Below are positions 1 through 64,000 of a stretch of 64,000 bases of DNA, one piece after another. The DNA is taken from assembly GCA_016871855.1 (NCBI GenBank), contig VHBQ01000006.1, positions 6,103-70,102 on the forward strand, written 5' to 3'. Positions within the stretch are counted from its first letter, which is position 1, and each line of letters starts with the position of its first letter. This DNA comes from Gemmatimonadota bacterium (GTDB lineage: Bacteria; Gemmatimonadota; Gemmatimonadetes; Gemmatimonadales; Gemmatimonadaceae). The notes beneath the pieces were generated by a model that worked only from the letters and a program-made list of their open reading frames with translations, had not been told where the DNA came from and did not search any database. The position numbers and the translations under genes are program-made.

Positions 1-498
1 GACAACTGGGCCATCGACCAGCTCTTCCCGATCATGCCCATCCACCGGCTCGACGAGGAGCCCACGCGCCGCGGCACCCTGCAGGACGTGAGCTGCGACT
101 CGGACGGCAAGATCGACCGCTTCGTCGGCGAAAAGGGCGGGCGGCCATCGCTCGAGCTGCATCCGTTCACCGACGGCGATCCGTACATCCTCGGCATCTT
201 CCTGACCGGCGCCTACCAGGAGATCCTCGGCGACCTCCACAACCTGTTCGGCGACACGAACGCCGTGCACGTGCGTCTGCGTGACGGCGGCTACGAAGTC
301 ACGGACCTGGTGCACGGTGACACCGTCACCGAAGTCCTGAACTACGTGCAGTTTCGCGCCTCCGACCTGCTGGCGACGTTTCGTCGCAAGGTGCAGGGCG
401 CGTCGGGGCTCACGCGCGACGAGGCGAACATGTTCATCGCCGACTACGTGGCGGGACTTGAAGGGTACACCTACCTGGAAGGCGAGGCCGCCAGATGA
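1..498 (+). CDS. speA: biosynthetic arginine decarboxylase, C-terminal fragment (5' end outside window)
   Basis: Frame 1 is open from base 1 to TGA 496-498. DNWAIDQLFPIMPIHRLDEEPTRRGTLQDVSCDSDGKIDRF...GIFLTGAYQEILGDLHNLFGDTNAVHV matches the conserved SpeA C-terminal region as I recall it (no search run). Confidence 0.85.
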   Translation, partial: DNWAIDQLFPIMPIHRLDEEPTRRGTLQDVSCDSDGKIDRFVGEKGGRPSLELHPFTDGDPYILGIFLTGAYQEILGDLHNLFGDTNAVHVRLRDGGYEVTDLVHGDTVTEVLNYVQFRASDLLATFRRKVQGASGLTRDEANMFIADYVAGLEGYTYLEGEAAR

Positions 499-1796
499 CA
501 CACCCGTGGGCAGTGCTCGCCGCTCCCTCGAGCGGCGGACCCGACATTCCTGGACTCCTCCTGGTCCTCGCTGCGGTGCTGGCCGCGACGAAGATCGTCG
601 GCGCGCTGGCCCGACGCATCGGCCAGCCGGCCGTGCTCGGCGAACTCGTCGCCGGCATCCTGCTGGGCGGTTCGGTGCTCGGCGTCCTCGATCCAACGGA
701 GCCGGTGCTCAAGACGCTCGCCGAGTTGGGCGTTCTGATCTTGCTGTTCGAGGTTGGGCTCGAGACCGATTTGCAGGCGCTGCGACGGGTGGGCGGCGTG
801 GCGCTCACCGTTGGCGTGGCGGGCATCGTGTTGCCGTTCGCCGGCGGTTACGCGGTGGCGACGGCGTTCGGCGCCTCGACGATCACCGCGCTGGTGATTG
901 CCGCCGCGATGACCGCGACCTCCATCGGCATCTCGGCGCGCGTGCTCGGCGACCTCGGGCGATTGAAGACCGACGAGGGGCAGATCGTGCTCGGTGCGGC
1001 TGTCTTTGACGATGTGATGGGGCTCGTGATCCTCGCCGTGGTCGGCGGCATCGCCGCGGGGGCGGGCGTGACGGCGATGGGCGTCACGACGACGGCGCTC
1101 ATCGCCATCGGGTTCGTTGTGGGGGCGGTGGTCATTGGCGCCTTCGTCGCGCGGCCGCTCATGGCCGCCGTGGCGCGCGTGCCGGTGGCCGGCTCCGTCG
1201 GTGTGACGGCGATCGTCTTCGTCTTCGTGACGGCGGCGCTCGCCGCCAAGGTCGGGTCGGCGATGATCATCGGCGCGTTCGCCGCGGGGCTGGTGCTGCA
1301 CGGCACGCCGCAGCGGCACGAGATCGAGAAGTGGGTGACGTCGCTCGGCCACGTCTTCGTGCCGGTCTTCTTCGCGATGGTGGGCGCCGAGGTGGATCTG
1401 CGCGCGATGGCGTCGGCGCAGGCGCTCGGGCTCGGGGCGGCGCTGATCGCCGTGGCTGTGGCGGGGAAGGTGATCGCGGGTTTCGCGCCGTGGTGGTTCA
1501 AGGGCAACAAGCTGCTCGTCGGCGTGGCGATGGTGCCGCGCGGCGCAGTGGGGTTGATCTTCGCGCAGATGGGCGTGGTCGCGGGGGTGCTCGCCGGCGG
1601 CGAGTTCGGCGCGGTGATTGCGATGGTGGTGGTGACGACGTTCCTGACGCCGCCATGGCTCGGGGTGATCTCCGGGCCGGCGCCGGGCGGGCGGGGCGAC
1701 GGCGATGGGGTGAGCGGCTTGAACGAACTCGTCGCGGAGGGGGCCCCTCCGGTGCCCGCACCACGCACGACGCAGGCGCGGCCGAAGCTGAGCTAG
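495..1796 (+). CDS. cation:proton antiporter (Na+/H+ exchanger family, CPA2/Kef-like membrane domain)
   Basis: 433-aa polytopic hydrophobic ORF. The N-terminal KIVGALARRIGQPAVLGELVAGILLGGSVLG and G/A/V-rich helices are typical of this family. ATG 495 overlaps the speA stop (ATGA). Confidence 0.85.
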   Translation: MTHPWAVLAAPSSGGPDIPGLLLVLAAVLAATKIVGALARRIGQPAVLGELVAGILLGGSVLGVLDPTEPVLKTLAELGVLILLFEVGLETDLQALRRVGGVALTVGVAGIVLPFAGGYAVATAFGASTITALVIAAAMTATSIGISARVLGDLGRLKTDEGQIVLGAAVFDDVMGLVILAVVGGIAAGAGVTAMGVTTTALIAIGFVVGAVVIGAFVARPLMAAVARVPVAGSVGVTAIVFVFVTAALAAKVGSAMIIGAFAAGLVLHGTPQRHEIEKWVTSLGHVFVPVFFAMVGAEVDLRAMASAQALGLGAALIAVAVAGKVIAGFAPWWFKGNKLLVGVAMVPRGAVGLIFAQMGVVAGVLAGGEFGAVIAMVVVTTFLTPPWLGVISGPAPGGRGDGDGVSGLNELVAEGAPPVPAPRTTQARPKLS

Positions 1797-1851
1797 CGGC
1801 GCGGTCGCCAACTCAACGCGACTGAAGTCCGCACCGCACGGCCAGCGCAAC

Positions 1852-2829
1852 TCACGCCGCCGCCAGCACCTCCCGCTCCAGCCGCTGGTAGCTCGCCTCC
1901 ATTCCCGCGGTCATCCCCGTGCCGAGGATCATGTCGCGCACGTCCTTGCTGGGATACGTGATGACGAGCGCCATCAGGGTGCCGCCGGGCACGGTTGACA
2001 GGGTGAGCTCGTTGCGCGTGGCGGGGCCGGGGGTGCCGATCATCTGCTCGGTGGTCACCGCGCGGTAGGGCGGCGCGGACTCGAGCAGCTCGCCCTCGAA
2101 GCCGAAGCGCTGCGACTGATCCGCGTTCGCCCACTCGTAGCGGTAGCGGTCGCCCACGGCGGTGGCGACCTCGCACACGGGCATCGTCCAGCCGTCGGGG
2201 CCGAGGAGCCAGCGCTTCATCAGGGCGGGCTCATGATGCGCGCGCCAGACCTGCTCCACGGAGCCGCGGATCACGCGGCTCACGCGCACCTGCGTGTCGC
2301 TGAGCAGCTGCGCGTCGGTGGCGCGCGTCGCAGCGAAGGTGGCGAGATCGGCGAGCACGCCGTCGATCTGGCTCATCGCCGAGCGCATCCCCTCCATCAT
2401 CCCCATCTGGACGAGCTGTTCCATCGCATCGAGGGAAGGGAAGTACGTGACGCTGGTGAACCGCGAGCCGGTGGGTGTGGCCTCGAAGTTGAAGACCATG
2501 CGCATGTAGGGGAGGCCGTCGTTCCGACTGCCGTCCTCATGGCTGAAACCGTCCTCGATTTCAATGAGGCGATACGGCTCGATCTTGAGGAAGTGCCACC
2601 AGCCGTCATGGCGATCGCCGGTGGGGCCGGTCATGTAGTAGTGCGAGTAGCCGCCGACGGCCATGTCGTGCTGGGTGAAAGTGGCCGGGTACTCCACCGG
2701 TCCCCAGAAGCGCTCGATCTGTCGCGGATCGGCGTACGCCTCCCACAGGCGTTCGAGGCTCGCCGTGTAGTCGGCGACGATGGTGATGGTGAGGGCCTGC
2801 GGATCGGAAACGACAGATGTCAGCGGCAT
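1852..2829 (-). CDS. SRPBCC / Aha1-like domain protein (two tandem domains)
   Basis: 325 aa with two ~150-aa halves carrying Aha1/SRPBCC-like signatures (ERLWEAYADPRQIERFWGP and EQVWRAHHEPALMKRWLLGP). GGAG lies ~7 nt upstream of ATG 2829. The gene sits directly downstream of an ArsR gene, a common pairing. Confidence 0.75.
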   Translation of the reverse strand: MPLTSVVSDPQALTITIVADYTASLERLWEAYADPRQIERFWGPVEYPATFTQHDMAVGGYSHYYMTGPTGDRHDGWWHFLKIEPYRLIEIEDGFSHEDGSRNDGLPYMRMVFNFEATPTGSRFTSVTYFPSLDAMEQLVQMGMMEGMRSAMSQIDGVLADLATFAATRATDAQLLSDTQVRVSRVIRGSVEQVWRAHHEPALMKRWLLGPDGWTMPVCEVATAVGDRYRYEWANADQSQRFGFEGELLESAPPYRAVTTEQMIGTPGPATRNELTLSTVPGGTLMALVITYPSKDVRDMILGTGMTAGMEASYQRLEREVLAAA

Positions 2830-2888
2830 TGAGGACTCCGGGGGACGGAAACGGCGGAAAAGGGTGGAACGGGCGGTGAGCTTTGGCC

Positions 2889-3233
2889 TCAGGGTCTGGG
2901 CTCGTCGAGAACCGCATCCAACTGCGAGAAGCGATCGGTCCAGCGGCGTTCGAGTCGTTCAAGCAGCGCGCGGGCGCGGGCGAGTTGCCGCGGATTGCCA
3001 CGGACGAGGCGTTCGCGCCCGTGGGCGCGCTTGGTCACGAGCCCCGCCCGCTCGAGAACGGCGATGTGCTTCTGCACCGCGGCGAACGACATGTCGTAGC
3101 GCGCGGCCAGGGCGGAGACGGACGCCTCCTGGCCAGCGACGAGACGCGAGACGATGTCGCGCCGTGTCGTGTGGGACAGGGCGTGGAAGAGACGGTCGAG
3201 GGCCGTCGCCGGCAGATTCTGATATACAACCAT
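2889..3233 (-). CDS. ArsR/SmtB family transcriptional regulator
   Basis: 114 aa. Winged-HTH core LFHALSHTTRRDIVSRLVAGQEASVSALAARYDMSFAAVQKHIAVLERAGLV is typical of ArsR/SmtB repressors. Confidence 0.85.
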   Translation of the reverse strand: MVVYQNLPATALDRLFHALSHTTRRDIVSRLVAGQEASVSALAARYDMSFAAVQKHIAVLERAGLVTKRAHGRERLVRGNPRQLARARALLERLERRWTDRFSQLDAVLDEPRP

Positions 3234-3245
3234 TCGGTTGTATAT
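3222..3245. promoter_or_regulatory. perfect 10-4-10 AT-rich palindrome overlapping the arsR start codon (candidate autoregulatory operator)
   Basis: ATATACAACC-ATTC-GGTTGTATAT read directly from the sequence. The minus-strand ATG (3233-3231) lies inside it. It is an AT-rich island in GC-rich DNA. Confidence 0.5.
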
Positions 3246-3481
3246 TAGCGACGGCCGGCGGCCCGGGCAAGGGGATGCAGGCTGGGTTGGTGCGCGCCGG
3301 CCGGGGGCACGCGTTGCCGCGGAGGCCGAGCGGCGCCGCGATTCGTCCGGGCCGATGTCGGTAGGCAGGAACGCGGCCCAACGGTAGATTCCCTGCGCCG
3401 GGCTGCCGCCGACTGGCGGGGCTCGACGACCGTCGCATTCGGTGATCCTCAGTCTCCCTCTTCGCCGCCGATCAAACGCCG

Positions 3482-5740
3482 ATGGAGTTCTACCTCTTCA
3501 TCCTGATCATCCTGTTCGCGACGGCGCTCGCGGACCTGTACGTCGGCGTGGCAAACGACGCCGTGAACTTCCTGAACAGCGCGATCGGGTCGAAGGCGGG
3601 TTCGCGTCTGGCGATCATGGTCACCGCCTCGCTCGGCGTCTTCGTCGGGACCACGTTCTCGACCGGAATGCTCGAGGTGGCGCGCTCGGGGATCTTCAAC
3701 CCCGCGATGTTCACGTTTCACGAGGTGATGATCGTCTTCCTGGCGGTGATGCTCACCGACATCATCCTCCTCGACCTCTACAACACGTTCTCGCTCCCCA
3801 CGTCCACCACCGTGTCGCTCGTCTTCGAGCTCATCGGCGGCGCGGTGGCCATGTCATGGATCAAGGTCATGGCCGCGGGCGGGGACTTTGGCGGCGTGTT
3901 CGCCTTCCTGAACACGGCGCGCGTGGTCACGATCGTCTCGAGCATCGGCCTCTCCATCCTGCTCGCCTTCGTCGTGGGCGTGTCCGTCCAGTTCGTCACG
4001 CGCCTCGTGTTCACGTTTGACTATGAGAAGCGATTCCGCTGGGTCGGCGCCGCGTACACCGCGTCGGGACTCACGGCCATCGTGTACTTCATCCTCGTCA
4101 AGGGCGCCAAGGGCTCGGCGATCCTGACGCCGTCGCAGATGGAGTGGATCGCGGCGAACATGGCGATGCTGCTCGTCGGCGTGTTCATCGCCCTGACCGT
4201 CCTGTTCCAGGCGCTGATCCTGGCGACGCGGGTGAATGTGCTCAAGATCGTCGTCTTCGCCGGTACGTTCGCGCTGGCGCTGGCCTTTGCGGCCAACGAC
4301 CTCGTGAATTTCATTGGCGCGCCCATGGGGGCGCTGCACGCGTATCAGCTCGGCGTGGCCGCCCCGGGTGACGTCGCCTCGATGACCATGGAGGGACTGA
4401 GTGCGCCGGTGCGGGTGAATCCTTGGTTCCTGATCGTGGCCGGCGGCATCATGGTCGGCACGCTCTGGGTCTCCAAGAAGGCGCGGTCGGTCACGCAGAC
4501 GTCGTTGTCGCTCGGCCGCCAGGAAGAGGGCGTGGAGCGGTTCAGTTCGTCCGCGCTCGCGCGGAGCATCGTGCGCATGTCACTCAGCCTGCACGACGTG
4601 TATCGCGCGGTGACACCGGTTACCCTGCAACGCGTCGTATCCGAGCGCCTCGACCCGGCCAGGGCTCCCAAGTACACGGGGGAGGACGGCGTCCCGCCGG
4701 CGTTCGACCTGCTGCGCGCCTCCGTCAACCTGATGGTCGCGAGTTCCCTCATCTCCATCGGCACGGCGTTCAAGCTGCCGCTCTCCACGACGTTCGTGAC
4801 GTTCATGGTGGCGATGTCCACGTCGCTGGCCGACAGCGCGTGGGGACGGGAGAGCGCCGTGTATCGCGTCAACGGGGTCATCACGGTGATTGGCGGCTGG
4901 TTCGTGACCGCGATGCTCGCCTTCACGGTCTGCTTCGGCTTCACGTTCGCGATCTACCATGGCGGGCTCCCCGCCATCATCGGCTTGGTCGTCGTCGGCT
5001 TCTATTTCTACTTCCACACGAACCGGATCCACGCCGTGCGGGAGGCCGAGTTTGCCCAGCAGGAGAAGCTCTATGCGGGCATCGGAGCGACCGACATGCT
5101 GGCGCACAGCCGCGACGTCGCGCAGTACCTGAAGGATGCCGAGAAGGCCATCGAGGGCTCGTACGAGGGGCTCATCCGCAGCAATCGGCGCATGCTCAGC
5201 GACGCCGCCTTCCGGTCCCGCAAGCTGAATGACCAGGGCGACAAGTTGATTGGCGCCATCCTCCTGCTGCTGCGCACCGCGACGGACGAAGACCGGGGCA
5301 TCACGCCGCGCTACGGCCGCAAGATCGCGGCGTTGCAGATCGTGGCCGCCAATCTGTCGTCGCTGACCAGCGGCACGCAGGGCTACGTGGAGAACAACCA
5401 CACGCCCCCGGACGACGAGCAGGCGCTGGAGCTGCGCGAGGTGCACGCGACCGTCGGGCGGGTGCTCCACACGGTCGCTGGCGCCCTCGAACAGAGTCGG
5501 TTTGATGAAGTCGCCGAGGCCGACGCGGCGGTGCAGCGGCTGAAGGAGCTCATCCGCGAGTTCGACCGCCGCCAGATGCAGCGCATTCGTCTGGGCCGGT
5601 CGAAGACGCGACAGAGCCTGGTCTTCATCGGCACGCTCAACAAGGCGGAGCGCATCGCCGACCAGGCGGTCATCCTGCTCCGACTGTACGGCGAATCGAT
5701 GGAGGAACTTCGGGCAGGGATCGATATGCCGACGGCTTGA
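3482..5740 (+). CDS. inorganic phosphate transporter, PiT (PHO4) family, long form with cytoplasmic C-terminal extension
   Basis: 752 aa. N-terminus LADLYVGVANDAVNFLNSAIGSK and a second ANDLVNFIGAPMGAL repeat are the duplicated PiT signature. The C-terminal ~200 aa are hydrophilic and helical. Confidence 0.85.
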   Translation: MEFYLFILIILFATALADLYVGVANDAVNFLNSAIGSKAGSRLAIMVTASLGVFVGTTFSTGMLEVARSGIFNPAMFTFHEVMIVFLAVMLTDIILLDLYNTFSLPTSTTVSLVFELIGGAVAMSWIKVMAAGGDFGGVFAFLNTARVVTIVSSIGLSILLAFVVGVSVQFVTRLVFTFDYEKRFRWVGAAYTASGLTAIVYFILVKGAKGSAILTPSQMEWIAANMAMLLVGVFIALTVLFQALILATRVNVLKIVVFAGTFALALAFAANDLVNFIGAPMGALHAYQLGVAAPGDVASMTMEGLSAPVRVNPWFLIVAGGIMVGTLWVSKKARSVTQTSLSLGRQEEGVERFSSSALARSIVRMSLSLHDVYRAVTPVTLQRVVSERLDPARAPKYTGEDGVPPAFDLLRASVNLMVASSLISIGTAFKLPLSTTFVTFMVAMSTSLADSAWGRESAVYRVNGVITVIGGWFVTAMLAFTVCFGFTFAIYHGGLPAIIGLVVVGFYFYFHTNRIHAVREAEFAQQEKLYAGIGATDMLAHSRDVAQYLKDAEKAIEGSYEGLIRSNRRMLSDAAFRSRKLNDQGDKLIGAILLLLRTATDEDRGITPRYGRKIAALQIVAANLSSLTSGTQGYVENNHTPPDDEQALELREVHATVGRVLHTVAGALEQSRFDEVAEADAAVQRLKELIREFDRRQMQRIRLGRSKTRQSLVFIGTLNKAERIADQAVILLRLYGESMEELRAGIDMPTA

Positions 5741-5807
5741 CGCGTGATCGCACGCCGCGGGTCTGCCGCCCGCGTCGGCGGCAGCGCGGACCGCGACCGT
5801 GCCTAGG

Positions 5808-7352
5808 CTAGCGCGCGACGAAGCCGAGCCGCAGCGCCTGTATCGTTGGCGGACTGGTTGGCGCGAGCAGCAGATTGCCGCTGAGGGTGCCACGTTCGCA
5901 GGACCACGAGAATGTCCCGCTCAACGCGCCGGTCGCGAGCAGCAACGCATTAGCCGAACACGTCCCCGCCAAATTGGCGAGCCGAGTGAACTCCGCCGCC
6001 CAGTTCGCCGCAGAACGGTCCATCAGGAAGTTCGACGCGAGTTGCGCGCGGCCGGGCTCGATGCTGCGCGCCGCGAACATCGCCTGCGCGGCGCGATGTG
6101 TCTGCGCGAGCGCCGCGCTGACCGGCAGCGCGCGCCCGGTGAGCCAGCCTGCCTTCTGCAGTTCCATCGCGATGTCCCACAGCGCGCCGGACGGGCCCGC
6201 GTAGGTGCGATTGGCGAACGCGAAGAGACCGATGCCGTGCTCCGGGAGCAGCAGCAGGAAGGAACCGTACCCCGGATAACCGCCGCCGTGGGCAAGGGTG
6301 AGTCCCGCGTCGCAGTCCGTCGCGACGCGCATCCCCATTCCATACGTCCACGCCTGCCAGCAGACTGGCGTGCTCGTTCCCGGGCGCCGCGTGCGCTGGG
6401 GGAAGTTCAACCCCTGCGAGAGCTCTCGCACCGACGCACGGCGCGCCGGACCAACCTCGGCGCCATCGCGCGGCGGCCAACCGGCGAGAAGGAACGACAC
6501 CCACTTCGCGTAGTCCACGGCCGTCGTCTGCACGCCGCCCATTGCGCCGAAGGCGCCGTGGATCATATCCGGCTCGCGCAGCCAGGCGTTGTTCTCCCAG
6601 CGGTAGCCCAGCGCGCGGCGCTCCGCCGGCGACACGGTGATGTCGTAGCCCGTGTCCATCATGCCGAGCGGGCGCATGATATGCTGCTCGATGTAGTCCT
6701 TGTAGGGCTGGCCCGAGACGTTGGTGACGATGCGGCCAAGGAGGGCGTAGCCGAAGTTCGAGTATTCGTGGGCGATTCCGGGCGCACGCGTGAACGGCAC
6801 GCCATCACGGAGCATCCGCGTGAAGTCCGCCTCGGGGAGCACGGTCATCCGATCGCCCCACGGGTCATCGGTGACGAAGCCGCCGACGTGGCTCAACAGG
6901 TCGCGCACACGCAGGCGCGGCGAGTCGGCGGTCGGGTACTTCCATCCGCGCAGTTCCGGCACGTACGACTCGGCGAGCGCGTCGAGGGAGAGCTTGCCGT
7001 CGTCGCGCAGCTTGAGGATGGCGAGGGCGGTGAAGGCCTTCGACATCGAGGCGATGCGGAAGAGTGTGGCCGGCGTGACCGGGCGCTTCGCGTCGAGTTC
7101 CTGCACCCCAAAGGTGCCCACGTGCTCCACGCGTCCGTCGCGGACGATGCCGTAGGTGAGGCCCGGGATGTGCGCGCCGTCCATGTAGCGCCGCATCAGC
7201 GAGTCGAGGCGCGGGGCGAGCGAGGCCACAGGGGCAGGGGAGACGGGCACGGACTGCGCGGCGCCCGGTGCCGCGGCGAGTGCTGTCAGCGCGATGACGC
7301 CGGCGAGCGAGGAGCGGAGTGCGTGTGAGGCCAGCGTCATGTCGGGCTCCAA
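5808..7352 (-). CDS. serine hydrolase, beta-lactamase/PBP4-like family, secreted
   Basis: 514 aa with a signal-like N-terminus (LAGVIALTALAAAPGAAQS) and the S-x-x-K motif in FRIASMSKAFTALAI. Confidence 0.85.
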   Translation of the reverse strand: MEPDMTLASHALRSSLAGVIALTALAAAPGAAQSVPVSPAPVASLAPRLDSLMRRYMDGAHIPGLTYGIVRDGRVEHVGTFGVQELDAKRPVTPATLFRIASMSKAFTALAILKLRDDGKLSLDALAESYVPELRGWKYPTADSPRLRVRDLLSHVGGFVTDDPWGDRMTVLPEADFTRMLRDGVPFTRAPGIAHEYSNFGYALLGRIVTNVSGQPYKDYIEQHIMRPLGMMDTGYDITVSPAERRALGYRWENNAWLREPDMIHGAFGAMGGVQTTAVDYAKWVSFLLAGWPPRDGAEVGPARRASVRELSQGLNFPQRTRRPGTSTPVCWQAWTYGMGMRVATDCDAGLTLAHGGGYPGYGSFLLLLPEHGIGLFAFANRTYAGPSGALWDIAMELQKAGWLTGRALPVSAALAQTHRAAQAMFAARSIEPGRAQLASNFLMDRSAANWAAEFTRLANLAGTCSANALLLATGALSGTFSWSCERGTLSGNLLLAPTSPPTIQALRLGFVAR

Positions 7353-7424
7353 AGGGAGGTTGCGGTCTTCGCCCGTGGACGTTGCGTCGAACGGACCGGC
7401 CGCGCAACGAAGTGGCGGGTTCGC

Positions 7425-8216
7425 TCAGCGGCGCAGCCAGACATCGGCGAGGACCGGCCTGTGGTCGGACGCGACCCGCTCGGCGATGGCGCGGGCGGCG
7501 CCGATCGTCCACCGTGACGACGGCGCGACGAAGACGAAGTCGATCTCCTTCACGGGATCGGTGGACGAGAAGGTCAGCGTCGCGTCAGGGACCTTGGCAA
7601 CCTCGCGCGCCCGCCGGGTGAACAGCGCAAGCGTGCGCGATCCGGGCTCGTCATTGAAGTCTCCGAGCAGCACGTATGGGTGCCGAAGCGAGTCGAGCGC
7701 CGCCGCGACGCGCTCCGCCTGCGGCAAACGAAAGCTGTCGCTTGCCACCCAGTCGAAGTGCACGTTCACCACGGAGACGGTGTCGCGTGACGGCAGCACC
7801 GCGTTCACCAGCAAGGCCACGCGCGGCTCGTTCCCCACGGGAAGCGTCAGCACGCGCGAACCGACGATGGGATGCCGGGAGAGAATTGCGAGGCCGTAGT
7901 GCCCTCCCTGATAGGCCATGAACGACCCGAAGCGGTGTTGCATCCCCAACTGCGCTCCCAGCGCGGCGGACTGGTCCACGCCGTCACTGCGGCGCACGCG
8001 ATCATCCACCTCCTGCAATCCCACGAAGTCCGCGGCTAGCGCCGCGAGCACTCGCCCCGTGCGAGCGAGATTCACGCTGTCGTCCATGCCGCGACCGTGG
8101 CGGATGTTGTACGAGACAATCCGCAGCGGCGTGGATGCCGGGGTCCCCGTAGTAACGCCTCGGCAGGCGCCGCTCAGCGCCACCACCAGCAGCAACAGCG
8201 TCCGCTTCCTCACCAC
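7425..8216 (-). CDS. endonuclease/exonuclease/phosphatase (EEP) family protein, probable lipoprotein
   Basis: 263 aa. N-terminus is LLLLVVALSGACRG (lipobox-like). RIVSYNIRHG..., GLQEVD, NVHFDW, LLGDFN and SDHRPV are the EEP catalytic motifs. Confidence 0.8.
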   Translation of the reverse strand: MVRKRTLLLLVVALSGACRGVTTGTPASTPLRIVSYNIRHGRGMDDSVNLARTGRVLAALAADFVGLQEVDDRVRRSDGVDQSAALGAQLGMQHRFGSFMAYQGGHYGLAILSRHPIVGSRVLTLPVGNEPRVALLVNAVLPSRDTVSVVNVHFDWVASDSFRLPQAERVAAALDSLRHPYVLLGDFNDEPGSRTLALFTRRAREVAKVPDATLTFSSTDPVKEIDFVFVAPSSRWTIGAARAIAERVASDHRPVLADVWLRR

Positions 8217-8226
8217 GTGGGGCTCC

Positions 8227-10983
<2,757 letters not shown>

Positions 10984-11163
10984 GCGCGGCGAGGGTTGCG
11001 TCGAGATCGCGAAGGCGGCGACTCGGCGGCAGGAGCCAGAGGTGCACTGCGACGACGCCCCTGAAGAGGCCCGACAAGCATCATCCCGCGCTTCCGGCGC
11101 GCCGCACCGGCGCGGAACGCCGCGTCGGTGCTCAGCTCTCGCGGGGTTGAGGCAGCGCGCGAA

Positions 11164-11772
11164 CTACCGCGCCGAGTACCGCTCCGTCACCTTCGCCCAG
11201 TTCACCACGTTCCACCAGGCGTCGATGTAGTCCGGACGGCGGTTCTGGTACTTCAAATAGTAGGCGTGCTCCCAGACGTCGAGCCCGAGGATCGCGTGCT
11301 TGCCGTCCATCAGCGGGTTGTCCTGGTTGGGCGAGCTCTCAATGGTCAGCGCGCCGTCGCGTCCGGCCACGAGCCAGGCCCAGCCGGATCCAAAGCGTCC
11401 GGTGCCGGCCGCCTTGAAGGCGTCGCGGAACTTGGCGAAGTCGCCCCACGTCTTGGTGATCGCCGCGCCCACGTCGCCGCCCGGCTCGCCGCCGGCGTTC
11501 GGCGCCATCAGCTCCCAGAAGAGCGCGTGGTTCCAGTGCCCGCCGCCATTGTTGCGCACCGCGGTGCGCACTGACTCCGGCACCTGCGCGATGTTGCGGC
11601 ACAGGTCGCCAAGCGACCAGTTGCCCAGCTCGGGCGCCTTCTCAATGGCCGCGTTGAGGTTCGTCACGTACGCGTTGTGGTGCTTGCCGTGATGGATGGT
11701 CATCGTCAGCGCGTCGATGTGCGGCTCGAGCGCGGTGGCGGTGTAGGGAAGCGGCGGAAGCGTATGGGCCAT
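11164..11772 (-). CDS. sod: superoxide dismutase, Fe/Mn family
   Basis: 202 aa. [32 protein letters not shown]...[22 protein letters not shown] is the canonical Fe/Mn-SOD sequence pattern. Confidence 0.95.
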
Positions 11773-11827
11773 GGGAGTCTCCTCAGGGGGCTGCGATAAG
11801 ATAGGTCAATTTACGCAAGTCGGACGG

Positions 11828-12463
11828 TCATGCACGGCGCGCGCGGCGCCCCTTCCACCATCCCCAGATCCCCGGTGTGATGGAGAGGATGATGATGCCG
11901 ACAACGAGCGCCTCCACGTTCTGCTCGAGTCCCGGCACGAGCCGCACGACATAGTAGCCCGTCAGCAGCATGGACCAGATCCAGAGCAGGCCGCCAATCA
12001 CGTTATAGAACAGGAACGTCGTGTACTTCATGTGCGCCGCGCCGGCGACCACCGGCGCGAACGTGCGCGCAAACGGCATGAAGCGCGCCAGGATGATCGT
12101 CTTGCCGCCGTGCTTCTCGTAGAACGCGTGCGCGGCGCGGAGATGTTCCTGCTTGAACCACCGCGAATCGGGGCGCTTGAAGAGCGCGTCCCCCGAGCGG
12201 CGCCCGATCGTGTACGCGATCGTGTCGCCGGCGATCGCCGCGATGCTGCACCAGACGCCCAGCGTCCAGACGTTGAGCGGCACCAGCCCCTCGCGTTGCG
12301 CGGCAAAGAGGCCGGCGGTCACCAGCAGCGAGTCGCCCGGAAGGAACGGGAAGAGCAACCCGGTCTCGATGAAGATGATCAGCGTGATGCCGACCGTGCC
12401 GGCCCACGCGACCAGCTCATTGAGGTCGCGGAACTTGTCGATCAGATCGAGAATGAAATCCAT
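11828..12463 (-). CDS. DedA family (VTT domain) membrane protein
   Basis: 211 aa. IFIETGLLFPFLPGDSLLVTAG and ILARFMPFARTFAPVVAGA are DedA/SNARE-associated motifs. Confidence 0.85.
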   Translation of the reverse strand: MDFILDLIDKFRDLNELVAWAGTVGITLIIFIETGLLFPFLPGDSLLVTAGLFAAQREGLVPLNVWTLGVWCSIAAIAGDTIAYTIGRRSGDALFKRPDSRWFKQEHLRAAHAFYEKHGGKTIILARFMPFARTFAPVVAGAAHMKYTTFLFYNVIGGLLWIWSMLLTGYYVVRLVPGLEQNVEALVVGIIILSITPGIWGWWKGRRARRA

Positions 12464-12634
12464 AAGCGATGCAATCTAATGACCGGGGCGGCGGTTAGGA
12501 TGCGGAGTCTCCAGCGGGCGGCTGACGCGATGCTGCATCGAGAGAGTGGTTGTGGAGGTCATCGCCAGTCGCGATCCGTGATCGCGATCCTCGATCGAAA
12601 TCCGGACTCGCCGATCCTCAGTTAGATTGCCGTC

Positions 12635-13435
12635 GTGCCGCTCCTAGACCACCTCACCGTCGTCCTCGCCTTCCCGCAGGACCCCGTCAACATCGCCGCC
12701 ACCGTGCGGGCGATGAAGAACATGGGGGTGAGCGACCTGCGTCTCGTCCAACCCGTCGCCTACGATCCCTTCCGCATCGAGGGGGTCGCTCATGGAACGC
12801 GCGACGTCGTCGAGAAGATCCGGCACTTCGACACCCTCGACGCCGCTCTCGCCGACTGCCACCGCGTGATCGGCTTCGCCGGCAAGCGCCGGTCGGCCAA
12901 GTGGGAGCGCCTGGCGCCGCGCGCCGTCGCCGAGCGCCACGTCGAGGATCTCGCCGCGGGCCACCGCGTCGCCCTCCTCTTTGGCCAGGAGGACCACGGC
13001 CTCGCCAATGACGCGCTGGACCGGGCGCAGACGCTGTGCATGATACCGACCAGCGAGCACGCGTCGCTCAACCTCGCGCAGGCGGTGCTCGTGGCGCTCT
13101 ACGAGTTCCACCTCGCTGCCGGGGATTCGACGCGCAAGGTCGACGCGCACAAGCACCAGGCCGGCCCCGCCACGCACGAGGAGTGGGAACGGATGTTCGA
13201 AGACGCCGAGCGGGCGCTCGATGCCGTCGCGTTCTTCCGCACGCGCAACCCGGAACTGGTGATGCGCAGCGTGCGCAGTCTCGCCTTTCGCGCCAAGCCC
13301 GATGAGCGCGAGGTGAAGATGCTTCGCGCCGTCGCGATCGAGGTGCTGCGGACCGTTGATCGAATCACGCGGGGGTTGGCGAAAGGGCCGTGGAGGCGGC
13401 GGGAGGCCGCCGACGAGCCGACGGACGCCCCTTGA
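12635..13435 (+). CDS. TrmH/SpoU-family RNA 2'-O-methyltransferase (TrmJ-like)
   Basis: 266 aa from a GTG start. NIAATVRAMKNMG, LLFGQEDHGL and IPTSEHASLNLAQAVLVALYE are the SpoU methylase motifs. Confidence 0.8.
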   Translation: MPLLDHLTVVLAFPQDPVNIAATVRAMKNMGVSDLRLVQPVAYDPFRIEGVAHGTRDVVEKIRHFDTLDAALADCHRVIGFAGKRRSAKWERLAPRAVAERHVEDLAAGHRVALLFGQEDHGLANDALDRAQTLCMIPTSEHASLNLAQAVLVALYEFHLAAGDSTRKVDAHKHQAGPATHEEWERMFEDAERALDAVAFFRTRNPELVMRSVRSLAFRAKPDEREVKMLRAVAIEVLRTVDRITRGLAKGPWRRREAADEPTDAP

Positions 13436-13521
13436 CGCGGGCGATCGCCCAACTCCGTGCGATCACAACTATTAACCTTGCGCCCGCCTCCGCAGGGGAT
13501 GAAATTCCGCCGTTTGCTTAG

Positions 13522-13543
13522 CCCCACGTGCCCGCACGTGGGG
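13522..13543. promoter_or_regulatory. perfect 9-4-9 palindrome upstream of actA (candidate operator or RNA hairpin)
   Basis: CCCCACGTG-CCCG-CACGTGGGG read directly, ~42 bp upstream of the actA ATG. Confidence 0.3.
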
Positions 13544-13584
13544 TCGTCCCCCTCGTTTCCCCTCTTGCTCACGGACGACATCCG

Positions 13585-14316
13585 ATGACAGGACGCAGGA
13601 AGTGGCTGGCGGTGCTCGGCGTTGTGGCGATTGCGATCGCTTCGACGCTGATGTCTGCCTACGCCGGCAACTATCAGACCGCCGCTGTCGCGGCGGGCGC
13701 CACCGAGACGGCGACGCAGAAGGCCAACCGCGAGGCGCAGGGCAAGGCGAAGCCGGGCCCGTGGGGGTACAGCGGCGCCTCGGGGTACACGAACTACCTC
13801 GGCGAAGGGACGGGGCGCTCACCCGTGCAGCCGGTGGTCTTTCCGCATCCGGTGCACGTGAACACGCTCAAGATGAACTGCGTGTTCTGCCACTCGTCGG
13901 CCTACAAGTCGCCGGACCCGGGTCTGCCGGCCGTGGCGAGCTGCATGGGGTGCCACGCGATCACCGCCATCGACCGTCAGGAAGTGAAGAAGGTCGCCGA
14001 GGCGTGGAATAAGCAGCGCCCGATCCCGTGGGTGCGCGTCCACAAGGTGCCGGAGTATGTGCGCTTCCCGCACTCCCGCCACATCCGCGCCGGCGTCACC
14101 TGCCAGACCTGCCACGGCCAGGTGCAGAACATGCCGCAGGTCTTCCAGTACGCGTCGCTGAACATGGGTTGGTGTGTGTCGTGCCACGTCAACGGCTACT
14201 CGCGCGCCGAAGGGCTGCGACTGGCCGGCTACGAGCCCGATTCCGCCGCGCTGGCTGATGAGAAGAAGGGCGTGCGAACGACGGCGTCGTACGATTGTGC
14301 CAACTGCCACTACTAG
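13585..14316 (+). CDS. actA: Alternative Complex III subunit ActA, pentaheme cytochrome c
   Basis: Five CxxCH motifs (CVFCH, CMGCH, CQTCH, CVSCH, CANCH) and an N-terminal membrane anchor (WLAVLGVVAIAIAS). Internal ATG 13585 chosen over the ORF-track start 13528. It is first in an act-ordered operon. Confidence 0.9.
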   Translation: MTGRRKWLAVLGVVAIAIASTLMSAYAGNYQTAAVAAGATETATQKANREAQGKAKPGPWGYSGASGYTNYLGEGTGRSPVQPVVFPHPVHVNTLKMNCVFCHSSAYKSPDPGLPAVASCMGCHAITAIDRQEVKKVAEAWNKQRPIPWVRVHKVPEYVRFPHSRHIRAGVTCQTCHGQVQNMPQVFQYASLNMGWCVSCHVNGYSRAEGLRLAGYEPDSAALADEKKGVRTTASYDCANCHY

Positions 14317-14326
14317 AGACCGACGC

Positions 14327-17300
14327 ATGACGATCCCCGTGGAAACGACCAACGGCGTCAAGCGCCGCGATTTCCTGAAGGTCCTCGGCGTCACCGGCGC
14401 CGCATCGACGATGGTGGGATGCAGCACCGACCAGGTCGAGAAGCTCATTCCGTACGTCACGTCGCCCGACCACACGGTGCCCGGCGTGTCGAACTTCTAC
14501 GCGAGCACGTGCCGTGAATGCGCCGCCGGGTGCGGCATCATCGTCACGACGCGCGACGGCCGGGCCATCAAGATCGAGGGCAACCCGGATCATCCGGTCA
14601 ACCGCGGCGCCGTGTGCGCCCGCGGGCAGGCCGCGCTCCAGGGGCTCTACAACCCCGACCGCTTCCGCGGTCCGATGCAGCGTCAGAACGGCACGCTCGT
14701 GCCGATCACGTGGGACCAGGCGATCGACGCCCTGCACAAGGGCGTGGACACGGCGATGAAGAGCGGCAAGGCCAAGAACGCCGTCTTCATCAACCAGCAT
14801 GAGCAGGGGCTGCTGCACACCTTCCTCGACGAGTGGCTCGCCCTGCGCGGCATGCCCGCGCACATCAGCTACGACGCCGAGGCGCCATTTGCCACCGTCG
14901 CGGCGAACCGCGCGGTGTACGGCGTGTCGTGGCCGAAGCTGGACTTTGGCGCCGCCAAGGTGATTGTCTCCTTCGCCGCCGACTTCCTCGACGGGTGGGG
15001 ACTGCCGGTTCCGCAGCAGCTCGACTTCGCCGAGGCGCGCGGCAGGATTGAAGGCGCCCCGCGGCTCATCTACATCGGCCCCCGCCGGCCGCTGACCGGC
15101 CTCAACGCCGACCAGTGGATCCCGGCGGCGCCGGGCACCGCTGGATCCATCGCGAAGATGCTCGCCGGCAAGATGTCGGCCGCCGATGCCGCCGCCGCGA
15201 CGGACATTCCGGTCAAGATCCTCGAAGGTCTGCAAAAGGAAATCGCGTCGGCCAAGCCGTCGCTGCTCGTCGCGGGCGGCACCGGACCGCGCGCGCTCGA
15301 CCTTGCCACCGAGGTCAACCAGCTCAACAAGGCGCTGGGCAACGTGGGCGTCACCATCAAGCCCGCCGAGTCGTACGGCGCGTGGGAAGGCGTGGTGCCG
15401 CCGGCGGTGCTCAACGACGTGGTCGCCGCCATGGAGGCGGGCGAGGTCCCCGCGCTGTTCATCCGGGGCGCGAATCCCGTCTACAGCACGCCCACGGGCC
15501 TCGGCTTCGCCAAGGCCGCCGAGAAGGTGCCGTTCAAGGTGTCGTTCTCCACGGTGCCTGATGAGACGACCGCGCTCTGCGACCTCATCCTCCCCGACCA
15601 TCACGCGCTCGAGAGCTGGGGCATCGCCGAGCCGGTGCAGGGGACGCTGGGGCTGCAGCAGCCGGCGATGGATCCCGTGTTCAACACGCGCGCGACGGCC
15701 GACGTGCTGCTCGCGTCGCTGAAGCCCGCGCCGTGCTTCGCCTGTCCGGAGAACCCGGCCGAGGCCAAGCAGCACGCGTCGGACGTTTCGAAGTTCCCGC
15801 CCGACTATCGCGGCGTAGTAGCCAAGCACCTCGGCGGCAACGGGAATCTGCAGAACGCGCTGCCGACGGGCATGCTGGCGGGCTCGCTGCCGCGGCGCAC
15901 CGCGCCGGTGGCGAAGATCATGAAGCCGGCGATCGTTGGCGAGCAGAACGGCGACTACTACCTCGCCACGTACTGGAACCTGCTGATGGGTGACGGGCGC
16001 GGCGCGAACAAGCCGTGGCTGCAGGAGCTCCCCGATCCCGTCACCAAGATCTGCTGGCAGACCGTCGTGGAGATGCACCCCGAGACGGCGAAGAAGCTGA
16101 GCGTCGAGGCCGGCGACCACGTGACGGTGAAGACGGTCGCGGGAACAGTCACCGCGCCGGCCTTCCTCTACATCGGTGTGCGGCCTGACACGATCGCGGT
16201 GATGGTGGGACGCGGCCAGACGGCGGCGGGACGCTACGCGACAGGAACGGGCCACAACGCGTGGAGCCTGCTCCCGGCGTCGAACGACCAGGCGGGCGGC
16301 TACCAGCTCGTCGGGGTGCGCTGCACGGTGGCCAAGGCCGACGGGCACACGCCGATCGTCACGACCGAGGGGTCCGGCCGCCAGCACGGACGAAAGATCG
16401 CCCGCGCCCAGACGATCGAGCAGTTCCGCGCCGGCGAGACCGATCATCCGCACACGTTCATTGGCCAGGCGCCCACGGAGTTCCTCCCCGGCCTGCGGGC
16501 CCCGGTGGCGAACGACGCACAGGGCGAACTCGGCGATCCCAAGTCGGCGCAGCGGGGCGAGTACGACCCCAACCATCCGAGCGGCCGCGCCAAGCGCCGC
16601 TGGGCGATGACCATCGACCTCGCGAAGTGCACGGGGTGCTCGGCGTGCGTGACAGCCTGCTACGCCGAGAACAACATCCCGACCGTCGGCGCCGAGTGGC
16701 AGGGACCGCAGCTCTTCGCGGACCGCAAGTTCCCTGGCGCCAACATCACGCGGTCGCGCGAGATGGCCTGGCTGCGCCTCGAGCGCTACTACGAGATGGA
16801 CCGCGAGTACAAGGATGCGACGTGGGATCCGGCGCACCACCCGGAGGTGCGGGTCATTCCCATGATGTGCCAGCACTGCGGCAACGCGCCGTGCGAGCCC
16901 GTCTGCCCCGTGTACGCCACGTACCACACGCCCGACGGCCTGAATGTGCAGGTGTACAACCGCTGCGTCGGCACGCGCTACTGCTCCAACAACTGCCCGT
17001 ACAAGGTCCGGTACTACAACTGGTTCGGATACGGCGAGGTGGATCGCGCGCAGTACGCGTTCCCGGAGCCGCTGCACTGGCAGCTGAATCCCGACGTGAC
17101 TGTCCGCGCGAAGGGCATCATGGAGAAGTGCTCGTTCTGCGTGCAGCGCATCCGTGACGCGGAGACGCTGGCCAAGGTGCAGAACCGCGAGATCCAAGGC
17201 GACGAGTTCACCACGGCCTGCGCGCAGGCCTGCCCGTCGCGGGCGATCCTGTTCGGCGACGCCGCGGACGAGAACTGGTCGGTCACGAAGCTCATCGAGG

Positions 17301-17401
17301 ATCGCCGCGCATATCACGTGTTCGAAGAACTGAACACGTACACCGCGGTCGTCTACCTGAAGAAGATCAACCACCCGGCTCCGGCCGGGGCTACGGCGTA
17401 A
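14327..17401 (+). CDS. actB: ACIII subunit ActB (fused molybdopterin-oxidoreductase-like B1 + 4Fe-4S B2 domains), Tat-exported
   Basis: Start at ATG 14327 gives the Tat motif KRRDFLKVLGVTGAAS. The N-terminal Cys cluster is CRECAAGCGI. The C-terminal ferredoxin clusters are CTGCSACVTAC, CQHCGNAPCEPVCP and CVGTRYCSNNCPY. The track's 14174 start overlaps actA and is rejected. Confidence 0.9.
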   Translation: MTIPVETTNGVKRRDFLKVLGVTGAASTMVGCSTDQVEKLIPYVTSPDHTVPGVSNFYASTCRECAAGCGIIVTTRDGRAIKIEGNPDHPVNRGAVCARGQAALQGLYNPDRFRGPMQRQNGTLVPITWDQAIDALHKGVDTAMKSGKAKNAVFINQHEQGLLHTFLDEWLALRGMPAHISYDAEAPFATVAANRAVYGVSWPKLDFGAAKVIVSFAADFLDGWGLPVPQQLDFAEARGRIEGAPRLIYIGPRRPLTGLNADQWIPAAPGTAGSIAKMLAGKMSAADAAAATDIPVKILEGLQKEIASAKPSLLVAGGTGPRALDLATEVNQLNKALGNVGVTIKPAESYGAWEGVVPPAVLNDVVAAMEAGEVPALFIRGANPVYSTPTGLGFAKAAEKVPFKVSFSTVPDETTALCDLILPDHHALESWGIAEPVQGTLGLQQPAMDPVFNTRATADVLLASLKPAPCFACPENPAEAKQHASDVSKFPPDYRGVVAKHLGGNGNLQNALPTGMLAGSLPRRTAPVAKIMKPAIVGEQNGDYYLATYWNLLMGDGRGANKPWLQELPDPVTKICWQTVVEMHPETAKKLSVEAGDHVTVKTVAGTVTAPAFLYIGVRPDTIAVMVGRGQTAAGRYATGTGHNAWSLLPASNDQAGGYQLVGVRCTVAKADGHTPIVTTEGSGRQHGRKIARAQTIEQFRAGETDHPHTFIGQAPTEFLPGLRAPVANDAQGELGDPKSAQRGEYDPNHPSGRAKRRWAMTIDLAKCTGCSACVTACYAENNIPTVGAEWQGPQLFADRKFPGANITRSREMAWLRLERYYEMDREYKDATWDPAHHPEVRVIPMMCQHCGNAPCEPVCPVYATYHTPDGLNVQVYNRCVGTRYCSNNCPYKVRYYNWFGYGEVDRAQYAFPEPLHWQLNPDVTVRAKGIMEKCSFCVQRIRDAETLAKVQNREIQGDEFTTACAQACPSRAILFGDAADENWSVTKLIEDRRAYHVFEELNTYTAVVYLKKINHPAPAGATA

Positions 17402-17414
17402 GGGGGCGCGGACG

Positions 17415-18844
<1,430 letters not shown>

Positions 18845-18845
<1 letters not shown>

Positions 18846-19345
18846 TGCGCGGGGTTGTGGGCCACTTCAGGGAACTGGACTCGGCGGTCGAGGCCATCGA
18901 GGAGCTCAAGCAGAGCAAGCTGGGCGACCTCACGGTGTTCACACCGACGCCGCGCCACGAGTTCGAGCACGCGCTGCACCCGCCCAAGAGCCCGGTGCGC
19001 AAGTACATGCTGTTCGGCGGACTCGCCGGCTGCGTGTTCGGCTACTGGATCGCCGTCTGGGCGTCGAACTACTGGCCGCTCGTCGTGGGCGGCAAGGCGT
19101 TCAGCTCGTGGATTCCGTACACGATTTTCGGCTTCGAGGTGTTCGTGCTCGTCGGGGCGCTGTCGACGGTGGCCGGCCTGTTCATTCACGCCGGCGTGCC
19201 GCGGCTGACGATGATGGTCGGCTACGACCCACGCTTCAGCCGCGGCGACTACGGCATCTGGGTGGAGTGCTCGCCCGACCGCCTGGCGGCGGCTGAGGCG
19301 CTGCTCCGCAAGCATGGGGCGGTGGAGGTGCGCGGTGATCGCTAA
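18845..19345 (+). CDS. actD: ACIII subunit ActD (DUF3341-like)
   Basis: 166 aa with a soluble N-terminal domain and two TM helices (YMLFGGLAGCVFGYWIAVW, FGFEVFVLVGALSTVAGLF). Position matches act operon order. Confidence 0.8.
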
Positions 19346-20057
19346 GCGCTGGTTCCGTTCCGCGGCCCTCGCGGCGCTTCCGCTCGCGCTCGGCGCGTGC
19401 GGCACCACCTGGCTGTCGGACTTCAAGCAGCAGCCGTCCATCGGCCCGTGGCAGGTGTTCAAGGCTGATTCAGCGGAGCTGACGGGTTTCCGCGGCAATC
19501 CGCTGGGCTCGGTCTCCACGAATGGCACGCAGGTACCCATCTGGGTGGTGTCGTACAGCCAGTTGCCGAGCACGGTGGACTCGATGTCGACGCTCCCCAA
19601 CCCCGTGGCGGTGGACACCGCCTCGGTGCGGCGCGGGCGGATGTACTACCAGATCAACTGCGCGCCGTGCCACGGCGTGGCGGGGAAGGGGAATGGCCCG
19701 GCGACGACGCTCGGCATGGTGCCGATGCCGCTCGTGACGGACCGCGTGAAGAACTTCACGGACGGGTACCTCTGGGGGATGATCCGGAACGGTCGCGGCC
19801 TGATGCCGTCGTACAACCGGATCGAGGAGATGGAGCGCTGGGACGTGGTCAACTACATCCGCGTGCTGCAGGACAAGGTGCCGGGGATGGTGGCGGACAC
19901 GACGGCGCCGGGCCTGCCGGGCGAGACGGGGACCAAGCTTCCCGGACCGACGCGGATCGGCCCCAACCGGAATCCCGCGTTCGCCAAGCCAACGGTGATC
20001 GCCGTGCCGAAGGCGGCCGGTGAGCACGCGCCGGCGAAGACGGAGGGCCACGAGTAA
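19314..20057 (+). CDS. actE: ACIII subunit ActE, monoheme cytochrome c lipoprotein
   Basis: Lipobox LALGAC, a single CAPCHG heme motif and a downstream Met ligand region (GRGLMPSY). The start could instead be GTG 19335, in frame and overlapping the actD stop. Confidence 0.85.
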   Translation: MGRWRCAVIAKRWFRSAALAALPLALGACGTTWLSDFKQQPSIGPWQVFKADSAELTGFRGNPLGSVSTNGTQVPIWVVSYSQLPSTVDSMSTLPNPVAVDTASVRRGRMYYQINCAPCHGVAGKGNGPATTLGMVPMPLVTDRVKNFTDGYLWGMIRNGRGLMPSYNRIEEMERWDVVNYIRVLQDKVPGMVADTTAPGLPGETGTKLPGPTRIGPNRNPAFAKPTVIAVPKAAGEHAPAKTEGHE

Positions 20058-21403
20058 TGACTGCGCACGATTCTCCCGCCCCGGCGCGCGCGCGCGTGCT
20101 GGCGGCGATCGACAAGCCGATTCCGGCCGTCCTGAAGCAGGCGTTCCTGGCGATGTTCATCGCCGGCTTCGCCGTCTTCGCCTACGGCGCGGCGATCGGC
20201 AACGGCCGGGCCTGGCAGGCGTTCCACGTCAACTGGCTGTTCTTCACGCTCATCGCGTCGGCCGGCGTCATGTTCGTCGCCGTGCAGCGCATCACCACCG
20301 CGCGCTGGTCGCGCTCGGTGATCCGCCTGCTCGAGGGCTTCGCCGCCTTCCTGCCGTTCGCGTTTGTGGCGCTGCTCCTCACGATCTTCGTGGGGGCCGA
20401 GCACATCTACCCGTGGTGGGACCTCGTCGGGACGGGCGAGCTGATCCACGAGAAGGAGATCTACTTCAACCACGCCTTCTTCTGGGCGCGCTCGGTTGGC
20501 GTGTTCGGGTTGATCATGCTGCTGCAGGTCTGGTACGTGTGGACGTCGGTGCGGCTCGATGTGGGCGTCAGCCCCGAGAGGGGGGCGTCGTGGGCCGCGG
20601 GAATCCGCGCGGCGATGCGGCGCGGCTTCCGCGACGAGCGGCGCGAGCTCCACAGCACGCACAGCCGGCAGGGGTGGATGGCCGTGGTGATGGCGCTCCT
20701 GTTTGGCTTCGGCTGGGTGGTGATGGCGTGGGACCACTCCATGTCGCTCTCGTACCACTTCTTCAGCACGATCTATGGGTGGCAGGTTTTCATGGGCGGC
20801 TGGCTGGCCGCGCTGATGGTCTTCTCCGCCCTCGTGCGGGTGTTCAACACCCACCTCGGCGCGTCGGACCTCATCACCGAGAAGCAGTACCACGACATCG
20901 GCAAGCTCTGCTTCGCGTTCACCGCGTTCTGGGGCTACCTGACCTTTTCGCAGTACCTGGTGATCTGGTACGGCAACCTGCCCGAGGAGACGCACTTCTT
21001 CACGCTGCGGCTGAGCGGCGTCTGGACCACCACGACGGTGGCGGTGGCGGTGCTTGTCTTCGTGCTGCCGTTCTTCGGCCTGCTGAGCGTGAAGGCCAAG
21101 ATGTGGACGCCGACGATGATGGTCTTCGCGGCCTGTTCGCTGGTGGGGATCTGGCTGGCGCGCTACACCGAGATCTACCCGTCCATCTACGGTCCGCGTG
21201 AGGTGGGCGGCGACCTGCCGGCGCTGTGGAAGTGGAACCTCGCGCTGTTCGTCGGCTACTTGGGCGCGTTCGGCTGGTGCTACACCCAGTTCATGGATGC
21301 CTTCCCGAAGATGCGGGTCTTCCTGATGACGTCGGAGTTCCGGGACGAGGTGCAGGTGCCGTGTGATCCGGAAACCATGGAGCCTCTGCCGGCACATGAA
21401 TAG
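20057..21403 (+). CDS. actF: ACIII subunit ActF (second NrfD-like membrane subunit)
   Basis: 448-aa polytopic protein. The start overlaps the actE stop (TAATG). It is last in the act gene order, and its TAG stop is the first triplet of the heptamer array. Confidence 0.85.
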   Translation: MTAHDSPAPARARVLAAIDKPIPAVLKQAFLAMFIAGFAVFAYGAAIGNGRAWQAFHVNWLFFTLIASAGVMFVAVQRITTARWSRSVIRLLEGFAAFLPFAFVALLLTIFVGAEHIYPWWDLVGTGELIHEKEIYFNHAFFWARSVGVFGLIMLLQVWYVWTSVRLDVGVSPERGASWAAGIRAAMRRGFRDERRELHSTHSRQGWMAVVMALLFGFGWVVMAWDHSMSLSYHFFSTIYGWQVFMGGWLAALMVFSALVRVFNTHLGASDLITEKQYHDIGKLCFAFTAFWGYLTFSQYLVIWYGNLPEETHFFTLRLSGVWTTTTVAVAVLVFVLPFFGLLSVKAKMWTPTMMVFAACSLVGIWLARYTEIYPSIYGPREVGGDLPALWKWNLALFVGYLGAFGWCYTQFMDAFPKMRVFLMTSEFRDEVQVPCDPETMEPLPAHE

Positions 21404-21447
21404 ACGGTAGACGGTAGACGGTGGACGGTAGACGGTAGACGGTAGAC
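21401..21447. repeat. tandem 7-bp repeat array (TAGACGG) x6.7, left arm
   Basis: Read directly: TAGACGG TAGACGG TAGACGG TGGACGG TAGACGG TAGACGG TAGAC. It begins with the actF stop codon. Confidence 0.95.
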
Positions 21448-21452
21448 AACAA

Positions 21453-21485
21453 GCGGCGGGCTAGGGGGTGCTCCTAGCCCGCCGC
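21453..21485. terminator. perfect 13-bp stem / 7-nt loop hairpin between convergent actF and the four-helix-bundle gene
   Basis: GCGGCGGGCTAGG-GGGTGCT-CCTAGCCCGCCGC. There is no clear U-tract. It overlaps the last codons of the minus-strand gene. Confidence 0.5.
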
Positions 21486-21835
21486 GTTGCATTGGCTCGT
21501 ACGGCAGCCAGCAGGCGCACCAGCCGCGGGGCGAGGATACGGAGTTGGGCGGTGAGCTCAGCGTACTGCACTGGCGTCAGCGCGCCGGTGTCTTTGGCGA
21601 AGTCCACGTGACACTCGGTCTCCTTGGTGGATGCCACGGCGATGGCGATGTAGCGCGCGAAGGCCGCCTGGGAGTCGCACCCGGCTCCCTCCGCGAGATT
21701 GGCCGCCACAGAACGCGCGGCTCGCAGCAGCTGCCATCGCAGGTCACGGTCGTGCATTTGCGCGGTGTGCTGCCGGCAGCTGTTCGCCAGTGCGCGCGCT
21801 TGCGCATAGACCTCGAGTCTGTGAAGTGGATGCAT
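21461..21835 (-). CDS. four-helix-bundle protein (TIGR02436-like, '23S rRNA intervening-sequence protein' family)
   Basis: 124 aa. L-VY--A--L...LRWQLLRAARSVAANLAEGAGCDSQAAFARYIAIAVASTKETECHVDFAKDTGAL matches the family core (QL-RAA-SI-ANIAEG-G--S---F--FL-IA-GS--E----L) as I recall it. Confidence 0.85.
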   Translation of the reverse strand: MHPLHRLEVYAQARALANSCRQHTAQMHDRDLRWQLLRAARSVAANLAEGAGCDSQAAFARYIAIAVASTKETECHVDFAKDTGALTPVQYAELTAQLRILAPRLVRLLAAVRANATRRARSTP

Positions 21836-21920
21836 AGAGCGAGGATGGCGCCGCGCGTCCCGCGATGCGTCATCATTCGATCCCCGAGCGGTTCAATACA
21901 TCGCCGCCGAAGGCATGCAT

Positions 21921-21956
21921 CCACCGTCGACCGTCCACCGTCCACCGTCCACCGTC
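21921..21956. repeat. tandem 7-bp repeat array (CCACCGT) x5, right arm, inverted relative to 21401-21447
   Basis: Read directly: CCACCGT CGACCGT CCACCGT CCACCGT CCACCGT C. The reverse complement ACGGTGG differs from left-arm ACGGTAG at one position per heptad. Confidence 0.95.
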
Positions 21957-21994
21957 TGGAAGCCCCGCGCTTCAGTACTTAGATTCCCGTGCAC

Positions 21995-22067
21995 GGGGCG
22001 TTAGCTCAGTTGGGAGAGCACCGGCTTTGCAAGCCGGGGGTCATCGGTTCGAGCCCGATACGCTCCA
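21995..22067 (+). tRNA. tRNA-Ala (anticodon UGC), no encoded CCA
   Basis: Manual cloverleaf. Acceptor GGGGCGT/ACGCTCC carries the Ala-identity G3:U70 pair. D arm is GCTC/GAGC and anticodon stem is CCGGC/GCCGG with loop TTTGCAA. T arm is ATCGG-TTCGAGC-CCGAT, with discriminator A. Confidence 0.95.
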
Positions 22068-22081
22068 TTCGAAGACGGGGG

Positions 22082-22110
22082 TCGGCGTCAGCGCCGATTC
22101 CCGTTTTCTT
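22082..22110 (+). terminator. rho-independent terminator after tRNA-Ala
   Basis: TCGGCG-TCAG-CGCCGA followed by TTCCCGTTTTCTT. Confidence 0.55.
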
Positions 22111-22276
22111 GTGTCCTTCGCACTCTGACACGCGTTCAACGAAAACCCTCTACGCGAGCGTGCGTCGCAACATTCAACTCGTTACGCCATATAGTGTTAC
22201 TACGTAGGGAAAAACCGTACAGAAATTCGGCCTCCTGCGGCTGGAAAAGAGGGACGCAATTGCACTCTTTTCTTGC

Positions 22277-23017
22277 GTGACCAGCGCCGCCCCCCTCCAG
22301 ACACGGCAGCTCGCACTCGATGCGCGGGGGGTCGCGCGTCGATTCGGAGCGCGGTGGATCCTGCGGGGCGTCAACCTCCAGGTGCAGGCCGGCGAGATGG
22401 TCGGCCTCCTTGGGCACAACGGCTGCGGCAAGAGCACGTTCATGCGCATCGTGGCCACGCTGCTCAAGCCCTCCGCCGGCGATTGCTTCGTGTACGGCGC
22501 AAACGTGAAGACCGAGGGCGACGACGTGCGCCACCACGTCGGTTTCTTCTCCCATATCCCCGGCCTCTACGACGACCTCACGGCGCGCGAGAACCTGGCC
22601 TTCGCCGCCACGATGCTCGGCTTCCCGGCCGCGGACATCGACGCCGCGCTCGAGCGCGTCGGGCTCACGCACGTGACGCACGAGCGCGTGCGCGGCTTCT
22701 CGGCCGGCATGCAGCGCCGCCTCTCGCTCGCCCGCCTCATCCTCCAGCGCCCGCGCCTCCTCCTGCTCGACGAGCCGTACAATAACCTCGACGTCGCCGG
22801 GATCGCGCTGATGAACTCGTTCATCCGCGAGCTCAACGCCGCCGGCGGCGCCGCCGTGGTCGTGTTGCACGACTTGGTGCCGGCGCAGGGCGTGCTCGAC
22901 CGCACGGTGATCATCCGCGACGGGCGCGTGCACGAGCCGCGCCCCGGCGACTTCGGCCACGACGGCGCCTCGCCGCAGGCCATCACGCTGCCGGCCGGCG
23001 CGGCGGGGATCTCCTGA
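22277..23017 (+). CDS. ccmA: heme exporter ATP-binding protein CcmA
   Basis: GTG start. Walker A is GHNGCGKST, the ABC signature is FSAGMQRRLSLA and Walker B is LLLLDEP. It is first in a ccm-ordered operon. Confidence 0.88.
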   Translation: MTSAAPLQTRQLALDARGVARRFGARWILRGVNLQVQAGEMVGLLGHNGCGKSTFMRIVATLLKPSAGDCFVYGANVKTEGDDVRHHVGFFSHIPGLYDDLTARENLAFAATMLGFPAADIDAALERVGLTHVTHERVRGFSAGMQRRLSLARLILQRPRLLLLDEPYNNLDVAGIALMNSFIRELNAAGGAAVVVLHDLVPAQGVLDRTVIIRDGRVHEPRPGDFGHDGASPQAITLPAGAAGIS

Positions 23018-23042
23018 TGACGCGCCACCCGAGGACCCGCTG

Positions 23043-23729
23043 ATGGCCTTCCGCGACGACATGCGCCGCATCCGCGCGATCGTGTGGAAGGACCTCACCA
23101 CCGAGCGGCGCTCGAAGGCGGGGTTCAATTCGGTCGTCTCGCTCGGCGTGACCATTCTCGTGCTCTTCGGCCTCGCCCTCGGCCCCGACGCGCAGGCGCT
23201 GCGCGACGCAGCCGCCGGCGCGCTCTGGCTGGCCGTGCTCTTCGCCGGCGTGCTCGCGTTCAATCGGTCGTACCAGGTGGAGCTCGACGGCGGGGCGCTC
23301 GAGGCGCTGCTGCTCTATCCGGGCGCGCGCTGGGCGATCTTCGCCGGCAAGCTGATCGCCAACCTGATCTTTGTGTCGCTGATGCTGGTGATCGTCGTCG
23401 CCGTCGGGCTGGTGCTCTTCGGCGTGCGCGTGCCGGCGCAGTGGCCGTCCCTGCTCGGCCTGATGATGCTCGGCGTCGTCGGCATCGTCGCGCTCGGTAC
23501 GTTCTACGCGGCGATGTCCAGCCGCAGTCGCGCGCGCGAGGTGCTGCTCCCGCTGCTGCTCTACCCGATGCTCATCCCCGTGCTTCTCGCCGCGATGATG
23601 GCGACCAAGCTGTTCCTGAGCGGCGACCTGATGAATGAACTGGGCACCTGGGTGAGCCTGCTCGGCGCGTTCGATGTGATCTTCCTTGTGGCGACCTTCC
23701 TGGCCTTTGAATACGTGATCGAGGTCTGA
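23043..23729 (+). CDS. ccmB: heme exporter membrane protein CcmB
   Basis: 228-aa six-helix membrane protein in the ccmB position. N-terminus IVWKDLTTERRSK is typical of CcmB. Confidence 0.85.
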   Translation: MAFRDDMRRIRAIVWKDLTTERRSKAGFNSVVSLGVTILVLFGLALGPDAQALRDAAAGALWLAVLFAGVLAFNRSYQVELDGGALEALLLYPGARWAIFAGKLIANLIFVSLMLVIVVAVGLVLFGVRVPAQWPSLLGLMMLGVVGIVALGTFYAAMSSRSRAREVLLPLLLYPMLIPVLLAAMMATKLFLSGDLMNELGTWVSLLGAFDVIFLVATFLAFEYVIEV

Positions 23730-23734
23730 CCGTC

Positions 23735-24448
23735 ATGTCCCGCAACGACACCACGCAGTTTGGTCCGCCCCGGCCGGCTCCCGCCTGGCTCGGGTGGGGC
23801 GCGCTGCTCTTCTTCCTCTTCACGCAGGTCTACGCCGTCGTCACGTCGCCCGCCGACGCGATGATGGGACACCTGCAGAAGATCCTCTACGTGCACGTGC
23901 CATCGGCGTGGGTGACCTTCGCCGCCTTCGGCGTCGTGCTCGTCGCGTCCATCCACTTTCTCTGGAAGGAGGACGAGCGCGCCGACCTGCTGGCGGCGGC
24001 GTCGGCGGAGGTGGGGGCGATGTTCTGCGGCCTCACCCTGATCCAGGGGATGCTCTGGGGGCGCCCGACCTGGGGAGTCTGGTGGTCGTGGGACGCGCGG
24101 CTCACGAGCACGCTGGTGCTCTTCCTGATCTTTGTGGGGTATCTCGCCCTGCGGTCGTTCGTGGAGGATCCGCACCGGCGCGGCCAGTGGAGCGCGGCCG
24201 TCGGCATCCTCGGCGCGATCAACGTGCCGATCGTCTGGATGTCGGTGCGGTGGTGGCGCACGCTGCACCAGATCCAGAGCGACCCGCGCGAGGTGGCCCC
24301 GGTGTTCCTGCGCGGATGGCTGCTGAACGTCGCTGCGTTCTCGCTGATCGCGGTGTGGTTCATCTGGAAGCGATACGAGGCCGCGCGGTACGAGCGCGCG
24401 GCCGAGCACGCGGCGCAAGCGGCCGCGCTGGGAGGCAACAATGGGTAG
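23735..24448 (+). CDS. ccmC: heme exporter protein CcmC
   Basis: 237 aa. The tryptophan-rich WGRPTWGVWWSWDARL motif is diagnostic of CcmC/CcmF heme-handling proteins. Confidence 0.9.
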   Translation: MSRNDTTQFGPPRPAPAWLGWGALLFFLFTQVYAVVTSPADAMMGHLQKILYVHVPSAWVTFAAFGVVLVASIHFLWKEDERADLLAAASAEVGAMFCGLTLIQGMLWGRPTWGVWWSWDARLTSTLVLFLIFVGYLALRSFVEDPHRRGQWSAAVGILGAINVPIVWMSVRWWRTLHQIQSDPREVAPVFLRGWLLNVAAFSLIAVWFIWKRYEAARYERAAEHAAQAAALGGNNG

Positions 24449-24599
24449 CCCCATCGAACACGGCGGGATCGAGTTCGTGGTGGCGGCGTACGTCATCACG
24501 TGGGTGGTGCTGGGAGCCATGCTGACGCGCCTGATTGGCGCCGTTCGCCGCGCCCGGACAGAATACCAGCAGGCGTCAAAGGGAGAGTTCAGGACATGA
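24441..24599 (+). CDS. ccmD: CcmD-like small membrane protein (52 aa; below the ORF-track length cutoff)
   Basis: Hand translation: MGSPIEHGGIEFVVAAYVITWVVLGAMLTRLIGAVRRARTEYQQASKGEFRT. It has one TM helix then a basic tail. The start overlaps the ccmC stop by 8 nt and the stop overlaps the ccmE start (ATGA). Confidence 0.7.
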   Translation: MGSPIEHGGIEFVVAAYVITWVVLGAMLTRLIGAVRRARTEYQQASKGEFRT

Positions 24600-25048
24600 C
24601 CATGAAACGGAGCAAGTGGGGCGCGCTGGCGGCGGTGGGCGTGCTCGTGATGGCCTTCGGCTGGCTGATCTACGGCGGCCTCGACAGCAACGTCGTCTAC
24701 TTCCTGACGCCCAAGGAGCTCGCGGCGAAGGGCGTGGAGGGGATGGACAAGCCCGTGCGCCTCGGCGGCCAGGTGAAGCCTGGCTCCGTCGTCTGGGACG
24801 AGAAGGCGCTCGACCTGCGCTTCACCGTCACCGACGGGACGAGCGAAATCGCCGTGCACTCGAAGGGCGCGCCGCCGCAGATGTTCAAGGACGGACAGGG
24901 CGTGGTCATCGAGGGGCGCTACGGCAAGGACAGCGTCTTCAAGAGCACCAGCCTGATGGTCAAGCACTCCAACGAGTACAAGGCGCCGGAAAAGGGTGAA
25001 CGCCCCTCGGAGATGTACAAGTCCCTTATGAAGAGCTCCGGGTCATGA
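24596..25048 (+). CDS. ccmE: cytochrome c-type biogenesis heme chaperone CcmE
   Basis: N-terminal anchor followed by NVVYFLTPKEL...VRLGGQV and the C-terminal heme-binding His context MVKHSNEYKAPE. ATG 24596 chosen over the track start 24500. Confidence 0.88.
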   Translation: MTMKRSKWGALAAVGVLVMAFGWLIYGGLDSNVVYFLTPKELAAKGVEGMDKPVRLGGQVKPGSVVWDEKALDLRFTVTDGTSEIAVHSKGAPPQMFKDGQGVVIEGRYGKDSVFKSTSLMVKHSNEYKAPEKGERPSEMYKSLMKSSGS

Positions 25049-27048
25049 CCCGCCTGCTTGCCTACAACGCCATCATCGTCGCGACCGCGATCTCACTGCT
25101 CGGCGCCGTGTTGCTCCCCGTGGCCATCCGCCGCGGGCGGCGCGACTGGCTGACGCTGGGCTACGCGGCGGTCTACACCAACTTCGTGCTCGTGACCGTC
25201 GCCACGCTGGCCCTCGTCTGGGGGCTCGTGACGCACGACTTCAGCATCTCCTACGTCGCGCAGGTCGGAAGCCGCGCCACGCCGCTGTTCTTCACGGTCA
25301 TCTCGTTGTGGGGCGCCCTGGAGGGCTCCATCGTCTTTTGGGCCTGGGTGCTCGCGCTGTACGGTGCGGCGGCGGTCTACTTCAACCGCGGGCGTGAGGG
25401 GCACCTCGTCCCGTACGCGGCGGTCACGCTGCTGCTGGTGTCGCTCTTCTTCCATGTCCTGCTGCTGGGTCCGGCCAATCCGTTCCAGCCGGTCTTCCCG
25501 GTGCCCTTCGACGGCCCCGGGCCCAACCCACTGCTGCAGAACCACATCCTGATGGCGGTGCACCCGCCGTTGCTGTACCTGGGCTACGTGGGCTTCACCG
25601 TGCCGTTTGCCTTCGCCGTGGGCGCGATGCTCTCCGGTGAGGTGGCGAGCGACGACTGGATCCGCCTCGGACGTCGCTGGACCGTGGCGTCGTGGGGCTT
25701 CCTGACGGCCGCGATCGTGGCGGGCATGTGGTGGTCGTACGAGGTGCTTGGCTGGGGCGGCTACTGGGCGTGGGATCCCGTGGAGAACGCCTCGTTCATT
25801 CCATGGCTCACGGCCACCGCGTACCTGCATTCCGTGATGGTGCAGGAGCGGCGCGGGATGCTGAAGCTGTGGAACCTGAACCTGATGGTCGGCACGTTCG
25901 TGCTCACCATTCTCGGCACGTTCCTCACGCGCTCGGGGATCATCTCGTCGGTGCACGCGTTCACGACGGGGACGATCGGCTACTACTTCCTCGCTTTCAT
26001 CGGCATCGTGCTCGTTGCCGCGCTGTTCATGGTCGCCGGCAACAGCGACCGGCTCGCCTCGGAGGGGCGCCTCGACGCGCCGCTGTCGCGCGAGACGGCG
26101 TTCCTCGTGCAGAACCTGCTCTTCACCGCGTTCATGTTCACGGTGCTGATCGGCACGCTCTTCCCGCTGGTGGCCGAGGCGGCGCGCGGCGTGAAGGTGA
26201 GCGTTGGGGAGCCGTTCTTCAACAAGATGTCGCTGCCGCTCATGGTGGCGTTGCTCTTCCTGATGGGAGTCGGCCCGGCGCTGCCGTGGCGCAAGGCGGC
26301 GGGTGAGGAGCTGAAGGGACGGCTGTTGCCCGGCATCGTGCTCGGCGTACTGTTCGCCATCGGCGTCGTGGCGGCCGGCGGCCGCGGCGCGTACTCGGTG
26401 CTCGCCTTCCTGTTTGCGGGCTTCGCGCTCGGCACCAACCTGCAGGAGTTCGTGCGCGGCGCCAACGCCCGCGTGAAGGCGCATGGCGAGTCGTTCGTGA
26501 TGGCGCTGGTCCGGCTGGTCGCGGCGAACCGTCGCCGATACGGCGGCTACACCGCCCACATCGGCGTCATAATGGTCGCGGTCGGCATCGCCGCGTCGAG
26601 CACCTTCAAGACGGAGCAGGAGGCGACGCTCACGCCGGGTCAGACGATGACCGTGGCCGGCCACACCCTGCGCTTCAAGAACGCGTGGGGACGGCAGGAG
26701 AAGCAGCGCGAGGTGATCGGCGCCACGATGGAGTGGATGGATGGCGACCGCGTGCGGGCACAGATCGAACCGCGCATGAACTACTATCCCACGCAGCAGG
26801 AGCCGGTGCCGACCCCGGACGTGCGCAGCACGCTGCGCGGCGACATCTATCTGAGCCTGATGGCGTTCAAGGCGGATGGATCCAACGTGACGGTCAAGGT
26901 GATCTGGGAGCCGCTGGTGCCATGGATCTGGATCGGCGGCATGGTGGTGTGCTTGGGGGCAATCGTCGGCGCCTGGCCGGGTGGGCGTGAGCGGGGGCGC
27001 GCGGTAGCGACGCCGGCGGCCCCGGCGCTTGCGGAGGGCCAGCCGTGA
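25045..27048 (+). CDS. ccmF: cytochrome c heme lyase subunit CcmF
   Basis: 667-aa polytopic protein with the W-rich motif WGGYWAWDPVENASFIPWL. Confidence 0.92.
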   Translation: MTRLLAYNAIIVATAISLLGAVLLPVAIRRGRRDWLTLGYAAVYTNFVLVTVATLALVWGLVTHDFSISYVAQVGSRATPLFFTVISLWGALEGSIVFWAWVLALYGAAAVYFNRGREGHLVPYAAVTLLLVSLFFHVLLLGPANPFQPVFPVPFDGPGPNPLLQNHILMAVHPPLLYLGYVGFTVPFAFAVGAMLSGEVASDDWIRLGRRWTVASWGFLTAAIVAGMWWSYEVLGWGGYWAWDPVENASFIPWLTATAYLHSVMVQERRGMLKLWNLNLMVGTFVLTILGTFLTRSGIISSVHAFTTGTIGYYFLAFIGIVLVAALFMVAGNSDRLASEGRLDAPLSRETAFLVQNLLFTAFMFTVLIGTLFPLVAEAARGVKVSVGEPFFNKMSLPLMVALLFLMGVGPALPWRKAAGEELKGRLLPGIVLGVLFAIGVVAAGGRGAYSVLAFLFAGFALGTNLQEFVRGANARVKAHGESFVMALVRLVAANRRRYGGYTAHIGVIMVAVGIAASSTFKTEQEATLTPGQTMTVAGHTLRFKNAWGRQEKQREVIGATMEWMDGDRVRAQIEPRMNYYPTQQEPVPTPDVRSTLRGDIYLSLMAFKADGSNVTVKVIWEPLVPWIWIGGMVVCLGAIVGAWPGGRERGRAVATPAAPALAEGQP

Positions 27049-27671
27049 ACTGGAAGCGCGCGACGATCGCCGCGGCCAGCGCGGCGCCGGTCATTGGGTT
27101 GTTCGCTTGGGGACTGACCCGCGACCCGAACAACATTCCGTCCCCGCTCCCCGGCCGTGCGGCGCCGCAGTTCGCGCTGCAGGTCTTCGCGCCGGGACAG
27201 GCGGCGCTCTCGCGCCCGGTCGGCGACACCGTCCGCCTCGCCGACCTGCGCGGCAAGGTGGTGGTGCTGAACTTCTGGGCCTCGTGGTGCCTCGCGTGCC
27301 GCGACGAGCATGCCGCGCTATCCGACGTCGCCGCGACCTACGCGGGCCAGCCGGTGCAGTTCCTCGGCGTGCTCTACAACGACGTCCCCGACAAGGGGAG
27401 CGCCTGGATCGCCGAAATGGGCGGACAGACCTATCCGTCGGTCGATGACCCCGGCGCGCGCACGGCGATCGACTACGGGCTCTACGGCGTGCCGGAAACG
27501 TTCTTTCTCGACGCGACCGGCCGCGTGGCGTACAAGCACACCGGGCCGGTGACGCCCGCGGTGGTGCGATTCAAGGTGGACTCGCTGATGGCGGCGGCGG
27601 CCGCGCCCGCGGCACCGGCGGGTGCGCCGAGTGGTGACACGGCGGCAGCCTCGAAGGGAGGGGCACGATGA
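27045..27671 (+). CDS. ccmG: thiol:disulfide oxidoreductase CcmG/DsbE (TlpA-like thioredoxin fold)
   Basis: The active site is VVLNFWASWCLACRDE, and YGVPETFFLD is the DsbE motif. GTG start overlaps the ccmF stop. Confidence 0.88.
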   Translation: MNWKRATIAAASAAPVIGLFAWGLTRDPNNIPSPLPGRAAPQFALQVFAPGQAALSRPVGDTVRLADLRGKVVVLNFWASWCLACRDEHAALSDVAATYAGQPVQFLGVLYNDVPDKGSAWIAEMGGQTYPSVDDPGARTAIDYGLYGVPETFFLDATGRVAYKHTGPVTPAVVRFKVDSLMAAAAAPAAPAGAPSGDTAAASKGGAR

Positions 27672-28225
27672 TTTGGCACCGGAGACTCTCGCGTGGCCTG
27701 ACGGCGCTCGCCGCCGCGGCTGCGCTTGGCGCGCTGTCGCTTGGCGCAATCTCGCCCCGCGGGCTCGGCGCGCAGGCGCCCGAGCTGCCCGCCGCGCCGC
27801 AGGGGGCGCCGCAGGACACTGGGGCGTTGCGCGTGCAGGTGCAGGGGACGCTGACCGACGCGCAGAAGAACGATCCCGCGCTCGACCGGCTGACGTCCTC
27901 AGTGGCCGCGCAGCTGCGCTGCCCCGTCTGCCAGGGCGTCTCGATCCAAGATTCGCCCTCGGAGCTCGCGCAGCAGATGCGCACGGTGGTGAAGGAACAG
28001 CTTGCCTCGGGCAAGTCGCCCGACGAGGTAAAGGACTACTTCATCTCGAAGTACGGCGAGTGGATCCTGCTCGAGCCCAAGGCGTCGGGCTTCAACCTGC
28101 TCGTCTATGCGCTCCCGTGGGTGCTCGTCGCGGGCGGACTCGTCTTCCTCGCGTTCGTCGTAAAGAAGTGGACGTCGGCGCAGCCGGCGACGGCGGGGGG
28201 CGCCGCTAGGGCGGATGACGACTGA
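27668..28225 (+). CDS. ccmH: cytochrome c-type biogenesis protein CcmH (NrfF-like)
   Basis: LRCPVCQGVSIQDSPSELA is the CcmH CxxC motif, followed by a C-terminal TM helix. The start overlaps the ccmG stop (ATGA). Confidence 0.88.
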   Translation: MIWHRRLSRGLTALAAAAALGALSLGAISPRGLGAQAPELPAAPQGAPQDTGALRVQVQGTLTDAQKNDPALDRLTSSVAAQLRCPVCQGVSIQDSPSELAQQMRTVVKEQLASGKSPDEVKDYFISKYGEWILLEPKASGFNLLVYALPWVLVAGGLVFLAFVVKKWTSAQPATAGGAARADDD

Positions 28226-28282
28226 CCCACCGCGATCCTCCGTCGCCACCGGTGGACGGCGACTGGACGGTCGTTCCGCGCG

Positions 28283-29734
28283 CTAGCCGCGGTCGGCAGG
28301 CGCGCTGGCGGGAAACGCAAGCGTCGCTGCAGTCCCCGTGCCGGGCGCGCTGTCGATGGTGGCCTCGCCGCCGTGGAGTCGCATGATGGACTGCACGATG
28401 GCCAGGCCAAGGCCCGCGCCCTCGGTCCGCGCATCGTCACCGCGAAAGAAGCGTTCGAAGACGCGCGGCAGGTGCTCCGCCGCAATGCCGACGCCCGTGT
28501 CACGCACGATGATGTGGGCGCCTCCGTCGGGTTGCGGGCGCGCCTCCATGTGCACGTGATCGCCGGCTGTCGTGTGCTTGAGCGCATTCGCCAGGAGATT
28601 GCTCACGGCGCGTCGCACGAGCACCGGATCGCCGGTCACCGTCGCCTCGCCCTCGCACCGCACCGAGACGCCACGCTCCGCGGAAAGCGCCTCGTAGAAC
28701 TCGCGGACCGCGTCCATTTCCCGACGCACTCCAAACGTGGTGCGTTCAATCGCCAGATGCGGATCCTCGGCGCGCGCAATGAACAGCAGGCCGTCGATCA
28801 GACGTGAGAGGCGGTCCAGCTCCTCAAGGTTCGAGCCCAGCGTCTGCTGGTACTCCTCCGTCGTCCGCGTTCGGGACAGCGCGACCTCTGCGTTGCCGCG
28901 AAGGTTGTTGATGGGATTGCGCAGCGCGTGCGCCAGGTCCGCGGCGAACTGCGAGAGGCGCGCGAACGCATCTCCAAGGCGCGCGAGCATCTGGTCAAAA
29001 TCGTGGGCGAGGCCCCGCAGCTCCGCGGGCCAGGGGCGTGCCGACAGCGGCGGCAGGTCGAGACGGCTGGCGTTGATGAGGCGCGCCCGGTCGGTGATCT
29101 CGTGTATTGGCCGGACCGCGAGGCGCGCGAGCAGCAGCGTGCCGAGTGCCGACACCAGCACGCCGATGCTCAGGACCCAGGCGAGCAGGCGGGCGTAGCG
29201 CCGCAACATCGCACGGGTGCGTTCGACGTCGAACGCCACCTGGATGACCACGCGCTCGGACTCTCCAAGAGCGCTCGCCCGATGGGCGCCGAGCAGGAAC
29301 CGCCGGTCACTGCTCCAATCGCACTCGGCGCAGCCCAGCGAGGCGGCTTCGGACGGCAAGGGTGTGGGGAAGGCCCCCACCGGGAGCGCCGCCGGCATGC
29401 CGGGCGTCTCGTGCGCCACGCGTCCGGAGGGTTCAACGATTCGCAGGAAGTAGCTGAGCGGTCCCCCTTCACCGGCCTCATGCTCGATCTCGCTCTCGAT
29501 CGCCTCGGCCGTCAGAGGGTACGTGGCCACGAGGTGCTCAAGGACTGCTAGCTTGCTGGCGACGAGCTTCGCGTCCTGCTGTCGGAGCTCACGGGCGAGC
29601 CCCCAGTAGAGAACGCCGCCAACGATCGCCAGAATGACCAGGGTCTTGACGGCATTGGCGGCGGAGAGCCGTCCCGTGATCGACCACCGGCGGACCGGTG
29701 GGGGCGTCCCAGGTTCAGTTTTCGTCGAGAACAT
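28283..29734 (-). CDS. heavy-metal-type sensor histidine kinase (CusS-like; two TM helices + HAMP + HisKA + HATPase)
   Basis: 483 aa. The N-terminus [24 protein letters not shown]...[20 protein letters not shown] follows the CusS-family pattern. H-box is [16 protein letters not shown] and the G2 box is [12 protein letters not shown]. Confidence 0.8.
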
Positions 29735-30386
29735 ACCCGACCCCGCGGACGGTGCGAACCAGCTTGTGGTCGTACGGATCGTCCACCTTGGCCCGCAGGC
29801 GCCGGATGGCGACGTCCACCACGTTGGTGTCGCTGTCGAAGTGCATCTCCCAGACCAGCTCGGAGATGAGCGTCCTCGAGAGCACCTCGCCGCGGCGGCG
29901 CACGAGCAGCGTCAAGAGCGCGAACTCCTTGGGCGTCAGGTCGAGCCGTTGCCCGGCGCGCGCGGCCCGATGACGCGGAAGGTCGAGCTCGAGGTCCCCA
30001 ACCGTCAAGACGTCGGGCTGACGCGCCGGACCGCGGCGCAGGATGGAACGGACGCGCGCCAGCAGCTCGGAGAACGCGAAGGGCTTCACCAGGTAGTCGT
30101 CGGCGCCGGCCTCCAGCCCCTTCACCCGATCGCTCACCGCGTCGCGGGCCGTCAGGAACAGCACGGGCGTCTCGCGGCCGGCGCGCCGGAGCGACGCGAG
30201 CACAGACCAACCGTCGCGCCGTGGAAGGCCCACGTCGAGCACGACGAGATCGTACGCCCCTTCCATCGCCAGGTGCAGCCCGTCGTCACCGTTGTTGGCG
30301 AGGTCCACCACGAAGCCGGCCTCCGTCAGTCCCTGATGCAGGTACTCGGCGGCTTTGTGTTCGTCTTCGACAATGAGGATGCGCAT
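29715..30386 (-). CDS. heavy-metal-type OmpR-family response regulator (CusR/CopR-like)
   Basis: [55 protein letters not shown]...[26 protein letters not shown] closely parallels E. coli CusR as I recall it. Internal ATG 30386 preferred to the track start 30449. The gene overlaps the kinase gene by 20 nt. Confidence 0.85.
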
Positions 30387-30575
30387 AAGAGCGTCCATGG
30401 CGTGACGGGCCGGCGCACTTCTCGGCGAACCAAGCCGCGAAGCACGCACGGCCGGCGAGGCGCAGGAGTCGCCCGCCGACCGTGCGATGCCGTCCCAATC
30501 TAGCGGCCGTCCAGGGATCCGGAGAAGCGGTGGAGGAACCTCAGCTCCTTCACCCTGAACGGACCGCCGATGGGT

Positions 30576-33041
30576 CTACTTTGCCCCGCCGAACCCGTAC
30601 GTCAGGCCGACGTAGACGGCGGTGCCGTTGTAGCTGGGCGCGAGGTACGAGCCCATGTTGATCAGGCGGTTGCCCCACTGGTGCGAGCGCGACGTGTCGC
30701 GCAGCAGCAGCTCAGAACCGACCGGCTCGAACTGCGCGGTGCCGCCACTCTGCTGCCAGTCGTCGAGCGTGAACTTCTCGAGGCGAACGCCGAGACGCCC
30801 CTTCACGTGGCCGAACAGGCGCGTCTGCAGCGAAACGTCCGCCGCCTGCGTGCGATGCTCGACGGGCGCCGGCGAGGTGAAACTGAACTCGTGGTTCGAC
30901 GCGAACGGCGTGCCGTCGAAGTTCACCGCGCCGAAGCCCGCGTACCCGATCTCCATGGTCGCCATCGTGCTCGTGAACGAGGCCGCCAACGTCGTCTTGT
31001 CGGGGACGAGGTCGAAGCTCCCCCCGATCATGACGTACGTCGTGCGATCGTCGAAGTCCGCCATCCACTGGCTCGACGCGCGCGTCCACGGTCCGAGCGA
31101 CGCCGTGTTCACGGCGCTCGGGTTCAGCCGGTTGTTCTCGTTGAACTCGATGCTCTTCATGTCCGACGTGCCGGCATCAGCGCCGAGGGTGGCATTGAGC
31201 GCCACCCGGTCGTTGGGCATATAGCTCACGTCCAGGGAGAGCTGCTGCTGCGCCCGCTTGAGGAGCCCGAGCTGGTTGCCCGGGGTTCGGGCCGCCTGGT
31301 CCGCGACGGCGAGCCCAAGGAGCGGCTGCACGGACGTCACGTCCGAGTCGAAGTCGTCGGAGAGCGACTTGAACCGCGCCGACACCGAGAGCTTGTCGTT
31401 CGGGTTCACCGTCACGCTGATGTCTGACTGGGTGCGCGCGCGGTCCGCCATGGTGAACATCCGCATGTCCGGGTGGTTCTCGAACGCGAACTGCGGGTTG
31501 TTGTTGTCGGTCGCCTCGGCGGGCGTGTACCAGTAGCTGTGGGTCGGCGCCTTGTAGTCATACTCGCCGGCGTCACGGTTGGAAGCGAGCACGCGTGCCC
31601 GTAGCGAGAGCCAGCGGGTGGGGCGCCCGTTCCAGCCCAGGCGCAGCGTGTTCTCCTCCGTCGCCGCCGCCTCGAGGTGCTCGCGCCCGAAGTCCTCGCG
31701 CTCGACGCCGAGGACGAGGCTGCCCTTGAGTGCGGGCACCCGCACCGTGGTCTCGACGCCGAAGTTCTGGCGGTCCCAGGCAAAGGGCTCGTTGAGGCGC
31801 TTGTTGACGTAGGCGACCGTGCCGGTGGTGTTCGCCGCATCCTGAATGGCGTACTGCCACTTCGCCTTCGGCGTCTGGTTGTCCAGTTCGTAGTGCCGGG
31901 CGAACGCGCGCACGTTGACCAGGGGCAGCGGCGCGATGAAGTACTCCGCGGCGAGCGCGGTGGTCTCGATCTTTCCCTGCGTGCTGGCGCGGGGGAGCGT
32001 CTTGTTCACGAGCACGTCGTTCGCGTAAGCGTACGGGAGCAGCGCACCGTCCTGCTCCATCGTCCCGCGCGCGACGCTGCCGGTGAGCCGGCTGGCGAAG
32101 GGGAGAGCGACACCGCCAGAGAGCGTAACGCTCTGGTACGTGTTGTCCGGCGCGAGCGGCCGCCGGCCGTACACTGATACCGCACGGTCCCACGTGTCGT
32201 ACGTGGCGCCGGCGGGCGCGGAGGCCCACACGTTCCGCCACGTCAGCACGTCAATCTCGTTCTCGAACTGCGATCGCAGGAACTCGGCCCGCACCTGGTA
32301 GCGCGGCTTCACGATTTCAGCCGAGGCGGTGACGTCGTTCGAGGCGAAGTCCACCGGTTCGGCGAACTGCACGTTGAGCGTCCGCGGCGGGCGGTCGCCC
32401 ATCGGGCCGTACCCGATGCGGCTCCCTTCCTTGGCGCGCCGCGTGAACCCGACCGCGAAGTTCATGGACTTCACGCCGCTGTACGACAGCGCGAACGCCC
32501 CGTTCTTCGACGTGGTGCCCAGGTCAACGGCACGCGCGTTGGCGGCGACCCAGGCGGCGGCGATGGCGTCCATCGCCACGACACTGGCCGCGTCGGAACT
32601 CCCGGTGGCGAGCTTCTTGAAGGTGATGGCCATCGTGGACGGTGCGTCGAGCTTTCCGGGCGACGTCTCTCTGAGCACGGACTTGGCCTTGTGGCTCAGG
32701 TCGTGCGGCAGCTCGTCCCAGGTGGCCGACAGGCGCCAGACGCCCGGCCGGCCCGCGGCGAGGCCGAGGCTCTGGTCACGACGCGTCACGTCGGCGCCGG
32801 CCAGGTTGAAGTAGGTCCCCCCGGCGTTCTTCTGGAAGGTGAAGGCCAGCGGCGTCTTGCCGTTGCGCAGATCGCGGTATTCGGTGAAGACGCTCGAATT
32901 CGAGCTGTTGTCGGTGCCCTGCACGCCGATCGTGATGGTGCCCCGTCCCGCGGCGTCGGCGGCGGGCGCCTTCTCAGCGACTTGGGCCGTGGCCAGCAGC
33001 GGCATGGCGGCCAGCGTCAGGCAAGCAATGTAGTTGCGCAT
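30576..33041 (-). CDS. MtrB/PioB/MtoB-family outer-membrane beta-barrel porin (decaheme-associated)
   Basis: 821 aa with signal peptide LTLAAMPLLATAQV. The alternating beta-strand-style sequence is rich in Y/G/T/N. An N-terminal VFTEYRDLRNG motif resembles the family's 'GEYxGL' region. GGAG lies 8-12 nt before the ATG, which is 13 nt after the stop of a decaheme cytochrome gene. Confidence 0.7.
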   Translation of the reverse strand: MRNYIACLTLAAMPLLATAQVAEKAPAADAAGRGTITIGVQGTDNSSNSSVFTEYRDLRNGKTPLAFTFQKNAGGTYFNLAGADVTRRDQSLGLAAGRPGVWRLSATWDELPHDLSHKAKSVLRETSPGKLDAPSTMAITFKKLATGSSDAASVVAMDAIAAAWVAANARAVDLGTTSKNGAFALSYSGVKSMNFAVGFTRRAKEGSRIGYGPMGDRPPRTLNVQFAEPVDFASNDVTASAEIVKPRYQVRAEFLRSQFENEIDVLTWRNVWASAPAGATYDTWDRAVSVYGRRPLAPDNTYQSVTLSGGVALPFASRLTGSVARGTMEQDGALLPYAYANDVLVNKTLPRASTQGKIETTALAAEYFIAPLPLVNVRAFARHYELDNQTPKAKWQYAIQDAANTTGTVAYVNKRLNEPFAWDRQNFGVETTVRVPALKGSLVLGVEREDFGREHLEAAATEENTLRLGWNGRPTRWLSLRARVLASNRDAGEYDYKAPTHSYWYTPAEATDNNNPQFAFENHPDMRMFTMADRARTQSDISVTVNPNDKLSVSARFKSLSDDFDSDVTSVQPLLGLAVADQAARTPGNQLGLLKRAQQQLSLDVSYMPNDRVALNATLGADAGTSDMKSIEFNENNRLNPSAVNTASLGPWTRASSQWMADFDDRTTYVMIGGSFDLVPDKTTLAASFTSTMATMEIGYAGFGAVNFDGTPFASNHEFSFTSPAPVEHRTQAADVSLQTRLFGHVKGRLGVRLEKFTLDDWQQSGGTAQFEPVGSELLLRDTSRSHQWGNRLINMGSYLAPSYNGTAVYVGLTYGFGGAK

Positions 33042-33054
33042 GATCGTGGTCTCC

Positions 33055-33969
33055 TCACCGCGTGAACTTGGGACCCGACGGGTGCTGCGACCCGTGGATC
33101 GTCATGTGGCAGTTGACGCACCCTTCCCCGTACGGATTGCTGGTCCGGTTGTAGCGCGGGAGGTTGATGTGTCCGCCGTACGAGTGGCACTGCAGGCACA
33201 GGAAGGCGTCCTTCTTGTTCAGCAGCTTGCGATTCGTGGACCCGTGCGCGCTGTGGCAGTTGGCGCAGCTCTCACGCACCGGCGCGTGCTCCCAAAGGAA
33301 CGGGCCGCGCTTCTCGGTGTGACAGGAGTTGCACGTTTCGTTGAGGGTCGCGTGCTTCAGCAGGGCGGGGTTCGAGCCGTGCACGTTGTGACACGACACG
33401 CAGTCCATGCGCCCCTCGCGCACCGGATGGTGCGAGGTCTTCGCCATCTGCGCCTTGGTCGATGCGTGGCAGCGATAGCAGCTCTCTGTGGCGCGGGCAC
33501 GGGCGAGCACCGCGCCGCCGCCGCGCGGCGCCTTGGCGGCGTGGCACGAGGTGCAGCTGAGTTCGCCGGCCGCGTGGGCCCCCGTCATGTACGTCAGGCG
33601 GCTGCCGCCGGCGTGGCACTGCATGCAGATGCCCGACTGCTGGGCCTTGGTGAGCGACTTCCACTCCGCCACCGGCTTGCTGTCGTCCACGTGCTTGCTG
33701 CGCGGGCCGTGGCACGATTCGCAGGTCCCGGCGACGGCGGTCTTCCCGGCCTTGAAGTACTCGGCGTGGGCGCTGCCGTCGAACTTGTGGGCGACGGCAT
33801 CGTGACAGGTCGCGCAGGACTTGTCGTCGTTGACGAACTTCGCGCCGGCAAAGGCGGGGTTGATCTTCTCCCACGCCACCTGCTGCGCGCGTCCCGATGC
33901 GCTGACGCCTGTCAGCAGGATCGAGAGGGTGGCCAGCACCGGCCCCCATCTGTACCAAGCAGTTCGCAT
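33055..33969 (-). CDS. periplasmic decaheme c-type cytochrome, MtrA/DmsE/PioA/MtoA family
   Basis: Exactly ten CxxCH motifs in ~300 aa: CATCH, CESCH, CMQCH, CTSCH, CYRCH, CVSCH, CNSCH, CANCH, CLQCH, CVNCH. Signal peptide is MRTAWYRWGPVLATLSILLTGVSASG. ATG 33969 has GGAG ~9 nt upstream, so the track start 34107 is rejected. Confidence 0.85.
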   Translation of the reverse strand: MRTAWYRWGPVLATLSILLTGVSASGRAQQVAWEKINPAFAGAKFVNDDKSCATCHDAVAHKFDGSAHAEYFKAGKTAVAGTCESCHGPRSKHVDDSKPVAEWKSLTKAQQSGICMQCHAGGSRLTYMTGAHAAGELSCTSCHAAKAPRGGGAVLARARATESCYRCHASTKAQMAKTSHHPVREGRMDCVSCHNVHGSNPALLKHATLNETCNSCHTEKRGPFLWEHAPVRESCANCHSAHGSTNRKLLNKKDAFLCLQCHSYGGHINLPRYNRTSNPYGEGCVNCHMTIHGSQHPSGPKFTR

Positions 33970-34181
33970 GCTCTGGACTCCCCTTGAAAAATGTCCTGCC
34001 ACTCGGCGCGGCCCGACGCCGCGGTGCGGCGCCGTCTGCCTGCCAGGTGGCCTTCGCCGTCCGTCTCGACGCGGTGGGCGTCGTGACGGACGAACAGGAA
34101 GCAGCACGCCGGGGGGCCAAAACGGCTTCTTCCTTACTTTATATGGTGCATCGCGTGCCGGTACCGCAGGATGACGGTGAG

Positions 34182-34197
34182 ATTACACTTCTGTAAT
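34182..34197. promoter_or_regulatory. ATTACA-N4-TGTAAT dyad in the divergent mtrA-like / glycosidase intergenic region (candidate response-regulator box)
   Basis: Read directly inside a local AT-rich patch. A TATAAA hexamer (minus strand, 34143-34138) lies ~40 bp downstream in the direction of the cytochrome gene. Confidence 0.3.
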
Positions 34198-34206
34198 GAA
34201 CGTCGT

Positions 34207-34314
34207 CGCCGGCGAGCAGTCGCGACGCGCGCCGCCGCACTGCCGCCGGCGAGCGGACGCGATGCGCGCCGCCGCACTGCCGCCGGCGAGCGAACGCGAT
34301 GCGCGCCGCCGCAT
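34207..34314. repeat. 37-bp tandem repeat: two full copies plus degenerate flanking partial copies
   Basis: GCGCGCCGCCGCACTGCCGCCGGCGAGCGGACGCGAT occupies 34227-34263. It repeats at 34264-34300 with one mismatch. A third copy keeps the first ~13 bp, and a degenerate partial copy lies upstream. Confidence 0.9.
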
Positions 34315-34367
34315 TGTGACCCGCCGCGCGCCGTGCGAACTTAGGGCCGACCCTCCCCCGACGGCCG

Positions 34368-36575
34368 ATGCTCGACCCCATCGAACACCTCGCGCGCGAC
34401 GACAAATGGTATCTGGGCGCCGGCGACGGCGCGCTCTTCGCGCCCACGTACCCGGCCTGGCTGGACACGCCGGGGTTCTGGGACGAGGCGACCGTCTACC
34501 AGTATGCCTTCGCGCCGCTCTTCACCGTGACGGTGCTCGACGCGGACGGCGCGGAGATCGCGGTGCGCGCGATGTCGCGGCGCTGGACGCCGGCGGACCT
34601 CACGGTCAGCTACCGTTTGGAGTCAGGTCTCACCGCCACAGAAGTGCGCACCGTGCATCCGGGTGGGGTCTTCGTCTCGGAGTGGCGGTTCGCGGCCTTC
34701 GAGCCGGTGCGCATCCACCTCGTGGCGTGGACCGCGCAGGACGGCGCCTCGGTGCCCATGGGCGAGGCGGCATGGAGCGACGGAGCGCTTTCCTGGCCCC
34801 GCGTGCTGCACGACCGCCGCCAGCAGCCGCTGCGTGTGCGCGCCGAGCTGGCGTGCATCGGCGAGCCGGCGTCGTGGGCCGCGTCGCGCAGCGAGATGAG
34901 CGCGCCGCAGCCACTCTGGCGGCATACGCCGTTCGTGGAGCAGTGGCGCGCGGGCGGCCTGCCGCGCGCGGTGCGCGATGAGGGCATCTCGCCCGACGGC
35001 CTGTTCTACGCCGCCGTGCATCGCACCATTGATATCGGCTACCAGGGGGCGTCGGCGGTCTTCGCGATGAAGGTCGTGGCCGACGATCCCGCGCTCCCGG
35101 TGCGGGAGACGGCCCGGAGCGTGCGTCCGTCGCACGGGACGATTGCCGGCGCGAGCCGCCGTCGCTGGCACGCCTGGTTCGAGCGGATGCCGCAGCTGCG
35201 CTGTTCGGACCCGTATCTCGAGACCTACTATTGGTATCGCTGGTACGGCCTGCACCTCAACGCCACCGCCGGTGGCCACGGCAACCATCGGTGGCCCTCG
35301 ATGTGCGAGGGGCCCGGCTTCTTCCACCAGCCGATCTCGTATTCGGCGCAGTGCCACGCGCGCGAACTGCGCTGGCTCAACGACCCCGAGCACGCGCGCG
35401 GCGTCCTGCGCACGTTTTTCGCGCACCAGCGCGAAGACGGCTCGCTGCACGGGCGCATCTACGCCAACCATCTCATCGGCACGGACTACTACCATGCCGA
35501 TTGGGGCGGGGCGCTGCTGGCGCTGGACGCGGCGTGGCCTGACGCGGATTTCGTCGCCGAGATGTCGCCGGCGATGGCGAAGTTCGCCGACTGGCTCGTG
35601 CGCACGCGCGACGCCGACGGCACGGGGATGTTCGACGTCGTGGACCAGTACGAGACCGGCCAGGAGTACATGAGCCGCTACCAGGCCGTGGATCCCGACG
35701 CCGACCGCCACGGCTGGGAGAATCGCCTGCGCCTCAAGGGGATCGACGTCACCGTCTACGCCTACGTGCTCTTCCGCACCCTCGAGCGCCTGGCCCACCG
35801 CACCGGGGGCGACGCGGCCAAGTGGAAGCAGCTTGCCACGCGCACGCGCGACGCGGTGCGCGACGAGATGTGGGATCCCAAACGCGCGATGTTCTCTGAC
35901 GTGGACCCGTCGAAAGGCCGGCGCACGGGGGTGAAGGCGGCAGTCTGTTTCTATCCGTATCTGACGGACATCGTGGACGAGTCGCACCTGCGCGGGATGA
36001 AGCAGTCACTGCTGGACCCGGCGCAGTTCTGGACCTCCTTCCCGGTGCCATCGTCGGCCGTCGACGACCCGCGGTTCAGTGCGGACGCCGAGTGGAAGGG
36101 GAAACGGCATGCCTGCCCGTGGAACGGCCGCGCCTGGCCGATGACGAACAGTCATCTCGTCGAGGCGCTCGCCGCCGCATCGCGACTCGGCGCTCCCGCA
36201 CTGCGCGAGCGCGCGGGCGACCTGCTGAAGCGCTTCGTGCGGATGATGTTCCACGATGGCGACCTGCGGCGCCCCAACGGCTTCGAGCACTACAACCCGT
36301 TCACTGGCCGCGCGTCGGTCTACCGCGGCATCGACGACTACCAGCATTCGTGGGTCGCCGACCTGATTCTCCAGTACGCCGCGGGCGTGCGGCCGCACGA
36401 GAAGGGGATCACGGTGGATCCGTTCCCGCTCGGCCTCGAGCAGCTCACGCTCACCGGCGTCCGCGTGCGGGGCCGCGCACTCGAGGTCCGGATCGTGGGG
36501 GAGCGCTTCACCGTGATCAGCGGCGGGGAGCGGTTTGAGTCGGCGCTGGGGGAGGCCGTGGAGTTGAACGACTGA
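34368..36575 (+). CDS. six-hairpin (alpha/alpha)6 glycoside hydrolase, MGH1-like / GH63-trehalase superfamily
   Basis: 735 aa. DVVDQYETGQEYMSRY and HACPWNGRAWPMTNSHLVEAL resemble the catalytic-acid and W-G-P-W regions of GH63/GH37-type enzymes. The exact specificity is unknown. Confidence 0.6.
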   Translation: MLDPIEHLARDDKWYLGAGDGALFAPTYPAWLDTPGFWDEATVYQYAFAPLFTVTVLDADGAEIAVRAMSRRWTPADLTVSYRLESGLTATEVRTVHPGGVFVSEWRFAAFEPVRIHLVAWTAQDGASVPMGEAAWSDGALSWPRVLHDRRQQPLRVRAELACIGEPASWAASRSEMSAPQPLWRHTPFVEQWRAGGLPRAVRDEGISPDGLFYAAVHRTIDIGYQGASAVFAMKVVADDPALPVRETARSVRPSHGTIAGASRRRWHAWFERMPQLRCSDPYLETYYWYRWYGLHLNATAGGHGNHRWPSMCEGPGFFHQPISYSAQCHARELRWLNDPEHARGVLRTFFAHQREDGSLHGRIYANHLIGTDYYHADWGGALLALDAAWPDADFVAEMSPAMAKFADWLVRTRDADGTGMFDVVDQYETGQEYMSRYQAVDPDADRHGWENRLRLKGIDVTVYAYVLFRTLERLAHRTGGDAAKWKQLATRTRDAVRDEMWDPKRAMFSDVDPSKGRRTGVKAAVCFYPYLTDIVDESHLRGMKQSLLDPAQFWTSFPVPSSAVDDPRFSADAEWKGKRHACPWNGRAWPMTNSHLVEALAAASRLGAPALRERAGDLLKRFVRMMFHDGDLRRPNGFEHYNPFTGRASVYRGIDDYQHSWVADLILQYAAGVRPHEKGITVDPFPLGLEQLTLTGVRVRGRALEVRIVGERFTVISGGERFESALGEAVELND

Positions 36576-36667
36576 CGGTGGACGGTAGACAGTAGACGGT
36601 AGAGGTTATCCACCGTCAACCGTCAACCGTCAACCGTCTCCCGTCTCCCGTCTCCCGTCTGCACCGT
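36573..36667. repeat. back-to-back inverted 7-bp repeat arrays (left ~4.7 copies, TTAT spacer, right ~8 copies)
   Basis: Left arm is TGACGG TGGACGG TAGACAG TAGACGG TAGAGG, then the TTAT spacer. Right arm is CCACCGT CAACCGT x3, CTCCCGT x3, CTGCACCGT. The left arm starts with the glycosidase TGA stop. Confidence 0.95.
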
Positions 36668-36675
36668 CGCCTACC

Positions 36676-38280
36676 TTGTCCGCACCGCGACCGCGCCGTA
36701 GCTTCGCGTTTTGGACCACCGCAGACGACCCCGTGACCGTTCCGACCACTTCCCCGACCACCCCGCCGCGCGCACTCGACGCGTTGGCGGCGGTCATCGC
36801 CGAGTTCAACGCCGACCGTCCGCTCGAGGCGAGCATCGCCACGGCGCTCGAGGCGCTGCGTCGCTCGCTGGACGCGCAGGAGTGCTCGCTCTGGCTGCAC
36901 ACCGCGGACGGCTTCGTGCGCACTTGGGTCGCCGGGGATGCCACCGCCGCCGAACTGGCCGTGGTGGCGGCGCTGGGGAGCGGCGAGGAGACGGACGGCG
37001 TGCGCGCGGTCCCGGTCAGCAGCCCGGATCGCCGCATCGGGGCGCTCGCGTTGCGGCTGGCGCGGCCGATGCTTGGCGACGATGCCACGCTCCTGACCGC
37101 GGTCGCCAACCTGCTCGCGCCTGAGATCATCCATGCCGAGCGCTCGCGACAGCTGGAAGTCGAGGTGGCAGCGCGAACGGCCGAAATCGACCGGGAGCGG
37201 CGGTTCACCGAGAAGATCATCGACTCGATGCCCGTCGGGCTCTACGTGATCGACCGCGAGTACCGCATCCAGGCGTGGAATCGCAAACGCGAGACCGGCA
37301 TGCAGGGCGTGTCGCGCGACGAGGCGATTGGGCGAACGATCTTTGACATTCTGCATCGCCAGCCGTTCGAGATGCTGCGCCGCGAGTTCGACGAAGTGTT
37401 CGCGACTGGGCGCATCCAGGAATACCAGATGGAGTCGGCGGCGAGCGGCGACCCGCGCACGTATCGCATCACCAAGATCCCGATGCGGCTGGGCGACTCC
37501 GCGGTAACGCACGTCATCACCATCGGCGAAGACGTCACCGACTGGCGCGAGGGGCATCAGCGCCTGTCGCAAGCCGAGAAACTGGCTGCCATCGGCACGC
37601 TTGCCGCCGGCGTAATGCACGAGATCAACAACCCGCTGGCCACCATCGCCGCCTGCGGCGACGGGCTGGGCTATCGGCTCGAGGACCTGCAGCGTCGCGG
37701 CGCCGAGGTGGGGAAGGACCTCTTCGATTACCTCGAGATCATCGACAACGAGGTCCTGCGTTGCAAGCAGATCGTGGACCAGCTCCTCGACTTCAGCCGG
37801 CCGAAGCAGCTTGCCAAGTCGCCGGTAGACCTCAACGAGGTGGCCGAGAAGACGCTGTTCCTGATGAAGCACCACGGCGGCTTCAAGAAGCTGACGCTGG
37901 TCAAGGAGCTCGAGCCAGACCTGCCGCCGGTTCCGCGCGGCAACGCCGAGCAGCTGGTGCAAGTGCTGATGGCGCTGATCATCAACGCCACGGACGCGAT
38001 GGGCGGGCACGGGACGATCACGCTGCGCACGCGCTCGGGGCCGACCCCGGCCGACGGGGCGATCGTCGAGGTGACCGACACGGGGCACGGCATCGCGCGG
38101 GCGGAGCTCTCGAAGATCTTCGAGCCATTCTATACCACCAAGGCGCCGGGGACGGGGACAGGGCTGGGGCTCGCCATCTGCTACGGCATCGTGCAGGACC
38201 ACCGCGGGCGCGTCGAGGTGGACAGCGTGGTCGGGAAGGGGAGCACCTTCCGCGTCCTGCTGCCGACGATCGAATGGTGA
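36676..38280 (+). CDS. cytoplasmic GAF-PAS sensor histidine kinase
   Basis: 534 aa with no TM segments and a GAF-like N-terminus. The PAS region is IIDSMPVGLYVIDREYRIQAWN and the H-box is GVMHEINNPLATI. The G boxes are DTGHGI and GTGLGLAICYGIV. The track start is TTG and the true start is uncertain. Confidence 0.82.
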   Translation: MSAPRPRRSFAFWTTADDPVTVPTTSPTTPPRALDALAAVIAEFNADRPLEASIATALEALRRSLDAQECSLWLHTADGFVRTWVAGDATAAELAVVAALGSGEETDGVRAVPVSSPDRRIGALALRLARPMLGDDATLLTAVANLLAPEIIHAERSRQLEVEVAARTAEIDRERRFTEKIIDSMPVGLYVIDREYRIQAWNRKRETGMQGVSRDEAIGRTIFDILHRQPFEMLRREFDEVFATGRIQEYQMESAASGDPRTYRITKIPMRLGDSAVTHVITIGEDVTDWREGHQRLSQAEKLAAIGTLAAGVMHEINNPLATIAACGDGLGYRLEDLQRRGAEVGKDLFDYLEIIDNEVLRCKQIVDQLLDFSRPKQLAKSPVDLNEVAEKTLFLMKHHGGFKKLTLVKELEPDLPPVPRGNAEQLVQVLMALIINATDAMGGHGTITLRTRSGPTPADGAIVEVTDTGHGIARAELSKIFEPFYTTKAPGTGTGLGLAICYGIVQDHRGRVEVDSVVGKGSTFRVLLPTIEW

Positions 38281-38287
38281 GGCCGAC

Positions 38288-38956
38288 ATGAAGGTGCTCG
38301 TCATCGAGGACGACAAGACCGTCGGCCAGTTCGTCAAGCGCGGGCTGGAGCAGCAGCGCTGGAACGTGGACCTCGTCGCCGACGGCATCGAAGGCGAACG
38401 CCTGGCGCGCTCGCAGCCGTACGACGTGGTGGTGCTCGACATGCGCCTACCCGGCAAGCAGGGGCTCGATGTGCTGCGCGACCTGCGGGCGACCGGCTTC
38501 GAGCGCCCCGTGCTCGTGCTGACCGCGCAGGATGCGGTGGACGCCAAGGTCACGACGCTGCGCGCCGGGGCGGACGACTACGTGACGAAGCCGTTCGCCT
38601 TCGAGGAGCTGCTCGCCCGCGTGGAGGCGCTGGCCCGGCGGCCGCGGGCGATCGCCGCGCCGGTCCTGACGGTGGGCGACCTGACGCTCGATCTCGACAC
38701 GCGCGAGGTGCGGCGCGGCCGTCGCGTGATCGAGCTCACGCCCAAGGAATTCCTGGTGCTCGAGTACCTGATGCGGCACGCGGGCCGCGTGATGAGCCGC
38801 ACGCTCATCACCGAGTATGCGTGGGGCTATCACTTCGATCCCGGGACGAACATCGTGGACGTCGTCATCAACCACCTGCGCAAGAAGGTGGACGCGGCCG
38901 CAGAGAAGAAGCTGATCACCACGGTGCGCGGCGTCGGCTACGTGGTGAAGGGCTAG
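38288..38956 (+). CDS. OmpR-family response regulator
   Basis: MKVLVIEDDKTVGQFV...VVVLDMRLPG receiver domain plus a winged-helix C-terminus (LTPKEFLVLEYLMRHAGRVMSR...VRGVGYVV). Confidence 0.9.
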   Translation: MKVLVIEDDKTVGQFVKRGLEQQRWNVDLVADGIEGERLARSQPYDVVVLDMRLPGKQGLDVLRDLRATGFERPVLVLTAQDAVDAKVTTLRAGADDYVTKPFAFEELLARVEALARRPRAIAAPVLTVGDLTLDLDTREVRRGRRVIELTPKEFLVLEYLMRHAGRVMSRTLITEYAWGYHFDPGTNIVDVVINHLRKKVDAAAEKKLITTVRGVGYVVKG

Positions 38957-38965
38957 CGGGGCGCC

Positions 38966-40459
38966 GTGGCCTCGATCCGGTCGCGGGTCACGGCGGCATA
39001 CGCGCTGGCCTTGGGCGGCACGATGCTCGCCTTCGCCCTCGCCCTGTGGACGGCGCGTCGCGCCTCCGTGCTCCGGGACTTGCAGGTGCGGGTTGCGACG
39101 CTGGCCGACATCGGGCACCTGGTGCTGACCCAGGCCGGGATGCAGAACACGCCGGTCGTGGTGACCACCGACTCCATGCGCGGCCCGGAGCTGCAGCCGC
39201 TGCTGCGTGCGCGGCTCGACGCCGTGCCCGGCTACCTGATCGTCACGGATTCCCTGCGCGCGCTGTACCTGTCGGCGGACGTGCGCGCGCTCGCGCCGGA
39301 CGACGCGGCCGAACTGCTGCGCGCGGTGATGCTGTTCACGCCGGAGAAGCGCGCCGCGACCGTGACGCTCGCCGCCGACGAACTGCTGATGGTCGCCCGC
39401 TTCGAGGACGGCGAGGCCGGCCCCGTGCGCCGCGTGGTGGCGGCCAGTTCGGTGGGGGCGGCGGAGTTCATTGGCAGCGAGCAGTTTAAGGTGCTCGTGC
39501 TGATCGCACCGCTCATCGTGCTGCTGTCGGTGATCATGGCCTACGTGATCACCGGACGAGCCCTGCGCCCCGTGGACGAGATCATCAGCGAAGTGTCGGC
39601 CCTCACCGACGGCCGCTCGCTGCACCGGCGGCTGCCGCCGTCGGAGGGGGACGACGAGCTGGCCCGCCTGTCGGACACGCTGAACGCGATGATCGCGCGG
39701 CTCGAGCAGTCCTTCTCGGGCCTGCGGCGGTTCACGGCGGACGCCAGCCACGAGCTCAAGACGCCGCTCACCGTGCTGCGCGCCGACATCGAGCGCGCGA
39801 TGACGGCGGGGCCGCGCTCGACTGAGGGGCTGATCGCGCTGGAGGAGGCGCTGCAGGAGACGGCGCGCATGGCCGACCTGGTGGACTCCCTGCTCACGCT
39901 GGCCCGCGCCGACGAAGGGCGCTTCGACCTGCACCGCGAGCCGGTGGCCCTCGTGCCGCTGGTGCGCGACGTGGCGGAGACCGCGCAGATCCTGGGCGAA
40001 GACGCCGGGCTCACGGTCCGGGTCGAGCCGCTCGAGGCGGCGACGGTGATGGGCGACGCGCTGCGCCTCCGCCAGCTGTGCCTGAATCTCGTCACCAACG
40101 CCGTGAAGTACACCGCGCGCGGCGGTCGCGTGGAACTCTCGCTCACGCGGCGGGGGGACACCGCCGAGTTCGCAGTGCGCGACACGGGGATCGGGATCGC
40201 CGGCGCCGACCTGCCCTACGTGTTCGACCGCTTCTGGCGGGCGGACCGCGCCCGCTCGCGGTCGGCTGGGCAGGGGGGCGTGGGGCTCGGGTTGGCCATC
40301 TCGCAGTACATCGCGCACGCGCATGGCGGGTCCATCACCGTGGCCTCGCGACTCGGGCGGGGCTCCACGTTCACGGTCTCGTTGCCGCTGGCCGTCGGGG
40401 CCACGGCCGGCGGCGAGGCCCCCCCAGAGCAGCCGCGGGCGGCCGCAAGCGAAGACTAA
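38966..40459 (+). CDS. membrane HAMP sensor histidine kinase
   Basis: 497 aa with two TM segments and a HAMP domain. H-box is FTADASHELKTPLTVL, and the G boxes are DTGIGI and GVGLGLAISQYIA. Confidence 0.88.
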   Translation: MASIRSRVTAAYALALGGTMLAFALALWTARRASVLRDLQVRVATLADIGHLVLTQAGMQNTPVVVTTDSMRGPELQPLLRARLDAVPGYLIVTDSLRALYLSADVRALAPDDAAELLRAVMLFTPEKRAATVTLAADELLMVARFEDGEAGPVRRVVAASSVGAAEFIGSEQFKVLVLIAPLIVLLSVIMAYVITGRALRPVDEIISEVSALTDGRSLHRRLPPSEGDDELARLSDTLNAMIARLEQSFSGLRRFTADASHELKTPLTVLRADIERAMTAGPRSTEGLIALEEALQETARMADLVDSLLTLARADEGRFDLHREPVALVPLVRDVAETAQILGEDAGLTVRVEPLEAATVMGDALRLRQLCLNLVTNAVKYTARGGRVELSLTRRGDTAEFAVRDTGIGIAGADLPYVFDRFWRADRARSRSAGQGGVGLGLAISQYIAHAHGGSITVASRLGRGSTFTVSLPLAVGATAGGEAPPEQPRAAASED

Positions 40460-40574
40460 CTTCGCGTTAAGCGAATCTTAATGTTCTCGCGGTTACTGGG
40501 TTCATCTTCGGGGCCTAGAATCACGTACACGAACCGCCGTACCAGTTTCACCGCTGCCACACACGGGGTGCGTA

Positions 40575-41276
40575 GTGTTCAATAATCTCCTGGAGTCCAA
40601 GGCCCAGAAGCAGAAGACCGTCGGCGGGAGCATCGCCTCCGGCATCCTGCACGTCCTGTTGGTTTGGGGTGCGGTCGTCGCGACGGCGAGCGCCGGCGAG
40701 CAGCTGCGCGAGGCGAAGGAGCAGAAGGTCGACTTCGTCGAAGTGAAGAAGGAGCAACCGAAGGAAGCGCCGAAGGAGCAGCCCCAGATGGAGCAGGCCG
40801 TGCCCATCGTGAAGGGCTTCCAGGTGCTGACGGCGCCCATCAACATTCCCGATGTCATCCCCGAGATTGACCTGTCGCGCGCGGTCACGAACGAGGCGGA
40901 CTTCTCGGGCAAGGGCGTGCAGGGCGGCATCGCCTCGGGTTCAAAGACCGGCATCGTGCCGCTCGAGGTGACACAGACCTACTTCGAGTTCCAGGTCGAG
41001 AAGCCGGTGGTGCAAGCGCCCGGATCCGCCGCGCCGCGCTACCCCGAGATTCTCAAGTCGGCCGGCGTCGAGGGCGAGGTGCTCGCCCAGTTCACGGTTG
41101 ACACCACGGGGCGCGCCGAAACGGGCTCGTTCAAGGTCCTCAAGACGTCCCATGAGCTCTTTGCGCTCGCGGTCAAGAACGCCCTCCCGGGGATGCGGTT
41201 CCTTCCGGCCGAGGTCGGCGGCAAGCGCGTGAAGCAGCTCGTGCAGCAGCCCTTTGTCTTCGCCATCCAGAAGTAG
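40575..41276 (+). CDS. tonB: energy transducer TonB
   Basis: GTG start. An N-terminal anchor is followed by a Lys/Glu/Pro-rich linker (KKEQPKEAPKEQPQ). The C-terminal TonB domain is PRYPEILKSAGVEGEVLAQFTVDTTGR...LPGMRFLPAEVGGKRVKQLVQQPFVF. Confidence 0.85.
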   Translation: MFNNLLESKAQKQKTVGGSIASGILHVLLVWGAVVATASAGEQLREAKEQKVDFVEVKKEQPKEAPKEQPQMEQAVPIVKGFQVLTAPINIPDVIPEIDLSRAVTNEADFSGKGVQGGIASGSKTGIVPLEVTQTYFEFQVEKPVVQAPGSAAPRYPEILKSAGVEGEVLAQFTVDTTGRAETGSFKVLKTSHELFALAVKNALPGMRFLPAEVGGKRVKQLVQQPFVFAIQK

Positions 41277-41317
41277 CCAGACCACCACCGAACCACTGAA
41301 CGCAGGAGCGTTATTCC

Positions 41318-42049
41318 ATGTCAATGATTGAGCTGTGGGGCCACATGGGCTATTTCGCCAAGGGTATCGTCTATACCCTGCTCATCCAGTCCGTGTGGTC
41401 GATTTCCATCATGGTGCAGAAGTGGTGGTATCTGCGCGCGGCGCAGGCGCAGACGCGCAAGTTCGCGCCGGAGTTCTCGCAGTTCCTCGAAGAGGACAAC
41501 CTCAACGAGGCGATCAACCTGGCCGAGAACTACAAGAAGTCGCCGGTCGCCAAGGTGCTGGGTGGCGCGCTGGGCGAGATCAAGCCGCTCATTCAGGACG
41601 GCTCGGTGACGGTGTCGGACATCAACTCCGCGGAGCGCGCGGTCGAGCGTGAGATGCTGATGCAGATCGTGCTGCTCAAGCGCGGTCTCGCGATGCTGGC
41701 GACGACGGGCGCCACGGCGCCGTTCGTCGGCCTCCTCGGCACGACGATGGGCGTGGTGAACGCGTTCCAGGGCATGGCGGCGGGCGGCGGTGGCGGCATC
41801 GGCTCGATCGCGGCCGGCATCTCGGAAGCCCTGATCACGACGGCGTTCGGCCTCGGCGTGGCCATTCCGGCAGTGTGGGGATACAACTACTTCACCACCA
41901 AGATCGACAACATCACGGCCGAGATGACGTATTCGTCGAAGGAAATGATCGACTACCTCATCAAGGGCGTGTCGGGCGAGTTCGGACGGTCGCGCTTCAC
42001 CCGCGAGTTCAACACGGCCGCGCAGAACGCCGCGAAGTCGCCGGTCTGA
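41318..42049 (+). CDS. exbB: MotA/TolQ/ExbB proton-channel protein
   Basis: 243 aa. LATTGATAPFVGLLGTTMGVVNAF...ISEALITTAFGLGVAIPAV is the ExbB/TolQ core. Confidence 0.9.
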   Translation: MSMIELWGHMGYFAKGIVYTLLIQSVWSISIMVQKWWYLRAAQAQTRKFAPEFSQFLEEDNLNEAINLAENYKKSPVAKVLGGALGEIKPLIQDGSVTVSDINSAERAVEREMLMQIVLLKRGLAMLATTGATAPFVGLLGTTMGVVNAFQGMAAGGGGGIGSIAAGISEALITTAFGLGVAIPAVWGYNYFTTKIDNITAEMTYSSKEMIDYLIKGVSGEFGRSRFTREFNTAAQNAAKSPV

Positions 42050-42083
42050 TTTGCCGACCATCCATCCATAAGGAGGGACGGCC

Positions 42084-42557
42084 ATGTCGATGGCAGTCAG
42101 CGGGGCAAGTGATGTCAAGGCGGAACCGAACGTCACGCCCATGATTGACGTGATGCTCGTGCTCCTGATCATCTTCATGATCGTGATTCCGGCCGTCAAC
42201 GCCGGGTTCAACGCCGTGCCGCCGAAGGGCCAGAACCTGAAGCCGCATCCCGAAGAGGATGCGGATCAGGTGCTCGGCATTGACGCGTCAGGGCAGTACT
42301 ACCTGAACAAGGCCCAGATCAAGAACGAGGATCTCGGGGCGCTGCTGAAGGCGATTTACGACGAGCGCACCGAGGACAAGATCATGTACCTCAAGGCGCA
42401 CGAAAAGCTCAAGTATGAGAAGGTGATCGACGCCTTGGACATCGCCGCGAAGAACGGCGTGCGCGTCACGGGCATGATCACCGACCAGATTCCGGGCTCT
42501 CGCTCGCTTATTGAGACGGACAACCTGTCCCAGATGAAGCCGCCGGGAGGGAACTGA
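42084..42557 (+). CDS. exbD: ExbD/TolR biopolymer transport protein
   Basis: NVTPMIDVMLVLLIIFMIV N-terminal helix with the conserved Asp, followed by a periplasmic domain. Confidence 0.88.
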   Translation: MSMAVSGASDVKAEPNVTPMIDVMLVLLIIFMIVIPAVNAGFNAVPPKGQNLKPHPEEDADQVLGIDASGQYYLNKAQIKNEDLGALLKAIYDERTEDKIMYLKAHEKLKYEKVIDALDIAAKNGVRVTGMITDQIPGSRSLIETDNLSQMKPPGGN

Positions 42558-42979
42558 TGGGTATCTCAACTGGTGGAAAGGGTCTGAACTCCGACCCGAA
42601 CCTGGTGCCGATGATCGACGTGCTGCTCGTGCTGCTGGTGATCTTCATGATCATCATCCCCATGAGCCGGAAAGCGCTGGACGTGCAGCTCCCCGATCCG
42701 ACGCCGTCGGACAAGGAAGCGAAGCCGAATCCGGACCAGATCGTGCTCGAGGTCCTGCCCGCCGGGTTCGCGCTCAACAAGGAGCCGCTCACGAAGGAGA
42801 ACCTGTACCGGCGGCTGAAGGAGGTTTACGATCCGCGTCCGGACAAGATCATCTTCATCAAGGGCGATCCGCAGGTGATCTATCAGGACGTCATCTTCGC
42901 CATGGACCAGGCGCGCGGCGCCGGGGTCAAGGTGATCGGCGTTCCGCCGAAGGCCACCGCCGAGCCGGCGGCGCCGTAG
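42557..42979 (+). CDS. exbD: ExbD/TolR biopolymer transport protein (second copy)
   Basis: NLVPMIDVLLVLLVIFMII motif. The start overlaps the previous stop. Confidence 0.88.
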   Translation: MGISTGGKGLNSDPNLVPMIDVLLVLLVIFMIIIPMSRKALDVQLPDPTPSDKEAKPNPDQIVLEVLPAGFALNKEPLTKENLYRRLKEVYDPRPDKIIFIKGDPQVIYQDVIFAMDQARGAGVKVIGVPPKATAEPAAP

Positions 42980-43012
42980 CGGCAACCTCCGGCCCTCGGG
43001 CCGGGTATCAGG

Positions 43013-43054
43013 CGGCGGGCGAACCCTTTACGGGCCGCCCGCCGTACTGATTTT
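43013..43054 (+). terminator. hairpin plus T-run after exbD2
   Basis: CGGCGGGCG...CGCCCGCCG stem followed by TACTGATTTT. Additional small GC hairpins flank it. Confidence 0.45.
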
Positions 43055-43109
43055 GAGGGAGGCCGGCTCAGGCCGGCGCACCCATTTTCCGGGATTTTCG
43101 TTATAGGTT

Positions 43110-43967
43110 ATGAGGATCGGCGCAAGCCGGTCCCGAGTTCGTGCAGACCCCCCAGCCACCACCGCCACAGCCGTGACCGCCCCTCGTCCCCGTCCGACCT
43201 TTCGTCCCCCCGTGGGATTGCCCATCCGGGAGGAGGGGAAGGTGCGCGGGCTCGCCGCCTCGGTGCTGTTGCACGCGCTGATTCTGTTCCTGGTGGCCGG
43301 TCCTGTTTTCGTGCACGACGCGCTGGTGGCGCAGCGGGAAGGGGCGGGTGGCCCCGGACCGGCTGGTGGAGGAGGCGGCGGAAACCGTGGGACCGGCGGC
43401 GTCGTTCGCGAGACCGTGCGCTTCATGCGGGTCGCCCCGCCGCCGCCCGCCAAGACGGAGGCGCCGGTCGTGAAGCCGATCGTCCCTCCGCCGCCACAGC
43501 CTAAGCCCGAACCGACACCTGCCCCCGTTGCGCCAGCTCCCACGCAGCCGGACGCGAAGGACGCCAGTCTCGTTGCCGGCGTGGGCGGCGGAACCGGCAA
43601 CGACGGCAGCGCCGGATCCGGCCCAGGGTCCGGAGGCGGCGTGGGGTCAGGGATCGGCACTGGACGTGGCTCAGGGGTCGGCCCCGGCACGGGCGGCGGC
43701 ACGGGCAAGGTCTATCCGCCAACGCCGACCAACCTCGTCATTCTGCCGATCCCGGTTCCGGCGAAGGTGCGCCCCTACAAGCTCGTCGCCTTCTTTGACG
43801 TGGATGAGCGCGGCAACACCACGCTGCTGTCGTTCAATCCGTCGAAGGACGCGTCCTACAACCGGAAGATTCGCGAGATGCTGCTGGAGTTCCGCTTCCG
43901 TCCCGCGGTGCGCGCCGACGGGACGCCGGTGCGGGATACGACGTGGATTTCTGCCGAAGCCCCGTAA
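43110..43967 (+). CDS. TonB-like protein with extended Pro/Gly-rich low-complexity linker
   Basis: 285 aa with TM helix GLAASVLLHALILFLVAG. The linker is a long P/G/T-rich segment (PPPPAKTEAPVVKPIVPPPPQPKPEPTPAPVAPAP...GSGPGSGGGVGSGIGTGRGSGVGPGTGGG). The C-terminal ~90 aa are TonB-C-like. The start is uncertain. Confidence 0.65.
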   Translation: MRIGASRSRVRADPPATTATAVTAPRPRPTFRPPVGLPIREEGKVRGLAASVLLHALILFLVAGPVFVHDALVAQREGAGGPGPAGGGGGGNRGTGGVVRETVRFMRVAPPPPAKTEAPVVKPIVPPPPQPKPEPTPAPVAPAPTQPDAKDASLVAGVGGGTGNDGSAGSGPGSGGGVGSGIGTGRGSGVGPGTGGGTGKVYPPTPTNLVILPIPVPAKVRPYKLVAFFDVDERGNTTLLSFNPSKDASYNRKIREMLLEFRFRPAVRADGTPVRDTTWISAEAP

Positions 43968-43977
43968 CTGCAGAAAA

Positions 43978-44032
43978 ACAACAGAGAGACAACAGAGAAA
44001 CAACAGAGAGACAACAGAGAAACAACAGAGGG
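43978..44032. repeat. 11-bp tandem repeat x5 (ACAACAGAGAG / ACAACAGAGAA alternating)
   Basis: Read directly. It starts 11 nt after the TAA stop of the TonB-like gene and is purine-rich and AT-rich relative to the surrounding DNA. Confidence 0.95.
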
Positions 44033-44060
44033 GCGGCCGAGTGCGGTCGCCCTTTGCTGT
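44031..44060 (+). terminator. rho-independent-type terminator hairpin
   Basis: GGGCGGCCG-AGTG-CGGTCGCCC (9-bp stem with one G:U) followed by TTTGCTGTTT. Confidence 0.55.
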
Positions 44061-44075
44061 TTCGTGGTCGGGCCC

Positions 44076-44138
44076 GCACCGTCTTCCGCCTTCCGTCTTC
44101 CGTCTTCCGTCTCCTGTCTCCCGTCTCCCGTCTGCTCT
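44076..44138. repeat. tandem 7-bp repeat array x9 (CTTCCGT / CTCCCGT variants), solo right-arm type
   Basis: GCACCGT CTTCCGC CTTCCGT x3 CTCCTGT CTCCCGT x3, read directly. Confidence 0.95.
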
Positions 44139-44225
44139 CTGGCCCAACCCCATTCCCGCGCCTAACTTACGCGGGTTCCGGACCGGCCCGGTGGCCCCGC
44201 TTCTCCTCTGTCGAAGAGGCTCCGC

Positions 44226-45713
44226 ATGAGCGACCAGCAGCACGCCAAGGGTTCGCACCACCACTCGGAGTTCGTGAAGGCGCTGACGCTCACCGACGCG
44301 ACCATGCTGGTCGCCGGCTCGATGATCGGATCGGGCATTTTCATTGTCTCGGCCGACATCAGCCGTACGCTTGGCTCGCCGGGATGGCTCCTCCTCGCGT
44401 GGGTCGTCACGGGCATCGTCACCGTGCTGGGCGCACTCGCCTTCGGTGAACTGGCCGCGATGTACCCGCGCGCCGGCGGGATGTATGTCTTCCTGCGCGA
44501 GTCCATGGGCCCGCTGATGGGCTTTCTGTACGGGTGGACGCTCTTCATCGTCATCCAGACGGGAACAATCGCCGCCGTGGCCGTGGGATTCGGCAAGTTC
44601 CTCGGCGTGCTCTTCCCGTCGGTCACCGCCGACCGCTGGCTGCTCGCCTTCGACATCGACACCGGCGGCACCGTCCTTGAGTTCGGGCTGTCCTGGCAGC
44701 GGGTGGCGGCGCTCATCTCCATCTGGGCGCTCACCTGGGTGAACCTGCGCGGCGTGAAGGAAGGGAAGTGGGTGCAGACCGTGCTCACCTTCATCAAGAC
44801 CGCGGCGCTGATCATCCTCATCCTGCTCGGCCTGCTCGTGGGGCGGAACGCCGAAGCGATCGCGGCGAACTTCAGCGGCGGCAACTTCTTCGCCGGGACG
44901 CCAGACCTCGGCGCGCTGTTCGTCGTGACCTTCGGGTCGGCGCTCGTCGGATCGCTCTTCTCGGCAGACTCGTGGCACGCTCCGACCTTCGCCGCAGCTG
45001 AGGTGCAGAATCCGGCGCGCAACCTGCCACGCGCGCTGCTCATCGGCACGGTCATGGTGACGGCGCTCTACGTGCTGGCGAACGTCTCCTACCTGGTGGT
45101 GCTGCCGCTCCACGGCGCAGCGGACGGCGCGACCATCCTCGCACGCGGCATCGACCACGCCACGCAGGACCGCGTGGCGACGGCGGTGATGGAGAGCGTC
45201 TTCGGGCCGAGCGGCGCGCTGATCATGGCGGGCGCGATTGTGATCTCGACGCTCGGCTGCAACAACGGCCTGATCCTCTCCGGTGCGCGCGTGTACTATG
45301 CCATGGCGCGTGACGGGTCGTTCTTCGCGCGCGCCGGTGTGCTGAGCCAGCACGGCGTGCCCGCGTTCGCGCTGGTCGTGCAGTCGCTCTGGACGAGCCT
45401 GCTCTGTCTCACGGGCACGTACAATCAACTGCTCGACTACGTGATCTTCGCCGCGCTCATCTTCTACGCGCTCACGACCGTCGGGCTGTTCCTCCTGCGG
45501 CGGCAGCGGCCGGATGAACCGCGGCCCTACCGGGCGGTGGGCTATCCCGTGCTCCCCGCGCTGTACGTCCTCGCGGCCGCCGGGGTGGCCGTAACCCTGC
45601 TGGTCGCCGCCAAGACGCGCGTGCAGGCCCTGTCCGGCCTGGTGATCGTGCTGCTCGGCGTGCCGGTCTACTTCTGGTGGCACCGCGGCGCCGCGCGCCG
45701 CTTGGGGACCTGA
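44226..45713 (+). CDS. APC-superfamily amino acid permease (LAT/SteT-like)
   Basis: 495-aa protein with 12 TM segments. The N-terminal LTLTDATMLVAGSMIGSGIFIVSADI signature is typical of L-type amino acid transporters. Confidence 0.85.
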   Translation: MSDQQHAKGSHHHSEFVKALTLTDATMLVAGSMIGSGIFIVSADISRTLGSPGWLLLAWVVTGIVTVLGALAFGELAAMYPRAGGMYVFLRESMGPLMGFLYGWTLFIVIQTGTIAAVAVGFGKFLGVLFPSVTADRWLLAFDIDTGGTVLEFGLSWQRVAALISIWALTWVNLRGVKEGKWVQTVLTFIKTAALIILILLGLLVGRNAEAIAANFSGGNFFAGTPDLGALFVVTFGSALVGSLFSADSWHAPTFAAAEVQNPARNLPRALLIGTVMVTALYVLANVSYLVVLPLHGAADGATILARGIDHATQDRVATAVMESVFGPSGALIMAGAIVISTLGCNNGLILSGARVYYAMARDGSFFARAGVLSQHGVPAFALVVQSLWTSLLCLTGTYNQLLDYVIFAALIFYALTTVGLFLLRRQRPDEPRPYRAVGYPVLPALYVLAAAGVAVTLLVAAKTRVQALSGLVIVLLGVPVYFWWHRGAARRLGT

Positions 45714-45714
45714 G

Positions 45715-47232
45715 ATGCACCTGTTCAAGCGCAAGCCCATCGTCGCGGTCGAGACGGAGGAGAACGGCACGCCGCACATGCGACGGGCGCTGGGCACCAG
45801 CGACCTCATCCTGCTCTCCATCGGCGCCGTCATCGGCGCGGGGATCTTCTCGGCGCTGGGGACCGCCGCGGCGGGCGAGGTTCTCGCCGACGGCACGGTG
45901 GTGCGCTACGGCGCCGGCCCGGCGCTGGTCCTGTCGTTCGTGCTGCTCGGCGCCGTCTGCGGACTTGCCGCGCTCTGCTACGCCGAGCTGGCGTCGATGA
46001 TCCCGCAGGCCGGAAGCGCCTACGCCTACTCGTATGCGACGCTGGGCGAGATCGTCGCCTGGATCGTCGGCTGGGCGCTGGTGCTCGAGTACGCCATCGG
46101 CAACATCGCGGTGGCGATCGCCTGGGGCGGCTACTTCGACTCGCTGCTCACCGGCTTCGGCATCAACCTTCCCGGATGGATGACGCACGGGTACTGGGTG
46201 GTGAAGGCGTCGAGCGACCCGGAGGTGCTGGCGCTGCTCGACAGCGCGCCGCGCCTCCTTGGCATCCCGATCCTCGTCAACATCCCGGCGTTCACCATCG
46301 TGGCGCTGGTCACCTGGCTGCTGATGCTTGGCGTGCGGGAGAGCGCGCGGGCGAATGCCGTGATGGTGGTGGTGAAGCTCGCGGTCCTGGTGTTGTTCGT
46401 GGTCGTCGGCGCGCAGCACATCGACACGGCCAACTACACGCCATTCGCGCCGAACGGCTTCCGGGGCATCCACCAGGGGGCCGCGATCGTCTTCTTCGCC
46501 TACATCGGCTTCGACGCCATCTCCACCGCCGCCGAGGAGACCAAGGATCCGCAGCGCACGATGCCACGCGGCATCCTCGGCGGCCTGGCAATCTGCACCC
46601 TCATCTACGTGATCGTCGGCTTCGTGGCCACGGGGCTGGTGCCGTACGAGCAGTTGCGGGCGAGCGATCCGCTGGCGCGCGCGCTCGAACTGGCCGGGCT
46701 CGAGACGGTGAGCTGGATCGTCTCGGCGGGCGCCGTGGTCTCGATGGCCGCCGTGCTGCTGGTCTTCCAGTACGGCCAGCCGCGCATCTTCTACGCCATG
46801 GCCCGCGACGGCCTGTTGCCGAAGTGGGCGGCGAAGATCCACCCGCGCACCCAGGTGCCGTGGGTGACGACGCTCCTCACCGGCGTGGTGGTGGCGGTGG
46901 CGTCGCTCGTGGCCAACGACGCCGCGACGTACGACCTCACCAACATTGGCACGCTCGCGGCGTTCGCCGTCGTGTGCATTGGCGTGCTCGCCCTGCGCAT
47001 TCGCGAGCCCGACCGGCCGCGCCCGTTCCGGGTGCCGTTCCTGCCGGTGGTGGCGCTCGGCGGCGCCGGCGCCTGTGTCTTCGTGATGAAGGGGCTGCCC
47101 ATCAGCGCCTGGATCGGCTTCGCCGTATGGATGACGCTGGGGCTCATCATCTACTTCACCTACGGCGTGCGCCATTCCGTGCTCCGGCGCGGCACGGACG
47201 CGGCCGTCCCGCCGCTGAAGGACTCGCATTAG
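45715..47232 (+). CDS. APC-superfamily amino acid permease (cationic amino acid transporter-like)
   Basis: 505 aa. LGTSDLILLSIGAVIGAGIFSALGTAAAG and AFAYIGFDAISTAAEETKDPQR are CAT/YfnA-type motifs. Confidence 0.85.
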   Translation: MHLFKRKPIVAVETEENGTPHMRRALGTSDLILLSIGAVIGAGIFSALGTAAAGEVLADGTVVRYGAGPALVLSFVLLGAVCGLAALCYAELASMIPQAGSAYAYSYATLGEIVAWIVGWALVLEYAIGNIAVAIAWGGYFDSLLTGFGINLPGWMTHGYWVVKASSDPEVLALLDSAPRLLGIPILVNIPAFTIVALVTWLLMLGVRESARANAVMVVVKLAVLVLFVVVGAQHIDTANYTPFAPNGFRGIHQGAAIVFFAYIGFDAISTAAEETKDPQRTMPRGILGGLAICTLIYVIVGFVATGLVPYEQLRASDPLARALELAGLETVSWIVSAGAVVSMAAVLLVFQYGQPRIFYAMARDGLLPKWAAKIHPRTQVPWVTTLLTGVVVAVASLVANDAATYDLTNIGTLAAFAVVCIGVLALRIREPDRPRPFRVPFLPVVALGGAGACVFVMKGLPISAWIGFAVWMTLGLIIYFTYGVRHSVLRRGTDAAVPPLKDSH

Positions 47233-47271
47233 GGGCGGCGCGGCCGTTCCATCCTCTTTCGATCCCGTCCC

Positions 47272-48549
47272 GTGACCACCGCCACCACACCAACCGCGGG
47301 CAAGAAGCCGTTCATCGGTCCGACGCAGGCCATCGTCCTGGCGATGGCGATCGGCATTCTCCTCGGCTTTCTCTTCCCGTCCGCTGACTACCCTGGGCTG
47401 ACGACGTTCTTCAAGGCGGTGTCCTCGGTCTTCCTGCGGATGATCAAGTCGCTCATCGTCCCGCTGCTGTTCGCCACGCTCGTCGTGGGGATCGCCGGGC
47501 ACGGCGACGACATGAAAAAGGTGGGGCGGCTGGCGTTCCGTTCGATCGTCTACTTCGAGATCGTGACGACGCTGGCGCTGTTCCTCGGCCTCGCCGCGGT
47601 GAACCTGGTGAAGCCCGGCAGCGGCATTTCGCTCGCGACCGCCTCGGCGGAGAAGGGGAGCGCGTTCGCCCAGAGCCAGGTGACGTTCAGCAGCGTGATC
47701 GAGCACATGGTGCCGGCCTCCTTCTTCGACGCGGCGGCCAAGAACGAGGTGCTGCAGATCGTCTTCTTCGCCATCCTGTTTGCGGTGGGGCTCTCGCGCG
47801 TGCCGGGGAAGCCGAAGGAGTTCATGCTGCAGTTCTGCGAGTCGCTGAGCGAGGTGATGTTCAAGTTCACCGGGCTCGTGATGTCGTTCGCCCCGTGGGG
47901 CATCGGGGCGGCGATCGCGGTCACCGTGGGAACCAGCGGCGTCGCGGTGCTCAAGAGCCTGGGCCTGCTCATCGCGACCCTGTACGGCGCGCTCATCGTC
48001 TTTGTCGTGGCGGTGCTCATCCCAGTGGCGCTGCTGGCGCGCATTCCGGTCCGCCGCTTCTGGAGTTTCGTGAAGGAGCCGTGGCTGATCGCGTTCTCCA
48101 CCGCGTCGTCCGAGGCGGCGCTGCCGCGGGCCTTCGAGCAGATGGAGAAGTTCGGCGTGCCGAAGCGAATCGTCGCGTTCGTGCTCCCCACCGGCTATTC
48201 GTTCAACCTCGACGGCTCGACGCTCTACCTCGCCGTCGCGGCCGTCTTCGCGGCCCAGGCCGGGGGCATCGAGATGTCGTTCGGCCAGCAGCTGCTGATG
48301 ATGCTGACGCTCATGCTCACGTCCAAGGGCGTGGCCGGCGTGCCACGCGCGGCGCTCGTGATCCTCTCCGGCGCGCTGACGATGTTCGGGCTGCCGCTCG
48401 AGGCCGTCGCCGTGCTCCTCGGCGTGGACGCGATCCTCGACATGGCGCGCACGTCCATCAACGTCGTCGGCAACTGCCTGGCCACGGCGGTGATGGCGCG
48501 CTGGGAAGGGGAGTTCCCGGACACGCCACCGGCCGACGCGGCGGCGTGA
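47272..48549 (+). CDS. dicarboxylate/amino acid:cation symporter (DAACS, GltP/DctA-like)
   Basis: 425 aa. FLRMIKSLIVPLLFATLVVGIAG, SSEAALP and FNLDGSTLYLAVAAVFAAQ are DAACS family motifs. Confidence 0.88.
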   Translation: MTTATTPTAGKKPFIGPTQAIVLAMAIGILLGFLFPSADYPGLTTFFKAVSSVFLRMIKSLIVPLLFATLVVGIAGHGDDMKKVGRLAFRSIVYFEIVTTLALFLGLAAVNLVKPGSGISLATASAEKGSAFAQSQVTFSSVIEHMVPASFFDAAAKNEVLQIVFFAILFAVGLSRVPGKPKEFMLQFCESLSEVMFKFTGLVMSFAPWGIGAAIAVTVGTSGVAVLKSLGLLIATLYGALIVFVVAVLIPVALLARIPVRRFWSFVKEPWLIAFSTASSEAALPRAFEQMEKFGVPKRIVAFVLPTGYSFNLDGSTLYLAVAAVFAAQAGGIEMSFGQQLLMMLTLMLTSKGVAGVPRAALVILSGALTMFGLPLEAVAVLLGVDAILDMARTSINVVGNCLATAVMARWEGEFPDTPPADAAA

Positions 48550-48565
48550 CGCGCCGCCCTCGCGC

Positions 48566-51187
48566 GTGAGCCGCGAAGCGAGCCACTATCACCCGGACGA
48601 CCGCCTGCTGGTCGTCATCGGGACGGCCAGCGGCGCCTCTGTGGCGCTGGGGGCGTTGGCGTCGGCGAGCGGCACCGAGGGCGCCTCTTGGCTGATGGTG
48701 CTCGTGCAGGCGACGGTCGCGGCGCAGGGCGGCGCGGCGCTGCTCTGGCTCCTGCGATGGGCGCTGCGCTGGCTGGTGGGCCGGGTGACGTCGTCGCACG
48801 CGGTGCTCGACGCGTACCGGCGCGGCGACACGGCGACCTACGCCGTCTTCCTGCTCTCGCTCTCCACCGCGCTCGGCGTGCGACTGGTTGCGCCGCTGGT
48901 CGGACTGCTCCTCGCGCTGTTCGCGGTGGCGCAGTGGCGCGTCGTTCAGGGCGCGTTGGCTGCGCGCGCGGCGTCCGCCGCTGACGTCGCGCGGACGAGC
49001 CGCGACGTGGGCCGCGGCTTGGGAATGCTGGCCGCCGCCGCGCTTGGCGCGGCGGCGACGCTCCAAGGCTTTGCGTGGACGCGGATGCTGACGACACCGG
49101 TCGGCGGCGCGGACGGCATCGTCGCGCTCGCCGTGGCGGCGTTGCTCGTCGGCGCCGGCACCGGGGCCCTGGTCGGGCGATGGATGCGAGGCGCGCTCGG
49201 TGCGGGTCGTCGGGCGGCCTCCGTGGCGCTGCCGCTCGCCGCGGCGGCGTGGAGTGCGGCGAGTCTCGTCGTGGTGCCGGCCGCCGCAGCGGCGGCGGCG
49301 CGCGCGCCTGATGCGAGCGCGGCGCTCATCGGTCTCGCGGTGCTGGCCTTGCCGATGGCGGCGTTGGGCGCGTCGGTGGCGCTCATCGGCGGAGTGCTCT
49401 CGACGGTCAGGGAAGGTGATGCGCTTTTTGCCGAGGCGATCGCGCTGGTCGGGGCATCGGCGGCGAGCGTCCTCGCGGTCGATGTGCTGCTCGCGTTCGT
49501 CGGTGTGCGCGGCTTGGTCTGGACTGCGACCGCGCTTCTCGGGGCGGCGGCGCTGGCGGTCGTCGCCGCGTTGCTGCGTCTCGCGAAGCCGAACGAGCTG
49601 TCGCCCCTCGCGCCCGCCGCGACTCGTGGCGCCCTCACCACACGCGCCGCCGCCACGACCGCCGCGCTCGCCGGAGCGCTGCTCTCTAGCTACGGTCTGG
49701 TATGGGCGCGCATCCTCGGCGGCGCGAGCGGATATCGAGCGGACGCGGTGGATCACGCGTTGGCGGCCGTGTTGGCGGGCACCGGACTCGGCCTGCTCGC
49801 CAGCGGTGCGCTTCAGCGGCGGCTCGACGCCGGCCCAGTGCGTCTCGCGGCGCTCCTGATCGCCTCTGGCGGCGTGCTGTCCTACCTCGCGCTCCCGCTG
49901 GGGGCGGGCATGCTCGACGCATACCCCACGCTGGGGCGCGTGGTGCTGGCGGCGGCGGCGGCGGGCACGGCGTTTGTGGTGGCCGCGAGCATCCCGGCAT
50001 TCGCCGCCGGCGGGATGGCGCGTGACGCGGGGATGATGGGCGCCACGCTGCTCGGCGCCGCCGCTGGCGCGATGGGCACCGGGTGGCTGCTGCTCGATGC
50101 GGAGTCCGTGGAACACACGGCGCTTTTCCTGGCCATCACCGCGGTGGGCATCGCGCAGGGGCTGTGGCTGGCCGCGCCCGAGCGACGGCGACGGGCGGGC
50201 GTGACCGTCTTCTCGCTCGCAGCGCTCGCGGCGCTCGCTGGACATCGTTCGTTCTATGCGGGAGTGCTCGAACAGCTGCACTTCGGACCGAAGGCCGCGG
50301 AGCGCCAGTACGTGACCGTCGTGCAGGGACGCGACGGGGTGGTGGGAACGACGGCGGAGGGGCATGCCTACGCCGACGGCCTGTACCTCGGGACCTACCG
50401 CGTGGACGTGACGGGTAGCCGTGGCCTGGCCGACGGCGCGCTGGTCGTGCCGGCATTGCACCGCGCGCCGCGGCGCGTGCTGCTGCTTGGCCTCGGCACG
50501 GGGACGACGGCGTGGTCGCTCGCCCGATTGCCGGGCCTCGAGACGCTGACCATTGTGGAACCGAACGCGCGCGTCCTCGACGCGCTGTGGCGGCACCGCG
50601 ACGTCGCCACGGTGCTGGAGCATCCCAAGGTGCGGCTCCATGTGGCGGATCCGCGGCGCTGGATGCAGCGGCATGCCGACGGTCGCTACGACGTTATTGT
50701 CGCCGACGGGCCATGGCACTGGCGCTCAGGCGCGACGCGCCTCGTCTCCGCGGAGTTCCAGCAGCTCGTCAAGCAGCGTCTCGCGCCGGGCGGGATGGCG
50801 TACCTCGACGCCTCCGGGTCGCTCGACGTGCTTTACACCGCGTCGGGTGTCTGGCGACATGTCGTGCGCGTGGGCGCGCGCGTGGCGGCGAGCGATGAGA
50901 CGCTCGACCGGACACCGGCCGAGCGTCAGGCCGCGCTCCTGGGCCTGGGTGGTGACGACGGCGAGCCGTGGGTGCGTGGACCGGACGCGGCGTCCACGAG
51001 TGCGCAGGCGCTTGCCGATGTCAGCGGCGACCTCGCGCCGGCTCTTCGGCGAGCGAATGACCTGTGGAACATCACCGACGATAACCTCGCCGCGGAGTTC
51101 AAGGCGACCGGGGCGGGCGCCTGGTGGCGCACGCTGCCTTCCCGCGTCTGGCGCCCGGACCGCGCATGGCCGACGGTGCTCTTCTGA
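48566..51187 (+). CDS. large polytopic membrane protein fused to a spermidine-synthase-like (class I methyltransferase-fold) C-terminal domain
   Basis: 873 aa from a GTG start. About 600 aa of Ala/Leu/Gly-rich TM helices are followed by RVLLLGLGTGTTAWSL...TIVEPNARV...RLHVADPRRWM...YDVIVADGP, which resembles the SpeE-type fold. Confidence 0.65.
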   Translation: MSREASHYHPDDRLLVVIGTASGASVALGALASASGTEGASWLMVLVQATVAAQGGAALLWLLRWALRWLVGRVTSSHAVLDAYRRGDTATYAVFLLSLSTALGVRLVAPLVGLLLALFAVAQWRVVQGALAARAASAADVARTSRDVGRGLGMLAAAALGAAATLQGFAWTRMLTTPVGGADGIVALAVAALLVGAGTGALVGRWMRGALGAGRRAASVALPLAAAAWSAASLVVVPAAAAAAARAPDASAALIGLAVLALPMAALGASVALIGGVLSTVREGDALFAEAIALVGASAASVLAVDVLLAFVGVRGLVWTATALLGAAALAVVAALLRLAKPNELSPLAPAATRGALTTRAAATTAALAGALLSSYGLVWARILGGASGYRADAVDHALAAVLAGTGLGLLASGALQRRLDAGPVRLAALLIASGGVLSYLALPLGAGMLDAYPTLGRVVLAAAAAGTAFVVAASIPAFAAGGMARDAGMMGATLLGAAAGAMGTGWLLLDAESVEHTALFLAITAVGIAQGLWLAAPERRRRAGVTVFSLAALAALAGHRSFYAGVLEQLHFGPKAAERQYVTVVQGRDGVVGTTAEGHAYADGLYLGTYRVDVTGSRGLADGALVVPALHRAPRRVLLLGLGTGTTAWSLARLPGLETLTIVEPNARVLDALWRHRDVATVLEHPKVRLHVADPRRWMQRHADGRYDVIVADGPWHWRSGATRLVSAEFQQLVKQRLAPGGMAYLDASGSLDVLYTASGVWRHVVRVGARVAASDETLDRTPAERQAALLGLGGDDGEPWVRGPDAASTSAQALADVSGDLAPALRRANDLWNITDDNLAAEFKATGAGAWWRTLPSRVWRPDRAWPTVLF

Positions 51188-53553
51188 CCGCGCCGGCAGC
51201 GACGCCGTCTGCCGTTCCAGCGGCGCGCGAACACCGCGCGCGCGAGTCGCGGTGGCACTTGGCCGTGGATGTCGCGCTCCTCGTCTTTCTCTTCACGACG
51301 ATGGTGCAGGGGCAGCTGTACCTGCGATACGTGGCCCCCACCGCCGAGGCGGAGCGATCGACCGCGGCGTTCCTTGCCGCGCTGCCGTTCCTGCAATGGC
51401 AGACACTCGTGGCCGCGCTCGTGCTCGGCGCCGTGGTCTTCGCCGCCGCGCGGCGGCGGGCGTGGGCGCTCGCGGCGTGGCTCCTGGTCACGCTCGTCCT
51501 CGTGCTCGTCACGTTCGACCAGCTGACCTTCAAGCGCTTCCACGATCACCTCTCCATCGCACAGACGGACGGCGGCCTGCTCGATCTCGGCGTCGCCATT
51601 CCGCGACTGCTCGGATCGGCGGCAAGCGACGCCGACTGGATGACGTACGTCAACTTCGCGATGCTCGCGCCGCTGCTTGGGGCGCTGTGGCGCCGTCTGG
51701 TGCGACGCGAAGACGTTCCGCCGCGACGCGCGCTGCGCGCCACGCCATGGCTCGTGGCGCTCGGCGCCTACGCCGCGCTGGCCGTTCCGGTGGTGCGCAA
51801 TGTGCGTGAGCGGCACGAGCTCGACCGGTTTCCGCTGAGCGCCATCCTCTGGACGCCACCCGACGCGGTCGCGGTGCCCACCGTGCCTCTCCCGGCCGGC
51901 CCGGAGCTGTACCGCCTGCGCGATGAGACGTGGCGTCCCGATCCTGCCTCCGACAGCGCCACGCTCGCGCGCGCCAACGCCCTGCGCGGGACGCGGCGGC
52001 GCAACGTCGTGTTCATCGTGCTCGAGTCGGTCGGCGCGCACCAGTTGCTGCCGACTGGCCGGCCCGATCCCGTGCGCACGCCCGTCTTCGCCCGTCTCGC
52101 GGAAGACGCGCTCATCTTCCCCGACGTATACGGTATCTATCCCGCGACGACGCGCGCGCATGTGCCGATCATGACCGGTGGGCGGGCGATCACGTGGGGA
52201 AGCGTCGGCGACGAGCTGACACTGCCCTTGCGGGCGCCGACGCTGGTCGGCGCGCTGCGCGACGCCGGCTATCGCACCGGCTTGTTCGCGGCCCCAGACC
52301 TGCGCTTCGGCTACGTGCGGGAGTTTTACCTCACGATGCCGTGGGACACGGTGGTGCACCATCGTGATGGCACGCCGACCTTCGATCCGGCGCAGGAGGT
52401 GCATTCGTGGGGCGTCAATGAGGACGCTGTGCGAGCCCCGGCGCTGCAGTGGCTCGCGCAGGGCGCGAACTCCGGGAAGCCCTTCTTCCTCACCGTGCAC
52501 ACCATCGCGACGCACCACCCGTACGGCACGTGGGGCGGACATCGCGGTCCCGCGCGCGGTGAGGACGACGCGTCGCGCTACGCCAACGCCCTGCACTACA
52601 CCGACGCAGCCATTGGGCGTCTCCTCGACGACCTGCGAGCGCGCGGCCTGCTCGATGAGACGCTCGTGGTCGTCACGGGCGACCACGGCGAGGCCTTCGC
52701 CGACCTGCACGAGGACAACTGGGTGCACCGCAACCGGCTTTACGACGAGAACATGCGGAACTTCCTCTTCGTCGCGGCGCCAGGACTTGGTGGCGGACCG
52801 GTGGTCTCGCATCGGCTCGGCCAGCACGGGGACGTGATGCCCACGCTGCTCTCGCTGCTTGGCCTGCCCGCGGCCGACGTCCCCGGCCTCGACCTGACGA
52901 CCGCGGGCTTTGAGCCGCGGATCGTCTACTTCCACAAGGACGCCCGACCGGCGCAGTTCGGCCTGCGCGACGGGCGCTGGAAGTACATCGCGCAGTTGGA
53001 CGGCCGTCTGCCCGAGCTCTACGACATGTCGCGCGATCCCACCGAGCAGCACAATGTGGCCGCGCGCCACTTGGATCGCGTCCGCACGTATCGCGAGTTG
53101 GCCGCCAACTGGTACGTGTCGGCGAACTACGAGTACTCGCGGCGGCTCGTCGGCTTTGACACGACGCGTCGGCGCATAGTGACGATCGCCAACTACGCGC
53201 GGCCGGAACCGCCCGAGCTGCGGGTCGGGCACTTCACGCGCGGCGAGGGCGGGGGCTTCGTCGAGACGCCCGTGATGGCGCCCAACGCGCCCGTGTACGT
53301 GTGGAGCCGCTGGAACTTCCTGCCGGACGACATCACGGTGCGGATCCGCCTCGTGTCGCCGCGGCGGGCGGTCTACGAGTACGACTTCCACGTCTCCGCC
53401 GACTGGGAGATAGGGTGGTATCATCCCGGCATTGATGACGCCAAGGAAGAGGGCGTGTGGGAGGTCAGCATCTGGACGCAAGGCGATCGGCTGGCGACCG
53501 AGCGCTTCGAGGTGCGGCGCTCGGCGGTGCCGGCGCTGCGTGATGCGCGGTAG
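51166..53553 (+). CDS. membrane-anchored sulfatase / LTA-synthase-like (alkaline phosphatase superfamily) protein
   Basis: N-terminal TM helices are followed by NVVFIVLESVGAHQL, HTIATHHPYG and VVTGDHGEAF, which are motifs of phosphoglycerol/phosphoethanolamine-transferase-like sulfatase-fold enzymes. The alternative start ATG 51124 would overlap the upstream gene by 64 nt. Confidence 0.75.
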   Translation: MADGALLTAPAATPSAVPAAREHRARESRWHLAVDVALLVFLFTTMVQGQLYLRYVAPTAEAERSTAAFLAALPFLQWQTLVAALVLGAVVFAAARRRAWALAAWLLVTLVLVLVTFDQLTFKRFHDHLSIAQTDGGLLDLGVAIPRLLGSAASDADWMTYVNFAMLAPLLGALWRRLVRREDVPPRRALRATPWLVALGAYAALAVPVVRNVRERHELDRFPLSAILWTPPDAVAVPTVPLPAGPELYRLRDETWRPDPASDSATLARANALRGTRRRNVVFIVLESVGAHQLLPTGRPDPVRTPVFARLAEDALIFPDVYGIYPATTRAHVPIMTGGRAITWGSVGDELTLPLRAPTLVGALRDAGYRTGLFAAPDLRFGYVREFYLTMPWDTVVHHRDGTPTFDPAQEVHSWGVNEDAVRAPALQWLAQGANSGKPFFLTVHTIATHHPYGTWGGHRGPARGEDDASRYANALHYTDAAIGRLLDDLRARGLLDETLVVVTGDHGEAFADLHEDNWVHRNRLYDENMRNFLFVAAPGLGGGPVVSHRLGQHGDVMPTLLSLLGLPAADVPGLDLTTAGFEPRIVYFHKDARPAQFGLRDGRWKYIAQLDGRLPELYDMSRDPTEQHNVAARHLDRVRTYRELAANWYVSANYEYSRRLVGFDTTRRRIVTIANYARPEPPELRVGHFTRGEGGGFVETPVMAPNAPVYVWSRWNFLPDDITVRIRLVSPRRAVYEYDFHVSADWEIGWYHPGIDDAKEEGVWEVSIWTQGDRLATERFEVRRSAVPALRDAR

Positions 53554-53637
53554 CCGCTGGTCGTCCCCAGGGTGACGCGCGCCGCGCTGGTCTGCGTTAG
53601 ATTCCTTCGGTTCGATCCGCTTCCCTGGGAGAACCCC

Positions 53638-54048
53638 GTGTCCCTTTCCGCTCGCGCCTGTCGCTCGCTCGCCGCACTCGTGTGCGGGGGGCTCGCGGCT
53701 GGATGCGCCCCGGAGCGGGTGCCTGGTTCGACGCTCTCCCAAGGGGATGCGGGGATCGCCTTCCACCGCGAGTTGGCGAGCGTCCGGGGCGCCGGAGCGC
53801 CACGGCACGGCCCCGGCGGCGCCTCCGGTGCGTCGTACGGCGGCGGCTCGTCGAGTGCCACCGCGGTGCGCTCGCTCGGGAACGACATGCCCGACCTGCA
53901 CCTTGGCGCCCAGGCGTGTGCGTGGGCTGTCGTCGCGGCGGTGCCGGGGAGCGTGGAAGCGGCGCCTTCGCCCGTCGAGCGCGCCAAGGGTGCGCCCGGC
54001 GACGAAGGGACGGTGCCCTCGTGCGGAGCGCCCGCCGAGACGCGGTAG
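53638..54048 (+). CDS. hypothetical small lipoprotein
   Basis: In-frame GTG gives VSLSARACRSLAALVCGGLAAGC (lipobox LAAGC). Third codon positions are overwhelmingly G/C in this frame. No recognisable family. Confidence 0.4.
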   Translation: MSLSARACRSLAALVCGGLAAGCAPERVPGSTLSQGDAGIAFHRELASVRGAGAPRHGPGGASGASYGGGSSSATAVRSLGNDMPDLHLGAQACAWAVVAAVPGSVEAAPSPVERAKGAPGDEGTVPSCGAPAETR

Positions 54049-54116
54049 ACGCCGCAGGCGCGCAATGAAACGAGGCGACGGCATTGCCGTCGCCTCGCGC
54101 CTTTCCTGCATGATGC

Positions 54117-55061
54117 CTAACGGTCGGGGAGCAGCCCGCTCAGCCAGTGCATCACGTTGAGGAGGAACTGCGCATTCTGCGGCGCGGTGGGATCGTTCAT
54201 GCCCATCGGGTTCCGCTGCGCGCCCGCCAACTGAGCAGAGAACATCGCCGCCTCGCCGAACACCGCGACGCGTCCCTTGCCGAACCGGATGGCCGCGCCC
54301 TGCAGCAGTCCGGCGCCCGGCACGACCGGCGTGGAATCGCTGAACTGCCACGCGACGCGCGGTTCGAGGACGATCGTACCTGCGGCCAGCGTCATCAGCG
54401 GCTGGCCCGGCGCCGCCACGCGAAACGCCTGTCCCGTGAACGCCACCACGCTGTCCACACGCTCGGCCGGCGAGCGTCCCTCGGTGATCGGGTGTGAGGC
54501 GAGGCGGCCGCCAGTCCGCGTGAAGGTGAATCGGCTGACGGTGCGCGTCGAGTCGTAGGCGAAGCCGTTGCGCATCTGCACGCCGAACGCCTCGCCGAGG
54601 GCGCTGGCGGCCCCCGGGAAGGGCATGTGGTCGGCGATGAGCAGCAGCGATCCGCCGTCGCGAACCCAGTCGCGCACGGCGGCGATCTCGTCCGGGGTAA
54701 AGGCCGACGGCGTCGGCAGCGTCCAGTTCCCAGCGTTGCTGGAGTGCAGTGCGTTGGCGATCACGAGCACGGACGCACCGGCGAGCGCAGGCGCCGAGAG
54801 GGCGGAGCGGTTCGACCGCACCGCATAGCCATCTTGCCGCAGCACTCGGCCGAAGGTCAGATAGCGTCCGTCGAGCGTATGGAAGTTCGTGTGTGCCTCG
54901 TCGAGCAGCACCACGGGACCGCCGGCCGGATACGCGGGCGACGTGATCGGCGCGCGAAAGGCCGAGTCGGCCACCTGCTGGGCGCGGACGGGGAGCGCGG
55001 CCGGCCCCGCCGCCAGCAGCGGCAGGGCGGCCCATCCAAACTGAATCGTGCGCCGCTTCAT
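54117..55061 (-). CDS. secreted hypothetical protein (DUF4350-like, glutamine-amidotransferase-like fold suspected)
   Basis: Start at the internal ATG gives signal peptide MKRRTIQFGWAALPLLAAGPAALPVRAQ. VVLLDEAHTNFHT...VLVIANAL...VRDGGSLLLIADH resembles DUF4350 proteins. There is a 4-nt ATGA overlap with the upstream peptidase gene. Confidence 0.5.
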   Translation of the reverse strand: MKRRTIQFGWAALPLLAAGPAALPVRAQQVADSAFRAPITSPAYPAGGPVVLLDEAHTNFHTLDGRYLTFGRVLRQDGYAVRSNRSALSAPALAGASVLVIANALHSSNAGNWTLPTPSAFTPDEIAAVRDWVRDGGSLLLIADHMPFPGAASALGEAFGVQMRNGFAYDSTRTVSRFTFTRTGGRLASHPITEGRSPAERVDSVVAFTGQAFRVAAPGQPLMTLAAGTIVLEPRVAWQFSDSTPVVPGAGLLQGAAIRFGKGRVAVFGEAAMFSAQLAGAQRNPMGMNDPTAPQNAQFLLNVMHWLSGLLPDR

Positions 55062-57364
55062 TTGGCCATCGAGGGCGGCGTCTCCTTGTTCCACACGAAT
55101 CGCTTCAGGAAGCGATCGGTGCGCTCCCACGTGTCCACCCAGATGCGGTGCAGCATGGACTCGTGCAGGTCATCCGGCACGATGATCATCTCGTGGTAGA
55201 TGTCGCGGGCGCGCAGCAGCTGCACCAGCCCGACCGTCTGCGCGAAGTCCACGTTGCGGTCGTCATCACCGTGCACGAGGAGAACCGGGGATCGCCACGT
55301 GTCGATCGCGCCGATGGCCGACGACTTGAAGGCGAGCGCCGCGGTGTCCACCGACGTGCCGTACAGGTGCACGCCGGCGTAGTCCACGCCGGCGACGAAG
55401 ATGTCGCTGTTGCGGGCGAGCGCCTGCGCAGTGAGCAGGCCGCCGTACGAGAGGCCCCAGATGCCGACGCGCGCCGGATCCACGTCGTCGCGCCCCTGCA
55501 GGTACTTGCCGCCGGCGACGACGTCCTGATACTCGCTGTTGCCGGCGGCCATCGCGTTGGGCGCGTTCTGGAACGAGCGGCCGTATCCGATGCCGCGCCG
55601 GTAGTTGATGGAGAGCACCACGTAGCCCTGCGCCGCCAGCCACTGGTTGTAGGCGTACGCCCAGTGGTAGAACTCCATGTAGTGGTATGCCGGCAGCATC
55701 TGGCGCATGGGGCCGCCGTGTACGAACACCAGCGCCGGACGACGATCCCCTGGCTTGAGATCCTTGGGCAGGAAGAGCTGGTTGCTGATCGCCTGCCCGT
55801 CGGCCGCCTTCGTCCACACGATTTGCGGCTTCACGTGCGCGTCGCGCGGGAAGTCCTTGCCGAGCGTGGGGTAGATGAGGCGCGCCTGATTGGCGCCGCT
55901 GGCCACGAGCCCCACTGACGCCGGGGTGTTCCAGTCGAAGTACAGCACCGCCAGCCCCTTTCCTGAGGGCAAGGGCACGGGCGACGTCTCGACCCCTTCG
56001 CCGGTGGTGATCTGTTGCGGTGTACCGCCGCGCACCGGCACCGCCCAGATGTGGCGCCGCTCGATGTCCTTGGCGTTCGTCGCGTAGTACAGCGTCTTGC
56101 CGTCGGCGGAGAGGGCGGCGGAGCCGGCGCCTTCGATCAGACCGTCGGTCGTCGTCAGCAGGACAGGATCCTTGGCCGGGGCTGTCAGGCTGATGGAGAA
56201 CCACCGGTCCCAATCGTCGTTCGGCACGACCGCCGGGAAGACGACGTGGCCGTCGGCAGCGCGCATCCCGTTGAGCGTCGTGAACGTCCGCTCGCCGGGC
56301 TGGTTGCGCCAGAGTTCGCGGGCGATGCGCGTGCTGACGTCGGCGACCATCACCTGCAGTGAGTGACCGCCGGCGAAACGCGCGACGAAGAACCCCGGAC
56401 GCGACGCCGCCTGCGGGTTGAAGACGGGCGCTGCACCGCGGCCGCCGCCCCCGCCGCCGAAGCCGAATCCGCCGCCGCACGGCGGGCCAAACCCGCCGTT
56501 GCGCAGTCGGGCCAGCGCCTGCGTGATGCTCGTCGGCGAGCCCGCCGACTGCCCGACGCCCATGCCGTCTGCATTCTGCGCCCCGAATGGCGTCCCCGGG
56601 CGGCGCGTGAAGACGATCTGCTTCGAATCCGGAGTCCACACGGGGTTGCCATCGCAGTCCACGCTCGGGTCCAGGTACGCCAGCGTGCGCGACTTCACAT
56701 CGTAGACGGCGATGAAGGCGTGATTCTCGCGATCGCTCACGAAGGCGATCTTGCGGCCGTCGGGCGACCACTGCGGGTTGCTCTGCCGGCCCCACGCCTT
56801 GATGAATGGTCTCTCGCCGCGGTCCATCGCCGAGCCCGGTGACACCGGGAAGACCGGCGCACGATAGATCTGGCCGTCCTGCACGTAGAGCACGGCCTTG
56901 CCGTCCGGCGACAGCACCGGCGCGCCGCCCACGGCGACCTTCCACGGCGCGCCGCCGCCTGTGGTGCGCACGGCCCAGATGGCGCGTTCTGGGCCGTCGG
57001 GGTCGTGCGACGGGTTCGCCACCCAGTCACGGTTGTTCGGCGCGGATCCGCGAATGAAGACGGCGATCGTCCCGTCGTTGGACAGCGAGATGTTCGAGAT
57101 GTCGAGCCCATCGTCCTTGGTGAACCGCGTCAGGTTCACCGGCCTCCACGTCGGCGCCGCCGCCGTGAACACATTGCGCATCCCCTTCTCATACGTCTTC
57201 CATGCCACGCGGTCGGCTTTCGCCGCGCTGGTGAGCGTCAGGGGCGATGCGACGTTGAAATAGGGCTCGAACTTGGTGTTCGTCAGCAGGTCGGTGCGCT
57301 GCGCGGTCACGGGGGCGGCGCACAGGAAAGCCACGGCGAGCGGCCAGCGGCAGAGACGCGTCAT
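55058..57364 (-). CDS. S9-family serine peptidase (prolyl oligopeptidase/dipeptidyl peptidase type) with N-terminal beta-propeller
   Basis: 768 aa with a signal peptide and TolB-like propeller repeats (SPDGK...). The catalytic Ser is in IWGLSYGGLL, with the Asp region LVHGDDDRNV and His in PDDLHES. Confidence 0.88.
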   Translation of the reverse strand: MTRLCRWPLAVAFLCAAPVTAQRTDLLTNTKFEPYFNVASPLTLTSAAKADRVAWKTYEKGMRNVFTAAAPTWRPVNLTRFTKDDGLDISNISLSNDGTIAVFIRGSAPNNRDWVANPSHDPDGPERAIWAVRTTGGGAPWKVAVGGAPVLSPDGKAVLYVQDGQIYRAPVFPVSPGSAMDRGERPFIKAWGRQSNPQWSPDGRKIAFVSDRENHAFIAVYDVKSRTLAYLDPSVDCDGNPVWTPDSKQIVFTRRPGTPFGAQNADGMGVGQSAGSPTSITQALARLRNGGFGPPCGGGFGFGGGGGGRGAAPVFNPQAASRPGFFVARFAGGHSLQVMVADVSTRIARELWRNQPGERTFTTLNGMRAADGHVVFPAVVPNDDWDRWFSISLTAPAKDPVLLTTTDGLIEGAGSAALSADGKTLYYATNAKDIERRHIWAVPVRGGTPQQITTGEGVETSPVPLPSGKGLAVLYFDWNTPASVGLVASGANQARLIYPTLGKDFPRDAHVKPQIVWTKAADGQAISNQLFLPKDLKPGDRRPALVFVHGGPMRQMLPAYHYMEFYHWAYAYNQWLAAQGYVVLSINYRRGIGYGRSFQNAPNAMAAGNSEYQDVVAGGKYLQGRDDVDPARVGIWGLSYGGLLTAQALARNSDIFVAGVDYAGVHLYGTSVDTAALAFKSSAIGAIDTWRSPVLLVHGDDDRNVDFAQTVGLVQLLRARDIYHEMIIVPDDLHESMLHRIWVDTWERTDRFLKRFVWNKETPPSMAK

Positions 57365-57472
57365 ACGGCCTCGAAGTCAGCGGGGGCGGGAAACCGGCGA
57401 ACTCGGTCCCAGAATGTACGAATCTCCGGCGCGCCGCGTTGGCACGCCGGAGATCACCGCCTGCCAACGCGA

Positions 57473-58402
57473 CTACCGCCGGGTCTTGGCGGCGGCCAGC
57501 GCCATCCGCACGGCCCCGCGCGCCGGGAGCACCGGCTCGGTGCGGACGAGCGCGCCCGGGACGGCGCTCTTGAGGCGCGTGTCCACAAGCTTGCGCAGGA
57601 ACGAGCCCCGTTCCATCAGCCCACCGGCGAGCGCCACCGGAATAGCCGCGCGTTCGTCGGCGAACAGCTGTCGCCCGAGCGCGCGCACGTGCGTTACCAG
57701 CTCCTCGGCGGCGAGCGACAGCAAGGAGTTCGCACGAAGATCGCCCGTCGCCGCCACGGTGATCACCGTGCCAGCCAGCTTGGCCAGCGCCGCCGGGTCG
57801 GCGTGCGCGGCCCAGAAGACGAGGCCGTCGCTGCTCTCGAGCTCCAGCGCCGTCAGCACCGCGGGGAGCAGCGCCGTCTCGGGTTCGCGTCCGTCGGCGG
57901 CTGCCGCGGCGATGCTCAGCGCCTTGCGGCCGATCCACGCGCCGCTTCCTTCGTCGCCGATGCTGAGCCCCCAACCGCCGCACCGGCTGAACTGCCCCGT
58001 CGGTGAACGGCCGAAGCAGGCCGACCCGGTGCCGCTGACCAGCAGGATGCCCGGGCCGTCCCCGAACGCGTCCTCGAGCGCCACCGTGGCGTCGGGCTCG
58101 ACGATCACGTGATCGGCCACCTCGAGGCGATTGAGCGCCTCGCGCACGGCCTGCCGCTCCGGCTCGCGCCCGGCGCCGGCCAGCCCCGCGCAGAGCACGC
58201 GCGGCACCTCGCCCGCCCGTCCGCACGCGGCCAGCGCCTCGGCCAGCGTCTTCGCGATCTCCTCGGCGGCCTGCGTGGTCTGTCCCGGGCGCGCGGCGCT
58301 GCCGCCGCCGGTGGCGCTTCCCAGTTCCTGCCCCTGCGCGTCGGCCACGATGACCTTCGTCTTCGTGCCGCCGCCGTCAACGCCGACAATGAGGTAGCTC
58401 AT
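57473..58402 (-). CDS. BadF/BadG/BcrA/BcrD-type ATPase, N-acetylglucosamine kinase-like
   Basis: 309 aa. The N-terminal YLIVGVDGGGTKTKVIVAD phosphate-1 motif and LVSGTGSACFG are typical of this sugar-kinase family. Confidence 0.8.
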   Translation of the reverse strand: MSYLIVGVDGGGTKTKVIVADAQGQELGSATGGGSAARPGQTTQAAEEIAKTLAEALAACGRAGEVPRVLCAGLAGAGREPERQAVREALNRLEVADHVIVEPDATVALEDAFGDGPGILLVSGTGSACFGRSPTGQFSRCGGWGLSIGDEGSGAWIGRKALSIAAAAADGREPETALLPAVLTALELESSDGLVFWAAHADPAALAKLAGTVITVAATGDLRANSLLSLAAEELVTHVRALGRQLFADERAAIPVALAGGLMERGSFLRKLVDTRLKSAVPGALVRTEPVLPARGAVRMALAAAKTRR

Positions 58403-58456
58403 GAGGTCCGGAGAATGCGTGGGTGACGCGCCCCCTTCAAGGGGTGGCGCGCGGCA

Positions 58457-59968
58457 TCAGGCCGCGGCGCCGCGCCCCCCGAAGAGCGAACTGATGCTGC
58501 CCGCGGCGACCGTGATGGTCGTCCCGATCAGCACGTACCACGGCCAAGCCACGTCGGCAAACGGCCCGAGCGCCGTGCCGAGCGACGGATACGCCGCCGT
58601 CAGCTGCTTGGCGAACACGATAAACGCCATCGTGAGGATGCCCACGGACATGCCCGTGATGGCGTCGCGCTGGCGCGCCCGCTTCACGAAGAGCCCAAGG
58701 AAGAACCCTCCGAGCAGCGCGCCGTAGGTGAACGACGCGATGGAGAGCGCGATCACCACCACCGGCGTGCGCCCTTCGGGGAAGAGGAGCGCGCCGAAGG
58801 TCAGCACGACACCCCATCCGAGCGCGAACAGCCGTCCCATCCGGAACGTCTCGGGATCGTCGGCTTTGCGGCCGCTGAGCGGCATGTAGATGTCGTGCGT
58901 GGTCGTCGCGGCCAGCGCGTTGATGGCGCCGGAATGCGTGCTCATCGTCGCGGCCACCACGGCGGCGACGATCAGGCCCAGCAGGCCGTTCGGCATCTGC
59001 TCGACGATGAACGTCGGGAAGATCGCGTCGGGCGTGTCGAACACGCGTCCCTGGTAGTACGACCACAGGCCGAGCCCGACGGTCAGAAACAAGGTGAACT
59101 GCGCGAAGACCACGAAGCCGCTGCCGATGATCGCGCGCTGCGCGTCACGCAGCGACCGCGCCGAGAGCAGGCGCTGCACGATCAGCTGGTCGGCGCCGTG
59201 CGACGCCATCGACAGGAACGCACCGCCGATGAGCCCGGCGAAAATGGTGTGCGGCTTGTCGAGGCCGGTGGAGAAGTCCACGAGCCCCAGCTTCCCGGCC
59301 TCGCCGACGTGCCGGAGGATGCCCGTCCATCCGTCGGGCGCGCTCGCGCCGAGCAGCACGATCGCGGAGATGCCGCCGGCCACGTAGATGCCGGCCTGCA
59401 CGAGCTCAGTCCACACCACCGCGCGCATGCCGCCGCGGTAGGTGTAGAGCACGGTGAGCAGGCCGAGCACGAGAATGGCCGTCGGCATCAGGTACTCGCG
59501 CGGCATCACCGGGCCGATAATCAGCGCGATCGGGATGGCCGTCGCGAAGACGCGCACCGCGTCGGCCAGCGCGCGCGTCACCATGAACACGATGCTGGTG
59601 AAGCGGCGCGTCGTCGCGCCGAAGCGCGTCTCGAGCAGCGTGTACGCGGTGACCAGGTTCCCCTCGAAGTAGCGCGGCAGGAGCACGAACGCCACGACGG
59701 TGCGCCCGAGGACGTAACCGGCGACGACCTGCAGGAACCCCAGGTCGCCGATGTAGGCGAGGCCCGGAATGGAGATGAACGTCAGCGCGCTCGTCTCCGA
59801 CGCGACCACGGAGAACATCACCGCCCACCACGGAATGCTGCGGTCGGCGACGAAGTAGTCCGTGCTGGTCTTCTGCTTGCGCCCGAGCCAGACGCCCAGC
59901 GCGGTGGTGCCCGCGAGGTAGACCACGAGCACCGCGAGGTCGATGTACCCGAAGCGGCTCGCCGTCAT
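58457..59968 (-). CDS. sodium:solute symporter (SSS family)
   Basis: 503-aa polytopic protein. YFVADRSIPWWAVMFSVVASETSALTFISIPG is the SSS N-terminal signature. Confidence 0.88.
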   Translation of the reverse strand: MTASRFGYIDLAVLVVYLAGTTALGVWLGRKQKTSTDYFVADRSIPWWAVMFSVVASETSALTFISIPGLAYIGDLGFLQVVAGYVLGRTVVAFVLLPRYFEGNLVTAYTLLETRFGATTRRFTSIVFMVTRALADAVRVFATAIPIALIIGPVMPREYLMPTAILVLGLLTVLYTYRGGMRAVVWTELVQAGIYVAGGISAIVLLGASAPDGWTGILRHVGEAGKLGLVDFSTGLDKPHTIFAGLIGGAFLSMASHGADQLIVQRLLSARSLRDAQRAIIGSGFVVFAQFTLFLTVGLGLWSYYQGRVFDTPDAIFPTFIVEQMPNGLLGLIVAAVVAATMSTHSGAINALAATTTHDIYMPLSGRKADDPETFRMGRLFALGWGVVLTFGALLFPEGRTPVVVIALSIASFTYGALLGGFFLGLFVKRARQRDAITGMSVGILTMAFIVFAKQLTAAYPSLGTALGPFADVAWPWYVLIGTTITVAAGSISSLFGGRGAAA

Positions 59969-59989
59969 GCGACGGCCCGCGTGGAACGG

Positions 59990-61969
59990 CTAGTCGACAA
60001 CATACGCCTCCATGGCGAAGTACTCGGCGAGGCCGAGCTGGTCGAGGATCGCGGCGGTGTCCTTGTTGCGCTGCTCCACGCGCTGCCAGAACTCGCGGTC
60101 ATCCTGTCCGGGGAAGGGCATCGAGTCCTTCTGGCTCTGGTGCTTGAAGATGGCCTGGATCTTGAAGCGCAGCTCCTCCTGCGACATCGGCACCAGCCAG
60201 GTGGCCTCCGTCACCGGCCACTCCTGCCAGGCGCCGCGATAGAGCCAGACTTCCGGCGATCGCGCCGCCTTCGCGTCCGTCGAGCGATGGGCGTGCGGGC
60301 CGCGCGGCCGGTTCGGCCAGAGCTCGGCGACCGCCGCGTCAATCGCCTCCTTGCACATCCGGTGCGTGCCGTGCGGATCGGACAGGTCACCGGCGACGAA
60401 GATGTAATCCGGGTCGGTCTCCTGCAGGAGCTTCTTCACGATCTTCACGTCAGCCGGGCCGATCGGGTCCTTCTTCACCTTGCCCGTCTGGTAGAACGGC
60501 AGGTTGAGGAAGCGGCCGCTTGTCGCCGGCAGGCCAACCGTTTCAAGCCCGCTGATCGCCTCCGCCTCGCGGATGAGCCGCTTGATGTCGGCCACCTCGG
60601 GGATGTCCACATCACCCGGCTTTTTTCGGGCCAGGAAGGCAGTCACCTTCTTCGCGAGCGCCTTCACGTCTGCGCCGCCGACGCCGTGGTCGCGCTGCAT
60701 GCGCAGCAGGAAGTCCACGTGCCGCCGCACGTCATGGTCGAAGACGGCGATGTTGCCGCTCGTCATGTAGGCGACGATGATGTCGTTGCCGTTCTCGGTG
60801 AGCTTGCGCAGGATGCCGCCCATCGAGATCACGTCGTCGTCGGGGTGCGGCGAGAAGCAGACGACGCGCTTGCCGTGCGGCAGCTTGCTCTTGCCGCGGA
60901 TCTTCGCGCCGAGCTCGTTGAACACGAGGCCGTTCACCGCGCCGGGGCTCCCGTGCCGCGCGACCAGCGATGACAGCTTGTGCTCGGCGTAGTCCTGCTG
61001 CGTGAGCTTGAGGATGGCGCGTCCGACCTTGGCCGACAGCCAGGTGACGGCCTCGATGGTGCGCCTCGGCGTCCACTCCACCTGGTCGAGCAGCCAGGGC
61101 GTCGCGACGCGCGTGAGATCACCCGCCGCCGCCGCGTCCACGTAGAACGTTGTGGCCGGATGCCGCTGGAGGAACGTGGCGGCGACCTCGATGTCCACTG
61201 GTCCTTCCACCGCGCGTTGCACCACCCGCGCCTTGTGCTCCCCCGTGGCGATGATGACGATCTCGCGCGCCGCGAAGATCGTCGCCACGCCCATCGTCAC
61301 CGCCTCGCGCGGCACGAAGTCTTCGCCGAAGAAGTCGGCGGCCGCGTCGCGGCGGGTCAACGCGTCGAGGTGCACCAGCCGGGTGCGGCTCTGCTCGCCC
61401 GAGCCCGGTTCGTTGAAACCGATGTGCCCGGTCTTGCCGATGCCGAGGATCTGGATGTCGATCCCGCCGGCGTCGCGTATGGCTCGCTCGTAGCCCGCGC
61501 ACCACGCCTCCAGCTTCGGTCGCGGCACCGTGCCGTCCGGGATGTGCACCTTCTTCCGGTCGGCGTCCACGTGGGCGAACAGGTTCTCCCACATGAAGCG
61601 ATGGTACGAGTGGATGCTGTCCGGCGGCATCGGGTAGTACTCGTCCAGGTTGAACGAGACGACCCGGCGAAAGCTCAACCCCTCGTCGCGGTGCATCCGG
61701 ATGAGTTCGCGATACACCCCGATCGGCGTCGAGCCGGTCGCGAGGCCGAGCACCGCGTCGCGCCCTTCCGCGTTGCGCGCGCGGATGACGCTCGCGATGC
61801 GCCGGGCGACCTGCACGGCGATGTCGAGATGGTCGTCGAGGACGACCGTGGGAATGCGCTCGAGCGCGGTGAGGGCGCCGGAGACAGACGAAGGCCCGCG
61901 CATCGCCACCGGGGCGTTGTCGCGGGCCTGTCGGGCATCTGCGGCGTCGTGGCGGGTGCCAGACGTCAT
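59990..61969 (-). CDS. nagB: glucosamine-6-phosphate deaminase fused to a PIG-L/LmbE-type deacetylase domain (long NagB)
   Basis: The N-terminal half has LGLATGSTPIGVYRELI, FNLDEYYPM and ILGIGKTGHIGFNEPGS (NagB). The C-terminal half has VVCFSPHPDDDVISMGG (the LmbE HPDD motif). Confidence 0.88.
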   Translation of the reverse strand: MTSGTRHDAADARQARDNAPVAMRGPSSVSGALTALERIPTVVLDDHLDIAVQVARRIASVIRARNAEGRDAVLGLATGSTPIGVYRELIRMHRDEGLSFRRVVSFNLDEYYPMPPDSIHSYHRFMWENLFAHVDADRKKVHIPDGTVPRPKLEAWCAGYERAIRDAGGIDIQILGIGKTGHIGFNEPGSGEQSRTRLVHLDALTRRDAAADFFGEDFVPREAVTMGVATIFAAREIVIIATGEHKARVVQRAVEGPVDIEVAATFLQRHPATTFYVDAAAAGDLTRVATPWLLDQVEWTPRRTIEAVTWLSAKVGRAILKLTQQDYAEHKLSSLVARHGSPGAVNGLVFNELGAKIRGKSKLPHGKRVVCFSPHPDDDVISMGGILRKLTENGNDIIVAYMTSGNIAVFDHDVRRHVDFLLRMQRDHGVGGADVKALAKKVTAFLARKKPGDVDIPEVADIKRLIREAEAISGLETVGLPATSGRFLNLPFYQTGKVKKDPIGPADVKIVKKLLQETDPDYIFVAGDLSDPHGTHRMCKEAIDAAVAELWPNRPRGPHAHRSTDAKAARSPEVWLYRGAWQEWPVTEATWLVPMSQEELRFKIQAIFKHQSQKDSMPFPGQDDREFWQRVEQRNKDTAAILDQLGLAEYFAMEAYVVD

Positions 61970-61986
61970 CGCGAGGTACTCTCTGG

Positions 61987-62343
61987 TTATGCTGAGAACG
62001 AACTGCCGCAGCCGCAGCCGCCGGTCGCGTTCGGGTTCTTGAAGGTGAAGCCAGATCCCTGCATGGACGTCGTGTAGTCAATCTGCACGCCGTTCAGGTA
62101 CTGCATCGAGAACGGATCCACGAAGACGCGGTAGCCGTCCTGCGGCAGGACCGTGTCGTCGTCTGCAGCCTGGTCCTCGATGAGGAGGCTGTACTTGAAT
62201 CCGGAACAGCCGCCGGGCTGCACGCTCACGCGCAGGCCGCCGACGTCGGGCGACACGCCCTCAGCGGCCATGAACTTCTTGACCTCGGCGCTGGCGTTGG
62301 CGGAAATCGTCAGCGCGATCTCGGGGGTGTTCATCGTGCTCAT
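61987..62343 (-). CDS. HesB/IscA/ErpA-family iron-sulfur cluster insertion protein
   Basis: 118 aa. LRVSVQPGGCSGFKYSL...NPNATGGCGCGSSF carries the three conserved Cys residues. Confidence 0.9.
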   Translation of the reverse strand: MSTMNTPEIALTISANASAEVKKFMAAEGVSPDVGGLRVSVQPGGCSGFKYSLLIEDQAADDDTVLPQDGYRVFVDPFSMQYLNGVQIDYTTSMQGSGFTFKNPNATGGCGCGSSFSA

Positions 62344-62435
62344 CAGGAACTCCGGGTTGGGGGGCGGCGAACCGCCATTTTGCGTACCGGAAATCTAGTG
62401 GGGGAGGCAGGGGGGTTCAACGCCTGCGGCCCCAC

Positions 62436-64000
62436 TTACCGCGCCGCCGCCAGCACCGCCTCCGCCAGGTCGGCCACCGACTGCCGAACCGCGCCGATGC
62501 GGCTGTTCTGCCGCGTGGGGTTCACCCGGTTCGAGAGCAGGACGACAAACAGATCGTGCGCCGGATCAATCCAAATGCTGGTTCCCGTGAACCCCGTGTG
62601 CCCGAACGCGGGCGGCTGCATCATCCGCCCGGCAGAGTTGGTCCCGTTGGGCGTCTCCCATCCCAGCGCCCGGTGCGAGAAGGCCGGCTCGGGCGCCGTC
62701 GTGAAGAGCGCGATCGTCGCCGGGCTCCAGATGCGCGCGCCGTCGAGCGTTCCGCCATTCAGATACGCGCGGCACAGCCGGGCGACGTCGGCCGCGGTGG
62801 AGAACAGCCCCGCATGCCCCGAGACGCCGCCCAGCACGAAGGCGTTCTCGTCGTGCACCTCGCCACGGATGTGCCGCTGGCGCCACGGGTCCACCTCGGT
62901 CGGCGCGATGCGCGCGAGCAGCGACTTGTCGGGGTTGAACTGCGTGTCGGTCATCTTCAGCGGCCCGAAGATATTCGTCTTCGCGTACACGTCCAACGGC
63001 GCGCCGCCCACGCGCTGCACGATCTGCCCCAGCAGGATGAAGTTGAGGTCGCTGTACAGCATGCGAGCGCCGGGGAGGGTGTCGAGCGCCGTCTGGTAGA
63101 CGATCTGCATCGCCTGCGCGGCGTTGGTCGTCTCCTTGTACAACGGCCGCCAGGACAGCAGGCCGGACGAATGCGTGAGCAGGTGCCGCACGAGCACCTT
63201 CTCCTTGTTCGCCCCCTGCCAGTCGGGGAGGTAGCGCTGCACCGGCGCGTTGATGTCCACCTTGCCGGCGTCCACCAGGTGCATGATCGATGATGTCGTC
63301 GTTGTCACCTTGGTCAGCGACGCCATGTCCCAGAGTGTGCGCTCGTCCGGCGCGGGTGAGTCCTTCCAGTCGAGGCGGCCCGCGCTGACGGTCGCGATCA
63401 CGCCATCCTTGCGGCCGACAATGGCCACAGCGCCGGGGAACGCCGAGTCGCGCACGGCGCGGTCGAGCAGGTGCTGCAGGGAGTCCTTCATGACGGTGGG
63501 CAGCGTCGCCTTGGGGAAGGGAAGGAGGCGCGGCATGCCGTCGCCGCGCGAGTAGAAGCCGGGGAGCGAGATGGGCGAGCGTCCACTGATCGCGCGCTGC
63601 CCGGCGAGGGCGAGCGCCGAGGCGCTCTCCATCGTGGCGCCCGTGCCGAAGGCCATCGCGTAGGTGCCGACGTTCTTGAACTGCCGGATCACGTATGGGT
63701 TGCCGTGCGACACCATCACCACCGGCATTACCGTCGCCACGGAGTCGAGCCACTGCGCCACCTGCGCGGCGATGGCCAGCTTGCCCTCGCCTTCGATCGT
63801 GCGGCCGTGCGTGCTGAAGACCACGCGTTGGGCGCCGCGTCCCAGCGAGTCGAGCTCACTGCGCGGCGTGCGCGCGCCGACGCGCTGGGCGCGTGTGCCG
63901 CCCCCCAACGCGCCGCGCAGCGCCGCGGTGAAGGCGCGACCCGCGGCGATGTCTTGCTCGGGGGCGTAGGTGAGGACGAGCGTGGGGACGCCGCGGGCCA
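62436..64000 (-). CDS. GH3 (NagZ-like) C-terminal region fused to a beta-lactamase-family serine hydrolase; 5' end outside window
   Basis: The frame stays open to the window edge. The C-terminal domain has S-x-x-K in WDMASLTKVTTT and GHTGFTGTSIWIDP. The upstream part (VMVSHGNPYVIRQF...AISGRSPISLPG) resembles the GH3 C-terminal domain. Confidence 0.75.
   Translation of the reverse strand, partial: ARGVPTLVLTYAPEQDIAAGRAFTAALRGALGGGTRAQRVGARTPRSELDSLGRGAQRVVFSTHGRTIEGEGKLAIAAQVAQWLDSVATVMPVVMVSHGNPYVIRQFKNVGTYAMAFGTGATMESASALALAGQRAISGRSPISLPGFYSRGDGMPRLLPFPKATLPTVMKDSLQHLLDRAVRDSAFPGAVAIVGRKDGVIATVSAGRLDWKDSPAPDERTLWDMASLTKVTTTTSSIMHLVDAGKVDINAPVQRYLPDWQGANKEKVLVRHLLTHSSGLLSWRPLYKETTNAAQAMQIVYQTALDTLPGARMLYSDLNFILLGQIVQRVGGAPLDVYAKTNIFGPLKMTDTQFNPDKSLLARIAPTEVDPWRQRHIRGEVHDENAFVLGGVSGHAGLFSTAADVARLCRAYLNGGTLDGARIWSPATIALFTTAPEPAFSHRALGWETPNGTNSAGRMMQPPAFGHTGFTGTSIWIDPAHDLFVVLLSNRVNPTRQNSRIGAVRQSVADLAEAVLAAAR

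Follow-up and report, generated by a model that had tools for sequence, protein, structure and literature searches.

A four-helix-bundle gene between inverted heptad arrays outside rRNA in Gemmatimonadaceae

The S23p or four-helix-bundle family was reportedly found in rRNA intervening sequences (IVSs) in 1993. It is large and bacteria-wide, and we know of no role for it outside diversity-generating retroelements (DGRs). To our knowledge the over-representation of heptanucleotide repeats in bacteria has been known for about as long, and it is without an explanation. The IVS of Coxiella has GACAGAT heptamers whose copy number varies between strains. It is cut by RNase III at the first repeat, and the authors think that its S23p protein is not made (PMC4990558). 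The family motif is GxxRxxxSxxxNxxE (Lin et al., PMC3936711). XCC0516, a crystallised homologue, adjoins a GGGAATC heptamer array, and its genome has 70 inverted pairs of GGGAATC (PMC4692102).

The locus considered here lies in a window of 64,000 nt, the whole stretch of DNA that was analysed, whose host is a freshwater member of the Gemmatimonadaceae. A member of the family sits between two inverted heptad arrays in the gap between an alternative-complex-III (ACIII) operon and a tRNA gene (Table 1). The name actF is given by synteny only. The protein itself matches no Pfam or NCBIfam model; the upstream Pfam marks are an ActA-like cytochrome, ActB, NrfD/ActC, ActD and cytochrome c, and the operon context also has molybdopterin/FeS marks. 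The actF stop codon TAG (21401-21403) is the initial triplet of the left array. This arm is G-rich on the plus strand and lies on the 3' side of actF and of the four-helix-bundle gene alike. The right arm is C-rich on the plus strand, and the tRNA begins 38 nt past it. The 13-bp hairpin overlaps the final codons of the four-helix-bundle ORF. An Rfam scan of 19000-24000 found the tRNA only, which places the cassette outside 23S and 16S rRNA, and no Rfam family matched the heptad arrays. The positions that a first-pass annotation of this DNA had given for the arms, the hairpin, the minus-strand gene, the actF stop and tRNA-Ala all hold.

Table 1. Positions in the window of the cassette, its neighbours and two ORF-less arrays
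Feature	Position	Strand	Basis
actF (by synteny), last gene of the alternative-complex-III operon	20057..21403	+	448-aa ORF; 80 orthologous loci
Left arm, (TAGACGG)x6.7	21401..21447	.	Tandem Repeats Finder, 95% matches
13-bp perfect GC-rich hairpin, 7-nt loop	21453..21485	.	sequence
Four-helix-bundle gene (S23p / 23S_rRNA_IVP / Avd-like), 124 aa	21461..21835	-	PF05635, TIGR02436
5' region of the four-helix-bundle gene, within the loop	21836..21919	-	by-eye alignment of 16 orthologous upstream regions
Right arm, (TCCACCG)x5.3, also written (CCACCGT)	21920..21956	.	Tandem Repeats Finder
TAGATT, -10-like box, 9 nt 5' of the tRNA	21980..21985	+	12 orthologous spacers
tRNA-Ala(UGC)	21995..22067	+	ARAGORN; Rfam RF00005, 67.9 bits
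ORF-less inverted heptad hairpin	36574..36660	.	Tandem Repeats Finder, fold -48 kcal/mol
Composite intergenic repeat	43971..44140	.	Tandem Repeats Finder, fold

Profile and model matches identify the 124-aa protein as a PF05635/TIGR02436 family member with a predicted four-helix-bundle fold. It matches PF05635 with E 4e-20 (72.5 bits, cut-off 33.8), TIGR02436 with E 1.4e-18 (67.1 bits, cut-off 24) and PDB entry 2gsc in phmmer with E 1.4e-5. The AF2 monomer model (pLDDT 91.9) has helices at 3-24, 30-51, 56-82 and 88-122. Foldseek matches this model to 2gsc (XCC0516; TM 0.83/0.89), 2rld (BT_0352; 0.78/0.85) and the Avd entries 4dwl and 8ub7 (0.73/0.84). The R-x3-S-x3-N-x2-E motif is present as R38, S42, N46 and E49. 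In a cross-phylum alignment R38, N46, E49 and G50 never vary, and S42 reaches at least 90% conservation.

The left and right arms are 90% complementary across 31 nt, with a single A/G difference per heptad. Bracketing was scored as ungapped complementarity; RNAduplex energy was dropped as a score because it is too noisy in GC-rich DNA, for example at locus L093. The two 130-nt flanks of the gene score 28.0, against an average of 8.3 (sd 1.3) and a highest value of 15 when the position is shifted to 630 other places in the window. The complementarity of the arms at this locus is far beyond chance. Their duplex energy in 28-nt pieces is about -40 kcal/mol on the plus strand and -46 kcal/mol on the minus strand. 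The first-pass annotation had described a giant stem that folding should show, and in MFE folds of 21395-21965 the arrays do pair with each other on both strands (z -7.6 and -8.9). A wobble test of mismatches within arms counted 87 G.U against 68 A.C in the gene's sense strand (p=0.15), and 117 transversions. Since there is no significant G.U excess and transversions are frequent, the test gives no specific sign of RNA-level selection or of a preferred strand.

The history of the locus can be read from its relatives, which supply 80 orthologous ActF loci and 1.24 Mb of DNA. The same gene occupies the actF/tRNA-Ala slot between two arrays in 16 related species. All 13 four-helix-bundle genes in the 1.24 Mb are in this slot on the minus strand, and the arrangement is the same in three further species. 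A jackhmmer search of the window and the 1.24 Mb found no paralogue outside the orthologous slot. A search for close homologues gave 37 orthologues, mostly on contigs of 0.5-1.5 kb, and the long contigs examined have the same locus. Short-read assemblies break at heptad arrays, a practical nuisance that is thereby explained. The heptad is species-specific, yet the arms of each locus are complementary to each other (the left arm of L017 lies in a run of N). Cognate arms pair at -43 kcal/mol and non-cognate arms at -31 kcal/mol (permutation p<1e-5). Other ("third") arrays of the same genome pair less well with the left arm (0.63-0.86) than the cognate arm does (0.84-1.0). Both arms of L086 contain both A/G variants of the heptad, and an irregular heptad in L090 is mirrored in the opposite arm.

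The ORF is intact in all 16 orthologues, and a median dN/dS of 0.21 (115 pairs) indicates that it is under purifying selection. One relative, L013, has neither gene nor arrays and is nested beside L015 in the ActF tree. About 65 Gemmatimonadaceae that are more distant also have no cassette in this slot, which implies one gain. The distribution indicates an old cassette, vertically inherited in a genus-level clade related to Gemmatimonas, with one loss in L013. The first-pass annotation had proposed this intergenic comparison and had suggested a selfish insertion. The comparison finds the cassette in 16 species and an empty slot in L013, but vertical inheritance, purifying selection and a single loss give no sign of recent mobility. 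It had also held that an ancient fixed feature would speak against its proposal. This counts in part against the proposal: the cassette is old, vertical and selected, with one empty lineage.

The inner hairpin is flagged as terminator-like on the minus strand, where its tail is TTGTTGTCTA; the plus-strand tail is GTTGCATTGG. Orthologous loci keep an equivalent GCGGCGG...CCGCCGC hairpin followed on the plus strand by TTTGCATT, and most have a T-rich tail after it. This central hairpin resembles a terminator of actF and, in the window, also one of the four-helix-bundle gene. If it acts as one, it would restrict read-through and hence how often the long stem can form. By the criterion of a GC hairpin plus a T run, the giant stem is itself no terminator. 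In the 5' region of the gene a GATGAC motif (21869-21874) is conserved, and a -10-like CATCCT (21842-21847) lies 6 nt ahead of the ATG. Together they could be an internal promoter that yields a leaderless mRNA; a sigma-70 consensus scan found no promoter, and the proposal comes from conservation judged by eye alone. In L095 TTGACT-17-TATAAT lies within the loop. A promoter-like element inside the loop means that the gene's own mRNA is probably without the 5' arm.

A (T)TAGATT box is kept before tRNA-Ala in 12 spacers of relatives, including that of the cassette-less L013. It is the probable promoter of tRNA-Ala itself, and the right arm stops where the -35 of that promoter would fall. Whether or not they carry the cassette, nearly all of the 80 relatives have tRNA-Ala after actF, and in L016 the gene and arrays are kept while tRNA-Ala is absent. 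We therefore reject a functional tie between the element and tRNA-Ala. The adjacency to a stable-RNA gene, to which the first-pass annotation had given weight, looks incidental.

The same bracket is found around distant members of the family. The window protein had no tblastn match on plasmids, and plasmid-borne homologues were found with the XCC0516 sequence (from the PDB alignment) as query. Of these 21, twelve score above every shifted control position of the same locus, and a thirteenth is exceeded by just 1 of 122. For 65 metagenomic homologues a cross-locus control was used, and 33 of them exceed its 99th percentile. Of these 65 genes, 51 have an array within 200 nt upstream, 50 downstream and 38 on both sides, with a background density of 0.13 arrays per 200 bp. 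The period is 7 in about 78% of the arrays (39/51 upstream, 40/50 downstream). Polarity is consistent: G exceeds C in 45 of the 51 upstream arrays and C exceeds G in 44 of the 50 downstream ones, which means that the G-rich arm nearly always comes first (5') and the C-rich arm last (3'). The arrays are tight on the ORF, with median gaps of 26 nt upstream of the ATG and 10 nt downstream of the stop. Most members of the family have the bracket, and it occurs in Cyanobacteria, Alpha- and Gammaproteobacteria, Bacteroidota and many metagenomic lineages. Clear inverted arms are lacking in about 40% of the family, and the arrays of L102 are direct.

Members of the family are scattered (PMC3936711) over rRNA, the cmr2/cmr3 gap, the cas6/cas4 gap and conjugative plasmids, and one context is antisense between ribonucleotide-reductase subunit genes. 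L095 and L098 are related cassettes with similar arms in different contexts. The first-pass annotation had suggested an insertion that targets repeat hairpins, but arrays that travel with the gene in this way may belong to the inserted unit instead of being what it targets. In Azospirillum (L096) the gene is in the 23S rRNA gene between GACGGAT/GACAGAG arms, and metagenome contigs L160 and L176 are true 23S IVS copies with heptad arms similar to those of L096. Only 4 of 80 metagenomic genes are in rRNA. These surveys, of about 100 relatives, indicate that complementary-array bracketing is a general hallmark of the PF05635 family, apparently undescribed, and that the rRNA IVS is a minority context of a general cassette. 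The IVS-like topology outside rRNA proposed in the first-pass annotation is thus borne out by the likeness of the three 23S loci, and its association of gene and arrays is both real and general. It had known of no description of heptad arrays flanking this family, and our literature search found none for PF05635 genes.

Heptad arrays without the gene are also present. The hairpin at 36.6 kb, which had been called an empty version of the same arrays, is real. Its first bases belong to the stop codon of a 735-aa gene, and it consists of (GACGGTA)x4.3 (36574-36603), an 8-nt loop and (ACCGTCA)x3.9 plus (CCGTCTC)x3.9 (36612-36660). The composite repeat has an 11-mer array (CAGAGAAACAA)x5.5, a GC hairpin and (CCGTCTT/CCGTCTC)x8, and it is flanked by two co-directional genes. 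ORF-less inverted heptad hairpins are common in Gemmatimonadaceae, usually just past stop codons and typically between co-directional or convergent genes. The more distant L073, L077, L078 and L049 have one at the actF-proximal position. Period 7 is the commonest tandem period in the 1.24 Mb, and 73 of 98 arrays are intergenic. ORF-less arrays of the same genome show no measurable gain in likeness to the cassette arms over those of other genomes (1.75 vs 1.95 mismatches, from few arrays).

We lean, with little more than even confidence, towards reading the locus as a chromosomal, non-rRNA cassette of the S23p IVS type that entered once and is excised from read-through RNA. The arms probably form an RNase III-type stem in such RNA. 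Read-through of either strand would let them fold into a long duplex, RNase III would cut it as demonstrated at the first heptamer of the Coxiella IVS, and the cassette would be removed from host transcripts. Such excision would explain why it is tolerated in rRNA, in cas and ribonucleotide-reductase operons and in the gap between a respiratory operon and a tRNA. The four-helix-bundle gene would probably be transcribed from a promoter in the loop. The arrays would change by slippage, and the likeness of the arms would be kept by selection on pairing, by copying between arms or by both. The entry into the actF/tRNA-Ala spacer would date to the ancestor of the clade, with vertical inheritance since then and a loss in L013. 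One can instead imagine a cassette that moves as DNA. The arrays would be ends like terminal inverted repeats, or substrates for single-stranded hairpins or template switching, the protein would be an accessory, and complementarity would be kept by arm-to-arm copying and not by RNA function. The scatter of the family (PMC3936711), the similar arms of L095 and L098, the mirrored irregular heptad of L090, the lack of an RNA-type wobble bias and the resemblance to Avd, a nucleic-acid-binding DGR factor, all fit. However, the loci examined have no transposase, recombinase or reverse transcriptase as a constant neighbour, and no target-site duplications were seen. The arms differ between copies, unlike the ends of a transposon, and there has been no movement in the Gemmatimonadaceae since the origin of the clade. 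A cruciform with a 450-nt loop is unlikely to extrude in duplex DNA. We consider movement as DNA unlikely.

The heptads could also be DNA or RNA sites for the protein, taken as a pentamer, with autoregulation or a nucleoprotein complex as the outcome and the ORF-less arrays served in trans as in REP/RAYT. We think this distinctly improbable. It would account for the co-occurrence of gene and arrays across phyla, their closeness to the ORF, the GACGG core shared by the arrays at 36.6 and 44.1 kb, the prevalence of intergenic period-7 arrays in the lineage and the GGGAATC array beside XCC0516. But the array pairs of one genome differ in heptad (two pairs in L049; also the third arrays of L007, L008, L010 and L012), and likeness to the arms is not measurably greater within a genome than between genomes. 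The relative Avd binds nucleic acid without sequence specificity. Alternatively, inverted heptad hairpins would be just the usual terminators or mRNA stabilisers of this lineage, and the gene would have landed in a loop by chance, leaving the distal arm without a role. The frequency of such hairpins right after stop codons is what this would predict, as is the hairpin without the gene at the actF stop of L073, L077, L078 and L049. However, the bracket surrounds unrelated family members in several phyla far above controls, and the right arm is in a divergent promoter region rather than at a 3' end. The distal arm stays complementary through complete turnover of the heptad in 16 species, and a useless arm would not. 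We regard coincidence as very improbable. A broader and doubtful proposal is that PF05635 Avd-like proteins belong with the inverted heptad arrays to a single widespread system, in which the protein acts in trans to bind, maintain, generate or mobilise the arrays and ORF-less hairpins are non-autonomous derivatives, as REPs are of RAYTs. These derivatives would include the Gemmatimonadaceae arrays, Xanthomonas GGGAATC, the STRR-type heptamers of Cyanobacteria and ORF-less rRNA IVSs.

If the one-system proposal were true it would explain both the heptanucleotide-repeat excess in bacteria and the function of the S23p family. At the actF/tRNA-Ala locus and its relatives the S23p-type family and heptad repeats belong together. 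This gives testable hypotheses: insulation of an insertion by RNase III, recognition of the arrays by the protein, and a G-first polarity that avoids Rho loading. The 16 or more Gemmatimonadaceae loci, whose arms have wholly turned over yet are still complementary, are a natural experiment in concerted arm evolution.

It is worth comparing the locus with the systems it resembles. Like a REP/RAYT unit (REPtron), it has a single gene between inverted short repeats that are also dispersed intergenically without the gene and that differ in sequence between species. However, a 124-aa four-helix bundle takes the place of the tyrosine (HUH) transposase, the repeats are tandem arrays and not single palindromes, and the unit varies between loci of one genome. 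The protein shares its fold and superfamily with Avd of DGRs, a homology noted before (PMC10053308), but sequence identity is only about 11%. We reject a DGR context: there is no reverse transcriptase within 10 kb on either side, where the genes are those of ACIII, cytochrome c maturation (Ccm), SOD and a methylase. The heptamers of Xanthomonas (GGGAATC) and Nostoc (Rehm et al. 2015, PMC4692102) and the cyanobacterial STRR are intergenic arrays as here. The Xanthomonas and Nostoc heptamers share convergent pairs with the G-rich strand first on either strand, and a copy number that varies between relatives while the repeat type is preserved. Their published description makes them G-quadruplex formers whose spacers are short and links no gene family to them, whereas the arms here have GG and not GGG runs and are 472 nt apart with a gene between them. 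G-quadruplex potential takes at least four runs of three or more G, which TAGACGG and ACGGTGG, with GG runs only, do not provide. Some heptads of relatives (AGATGGG, GAGGGCG) would.

The S23p-type IVS of Leptospira and Coxiella burnetii (helix 45) differs in several respects. The cassette here has a protein gene on one side and a tRNA gene on the other, and it is antisense to both. Its arrays are longer and purer (5-7 units, up to 25 in relatives), and its gene is clearly selected and has a probable promoter of its own, whereas the Coxiella S23p is thought not to be made. The locus has two of the marks of an IVS, a PF05635 ORF within stem-forming inverted repeats and heptamer arms, outside an rRNA. 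What is shared is PF05635 itself, an ORF in the loop of a long stem, a loop of about 400-470 nt and arms of tandem heptamers: GACAGAT in Coxiella, GACGGAT/GACAGAG in L096 and L160, and GACGGTA here.

Tandem Repeats Finder, the ORF list and the profile matches confirm every element of the cassette as the first-pass annotation had drawn it: inverted (TAGACGG)n and (CCACCGT)n arrays that bracket a hairpin and a four-helix-bundle gene. The left array does begin with the actF stop codon, and the distance to the tRNA is as claimed. Folding also supports the proposed stem: in minimum-energy folds of 21395-21965 the arrays pair with each other whichever strand is folded (z = -7.6 and -8.9). Across 31 nt the two arms show 90% complementarity. 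Each is internally homogeneous, and one position of the unit differs between left and right. When the two 130-nt flanks of the gene are scored for complementarity they reach 28, against a mean of 8.3 and a maximum of 15 at 630 shifted window positions.

Repeat-associated features of the window
Feature	Position	Strand	Details
Stop codon TAG of actF (448-aa ORF)	21401-21403		sequence, ORF list
Left array, (TAGACGG) x6.7	21401-21447		Tandem Repeats Finder
Perfect hairpin, 13 bp	21453-21485		between the arrays
Four-helix-bundle ORF, 124 aa	21461-21835	minus	PF05635 (23S_rRNA_IVP), E 4e-20; TIGR02436, E 1.4e-18
Right array, (TCCACCG) x5.3	21920-21956		Tandem Repeats Finder
tRNA-Ala(UGC)			starts 38 nt beyond the right array
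37-bp unit, x2.9	34207-34313		94% matches, TRF score 186; lies shortly before the ATG at 34368
Composite intergenic element	43971-44140		(CAGAGAAACAA)x5.5, GC hairpin, then 8 C-rich heptads (CCGTCTT/CCGTCTC); 11-mer array only partially complementary to the heptads

Lake Tanganyika metagenomes hold an identical sequence, and by its ActF homologues the window belongs to freshwater Gemmatimonadaceae. We examined 80 orthologous ActF loci (1.24 Mb) using TRF, ARAGORN, tblastn and jackhmmer. In these actF is followed by tRNA-Ala almost everywhere, and the spacer is 16-200 nt in most relatives. In the clade with 77-83% ActF identity the spacer contains the four-helix-bundle gene, on the minus strand without exception. 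All 13 four-helix-bundle genes in the 1.24 Mb lie in this slot of this clade. A database search for close homologues returned only 37, and the long contigs among them are the actF/tRNA-Ala locus again. Assemblies from short reads break at the heptad arrays (loci L001, L003, L004 and L005, and most contigs of the homologue search). Three Logan contigs end 27 nt past the actF stop, and most gene-bearing contigs are 0.5-1.5 kb long.

It had been suggested that the cassette could be a selfish insertion, but nothing in the relatives points to mobility at present. A cassette-free locus does exist. L013 is nested in the cassette clade beside L015 (91% identity) on the ActF tree, yet its spacer lacks both the gene and the arrays and has a plain hairpin instead. 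Inheritance is vertical across the clade, and all 16 species have an intact ORF, with a median dN/dS of 0.21 (dS is near saturation). Given the intact ORF, the low dN/dS and the nested position of L013, the cassette is old, vertically inherited, under selection and was lost once. The L013 spacer (4440-4640) has a long-range inverted repeat, CTACTACAGAACTCCCGA ... TCGGGAGTTCCGCAGTAG. Beside its tRNA are degenerate C-rich heptad-like units (CCATCTC CCACCGG CCACCGT), which may be a remnant of a right arm.

The slot itself is a repeatedly used landing place for small antisense genes. Other, distant Gemmatimonadaceae clades have a thioredoxin-2-like gene there of about 150 aa, with a zinc-finger N-terminus and WCGPC. 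It is on the minus strand as well (L020, L030, L057, L066, L071, L077, L078, L080, L081, L083, L084, L085). The neighbouring stable-RNA gene does not appear to be tied to the cassette. The tRNA follows actF with or without a cassette, and locus L016 retains the cassette where the tRNA is absent, so the adjacency belongs to the host locus. A (T)TAGATT box is conserved 9-12 nt ahead of the 5' end of tRNA-Ala (window 21975-21994, L006-L015, L058), and L013 has it without a cassette. This box probably serves the tRNA as its -10 element, and the place expected for the -35 is where the right heptad array stops.

The two arms of a locus change together. Both arrays flank the gene across the orthologous loci (in L017 a run of N stands where the left array would be). 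The unit varies by species: TAGACGG, GGTAGAT, AGATGGG, GATGGTA, GGCAGAT, CGGGAGA, GGATGGC, GACGGAR and others. Whatever the unit, the right array matches the reverse complement of the left array at its locus, with 0-1 mismatch per unit. Cognate arms form duplexes of -43 kcal/mol versus -31 for non-cognate arms (permutation p<1e-5), and extra C-rich arrays downstream of the tRNA in the same genome fit the left arm less well than the cognate right arm does. Even irregularities are shared, as A and G unit variants both occur in both arms of L086 and the irregular unit GACATCA is mirrored between the arms of L090. Copy numbers are widely unequal (e.g. 25 vs 11, 3 vs 12). Since the arms are unequal in copy number and, in the window, internally homogeneous, yet mutually complementary, the arrays turn over by within-arm slippage while some force holds the two alike. 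Metagenome contigs L161 and L169 are an independent second lineage with covarying arms. They share the end of an upstream host gene, but their heptads differ (GGCAACG vs GGCAGTA) and each set is self-complementary. An unpaired third C-rich array lies 3' of tRNA-Ala in L007 (12176-12237), L008 (12225-12257), L010 (10877-10900), L012 (3927-3957), L014 (12086-12162) and also L086. In the Gemmatirosa locus L093 the order is G-array, C-array, gene, C-array.

The bracket of arrays, with a fixed polarity, recurs throughout the gene family. The window protein is homologous to XCC0516 of Xanthomonas (PDB 2gsc), and its AlphaFold model (pLDDT 91.9) superposes on 2gsc, 2rld and the diversity-generating retroelement protein Avd. 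A tblastn search with XCC0516 gave 35 plasmid records, in which 21 genes at 20 loci were inspected. The flank complementarity of 12 of the 21 exceeds all shifted controls of their own locus (75-123 positions), and one more is outscored by just 1 of 122 controls. The Gemmatirosa plasmid copy has 43-nt arms, slightly beyond the range searched. The heptads are diverse: (GGGTGTA)n/(TACACCC)n in Calothrix and Nostoc punctiforme, (GTAGGGA)x9/(TCCCTAC)x5 in Nostoc edaphicum, (GGTGACA)x9/(TGTCACC)x4 in Anabaena 90, (AGGGAAC)/(TGTTCCC) in Nostoc C052 and GGTTYAA/TTRAACC in Riemerella.

A cross-phylum alignment scan of metagenomes gave 80 diverse genes (26-48% identity to the query), and the 65 with a complete ORF and both flanks were scored. 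About half (33/65) lie above the 99th percentile of the cross-locus control. A short-period array occurs within 200 nt upstream of 51, downstream of 50 and on both sides of 38, compared with a background density of 0.13 per 200 bp. Heptads make up 39/51 upstream and 40/50 downstream arrays, and each side has eight arrays of period 8. G outnumbers C in 45/51 upstream arrays, and C outnumbers G in 44/50 downstream ones. Between array and ORF the median gap is 26 nt on the ATG side and 10 nt on the stop side.

Other settings of the cassette are the cmr2/cmr3 and cas6/cas4 intervals and, in antisense orientation, the interval between the two ribonucleotide-reductase genes; the cas contexts agree with an earlier note of the family inside cas operons (PMC3936711). 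The cas6/cas4 case, on a Pseudanabaena galeata plasmid (L102, 3850-4480), breaks the inverted-arm rule with direct arrays, (AAAGCTA)x16 and (AAAGCCA)x9. Nostoc punctiforme pNPUN01 (L107) has two different four-helix-bundle genes 2.4 kb apart (1108-1563 and 3974-4396), and each is bracketed by separate inverted heptad arms (GTCGGAR and GGGTGTR). The two genes stand on either side of xisH/xisI and a tyrosine recombinase gene, with tnsA adjoining.

The arms are complementary and covary, the ORF is conserved under selection, and the arms are akin to IVS stems known as RNase III targets. We propose that the arms would pair in read-through RNA from either strand and that RNase III would cut the duplex, insulating host transcripts from the cassette. 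Such insulation would account for its tolerance in rRNA and operons. Several observations weigh against the simplest form of this proposal. Inside the loop (window 21842-21874, minus strand) all 16 orthologues have a conserved GATGAC about 35-40 nt before the ATG and a -10-like nAnnnT box 5-7 nt before it (TACAAT in L086), which suggests a leaderless mRNA initiated within the loop. In cyanobacterial cassettes a TTGACT-17-TATAAT sequence lies between the 5' arm and the ATG. Because these promoter-like elements lie inside the loop, the 5' arm is probably missing from the mRNA of the gene itself, and only read-through RNA would be able to form the stem. The inner hairpin resembles a terminator, which would restrict read-through.

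One can also argue that the arrays act as DNA, in mobility or copying between the arms, or that they bind a protein. Either may be true, and both are compatible with the RNA model. Mismatches within the arms are not biased towards wobble pairs (87 G.U vs 68 A.C in the sense strand, p = 0.15; 117 transversions) and therefore do not point to RNA-level selection on the arms. Speculatively, the fixed polarity, in which either strand has its G-rich arm first, might keep a C-rich Rho-loading site from being exposed during transcription of the loop.

Heptad arrays also occur without a gene. No tandem-repeat period is more common in the 1.24 Mb than seven: 98 such arrays have 3 or more copies, and a crude gene call places 73 of these in intergenic DNA. 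Most ORF-less arrays form inverted pairs in which the G-rich arm leads; their loops measure 8-110 nt, often with a central GC hairpin, and fold energies run from -40 to -134 kcal/mol. The 'empty' arrays claimed at 36.6 kb are present, and a third repeat site lies at 44.0 kb. Those in the window start in or directly past stop codons, between co-directional genes. Four distant relatives (L049, L073, L077, L078) have a heptad pair straight after the actF stop where the gene is absent. The 735-aa gene with its ATG at 34368 terminates in the 36.6-kb hairpin. The loops of hairpins in three genomes (L038 384-481, L063 2541-2654, L064 2268-2366) share GGGAAGAATACTATCATT, which may represent a promoter or a conserved element of the loop.

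We classify the window feature as an IVS-type cassette outside rRNA, which upholds the earlier reading of its topology. Only 4 of the 80 metagenomic genes lie in rRNA, so the non-rRNA setting is the family rule and the IVS a special case. The chief worth of the window cassette is that it reveals a rule valid across the family. In the literature searched, which was not exhaustive, we found no statement that inverted heptad arrays generally bracket PF05635 genes. The first-pass annotation knew of none either, and an earlier mention is possible. The pieces exist as three separate strands: Coxiella heptamers (PMC4990558), Xanthomonas/Nostoc heptamer pairs (PMC4692102) and the scattered distribution of the gene family. 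The ORF-less Gemmatimonadaceae pairs resemble the convergent GGGAATC heptamer pairs described in Xanthomonas, where a GGGAATC array also lies between XCC0517 and XCC0516 and overlaps the annotated XCC0516 start (PMC4692102 and its supplement). Among copies in rRNA, that of Azospirillum lipoferum lies in the helix-45 region of the 23S gene (Rfam LSU 1735-4933), with arms GACGGAT GACAGAG GACGGAG... / ...TCCGTCC TCTGTCT. Metagenome contigs L160 and L176 are of the same kind, L133 is in 16S rRNA, and L122 is elsewhere in 23S. The Coxiella burnetii IVS has a 28-bp terminal stem that RNase III cuts in vitro, with the site at the first of its tandem GACAGAT heptamers, whose number depends on the strain (Warrier et al., PMC4990558). 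The IVS stems of Azospirillum, L160, L176 and Coxiella are therefore made of the same kind of heptads as the window arms (GACGGTA).

Follow-up and report, generated by a model that had tools for sequence, protein, structure and literature searches.

Described conduits and the layout of the locus

Electron uptake is the role of the characterized two-gene porin-cytochrome systems PioAB and MtoAB (PMC6831781, PMC11429942), PioABC serving phototrophic Fe(II) oxidation and electron uptake in Rhodopseudomonas palustris TIE-1. For MtrCAB of Shewanella (6R2Q), an MtrAB pair lacking MtrC exposes heme A10 and can reduce soluble chelates, though not oxides (PMC7198977), and the N-terminal CxxC of MtrB is required for Fe(III) reduction (PMC12175506). 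MtoA and PioA form no function-specific clades, and the direction of electron flow is not inferable from sequence (PMC8805035). MtrCAB/MtrABC is known from Gemmatimonadota MAGs (PMC8805035, PMC11316326), PioA/PioB homologs are on record for Acidobacteria (PMC10654088), and in Desulfobacterota mtrAB is clustered, with mtrC often in a separate operon (PMC12133095).

The locus compared here lies in a 64-kb window (the whole stretch of DNA that was analyzed) from a Gemmatimonadota bacterium, whose freshwater source is a redox-stratified lake with a large anoxic layer. As shown in Table 1, the open reading frames place a decaheme gene ahead of a barrel gene on the minus strand, and public gene calls on the identical contig give the matching two genes (304 and 821 aa). 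Both reading frames were confirmed at the coordinates given in the sequence-only reading, which had described a secreted protein of ~300 aa with ten CxxCH motifs, a 13-nt gap, a GGAG, and an 821-aa barrel. The spacer contains the GGAG, which serves the barrel gene as ribosome-binding site and implies that the two genes would be coupled in translation and in one operon. Absent from that reading were the strand, the downstream OmpR-type regulator and histidine kinase, and the upstream regulator box.

Table 1. Features of the locus, numbered by position in the 64-kb window
Feature	Position	Strand	Evidence
ccmABCEFGH cytochrome c maturation operon	22277..28225	+	Pfam CcmB, CcmC-type, CcmE, CcmF, redoxin, CcmH
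Membrane sensor histidine kinase, heavy-metal (CusS/CopS/CzcS) subfamily, 483 aa	28283..29734	-	TIGR01386
OmpR-type response regulator, heavy-metal (CusR/CopR/CzcR/HprR) subfamily, 223 aa, start MRILIV	29715..30386	-	TIGR01387
26-strand outer-membrane beta-barrel sheath, MtrB/PioB family, "long" subfamily, 821 aa	30576..33041	-	PF11854, AF2, Foldseek
Spacer, 13 nt, GGAGACCACGATC	33042..33054	-	Decaheme stop codon to barrel ATG, direct sequence reading
Periplasmic decaheme c-type cytochrome (MtrA/DmsE/MtoA/PioA family), 304 aa, signal peptide	33055..33969	-	TIGR03508, MtrA alignment
Candidate -10 element CACCAT (CAnnnT conserved)	34143..34148	-	C, A, T invariant columns, alignment A2
Palindromic CopR/CusR/AgrR/HprR-type box, ATTACAgaagTGTAAT on gene strand	34182..34197		Consensus match, conservation

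Compared at the protein-family level, the locus resembles MtoAB in having a ~300-aa decaheme adjacent to a large MtrB/PioB-family barrel and no MtrC. Unlike MtoAB, whose host is a lithoautotroph, it belongs to a heterotroph-type bacterium and has a dedicated CusRS-type pair with a box, and none of the mtoD and cymA/imoA partners of the mto cluster (PMC4412085, PMC10654088) is linked to it. PioABC is likewise a two-component porin-cytochrome system with no surface cytochrome. Its PioB barrel, of ~810 aa, is similar in length to the barrel found here. The PioC HiPIP gene has no counterpart at the locus, the long non-heme N-terminal extension of PioA (PMC10654088) is absent since the decaheme has only 304 aa, and pio is under FixK-type regulators (PMC13345007), in contrast to the linked two-component system of the Gemmatimonadota locus.

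The decaheme cytochrome and its barrel

The sequence-only reading had taken the two genes for an MtrAB/PioAB/MtoAB-type pair, naming TIGR03508, TIGR03509, and a strand count as checks on it, and an unrelated porin fold or a nitrite/sulfite-reductase-type multiheme as results that would speak against it. The decaheme has a signal-peptide-like N terminus, exactly ten CxxCH motifs, and no CxxxCH variant; in 5,000 same-composition shuffles CxxCH occurred 0.1 times on average and at most twice. It scored 234.5 bits against TIGR03508 (NCBIfam), above the curated cutoff of 192.2, and aligned with the solved S. baltica MtrA (6r2q_A) at E = 2e-49 and 38% identity, with all ten heme sites matched. All ten CxxCH motifs and ten further (distal) histidines are invariant across 41 homologs. 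Its heme 9-10 loop is 7 residues shorter than that of MtrA and has the clade-invariant sequence YGGHINLPRYNR. NCBI lists the exact protein as "DmsE family decaheme c-type cytochrome," a name (TIGR03508) that it shares, along with the AB-type core, with DmsEF-DmsAB, the extracellular DMSO/iodate reduction system of Shewanella; no extracellular molybdoenzyme of the DmsAB kind is linked to it, and the only molybdopterin-family protein nearby is ActB, a subunit of Alternative Complex III (ACIII).

The barrel passed Pfam PF11854 (MtrB_PioB) over its full length with 266 bits but reached only 184.9 against NCBIfam TIGR03509, under the cutoff of 240.05; together with a pairwise search in which the barrel sequence did not recover MtrB, this score means that the membership claim stops short of the equivalog level. 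A profile of the barrel's clade matched 6r2q_B at E = 3.4e-28. The AF2 model (pLDDT 82.7) has 26 long strands, and with this predicted model Foldseek placed 6r2q_B (MtrB) on top (E = 1.8e-58, target TM 0.88; next hits, ~0.4) as the sole good structural match in the PDB. The LAEPVDY motif is also common to both barrels. Differences from MtrB include a length greater by ~125 aa, an N terminus in which inspection found no CxxC, and clade-specific surface loops (GDRPPRTLN, YWY...HPDMR, and EFNENN) that MtrB lacks or has in shorter form. Among the 50%-identity cluster representatives, only about a dozen can be aligned with the barrel over its whole length, and its C-terminal third is unalignable with most family members.

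The barrel falls in a distinct "long" subfamily (~815 to 850 aa) that spans at least six phyla and almost always occurs as a module of two genes standing alone. A decaheme accompanies the barrel in 66/66 loci with upstream sequence, with a gap of 0 to 26 nt in essentially all of them. Of 41 related loci, only 6 have a further cytochrome of at least 4 hemes within 10 kb, and large multihemes lie near the module in a few (L021, L024, and L073). ORF clustering returned only the barrel, decaheme, regulator, and kinase as broadly recurring neighbors. These data indicated that the locus is a genuine MtrAB/PioAB/MtoAB relative, in which a ten-heme cytochrome would sit within a 26-strand outer-membrane barrel. 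The presence of the module alone is no surprise, since the NCBI annotation already gives both proteins these family names and Mtr/Pio homologs are known from Gemmatimonadota and Acidobacteria; the earlier view that it would be unexpected for Gemmatimonadota was overstated (PMC8805035, PMC11316326).

The neighboring ccm operon is general heme-attachment machinery, required for the ten hemes and not module specific; its adjacency is kept in Gemmatimonadota loci but not in those of Acidobacteriota. The only other CxxCH proteins in the window are ActA (5 hemes) and ActE (1 heme) of ACIII, a complex that is syntenic only within Gemmatimonadota. No MtrC-, CymA-, or PioC-like gene had been seen nearby, and this extends to the whole 64 kb, where a complete Pfam gene map gave no HiPIP, cupredoxin, or NapC/NirT protein and no inner-membrane or periplasmic partner of the conduit was found. 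The absence of MtrC from the window does not imply its absence from the genome, given that mtrC frequently lies apart from mtrAB in Desulfobacterota (PMC12133095).

The linked two-component system and its probable operator

The response regulator and kinase genes lie directly downstream of the barrel on the same strand. The regulator, also 223 aa in the public gene call, scored 341.5 bits against TIGR01387 (cutoff, 279.2), and the kinase matched TIGR01386 end to end with 373.9 bits (cutoff, 292.55). "Heavy-metal" is a family label that also covers HprS, which senses oxidants, and the domain that would detect the signal showed no detectable similarity to solved structures, so the signal need not be a metal. 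The periplasmic domain carries the motifs SE(V/I)EHE, ETPG, and CxEC, kept in 7 Gemmatimonadota orthologs.

The box, located ~213 nt ahead of the decaheme start codon, is a perfect match to ATKACANNNNTGTMAT, the consensus footprinted for AgrR/CopR-type regulators (PMC7380067), and the sole one in 64 kb with up to one mismatch allowed (expected, 0.05). It is identical to the E. coli CusR/HprR box at 14 of 18 positions (PMC9302797). Its core is invariant in 7 aligned Gemmatimonadota sequences (the window and 6 orthologous loci, L001, L005 to L008, and L010, all with the box upstream of the decaheme). The box also precedes the regulator gene in L008 and L009, which suggests that the regulator may control itself, and in L051 it is located between kinase and decaheme. 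Toward the decaheme, the candidate -10 element follows the box at a distance of 33 nt, from which we infer a box center near -53 and a leader of ~165 nt; a scan for sigma-70 consensus promoters found nothing at this region. Since the intergenic region is divergent and shared with a glycoside hydrolase gene, the box could serve that gene instead.

A response regulator adjoins the module in all 5 close Gemmatimonadota loci, and 32 of the 41 loci have a sensor kinase and regulator of their own next to the module. Acidobacteriota loci have a different pair and the operator TTCAG-N6-TTCAG, for which 22 of 33 matches sit at one constant position ahead of the decaheme, with ~6 more preceding the regulator gene; Desulfobacterota loci have a third type of pair. 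The novelty of the locus is the conduit's own metal-type sensor/regulator pair with a matching DNA operator, which means that the conduit is probably switched on by a periplasmic metal or redox signal. The likeness to CusRS/CopRS/AgrRS/HprRS extends to both family models and to an exact operator match, putatively near -53 (PMC7380067, PMC9302797). The known regulons of those systems comprise efflux pumps, multicopper oxidases, or MsrPQ, control of a porin-cytochrome conduit not being known, and the Gemmatimonadota sensor domain has CxEC and SExEHE motifs of its own. Geobacter Pcc clusters (OrfR/OrfS-OmbB-OmaB-OmcB) also encode a conduit with its own local transcription factor (PMC4282303), but that regulator is one component and the proteins are of unrelated families (an 8-heme periplasmic and a 12-heme surface cytochrome), including the surface cytochrome that is missing here.

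Proposed mechanism and direction of electron flow

We favor, with a probability of about 0.6, a self-regulating MtrAB-type conduit for soluble substrates that is activated through the box and leans toward inward flow. Box/promoter, decaheme, barrel, response regulator, and sensor kinase would form a four-gene self-regulating unit. The decaheme would be exported, loaded with ten bis-His hemes by the neighboring Ccm system, and threaded into the 26-strand barrel; by homology to the solved MtrAB complex, this would yield an insulated wire of hemes that crosses the outer membrane, with its last heme exposed at the surface. Because the pair has no encoded MtrC-like surface cytochrome, the wire would most likely trade electrons directly with dissolved or colloidal species, for example Fe(II)/Fe(III) complexes, Mn, or redox-active organic matter, and not with bulk minerals. 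On the basis of the protein families, the match to the operator, and its conservation across lineages, we infer that the CusRS/CopRS-type system would bind the box near -53 and activate the operon, so that transcription would be non-constitutive, the cue being a metal cation or a redox/oxidant signal at the periplasmic sensor domain of the kinase.

Direction is the least certain step. We lean tentatively toward inward flow, in which, on the PioAB/MtoAB pattern, Fe(II) or another reduced species would be oxidized at the surface and the electrons passed to periplasmic cytochromes and the aerobic chain, because of the uptake role of those systems, the lack of CxxC in the barrel, and the redox-stratified lake source. 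Flow in the outward direction is possible, if somewhat doubtful, and bidirectional flow or another role is unlikely. The link from a two-gene layout to Fe(II) oxidation drawn in the sequence-only reading stands as a correlation but is not diagnostic, MtoA and PioA having no function-specific clades (PMC8805035). Counting against the inward lean, members of the subfamily are also present in Desulfobacterota, strict anaerobes for which flow out of the cell would be the more natural direction.

The alternative that survives best keeps conduit and regulation unchanged and has an O2-limited cell dump respiratory electrons on dissolved or colloidal acceptors, for example chelated Fe(III), Mn(III), and humic or quinone-type dissolved organic matter (DOM). 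[quoted passage not shown] The window holds no CymA/NapC-type quinol dehydrogenase or periplasmic shuttle, the barrel N terminus has no CxxC, and a metal-cation-type sensor more naturally fits a reduced, periplasm-accessible substrate than an external oxidant.

A primarily non-bioenergetic role is improbable: the conduit would belong to a CopRS/CusRS/HprRS-like stress regulon for envelope metal/oxidant defense, oxidizing toxic Fe(II), Cu(I), or Mn(II) at the surface or supplying electrons that quench external oxidants. Regulator and kinase scores above the heavy-metal family cutoffs, an operator equal to the Cop/Cus/Hpr box (PMC7380067, PMC9302797), conserved Cys, His, and Glu motifs in the sensor domain, a module without a linked respiratory partner, and the control of a periplasmic redox-repair system by E. 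coli HprRS/CusRS (PMC9302797) are in line with it. However, such a role is without precedent, the window has no linked resistance gene, be it for an efflux pump, a multicopper oxidase, or another product, and unrelated regulators on the same module in other phyla argue against a signal specific to copper or silver.

Slightly less probable still is that the pair is the AB core of full MtrCAB-type mineral respiration, with a surface decaheme (MtrC/OmcA family) encoded elsewhere. The frequent location of Desulfobacterota mtrC outside the mtrAB operon (PMC12133095), the MtrCAB/MtrABC clusters of some Gemmatimonadota MAGs (PMC8805035, PMC11316326), and the large multihemes near L021, L024, and L073 speak for it, but no surface-decaheme gene lies in the 64 kb, 35 of 41 related loci lack one within 10 kb, the shortened, clade-invariant heme 9-10 loop is the one that docks MtrC in MtrA, and the barrel surface loops are clade specific. 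Finally, an ordinary periplasmic multiheme reductase subunit beside an unrelated large porin, suggested by weak partial matches of the decaheme to NrfB/NrfH/HmcA-type models, is effectively refuted, since these models, like those of nitrite/sulfite-reductase-type multihemes, scored far under their cutoffs while TIGR03508 was passed, and the clade profile, the Foldseek match to MtrB alone, and the 66/66 pairing also count against it.

The decaheme cytochrome and its partner barrel

Both ORFs of the porin-cytochrome pair are real; they lie on the minus strand, and the same genes are present in public calls for an identical contig. The sequence-only reading had described a secreted protein of ~300 aa with ten CxxCH motifs, followed 13 nt later by an 821-aa barrel, and the motif count, the spacing, and the barrel length were confirmed. 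Exactly ten motifs were counted in the 304 aa of the decaheme, versus a mean of 0.1 and a maximum of 2 in same-composition shuffles, and the barrel gene starts 13 nt (GGAGACCACGATC) past the decaheme stop codon; such immediate proximity to the decaheme gene is expected of an MtrB/PioB/MtoB sheath gene. Inspection of the decaheme N terminus (MRTAWYRWGPVLATLSILLTGVSASG) suggests the n/h/c layout of a signal peptide.

The search with the DmsE/MtrA family model proposed in that reading (TIGR03508, NCBIfam) placed the decaheme above the curated cutoff (234.5 versus 192.2 bits), covering model positions 3-258 of 258. The solved MtrA of S. baltica (6r2q_A) was matched at E = 2e-49 with 38% identity, the ten heme sites of the two proteins all coinciding in the alignment, and all ten CxxCH motifs plus ten further His residues were invariant in 41 homologs, as bis-His ligation needs. 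NCBI lists the identical protein, from a Gemmatimonadetes MAG, as 'DmsE family decaheme c-type cytochrome'. A relationship to nitrite- or sulfite-reductase-type multihemes, named earlier as an outcome that would count against the assignment, can be dismissed, with scores far below the cutoffs of the NrfB, NrfH, and HmcA models. The AF2 model of the decaheme, built from 41 sequences with no hemes, was too poor to use (pLDDT 46.9) because the hemes are missing, and we infer an MtrA-like heme-wire fold from homology only.

The barrel passed Pfam PF11854 (MtrB_PioB) at full length, scoring 266 bits (cutoff 23), with residues 47-816 aligned to model positions 4-634 of 635. The outcome of the proposed MtrB/PioB model check was nevertheless split, since the barrel missed the curated cutoff of TIGR03509 (NCBIfam; 184.9 versus 240.05 bits, E = 2.6e-54). 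For this reason NCBI gives it a generic Pfam-based name, and the identical sequence, likewise of Gemmatimonadetes MAG origin, is listed there as 'MtrB/PioB family outer membrane beta-barrel protein'. The shortfall marks the barrel as a member of a divergent subfamily.

A pairwise PDB search with the barrel gave no match at E values up to 1, so a profile of 43 members of its clade was needed, and this profile retrieved MtrB (6r2q_B, E = 3e-28). The AF2 model of the barrel (pLDDT 82.7, pTM 0.77) contains 26 long strands, which answers the earlier call for a strand-number prediction. Compared with the PDB, its only good match was again MtrB 6r2q_B (E = 1.8e-58, target-normalised TM 0.88); all others reached a TM of 0.5 or less, the next being 22-strand TonB-dependent receptors at ~0.4. 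MtrB is itself a 26-strand sheath whose surface loops expose heme A10 of MtrA only (PMC7198977). Together with PF11854, these data argue against an unrelated porin, the other outcome considered adverse in the sequence-only reading.

The single Cys of the barrel, residue 7, lies inside the signal peptide; thus, the N-terminal CxxC is absent, in contrast to Shewanella MtrB. To our knowledge, PioB and MtoB lack this motif as well. In S. oneidensis MtrB, its first Cys (C42) is described as essential in a passage of PMC12175506 that cites Wee et al. 2014. Four barrel motifs (GDRPPRTLN, YWY...HPD, EFNENN, and QWGNRL) are invariant in the clade and are predicted to form surface loops under standard topology. 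LAEPVDY is common to the barrel and S. baltica MtrB, whereas GDRPPR lies in a loop inserted relative to MtrB, and the YWY...HPDMR loop far exceeds its MtrB counterpart in length. The heme 9-10 loop of the decaheme is 7 residues shorter than in MtrA, reads YGGHINLPRYNR, and is invariant across the clade; assuming that PDB and published numbering agree, its counterpart is MtrA segment 284-306, which docks MtrC (PMC7198977).

Distribution and gene content of the long-barrel module

Among 1.84 billion cluster representatives, 1299 relatives of the barrel were found, only about a dozen of which, 820-865 aa in length, aligned end to end. The remainder, ~700-790 aa, scored 200 bits or less and aligned only to residues ~10-570; the nearest barrels outside the clade carry generic names or none, and a few have a MAG-level organism label. 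Scanning of GTDB species genomes yielded 75 loci of the long-barrel subfamily, hosted by Gemmatimonadota, Acidobacteriota (mostly Vicinamibacterales), Desulfobacterota, Ignavibacteriota, Bacteroidota, Schekmanbacteria, and Bacteriovoracaceae. One locus (L072), titled 'uncultured Bifidobacteriaceae bacterium', carries a typical Vicinamibacterales-type regulator, kinase, TTCAG operator, decaheme, and barrel, and is probably a mis-binned or mislabelled contig. The window's contig itself is contained in Lake Tanganyika water-column metagenomes.

The trait had been regarded as unexpected for Gemmatimonadota, a view that is overstated. Published surveys describe MtrCAB from a Gemmatimonas MAG as well as from Acidobacteriia (PMC8805035). 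Marine Gemmatimonadota are reported to have MtrABC (PMC11316326), Acidobacteria to have homologs of PioA/B (PMC10654088), and lake plankton to have MtoA together with MtrB (bioRxiv 10.1101/2022.03.26.485925). In view of these surveys and the NCBI annotation, the presence of the module in the phylum is not surprising.

The decaheme gene precedes the barrel gene in 66/66 related loci having upstream sequence. After removal of shadow ORFs, clustering of the ORFs of the 75 loci left only four broadly recurring families: barrel, decaheme, response regulator, and histidine kinase. Many seemingly conserved neighbour families were shadow ORFs overlapping these four genes. Adjacency was counted where each flank extended for 2.8 kb or more; of the 41 loci that qualified, 32 have a kinase and a regulator adjoining the pair (close Gemmatimonadota, 5/5; Acidobacteriota, 19/21; Desulfobacterota, 7/8; Ignavibacteriota/Bacteroidota, 0/4). 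A further cytochrome with 4 or more hemes occurs within 10 kb in only 6/41.

Extra multihemes near the pair were seen in a minority of loci. These include L024, a Gemmatimonadetes MAG with ORFs of 9, 17, and 11 CxxCH motifs at 6679-11353; L030 and L034 of Vicinamibacterales, with second or third decahemes and 4- and 5-heme ORFs; and L021 and L073. Thus, some lineages may have extended the module. A TauE/SafE-family permease (PF01925) directly adjoins the pair in some 10 loci of Desulfobacterota and Bacteroidota (e.g., L046, 12722-13495; L065, 7213-8010), and in L065 it stands beside an AraC regulator and a Fer4_5 membrane protein.

The lack of a nearby MtrC, CymA, or PioC-like gene, noted before, extends across the 64 kb, as judged from a six-frame CxxCH scan and the gene map. 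The only other c-type cytochromes found in the six frames are ActA (pentaheme) and ActE (monoheme) of Alternative Complex III (ACIII). Unlike Shewanella MtrCAB, therefore, the module has no adjacent surface decaheme lipoprotein of the MtrC/OmcA family, ActA being the only other multiheme in the 64 kb. It differs from PioABC in that the gene map contains no linked PioC HiPIP and in that the decaheme, with only 304 aa, lacks the long non-heme N-terminal extension of PioA (PMC10654088). It also differs from the MtoAB-MtoD-CymA cluster, whose linked MtoD monoheme and CymA/NapC-type tetraheme are missing in the six-frame scan. Two further assignments were rejected: the Geobacter GSU2203/GSU2204 family (NF041028, 231.6 versus 325 bits; NF041027, 81 versus 350; barrel free of CxxCH) and a DmsEF-type system (DmsAB not linked).

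The ACIII and ccm operons next to the module are syntenic in Gemmatimonadota and absent from this position in Acidobacteriota, and we therefore treated them as general machinery outside the module. The ACIII operon is complete and lies two operons from the conduit. ACIII could connect periplasmic cytochromes with the quinone pool; a role as dedicated inner-membrane partner is speculation, given that the synteny is confined to Gemmatimonadota. The gene for a 23S rRNA intervening-sequence protein occupies the same position in the related Gemmatimonadota contigs L001 and L003. The second signalling block matches heavy-metal families best, below cutoff. Transporters, hydrolases, and further signalling genes make up the rest of the window.

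Positions of the module, its regulatory elements, and neighbouring features in the window
Feature	Position	Strand	Content
Alternative Complex III operon	13528-21403	+	ActA pentaheme, ActB molybdopterin/FeS, ActC NrfD-type, ActD, ActE monoheme, ActF-like
23S rRNA intervening-sequence protein gene	21461-21835	-	between ACIII and ccm operons
tRNA	21995-22067	+	Rfam scan
ccmABCEFGH operon	22.3-28.2 kb		complete; Pfam
Histidine kinase	28283..29734	-	heavy-metal sensor kinase family
Response regulator	29715..30386	-	heavy-metal response regulator family
Barrel-regulator gap (190 nt)	30450-30575	-	GC-rich hairpin GGTGAAGGAGC...GTTCCTCCACC, no T-run
Barrel	33041..30576	-	821 aa
Decaheme	33969..33055	-	304 aa
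Decaheme leader	33970-34142	-	GCCCCCCG stretch
Box	34182-34197		palindromic CopR/CusR-type site
Second signalling block	36676-40459	+	PAS histidine kinase, OmpR-type regulator, HAMP histidine kinase
TonB-ExbB-ExbD-ExbD	40575-42979	+	after second signalling block

Adjacent two-component systems and putative operators of the module

The regulator and kinase directly downstream of the barrel gene (30386..28283) both exceed the cutoffs of heavy-metal families, with 341.5 bits for the regulator in TIGR01387 (cutoff 279.2) and 373.9 bits for the kinase in TIGR01386 (cutoff 292.55). In this respect, and in the matching putative operator upstream of the decaheme, they resemble CusRS, CopRS, CzcRS, and HprRS; the kinase family also includes the oxidant sensor HprS (PMC9302797). 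The pairs of Acidobacteriota lie upstream of the module and match the same families best, below cutoff. Desulfobacterota possess a multi-TM kinase and a receiver-wHTH regulator, and an AraC-type regulator is found at one Bacteroidota locus.

In the periplasmic domain of the window kinase, the motifs SE(V/I)EHE, ETPG, and CxEC are kept in seven Gemmatimonadota orthologs. They are plausible metal or redox ligands, and candidates for a metal site or a redox switch. The CxEC pair and the SE(V/I)EHE acidic/His cluster, at residues ~80-140, are absent from the Bacteriovoracaceae ortholog of locus L051. The sensor domain found no relative in the PDB, and the homolog search with this region returned one match only, word matches to transmembrane segments being dominant.

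Upstream of the decaheme, Gemmatimonadota loci have ATGACAnnnnTGTAAT in common, which reads CATTACAGAAGTGTAATC in the window. The window box fits exactly the 6-4-6 palindromic consensus ATKACANNNNTGTMAT, the footprinted AgrR/CopR consensus (PMC7380067), and matches the E. coli CusR/HprR box CATTACAAAATTGTAATG (PMC9302797) at 14/18 positions. It is the only perfect box in the 64 kb, where 0.05 would be expected by chance. When up to one mismatch was allowed, the related loci (1.15 Mb) gave 13 matches, 8 of them in intergenic regions of the module. In L005-L008 and L010 the box precedes the decaheme gene; L008 and L009 have one in front of the regulator gene, and at L051 it sits exactly in the kinase-decaheme spacer. 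A conserved CAnnnT occurs 33 nt downstream of the box on the decaheme side; were it the -10 element, the centre of the box would lie near -53, a position taken in by the footprint range of this regulator class (PMC7380067).

The Acidobacteriota operator is TTCAGGAnCTCTTCAG, followed by a TAGACT-like element. TTCAG-N6-TTCAG gave 33 matches, of which 22 share a single fixed position ahead of the decaheme and ~6 more precede the regulator gene; the window contains none. That operators of two unrelated types occupy the same position in two phyla is strong comparative evidence for control of the conduit by the adjacent pairs, the regulators presumably binding these operators. In the literature searched, no two-component system or Cop-type box was described with MtrAB, PioAB, or MtoAB; Rhodopseudomonas pio is reported to be controlled by FixK-type regulators (PMC13345007), and Geobacter Pcc clusters have a one-component regulator (PMC4282303).

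Scans of 28.1-34.5 kb found no sigma-70 promoter, and terminator-like sites at chance level only. The leader spans ~165 nt from the putative -10 to the decaheme ATG, and its GCCCCCCG stretch recurs in several orthologous loci. The Rfam scan of the window yielded one tRNA only, with no match in this long leader. The barrel-regulator gap of the window has no box, and L008 and L009 carry a Cop-type box there.

Electron flow and possible role

The system is of a known and already annotated kind, correctly identified by the sequence-only reading; what is added here is its divergent long subfamily and its conserved, lineage-specific sensory control. By homology, a Ccm-matured decaheme would be threaded through the 26-strand sheath. 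Heme 10 would be exposed at the surface with no docked MtrC, so that the substrates would be soluble or colloidal; MtrAB devoid of MtrC reduces chelates and not oxides (PMC7198977). An unlinked MtrC encoded elsewhere is a possible alternative (PMC12133095). From comparative genomics, the linked two-component system would make transcription signal-dependent.

The direction of electron flow is not readable from sequence, and trees of such proteins do not separate function (PMC8805035). We lean towards electron uptake, or oxidation at the surface, at a little short of even odds, because the characterised two-gene systems work inward (PMC6831781, PMC11429942), the barrel is free of the CxxC typical of reducers, and a sensor of the cation type is well matched to a reduced metal able to reach the periplasm. 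Outward flow, which we consider somewhat less likely than uptake, would fit the many anaerobic hosts and the arguments made for redox-active dissolved organic matter (bioRxiv 10.1101/2022.03.26.485925).

We assign a probability of about 0.2 to a broader reading, in which long-barrel pairs from several phyla would together make up a class of outer-membrane wires that had gone unrecognised, each standing alone and gated by a sensor. Their primary role would be a signal-induced envelope redox function rather than dissimilatory respiration, e.g., oxidising or detoxifying reduced metals at the surface, or trading electrons with dissolved organic matter. A different sensor would have been coupled to the pair in each lineage, in Gemmatimonadota a metal sensor of the CopRS/CusRS type. 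In that case, abundant soil and lake heterotrophs that are routinely called 'iron oxidiser' on the strength of MtoA plus MtrB matches would have been misread. The result also warns against taking MtoA/MtrB marker matches as a sign of iron oxidation.

Few heterotrophs of soils and lakes are as abundant and as little cultured as Gemmatimonadota and Vicinamibacteria. Should they operate electron wires in the outer membrane, they would contribute to the redox cycling of Fe, Mn, and organic matter in roles that current models do not give them. The dedicated pairs and operators provide an experimental handle on the role of MtrAB-only modules outside the classic iron oxidisers and reducers, namely the metal or redox signal that switches the operon on, and the Acidobacteriota version is carried by a cultured strain, Luteitalea sp. 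TBR-22 (AP024452).

Follow-up and report, generated by a model that had tools for sequence, protein, structure and literature searches.

Convergent pairs of arrays of the heptamer GGGAATC have been described in Xanthomonas campestris and X. axonopodis, and their unit was read by the authors as a quadruplex former (Rehm et al. 2015, PMC4692102). The hairpin examined here, at 36.6 kb of a 64,000-nucleotide stretch of Gemmatimonadaceae DNA (the window), resembles these pairs in several respects. The Xanthomonas pairs likewise have a period of 7, typically with four units per arm, run on opposite strands with the G-rich array first, and are intergenic, a few nucleotides from the flanking genes and often inside operons (groES-groEL, atpA-atpG). 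They vary in length between species while the type is kept, and one array adjoins a gene of the PF05635 family. This is array #15 of Rehm et al. in X. campestris, which abuts XCC0516 (PDB 2GSC; profile match 1.7e-14); the link to this bundle protein was not remarked on by the authors (PMC4692102). There are also differences: 186 arrays are known per Xanthomonas genome (PMC4692102), as against three loci in the 64 kb studied here, and the paired Xanthomonas arrays stand 21–67 nt apart, the two arms at 36.6 kb 5 nt. In addition, the Xanthomonas unit has G3 tracts, whereas the units at 36.6 kb (GACGG/GACAG) contain none and have GG runs only.

Another group of relevance is that of the intervening sequences (IVSs) in 23S rRNA genes. 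The IVS of Leptospira carries an S23p/PF05635 ORF, and the IVSs of Salmonella are ORF-less. In Coxiella burnetii, a PF05635 (S23p) ORF is accompanied by two to three tandem GACAGAT heptamers, the number of which depends on the strain, and RNase III makes its 5' cut at the first heptamer (PMC4990558). The likeness to our case is that a stem of flanking sequence encloses a PF05635 ORF and that ORF-less forms exist as well, as the 36.6-kb element relates to a gene-bearing cassette at 21.4 kb of the window. However, the IVSs lie inside helices of the rRNA gene and are removed from rRNA, whereas the 36.6-kb element is located in an mRNA intergenic region, where cutting by RNase III is putative. The Avd protein of DGRs has also been reported as a PF05635 family member (PMC10053308).

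The REPIN-RAYT systems (Bertels and Rainey 2011, PMC3116915; PMC3337134) offer a third comparison. Here too the gene is single-copy, inherited vertically and bordered on both sides by a short repeat in inverted copies, inverted pairs without the gene occur in intergenic regions elsewhere (in the window, the solo arrays at 36.6 and 44.1 kb), and repeat and gene diverge together between lineages. The RAYT gene encodes an HUH tyrosine transposase, whereas the gene in the window encodes a 124-aa helical bundle (PF05635/TIGR02436) with no known catalytic activity; a REPIN is a unique palindrome, whereas the repeat in the window is a tandem 7-nt array, and its copy number in Gemmatimonadaceae is low. 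In the parS/operator heptads of plasmid pSM19035 (PMC9499535, PMC3074150), 7-bp units that adjoin one another, some direct and some inverted, act as an array. These are bound by omega2, a plasmid-encoded ribbon-helix-helix dimer, with no counterpart of that description in the window, and they lie in promoters and centromeres, whereas the arrays of the window are found at gene 3' ends.

Further intergenic heptamers are the cyanobacterial STRR (cited in PMC4692102), the TAACTGA repeats of Beggiatoaceae (PMC4679880) and the paired heptanucleotide sites of Geobacter metallireducens (PMC2700814). All of them are tandem repeats of period 7, intergenic and present in many copies, with function unknown, and some are paired on opposite strands. 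The TAACTGA repeats differ in that most of them are single, direct arrays placed shortly before a start codon, and no PF05635 link has been reported for any of these heptamers. In a limited full-text search, in which TIGR02436 went unmentioned, we found no literature that ties PF05635/TIGR02436 genes in general to heptamer arrays. Convergent heptamer pairs are already known from Xanthomonas, and we found no report of a link to the PF05635 family.

Architecture of the 36.6-kb hairpin

The element is a 95-base hairpin of 7-base repeats immediately 3' of a sugar-hydrolase gene, which encodes an MGH1-like glycoside hydrolase of 735 aa (34368..36575, + strand) and whose TGA stop codon (36573–36575) overlaps the first heptad. 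Two opposed 7-nt arrays, at 36574–36603 and 36609–36668, are separated by 5 nt. The left, G-rich arm (36574..36603) is made up of CTGACGG, TGGACGG, TAGACAG, TAGACGG and TAGA, the spacer GGTTA (36604..36608) sits at the dyad, and the right, C-rich arm (36609..36668) consists of (AT)CCACCGT, three CAACCGT, three CTCCCGT and CTGCACCGTC; no strand is assigned to any of the three. The whole element was read as TGACGG TGGACGG TAGACAG TAGACGG TAGAGG, the GGTTA spacer and the same right-arm units up to CTGCACCGT. TRF reported period 7 at 36574–36603 (4.3 copies) and 36612–36660 (about 7.5 copies), and an inverted-repeat search paired 36574–36603 with 36609–36638 as arms of 30 nt, 83% complementary and 5 nt apart, which makes an imperfect stem of about 30 bp possible. 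A sequence-only reading of this DNA had proposed that left- and right-arm heptads stand back-to-back as an imperfect hairpin, and this was confirmed by the sequence and by both searches; its estimate of about six paired positions in seven per heptad agrees with the complementarity found, and the array does start in the stop codon of the upstream gene, as it does at 21.4 kb.

Folded as RNA, the element reaches a minimum free energy (MFE) of -44 kcal/mol for the + strand (z = -3.45); for the - strand the value is -54.5 kcal/mol (z = -4.0). The pattern CCGTCNN repeated three times, with one mismatch at most, has 20 matches in the window (0.08 expected), and CCGTCNNCCGTC has 19 exact matches (0.93 expected), all of them in three loci at 21.4/21.9, 36.6 and 44.1 kb. 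Within the window's genome the core GACGG/CCGTC is kept and the NN dinucleotide varies freely. The same element, at the same hydrolase/kinase junction, is present in a second metagenome assembly (contig L001, from JGI sample 3300020221), in which one unit of the right arm is of another type (four CAA and two CTC units, against three and three in the window). The source is a short-read metagenome assembly, and two contigs (L002 and L003) end inside or beside arrays, so that the unit counts are less sure than the architecture.

A scan of 36300–36900 for terminators gave no terminator consensus and no T-run, and the stem is followed by CGCCTACCTTG; the earlier description of a hairpin that lacks a U-tract was therefore correct. 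No promoter was called in a consensus scan of the 36.6-kb region. Rfam 15, searched with 20.5–45 kb, returned a chance-level match only (mir-6301, E = 0.63, with 22.9 bits where the gathering score is 70), and no rRNA match was obtained in the same interval, in which the element lies between two protein genes. As for the features of a MITE (terminal inverted repeats, a target-site duplication and many near-identical copies), the arms are inverted, no target duplication is visible by eye at the edges of the element, and the 64 kb hold only three related loci; no transposase was seen for it.

The gene downstream encodes a PAS histidine kinase (36733..38280, + strand; GTG start at 36733 according to the gene call in L001), with a response regulator 3' of it (38288–38956). 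Between hairpin and kinase gene, a block CTTGTCC-N17-TAGCTTCGC (36675..36708, + strand) is kept in relatives, as seen in an alignment with L204 and L201. This block is probably the promoter or 5' region of the kinase gene, in which case the hydrolase transcription unit would carry the hairpin at its 3' end.

Relation to the cassette at 21.4 kb

At 21.4 kb, the left arm of a cassette, TAGACGG in 6.7 copies (21401..21447), begins with the TAG stop codon of an ActF-like gene (20057–21403), whose TAG (21401–21403) forms the first three bases of the array. It is followed by a gene on the - strand for a four-helix-bundle protein of 124 aa (21461..21835; PF05635, 4e-20; TIGR02436, 1.4e-18), with 2GSC and 2RLD as relatives in the PDB; these families are annotated as '23S rRNA intervening-sequence protein'. 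A GC-rich hairpin (21454–21483) overlaps the 3' end of this gene. The other arm, TCCACCG in 5.3 copies (21920..21956), ends in CCGTCTG, and a tRNA-Ala(TGC) gene comes after the cassette (21995–22067). A family HMM found a single bundle ORF in the window, the one at 21461–21835, and PADLOC and PHROGs gave no match for its product among defence or phage families. The third array (44079..44140), eight units of CCGTCTT/CCGTCTC ending in CCGTCTGC, has no complementary heptad partner and, like the cassette arms, no assigned strand. It is preceded by an 11-mer array (43971–44030) and a GC hairpin; pairing of the 11-mers with the heptads was considered and set aside, the fold not being significant (z = -1.76).

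The left arm at 36574–36603 and the inner end of the cassette's left arm at 21414–21443 are identical in 29 of 30 bases and have the same order of units (TGG, TAG, TAG, TAG, end), a comparison that rests on short repetitive sequence and in which a match of one variant unit at the same position would by itself arise by chance about one time in five. The inner boundary ATCCACCGTC of the right arm at 36.6 kb is identical to 21918–21927, its outer end TCTCCCGTCTCCCGTCTGC is common to the 44.1-kb array, and the terminal unit CCGTCTG is common to three arrays of the window. These matching boundaries strengthen the case for a copy, short of proof. The GGTTA spacer sits in the place of about 470 bp of the 21.4-kb cassette, including the bundle gene; at 36.6 kb the arms enclose no bundle gene, and the 5-nt spacer holds no gene remnant. 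Taken together, the comparison strongly supports placing the element, as a gene-less ('solo') case, among the intergenic palindromes with two opposed 7-nt arrays, and reading it as a satellite copy of the arms that bracket the genome's single PF05635/TIGR02436 gene. We had also considered growth from a local stem-loop of the relatives, whose stem CCGACAG/CTGTCGG resembles one unit, and dropped this idea after the match to the cassette arms was found.

The junction and the cassette in relatives

In relatives whose hydrolase is 82% identical, the orthologous junction between hydrolase and kinase runs from a TAG stop through a stem-loop of 28 nt to the same downstream block and contains no arrays and no bundle gene. 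It follows, with strong support, that the 36.6-kb element is derived and that the window's own lineage gained it at the hydrolase gene's 3' end. Since it is absent from close relatives, whatever function it has would be dispensable.

The cassette itself occupies the same place in every relative checked, down to 52% protein identity, namely alternative complex III operon, bundle gene and tRNA-Ala, and this synteny gives no sign of recent mobility. The unit types at this orthologous site differ (GACGG, GGCAG, GGGAG, GGTAGAT and CAGAC), and complementarity between the arms is maintained through these changes: Watson-Crick pairing is 0.90 with an arm's own partner and 0.72 with the arms of other lineages. 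In one relative, a solo array beside an HSP20 gene is built of the units of that genome's own cassette arm; in two other relatives, the sole heptad arrays in 16–20 kb are the two that flank the bundle gene.

Bundle genes and period-7 arrays in other genomes

We then looked at related genes in general, of which the families PF05635/TIGR02436 hold >13,000 clusters at 50% identity. Among metagenome loci, a period-7 array was found within 350 bp of 60/67 distinct related genes, and on both sides of 40/67; complementary units (6/7 or better) were present in 33 of the 40 two-sided cases. The density of arrays was 2.40/kb near the bundle gene and 0.32/kb further out, a 7.5-fold difference. In an independent set of viral contigs, arrays were found at 22/30 related genes, 17 of them two-sided. 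Both sets together give arrays around roughly 80/97 related genes, in a census in which near-duplicate loci remain. The arrays are not unique to the window either, a possibility by which the sequence-only reading would have fallen: loci of the CCGTC type number >117, in many phyla, a count subject to ascertainment bias, as these genome loci were found via the pattern itself.

The start of an array at a stop codon is a general property and not peculiar to the 36.6-kb locus, with 59/162 outer array edges lying from -12 to +9 nt relative to the stop codon that closes a long open frame (6.3 expected). In an unbiased set of 51 pairs, the G-rich arm came first in 43, as at 36.6 kb, the opposite order was seen in 5, and 3 were tied. 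The gaps that separate paired arrays have a bimodal distribution (<=100 nt in 32 pairs, >300 nt in 40), the modal array length is 4–5 units, and arm lengths are unequal and variable. Units that flank cassettes elsewhere include AGTAAGC, CAGCTCT and AACGTTG, and paralogues within one locus have different units.

Several simpler expectations were not borne out. Basic charge as a hint of nucleic-acid binding was rejected, the pI in the family being mixed (median 8.4, only half above 8). Arrays far from the gene would share its unit if each genome used a single one; however, they matched the arms of their own bundle gene at 4.24/7 and those of other loci at 4.10/7, a value reached by 9% of controls, and it is the Gemmatimonadaceae in which solo arrays do share units with the cassette. 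Confinement of variation to a 2-nt spacer was likewise set aside: variant cells are concentrated (77% vs 56%), yet slippage alone would give that, and the tendency of the two most variable positions to be neighbours is weak (29/65, p = 0.04). Among 40 cassettes, wobble-type mismatches did not point to selection on the RNA of one strand (68 G.U sense, 73 antisense), and their sense and antisense fold energies did not differ significantly (p = 0.11). With no strand bias in the wobble pairs, the sequences bear no mark of selection for the RNA of a given strand, and the complementarity of the arms could be kept at the DNA level.

Discussion

The reading that we prefer combines three parts: the element is a satellite copy of the cassette arms, its units turn over, and it acts as a stem-loop of the REP or IVS type. 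We put the probability of the three together at about 55%. The arms would change by gain, loss and conversion of units, and such turnover would produce the homogeneous NN blocks, the unequal arms and an exchange with the other arrays of the genome. Local slippage or expansion of units, as suggested from the NN blocks by the sequence-only reading, fits the one-unit block shift between the two assemblies, which may be due to slippage or conversion. Complementarity of paired arms may be kept by template switching between them or by selection for pairing. RNA from either strand is predicted to form the imperfect stem of roughly 30 bp, interrupted by a mismatch once per 7 nt, with the hydrolase stop codon on one side of it and the upstream region that belongs to the kinase gene on the other. 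The element is most likely a 3'-end or intercistronic stem-loop of the REP or IVS type, which may block 3' exonucleases, be cut by RNase III, or both, and would uncouple the hydrolase and kinase messages instead of serving as an intrinsic terminator. This assignment draws on analogy with the Coxiella IVS, where the heptamers lie at the RNase III cut, and with pairs that lie inside operons near the flanking genes. The element is not a U-tract terminator, and the suggestion that the hairpin terminates transcription is weakened by the like pairs inside the essential groES-groEL and atpA-atpG operons of Xanthomonas. The bundle protein may bind such arrays.

A protein-binding array with 7-bp phasing, also raised at the outset, is a serious and live rival, if an unlikely one. 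According to this explanation the arrays are binding sites of the bundle protein, on DNA or single-stranded RNA, each subunit of a pentamer reading one 7-nt unit, of which 5 nt would form the conserved core and 2 nt a free spacer. The same regulon would then have its second site in the 36.6-kb element, and the hairpin would be incidental. The very tight linkage of gene and arrays speaks for it, as do the kept core with its varying NN in the window's genome, the two genomes in which solo arrays have units in common with the resident cassette, the different units of paralogues in one locus, the modal length of 4–5 units (four in Xanthomonas) and the five chains in both crystal forms, 2GSC and 2RLD. 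However, no member of the family outside DGRs is known to us to bind nucleic acid, the pI of the family is mixed, and few variable positions are also expected from slippage of one variant unit. Solo pairs near a bundle gene in other genomes carry unrelated units, which would call for many paralogues, and strict complementarity of the arms is not required by this model. A precedent exists in omega2, which reads contiguous heptads on parS of pSM19035, direct or inverted (PMC9499535, PMC3074150). The arrays might instead be a functionless by-product, that is, heptad repeats spread by slippage, template switching and ectopic conversion that settle harmlessly past stop codons and persist for a while. 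The differing presence among close relatives, the unequal and variable arm lengths, the quick unit turnover and the wobble pairs without strand bias are all as expected from this, and heptamers have been reported to be the over-represented repeat size in bacteria (PMC4692102). We nevertheless regard it as rather improbable, in view of the strong fixed polarity (43 against 5), the complementarity maintained through unit changes at the orthologous site, the 7.5-fold enrichment beside one protein family and, in Xanthomonas, the conservation of type (single or pair) between species (PMC4692102).

The idea that the element and the 21.4-kb arrays go together, the former being a version that lacks the cassette interior, was borne out by the match of arms and boundaries. 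It had been coupled to the proposal that 36.6 kb is the unoccupied target of the 21.4-kb cassette, and an empty target or excision scar of a mobile four-helix-bundle cassette would indeed look like the cassette minus its interior. The bimodal gaps would suit this as well, and family members inside 23S rRNA genes of unrelated bacteria imply mobility in the long term (PMC4990558). The proposal was not supported, and we consider it very unlikely: the cassette is syntenic in all relatives examined, no relative has the bundle gene or arrays at the hydrolase/kinase junction, where the element is derived, its spacer is free of gene remnants, and no recombinase is present. A quadruplex-forming repeat, as proposed for the GGGAATC arrays, shares class and architecture with the element; however, units with GG runs only, and the many cassette-flanking units elsewhere that are not G-rich in that sense, reduce its probability to almost nothing.

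The hairpin by itself is ordinary, one more convergent heptamer pair. What goes beyond it is the setting of PF05635 genes amid inverted 7-nt arrays, in about 80–90% of the sampled metagenome cases and about 70% of the viral-contig cases, together with arms that co-evolve and, in the Gemmatimonadaceae cases, gene-less copies that share units with the resident cassette. This links three loose ends: the excess of heptanucleotide repeats in bacteria, the origin of ORF-bearing 23S rRNA IVSs and the role of non-DGR Avd-like proteins. A practical point is that short-read assemblies break at these arrays and that gene callers could be misled by them at stop codons. X. campestris offers a testable system, being cultivable, with the XCC0516 structure solved and 186 arrays mapped.

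As a tentative extension, possible though we would not bet on it, PF05635/TIGR02436 proteins and inverted heptanucleotide arrays may form one widespread two-part system, in which each gene copy is tied to its own family of 7-nt units and the protein recognises, maintains or disperses the arrays, either in a REPIN-RAYT-like relation with a non-transposase protein or as a pentamer reading 4–5 units. The ORF-bearing 23S rRNA IVSs would then be insertions of this system into rRNA, and the gene-less hairpins and the Xanthomonas pairs its satellites. Were this so, it would account for the excess of heptamers in bacteria that has long been noted, and also for what a protein family of >13,000 clusters does.

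The element at 36.6 kb

The 36.6-kb element lies between the genes of a 735-aa MGH1-like glycoside hydrolase and a kinase. Its left part, from 36573, reads TGACGG TGGACGG TAGACAG TAGACGG TAGAGG and is followed by a spacer; its right part, up to 36668, consists of (AT)CCACCGT, three units each of CAACCGT and CTCCCGT, and CTGCACCGTC. TRF found period-7 arrays at 36574-36603 and 36612-36660, and an inverted-repeat search returned two 30-nt arms, 5 nt apart, with a complementarity of 83%, thus confirming the imperfect hairpin of opposed heptad arrays described in the sequence-only reading. That reading was also correct in that the array begins in the stop codon of the upstream plus-strand gene (TGA 36573-36575 of the hydrolase) and that the hairpin has no U-tract; a consensus scan of the region likewise showed neither terminator nor promoter, and an Rfam search of it matched no family. 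The RNA fold reached -44 kcal/mol on the plus strand (z = -3.45) and -54.5 kcal/mol on the minus strand (z = -4.0). In the window, the CCGTCNN x3 core was found 20 times (expected, 0.08), and the heptad core was limited to three loci, at 21.4/21.9, 36.6 and 44.1 kb.

A 37-nt tandem repeat (34207-34313; 2.9 copies, 94% matches) occupies the intergenic region directly upstream of the hydrolase start codon. Further upstream (window ~31400-34107; 1-2602 of L001, an independent metagenome assembly) are genes for an MtrB/PioB-type outer-membrane porin and a multihaem cytochrome (33055-34107, minus strand), where relatives carry a cytochrome c maturation (Ccm) operon instead; an extracellular electron-transfer module seems to have been inserted in this lineage specifically.

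At 44.1 kb (43971-44140), an 11-mer tandem array (CAGAGAAACAA x5.5) begins 3 nt past the TAA that ends a 285-aa ORF lacking Pfam matches. Next come a GC hairpin, its tail T-rich, and a heptad array of CCGTCTT/CCGTCTC x8, beyond which lies an amino-acid permease gene. As a whole, 43971-44140 folded no better than shuffles (z = -1.76).

Arrays in metagenome assemblies

Exact matches of window proteins were found in lake metagenomes (JGI), the homologues being named Gemmatimonadaceae or Gemmatimonas. The hydrolase-hairpin-kinase junction was identical in L001, apart from one CTCCCGT unit changed to CAACCGT, by which the block boundary moved and the length did not. Two other contigs (L002, L003) terminate inside or beside heptad arrays, and close homologues of the gene at 21.4 kb were mostly on contigs of 0.5-1.5 kb (20 of 37 on contigs under 2 kb). 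It follows that the arrays break short-read metagenome assemblies, and unit counts are to be taken with care. Very long arrays occurred on a Saprospiraceae chromosome (57 units, L044 6052-6448), a Kapaibacterium MAG (37 units, L024 1225-1486) and a soil contig (31 units, L198 1843-2064).

The resident cassette

The cassette arms (21401-21447 and 21920-21956) flank a minus-strand ORF for a four-helix-bundle protein of 124 aa (PF05635, E = 4e-20; TIGR02436, 1.4e-18). PF05635 is the '23S rRNA intervening sequence protein' family; the relatives of solved structure, 2GSC (XCC0516 of Xanthomonas campestris) and 2RLD, were each deposited with five chains, and a narrow profile of the family matched 13,103 clusters at 50% identity. 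The bundle gene was syntenic in all Gemmatimonadaceae relatives examined, down to 52% protein identity: on one side the alternative complex III operon ends with a convergent ActF-like gene, and on the other is tRNA-Ala(TGC), with the Ccm operon beyond. The last gene of the complex III operon, here and in L240, L242 and L243, encodes a 448-aa membrane protein (20057-21403) without a Pfam match; the genes upstream carry Molybdopterin/Fer4, NrfD, ActD and cytochrome c domains, and as the product of the last gene of such an operon the protein is probably ActF.

The cassette unit was of the GACGG type in the window and four relatives (L077, L121, L122, L125), GGCAG in L124, GGGAG in L126 and L127, GGTAGAT in L242 and CAGAC/CAGAT in L243. 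Within each lineage the arms match one another: Watson-Crick pairing was 0.90 with the own partner versus 0.72 with those of other lineages. The cassette is an old, fixed one whose arms co-evolve. Since CAGA[CT]GG is the outermost tRNA-side unit in most lineages inspected, the arrays are homologous by descent and turn over from within. Wobble-type mismatches between arms showed no strand preference (68 vs 73); the complementarity is symmetric, with no sign of selection on one particular transcript.

Arrays as a property of the gene family

We retrieved 80 metagenome loci by protein alone (27-71% identity), representing 67 distinct genes. A period-7 array was present at most 350 bp from the gene in 60 of the 67 and on both sides in 40, and in 33 of these 40 the left and right units were reverse complements at 6 or more of 7 positions. 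Array density was 2.40/kb beside the gene versus 0.32/kb in the outer flanks. In a second set, from viral contigs (GC 39-67%), 22 of 30 genes had arrays, 17 on both sides, and four further genes had period-8 arrays; in L224, L230, L233 and L237 such arrays replace period-7 ones on both sides of the gene. The unit varies by locus (GACGGTA, GGCAGAT, ATGGGAG, GCAGTAG, AGTAAGC, AACGTTG and others); period, inverted symmetry and polarity are constant. Paired paralogues within a few kb carried different units (AGTGGCT vs AGAAGGC at L198 614-1109 and 3001-3192; CAGTCGG vs CAGTAGG at L141 200-577 and 1557-1904). A cultured case of the link is Xanthomonas array #15 (GGGAATC type), 6 nt from bccP and overlapping the annotated start of XCC0516 (Rehm et al. 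2015, supplement), the protein of 2GSC. Only 3 of 117 genome loci retrieved by the CCGTC pattern contained the gene; the majority of arrays are therefore solo.

In a census of 81 neighbouring pairs of complementary arrays, which still includes some near-duplicate loci, the gap was bimodal: at most 100 nt in 32 pairs and 301-700 nt, with a gene inside, in 40. Outer edges lay -12 to +9 nt from the stop of an open frame (100 codons or more) in 59 of 162 cases (random positions, 6.3 +/- 2.4). Beginning at a stop codon, a point on which the sequence-only reading had proposed a genome-wide census, is therefore a class property, and the arrays fill the intergenic space as far as the coding sequence. 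Purine-rich units like TAGACGG hold stop codons in every frame, 7 not being divisible by 3. Among pairs not ascertained through the pattern, the left unit was G-rich in 43 of 51 and C-rich in 5, a strand-symmetric polarity; judging from Rho loading sites, its rationale may be that, when the G-rich arm comes first, a free C-rich arm is exposed in neither transcript.

Origin of the 36.6-kb element

When the element was aligned to the cassette minus its interior, 29 of 30 left-arm positions were identical (GACGGTGGACGGTAGAC[A/G]GTAGACGGTAGA), with the lone TGG unit at the same place, and both right arms began ATCCACCGTC. All three arrays, at 21.9, 36.6 and 44.1 kb, end in CCGTCTG, and those at 36.6 and 44.1 kb have TCTCCCGTCTCCCGTCTGC in common. 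In L243, a solo array with the HSP20 stop codon in its first unit has units CAGACGT and CAGACAT, as in its own cassette arm. That HSP20 gene separates the hydrolase gene from the kinase gene (array of 11 units, L201 4800-4879 / L243 1156-1221), and a GC hairpin stands on the far side of the array. Two further relatives had no heptad arrays besides the cassette arms in 16-20 kb. Taken together, these comparisons indicate that solo elements in these genomes originate from resident cassette arms, or that the same process makes both.

The element had been proposed as the cassette's unoccupied target. In L204 and L205 (hydrolase 82% identical), the hydrolase/kinase junction has neither arrays nor the bundle gene: it consists of TAG, a 28-nt stem-loop and the same downstream block, CTTGTCC-N17-TAGCTTCGC. 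In other relatives the hydrolase is followed by an ABC transporter or HSP20 gene. With the relatives' junction free of both and the cassette syntenic, we set aside a waiting target as well as an excision scar; the element is, as these alignments indicate, a derived, gene-less copy that arose in the window's lineage.

Possible function

The imperfect stem of ~30 bp follows the hydrolase stop and precedes a conserved block that lies upstream of the kinase gene and stays with it even when another gene intervenes. The element probably acts as a stem-loop of REP or IVS type (IVS, intervening sequence of 23S rRNA), either at a 3' end or between cistrons. A Coxiella IVS bearing PF05635 has 2-3 GACAGAT heptamers and is cut by RNase III at the first (PMC4990558). 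Xanthomonas pairs of the same kind lie inside groES-groEL, atpA-atpG, atpD-atpC and gltB-gltD (Rehm et al. 2015, supplement), and such pairs, being inside operons, cannot be strong terminators. That the bundle protein reads the arrays is a possibility to which we give rather little weight, and slightly less still goes to the arrays being a neutral by-product.

Apart from the G3 tracts, the element agrees structurally with the Xanthomonas-type pair, and it lacks the defining features of an intrinsic terminator, an rRNA IVS and a RAYT-associated REPIN (repeat pairs tied to an HUH transposase gene). Convergent heptamer pairs (Xanthomonas), general heptamer repeats (STRR, TAACTGA, Geobacter sites) and heptamers in one IVS are already on record. 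The literature searched contained no report that PF05635 genes are generally associated with inverted heptad arrays, that the arms of an orthologous site co-vary or that solo elements share units with the resident cassette, absence there being no proof of novelty. A broader reading, stated separately, is that the bundle protein and the arrays may form a two-part system.
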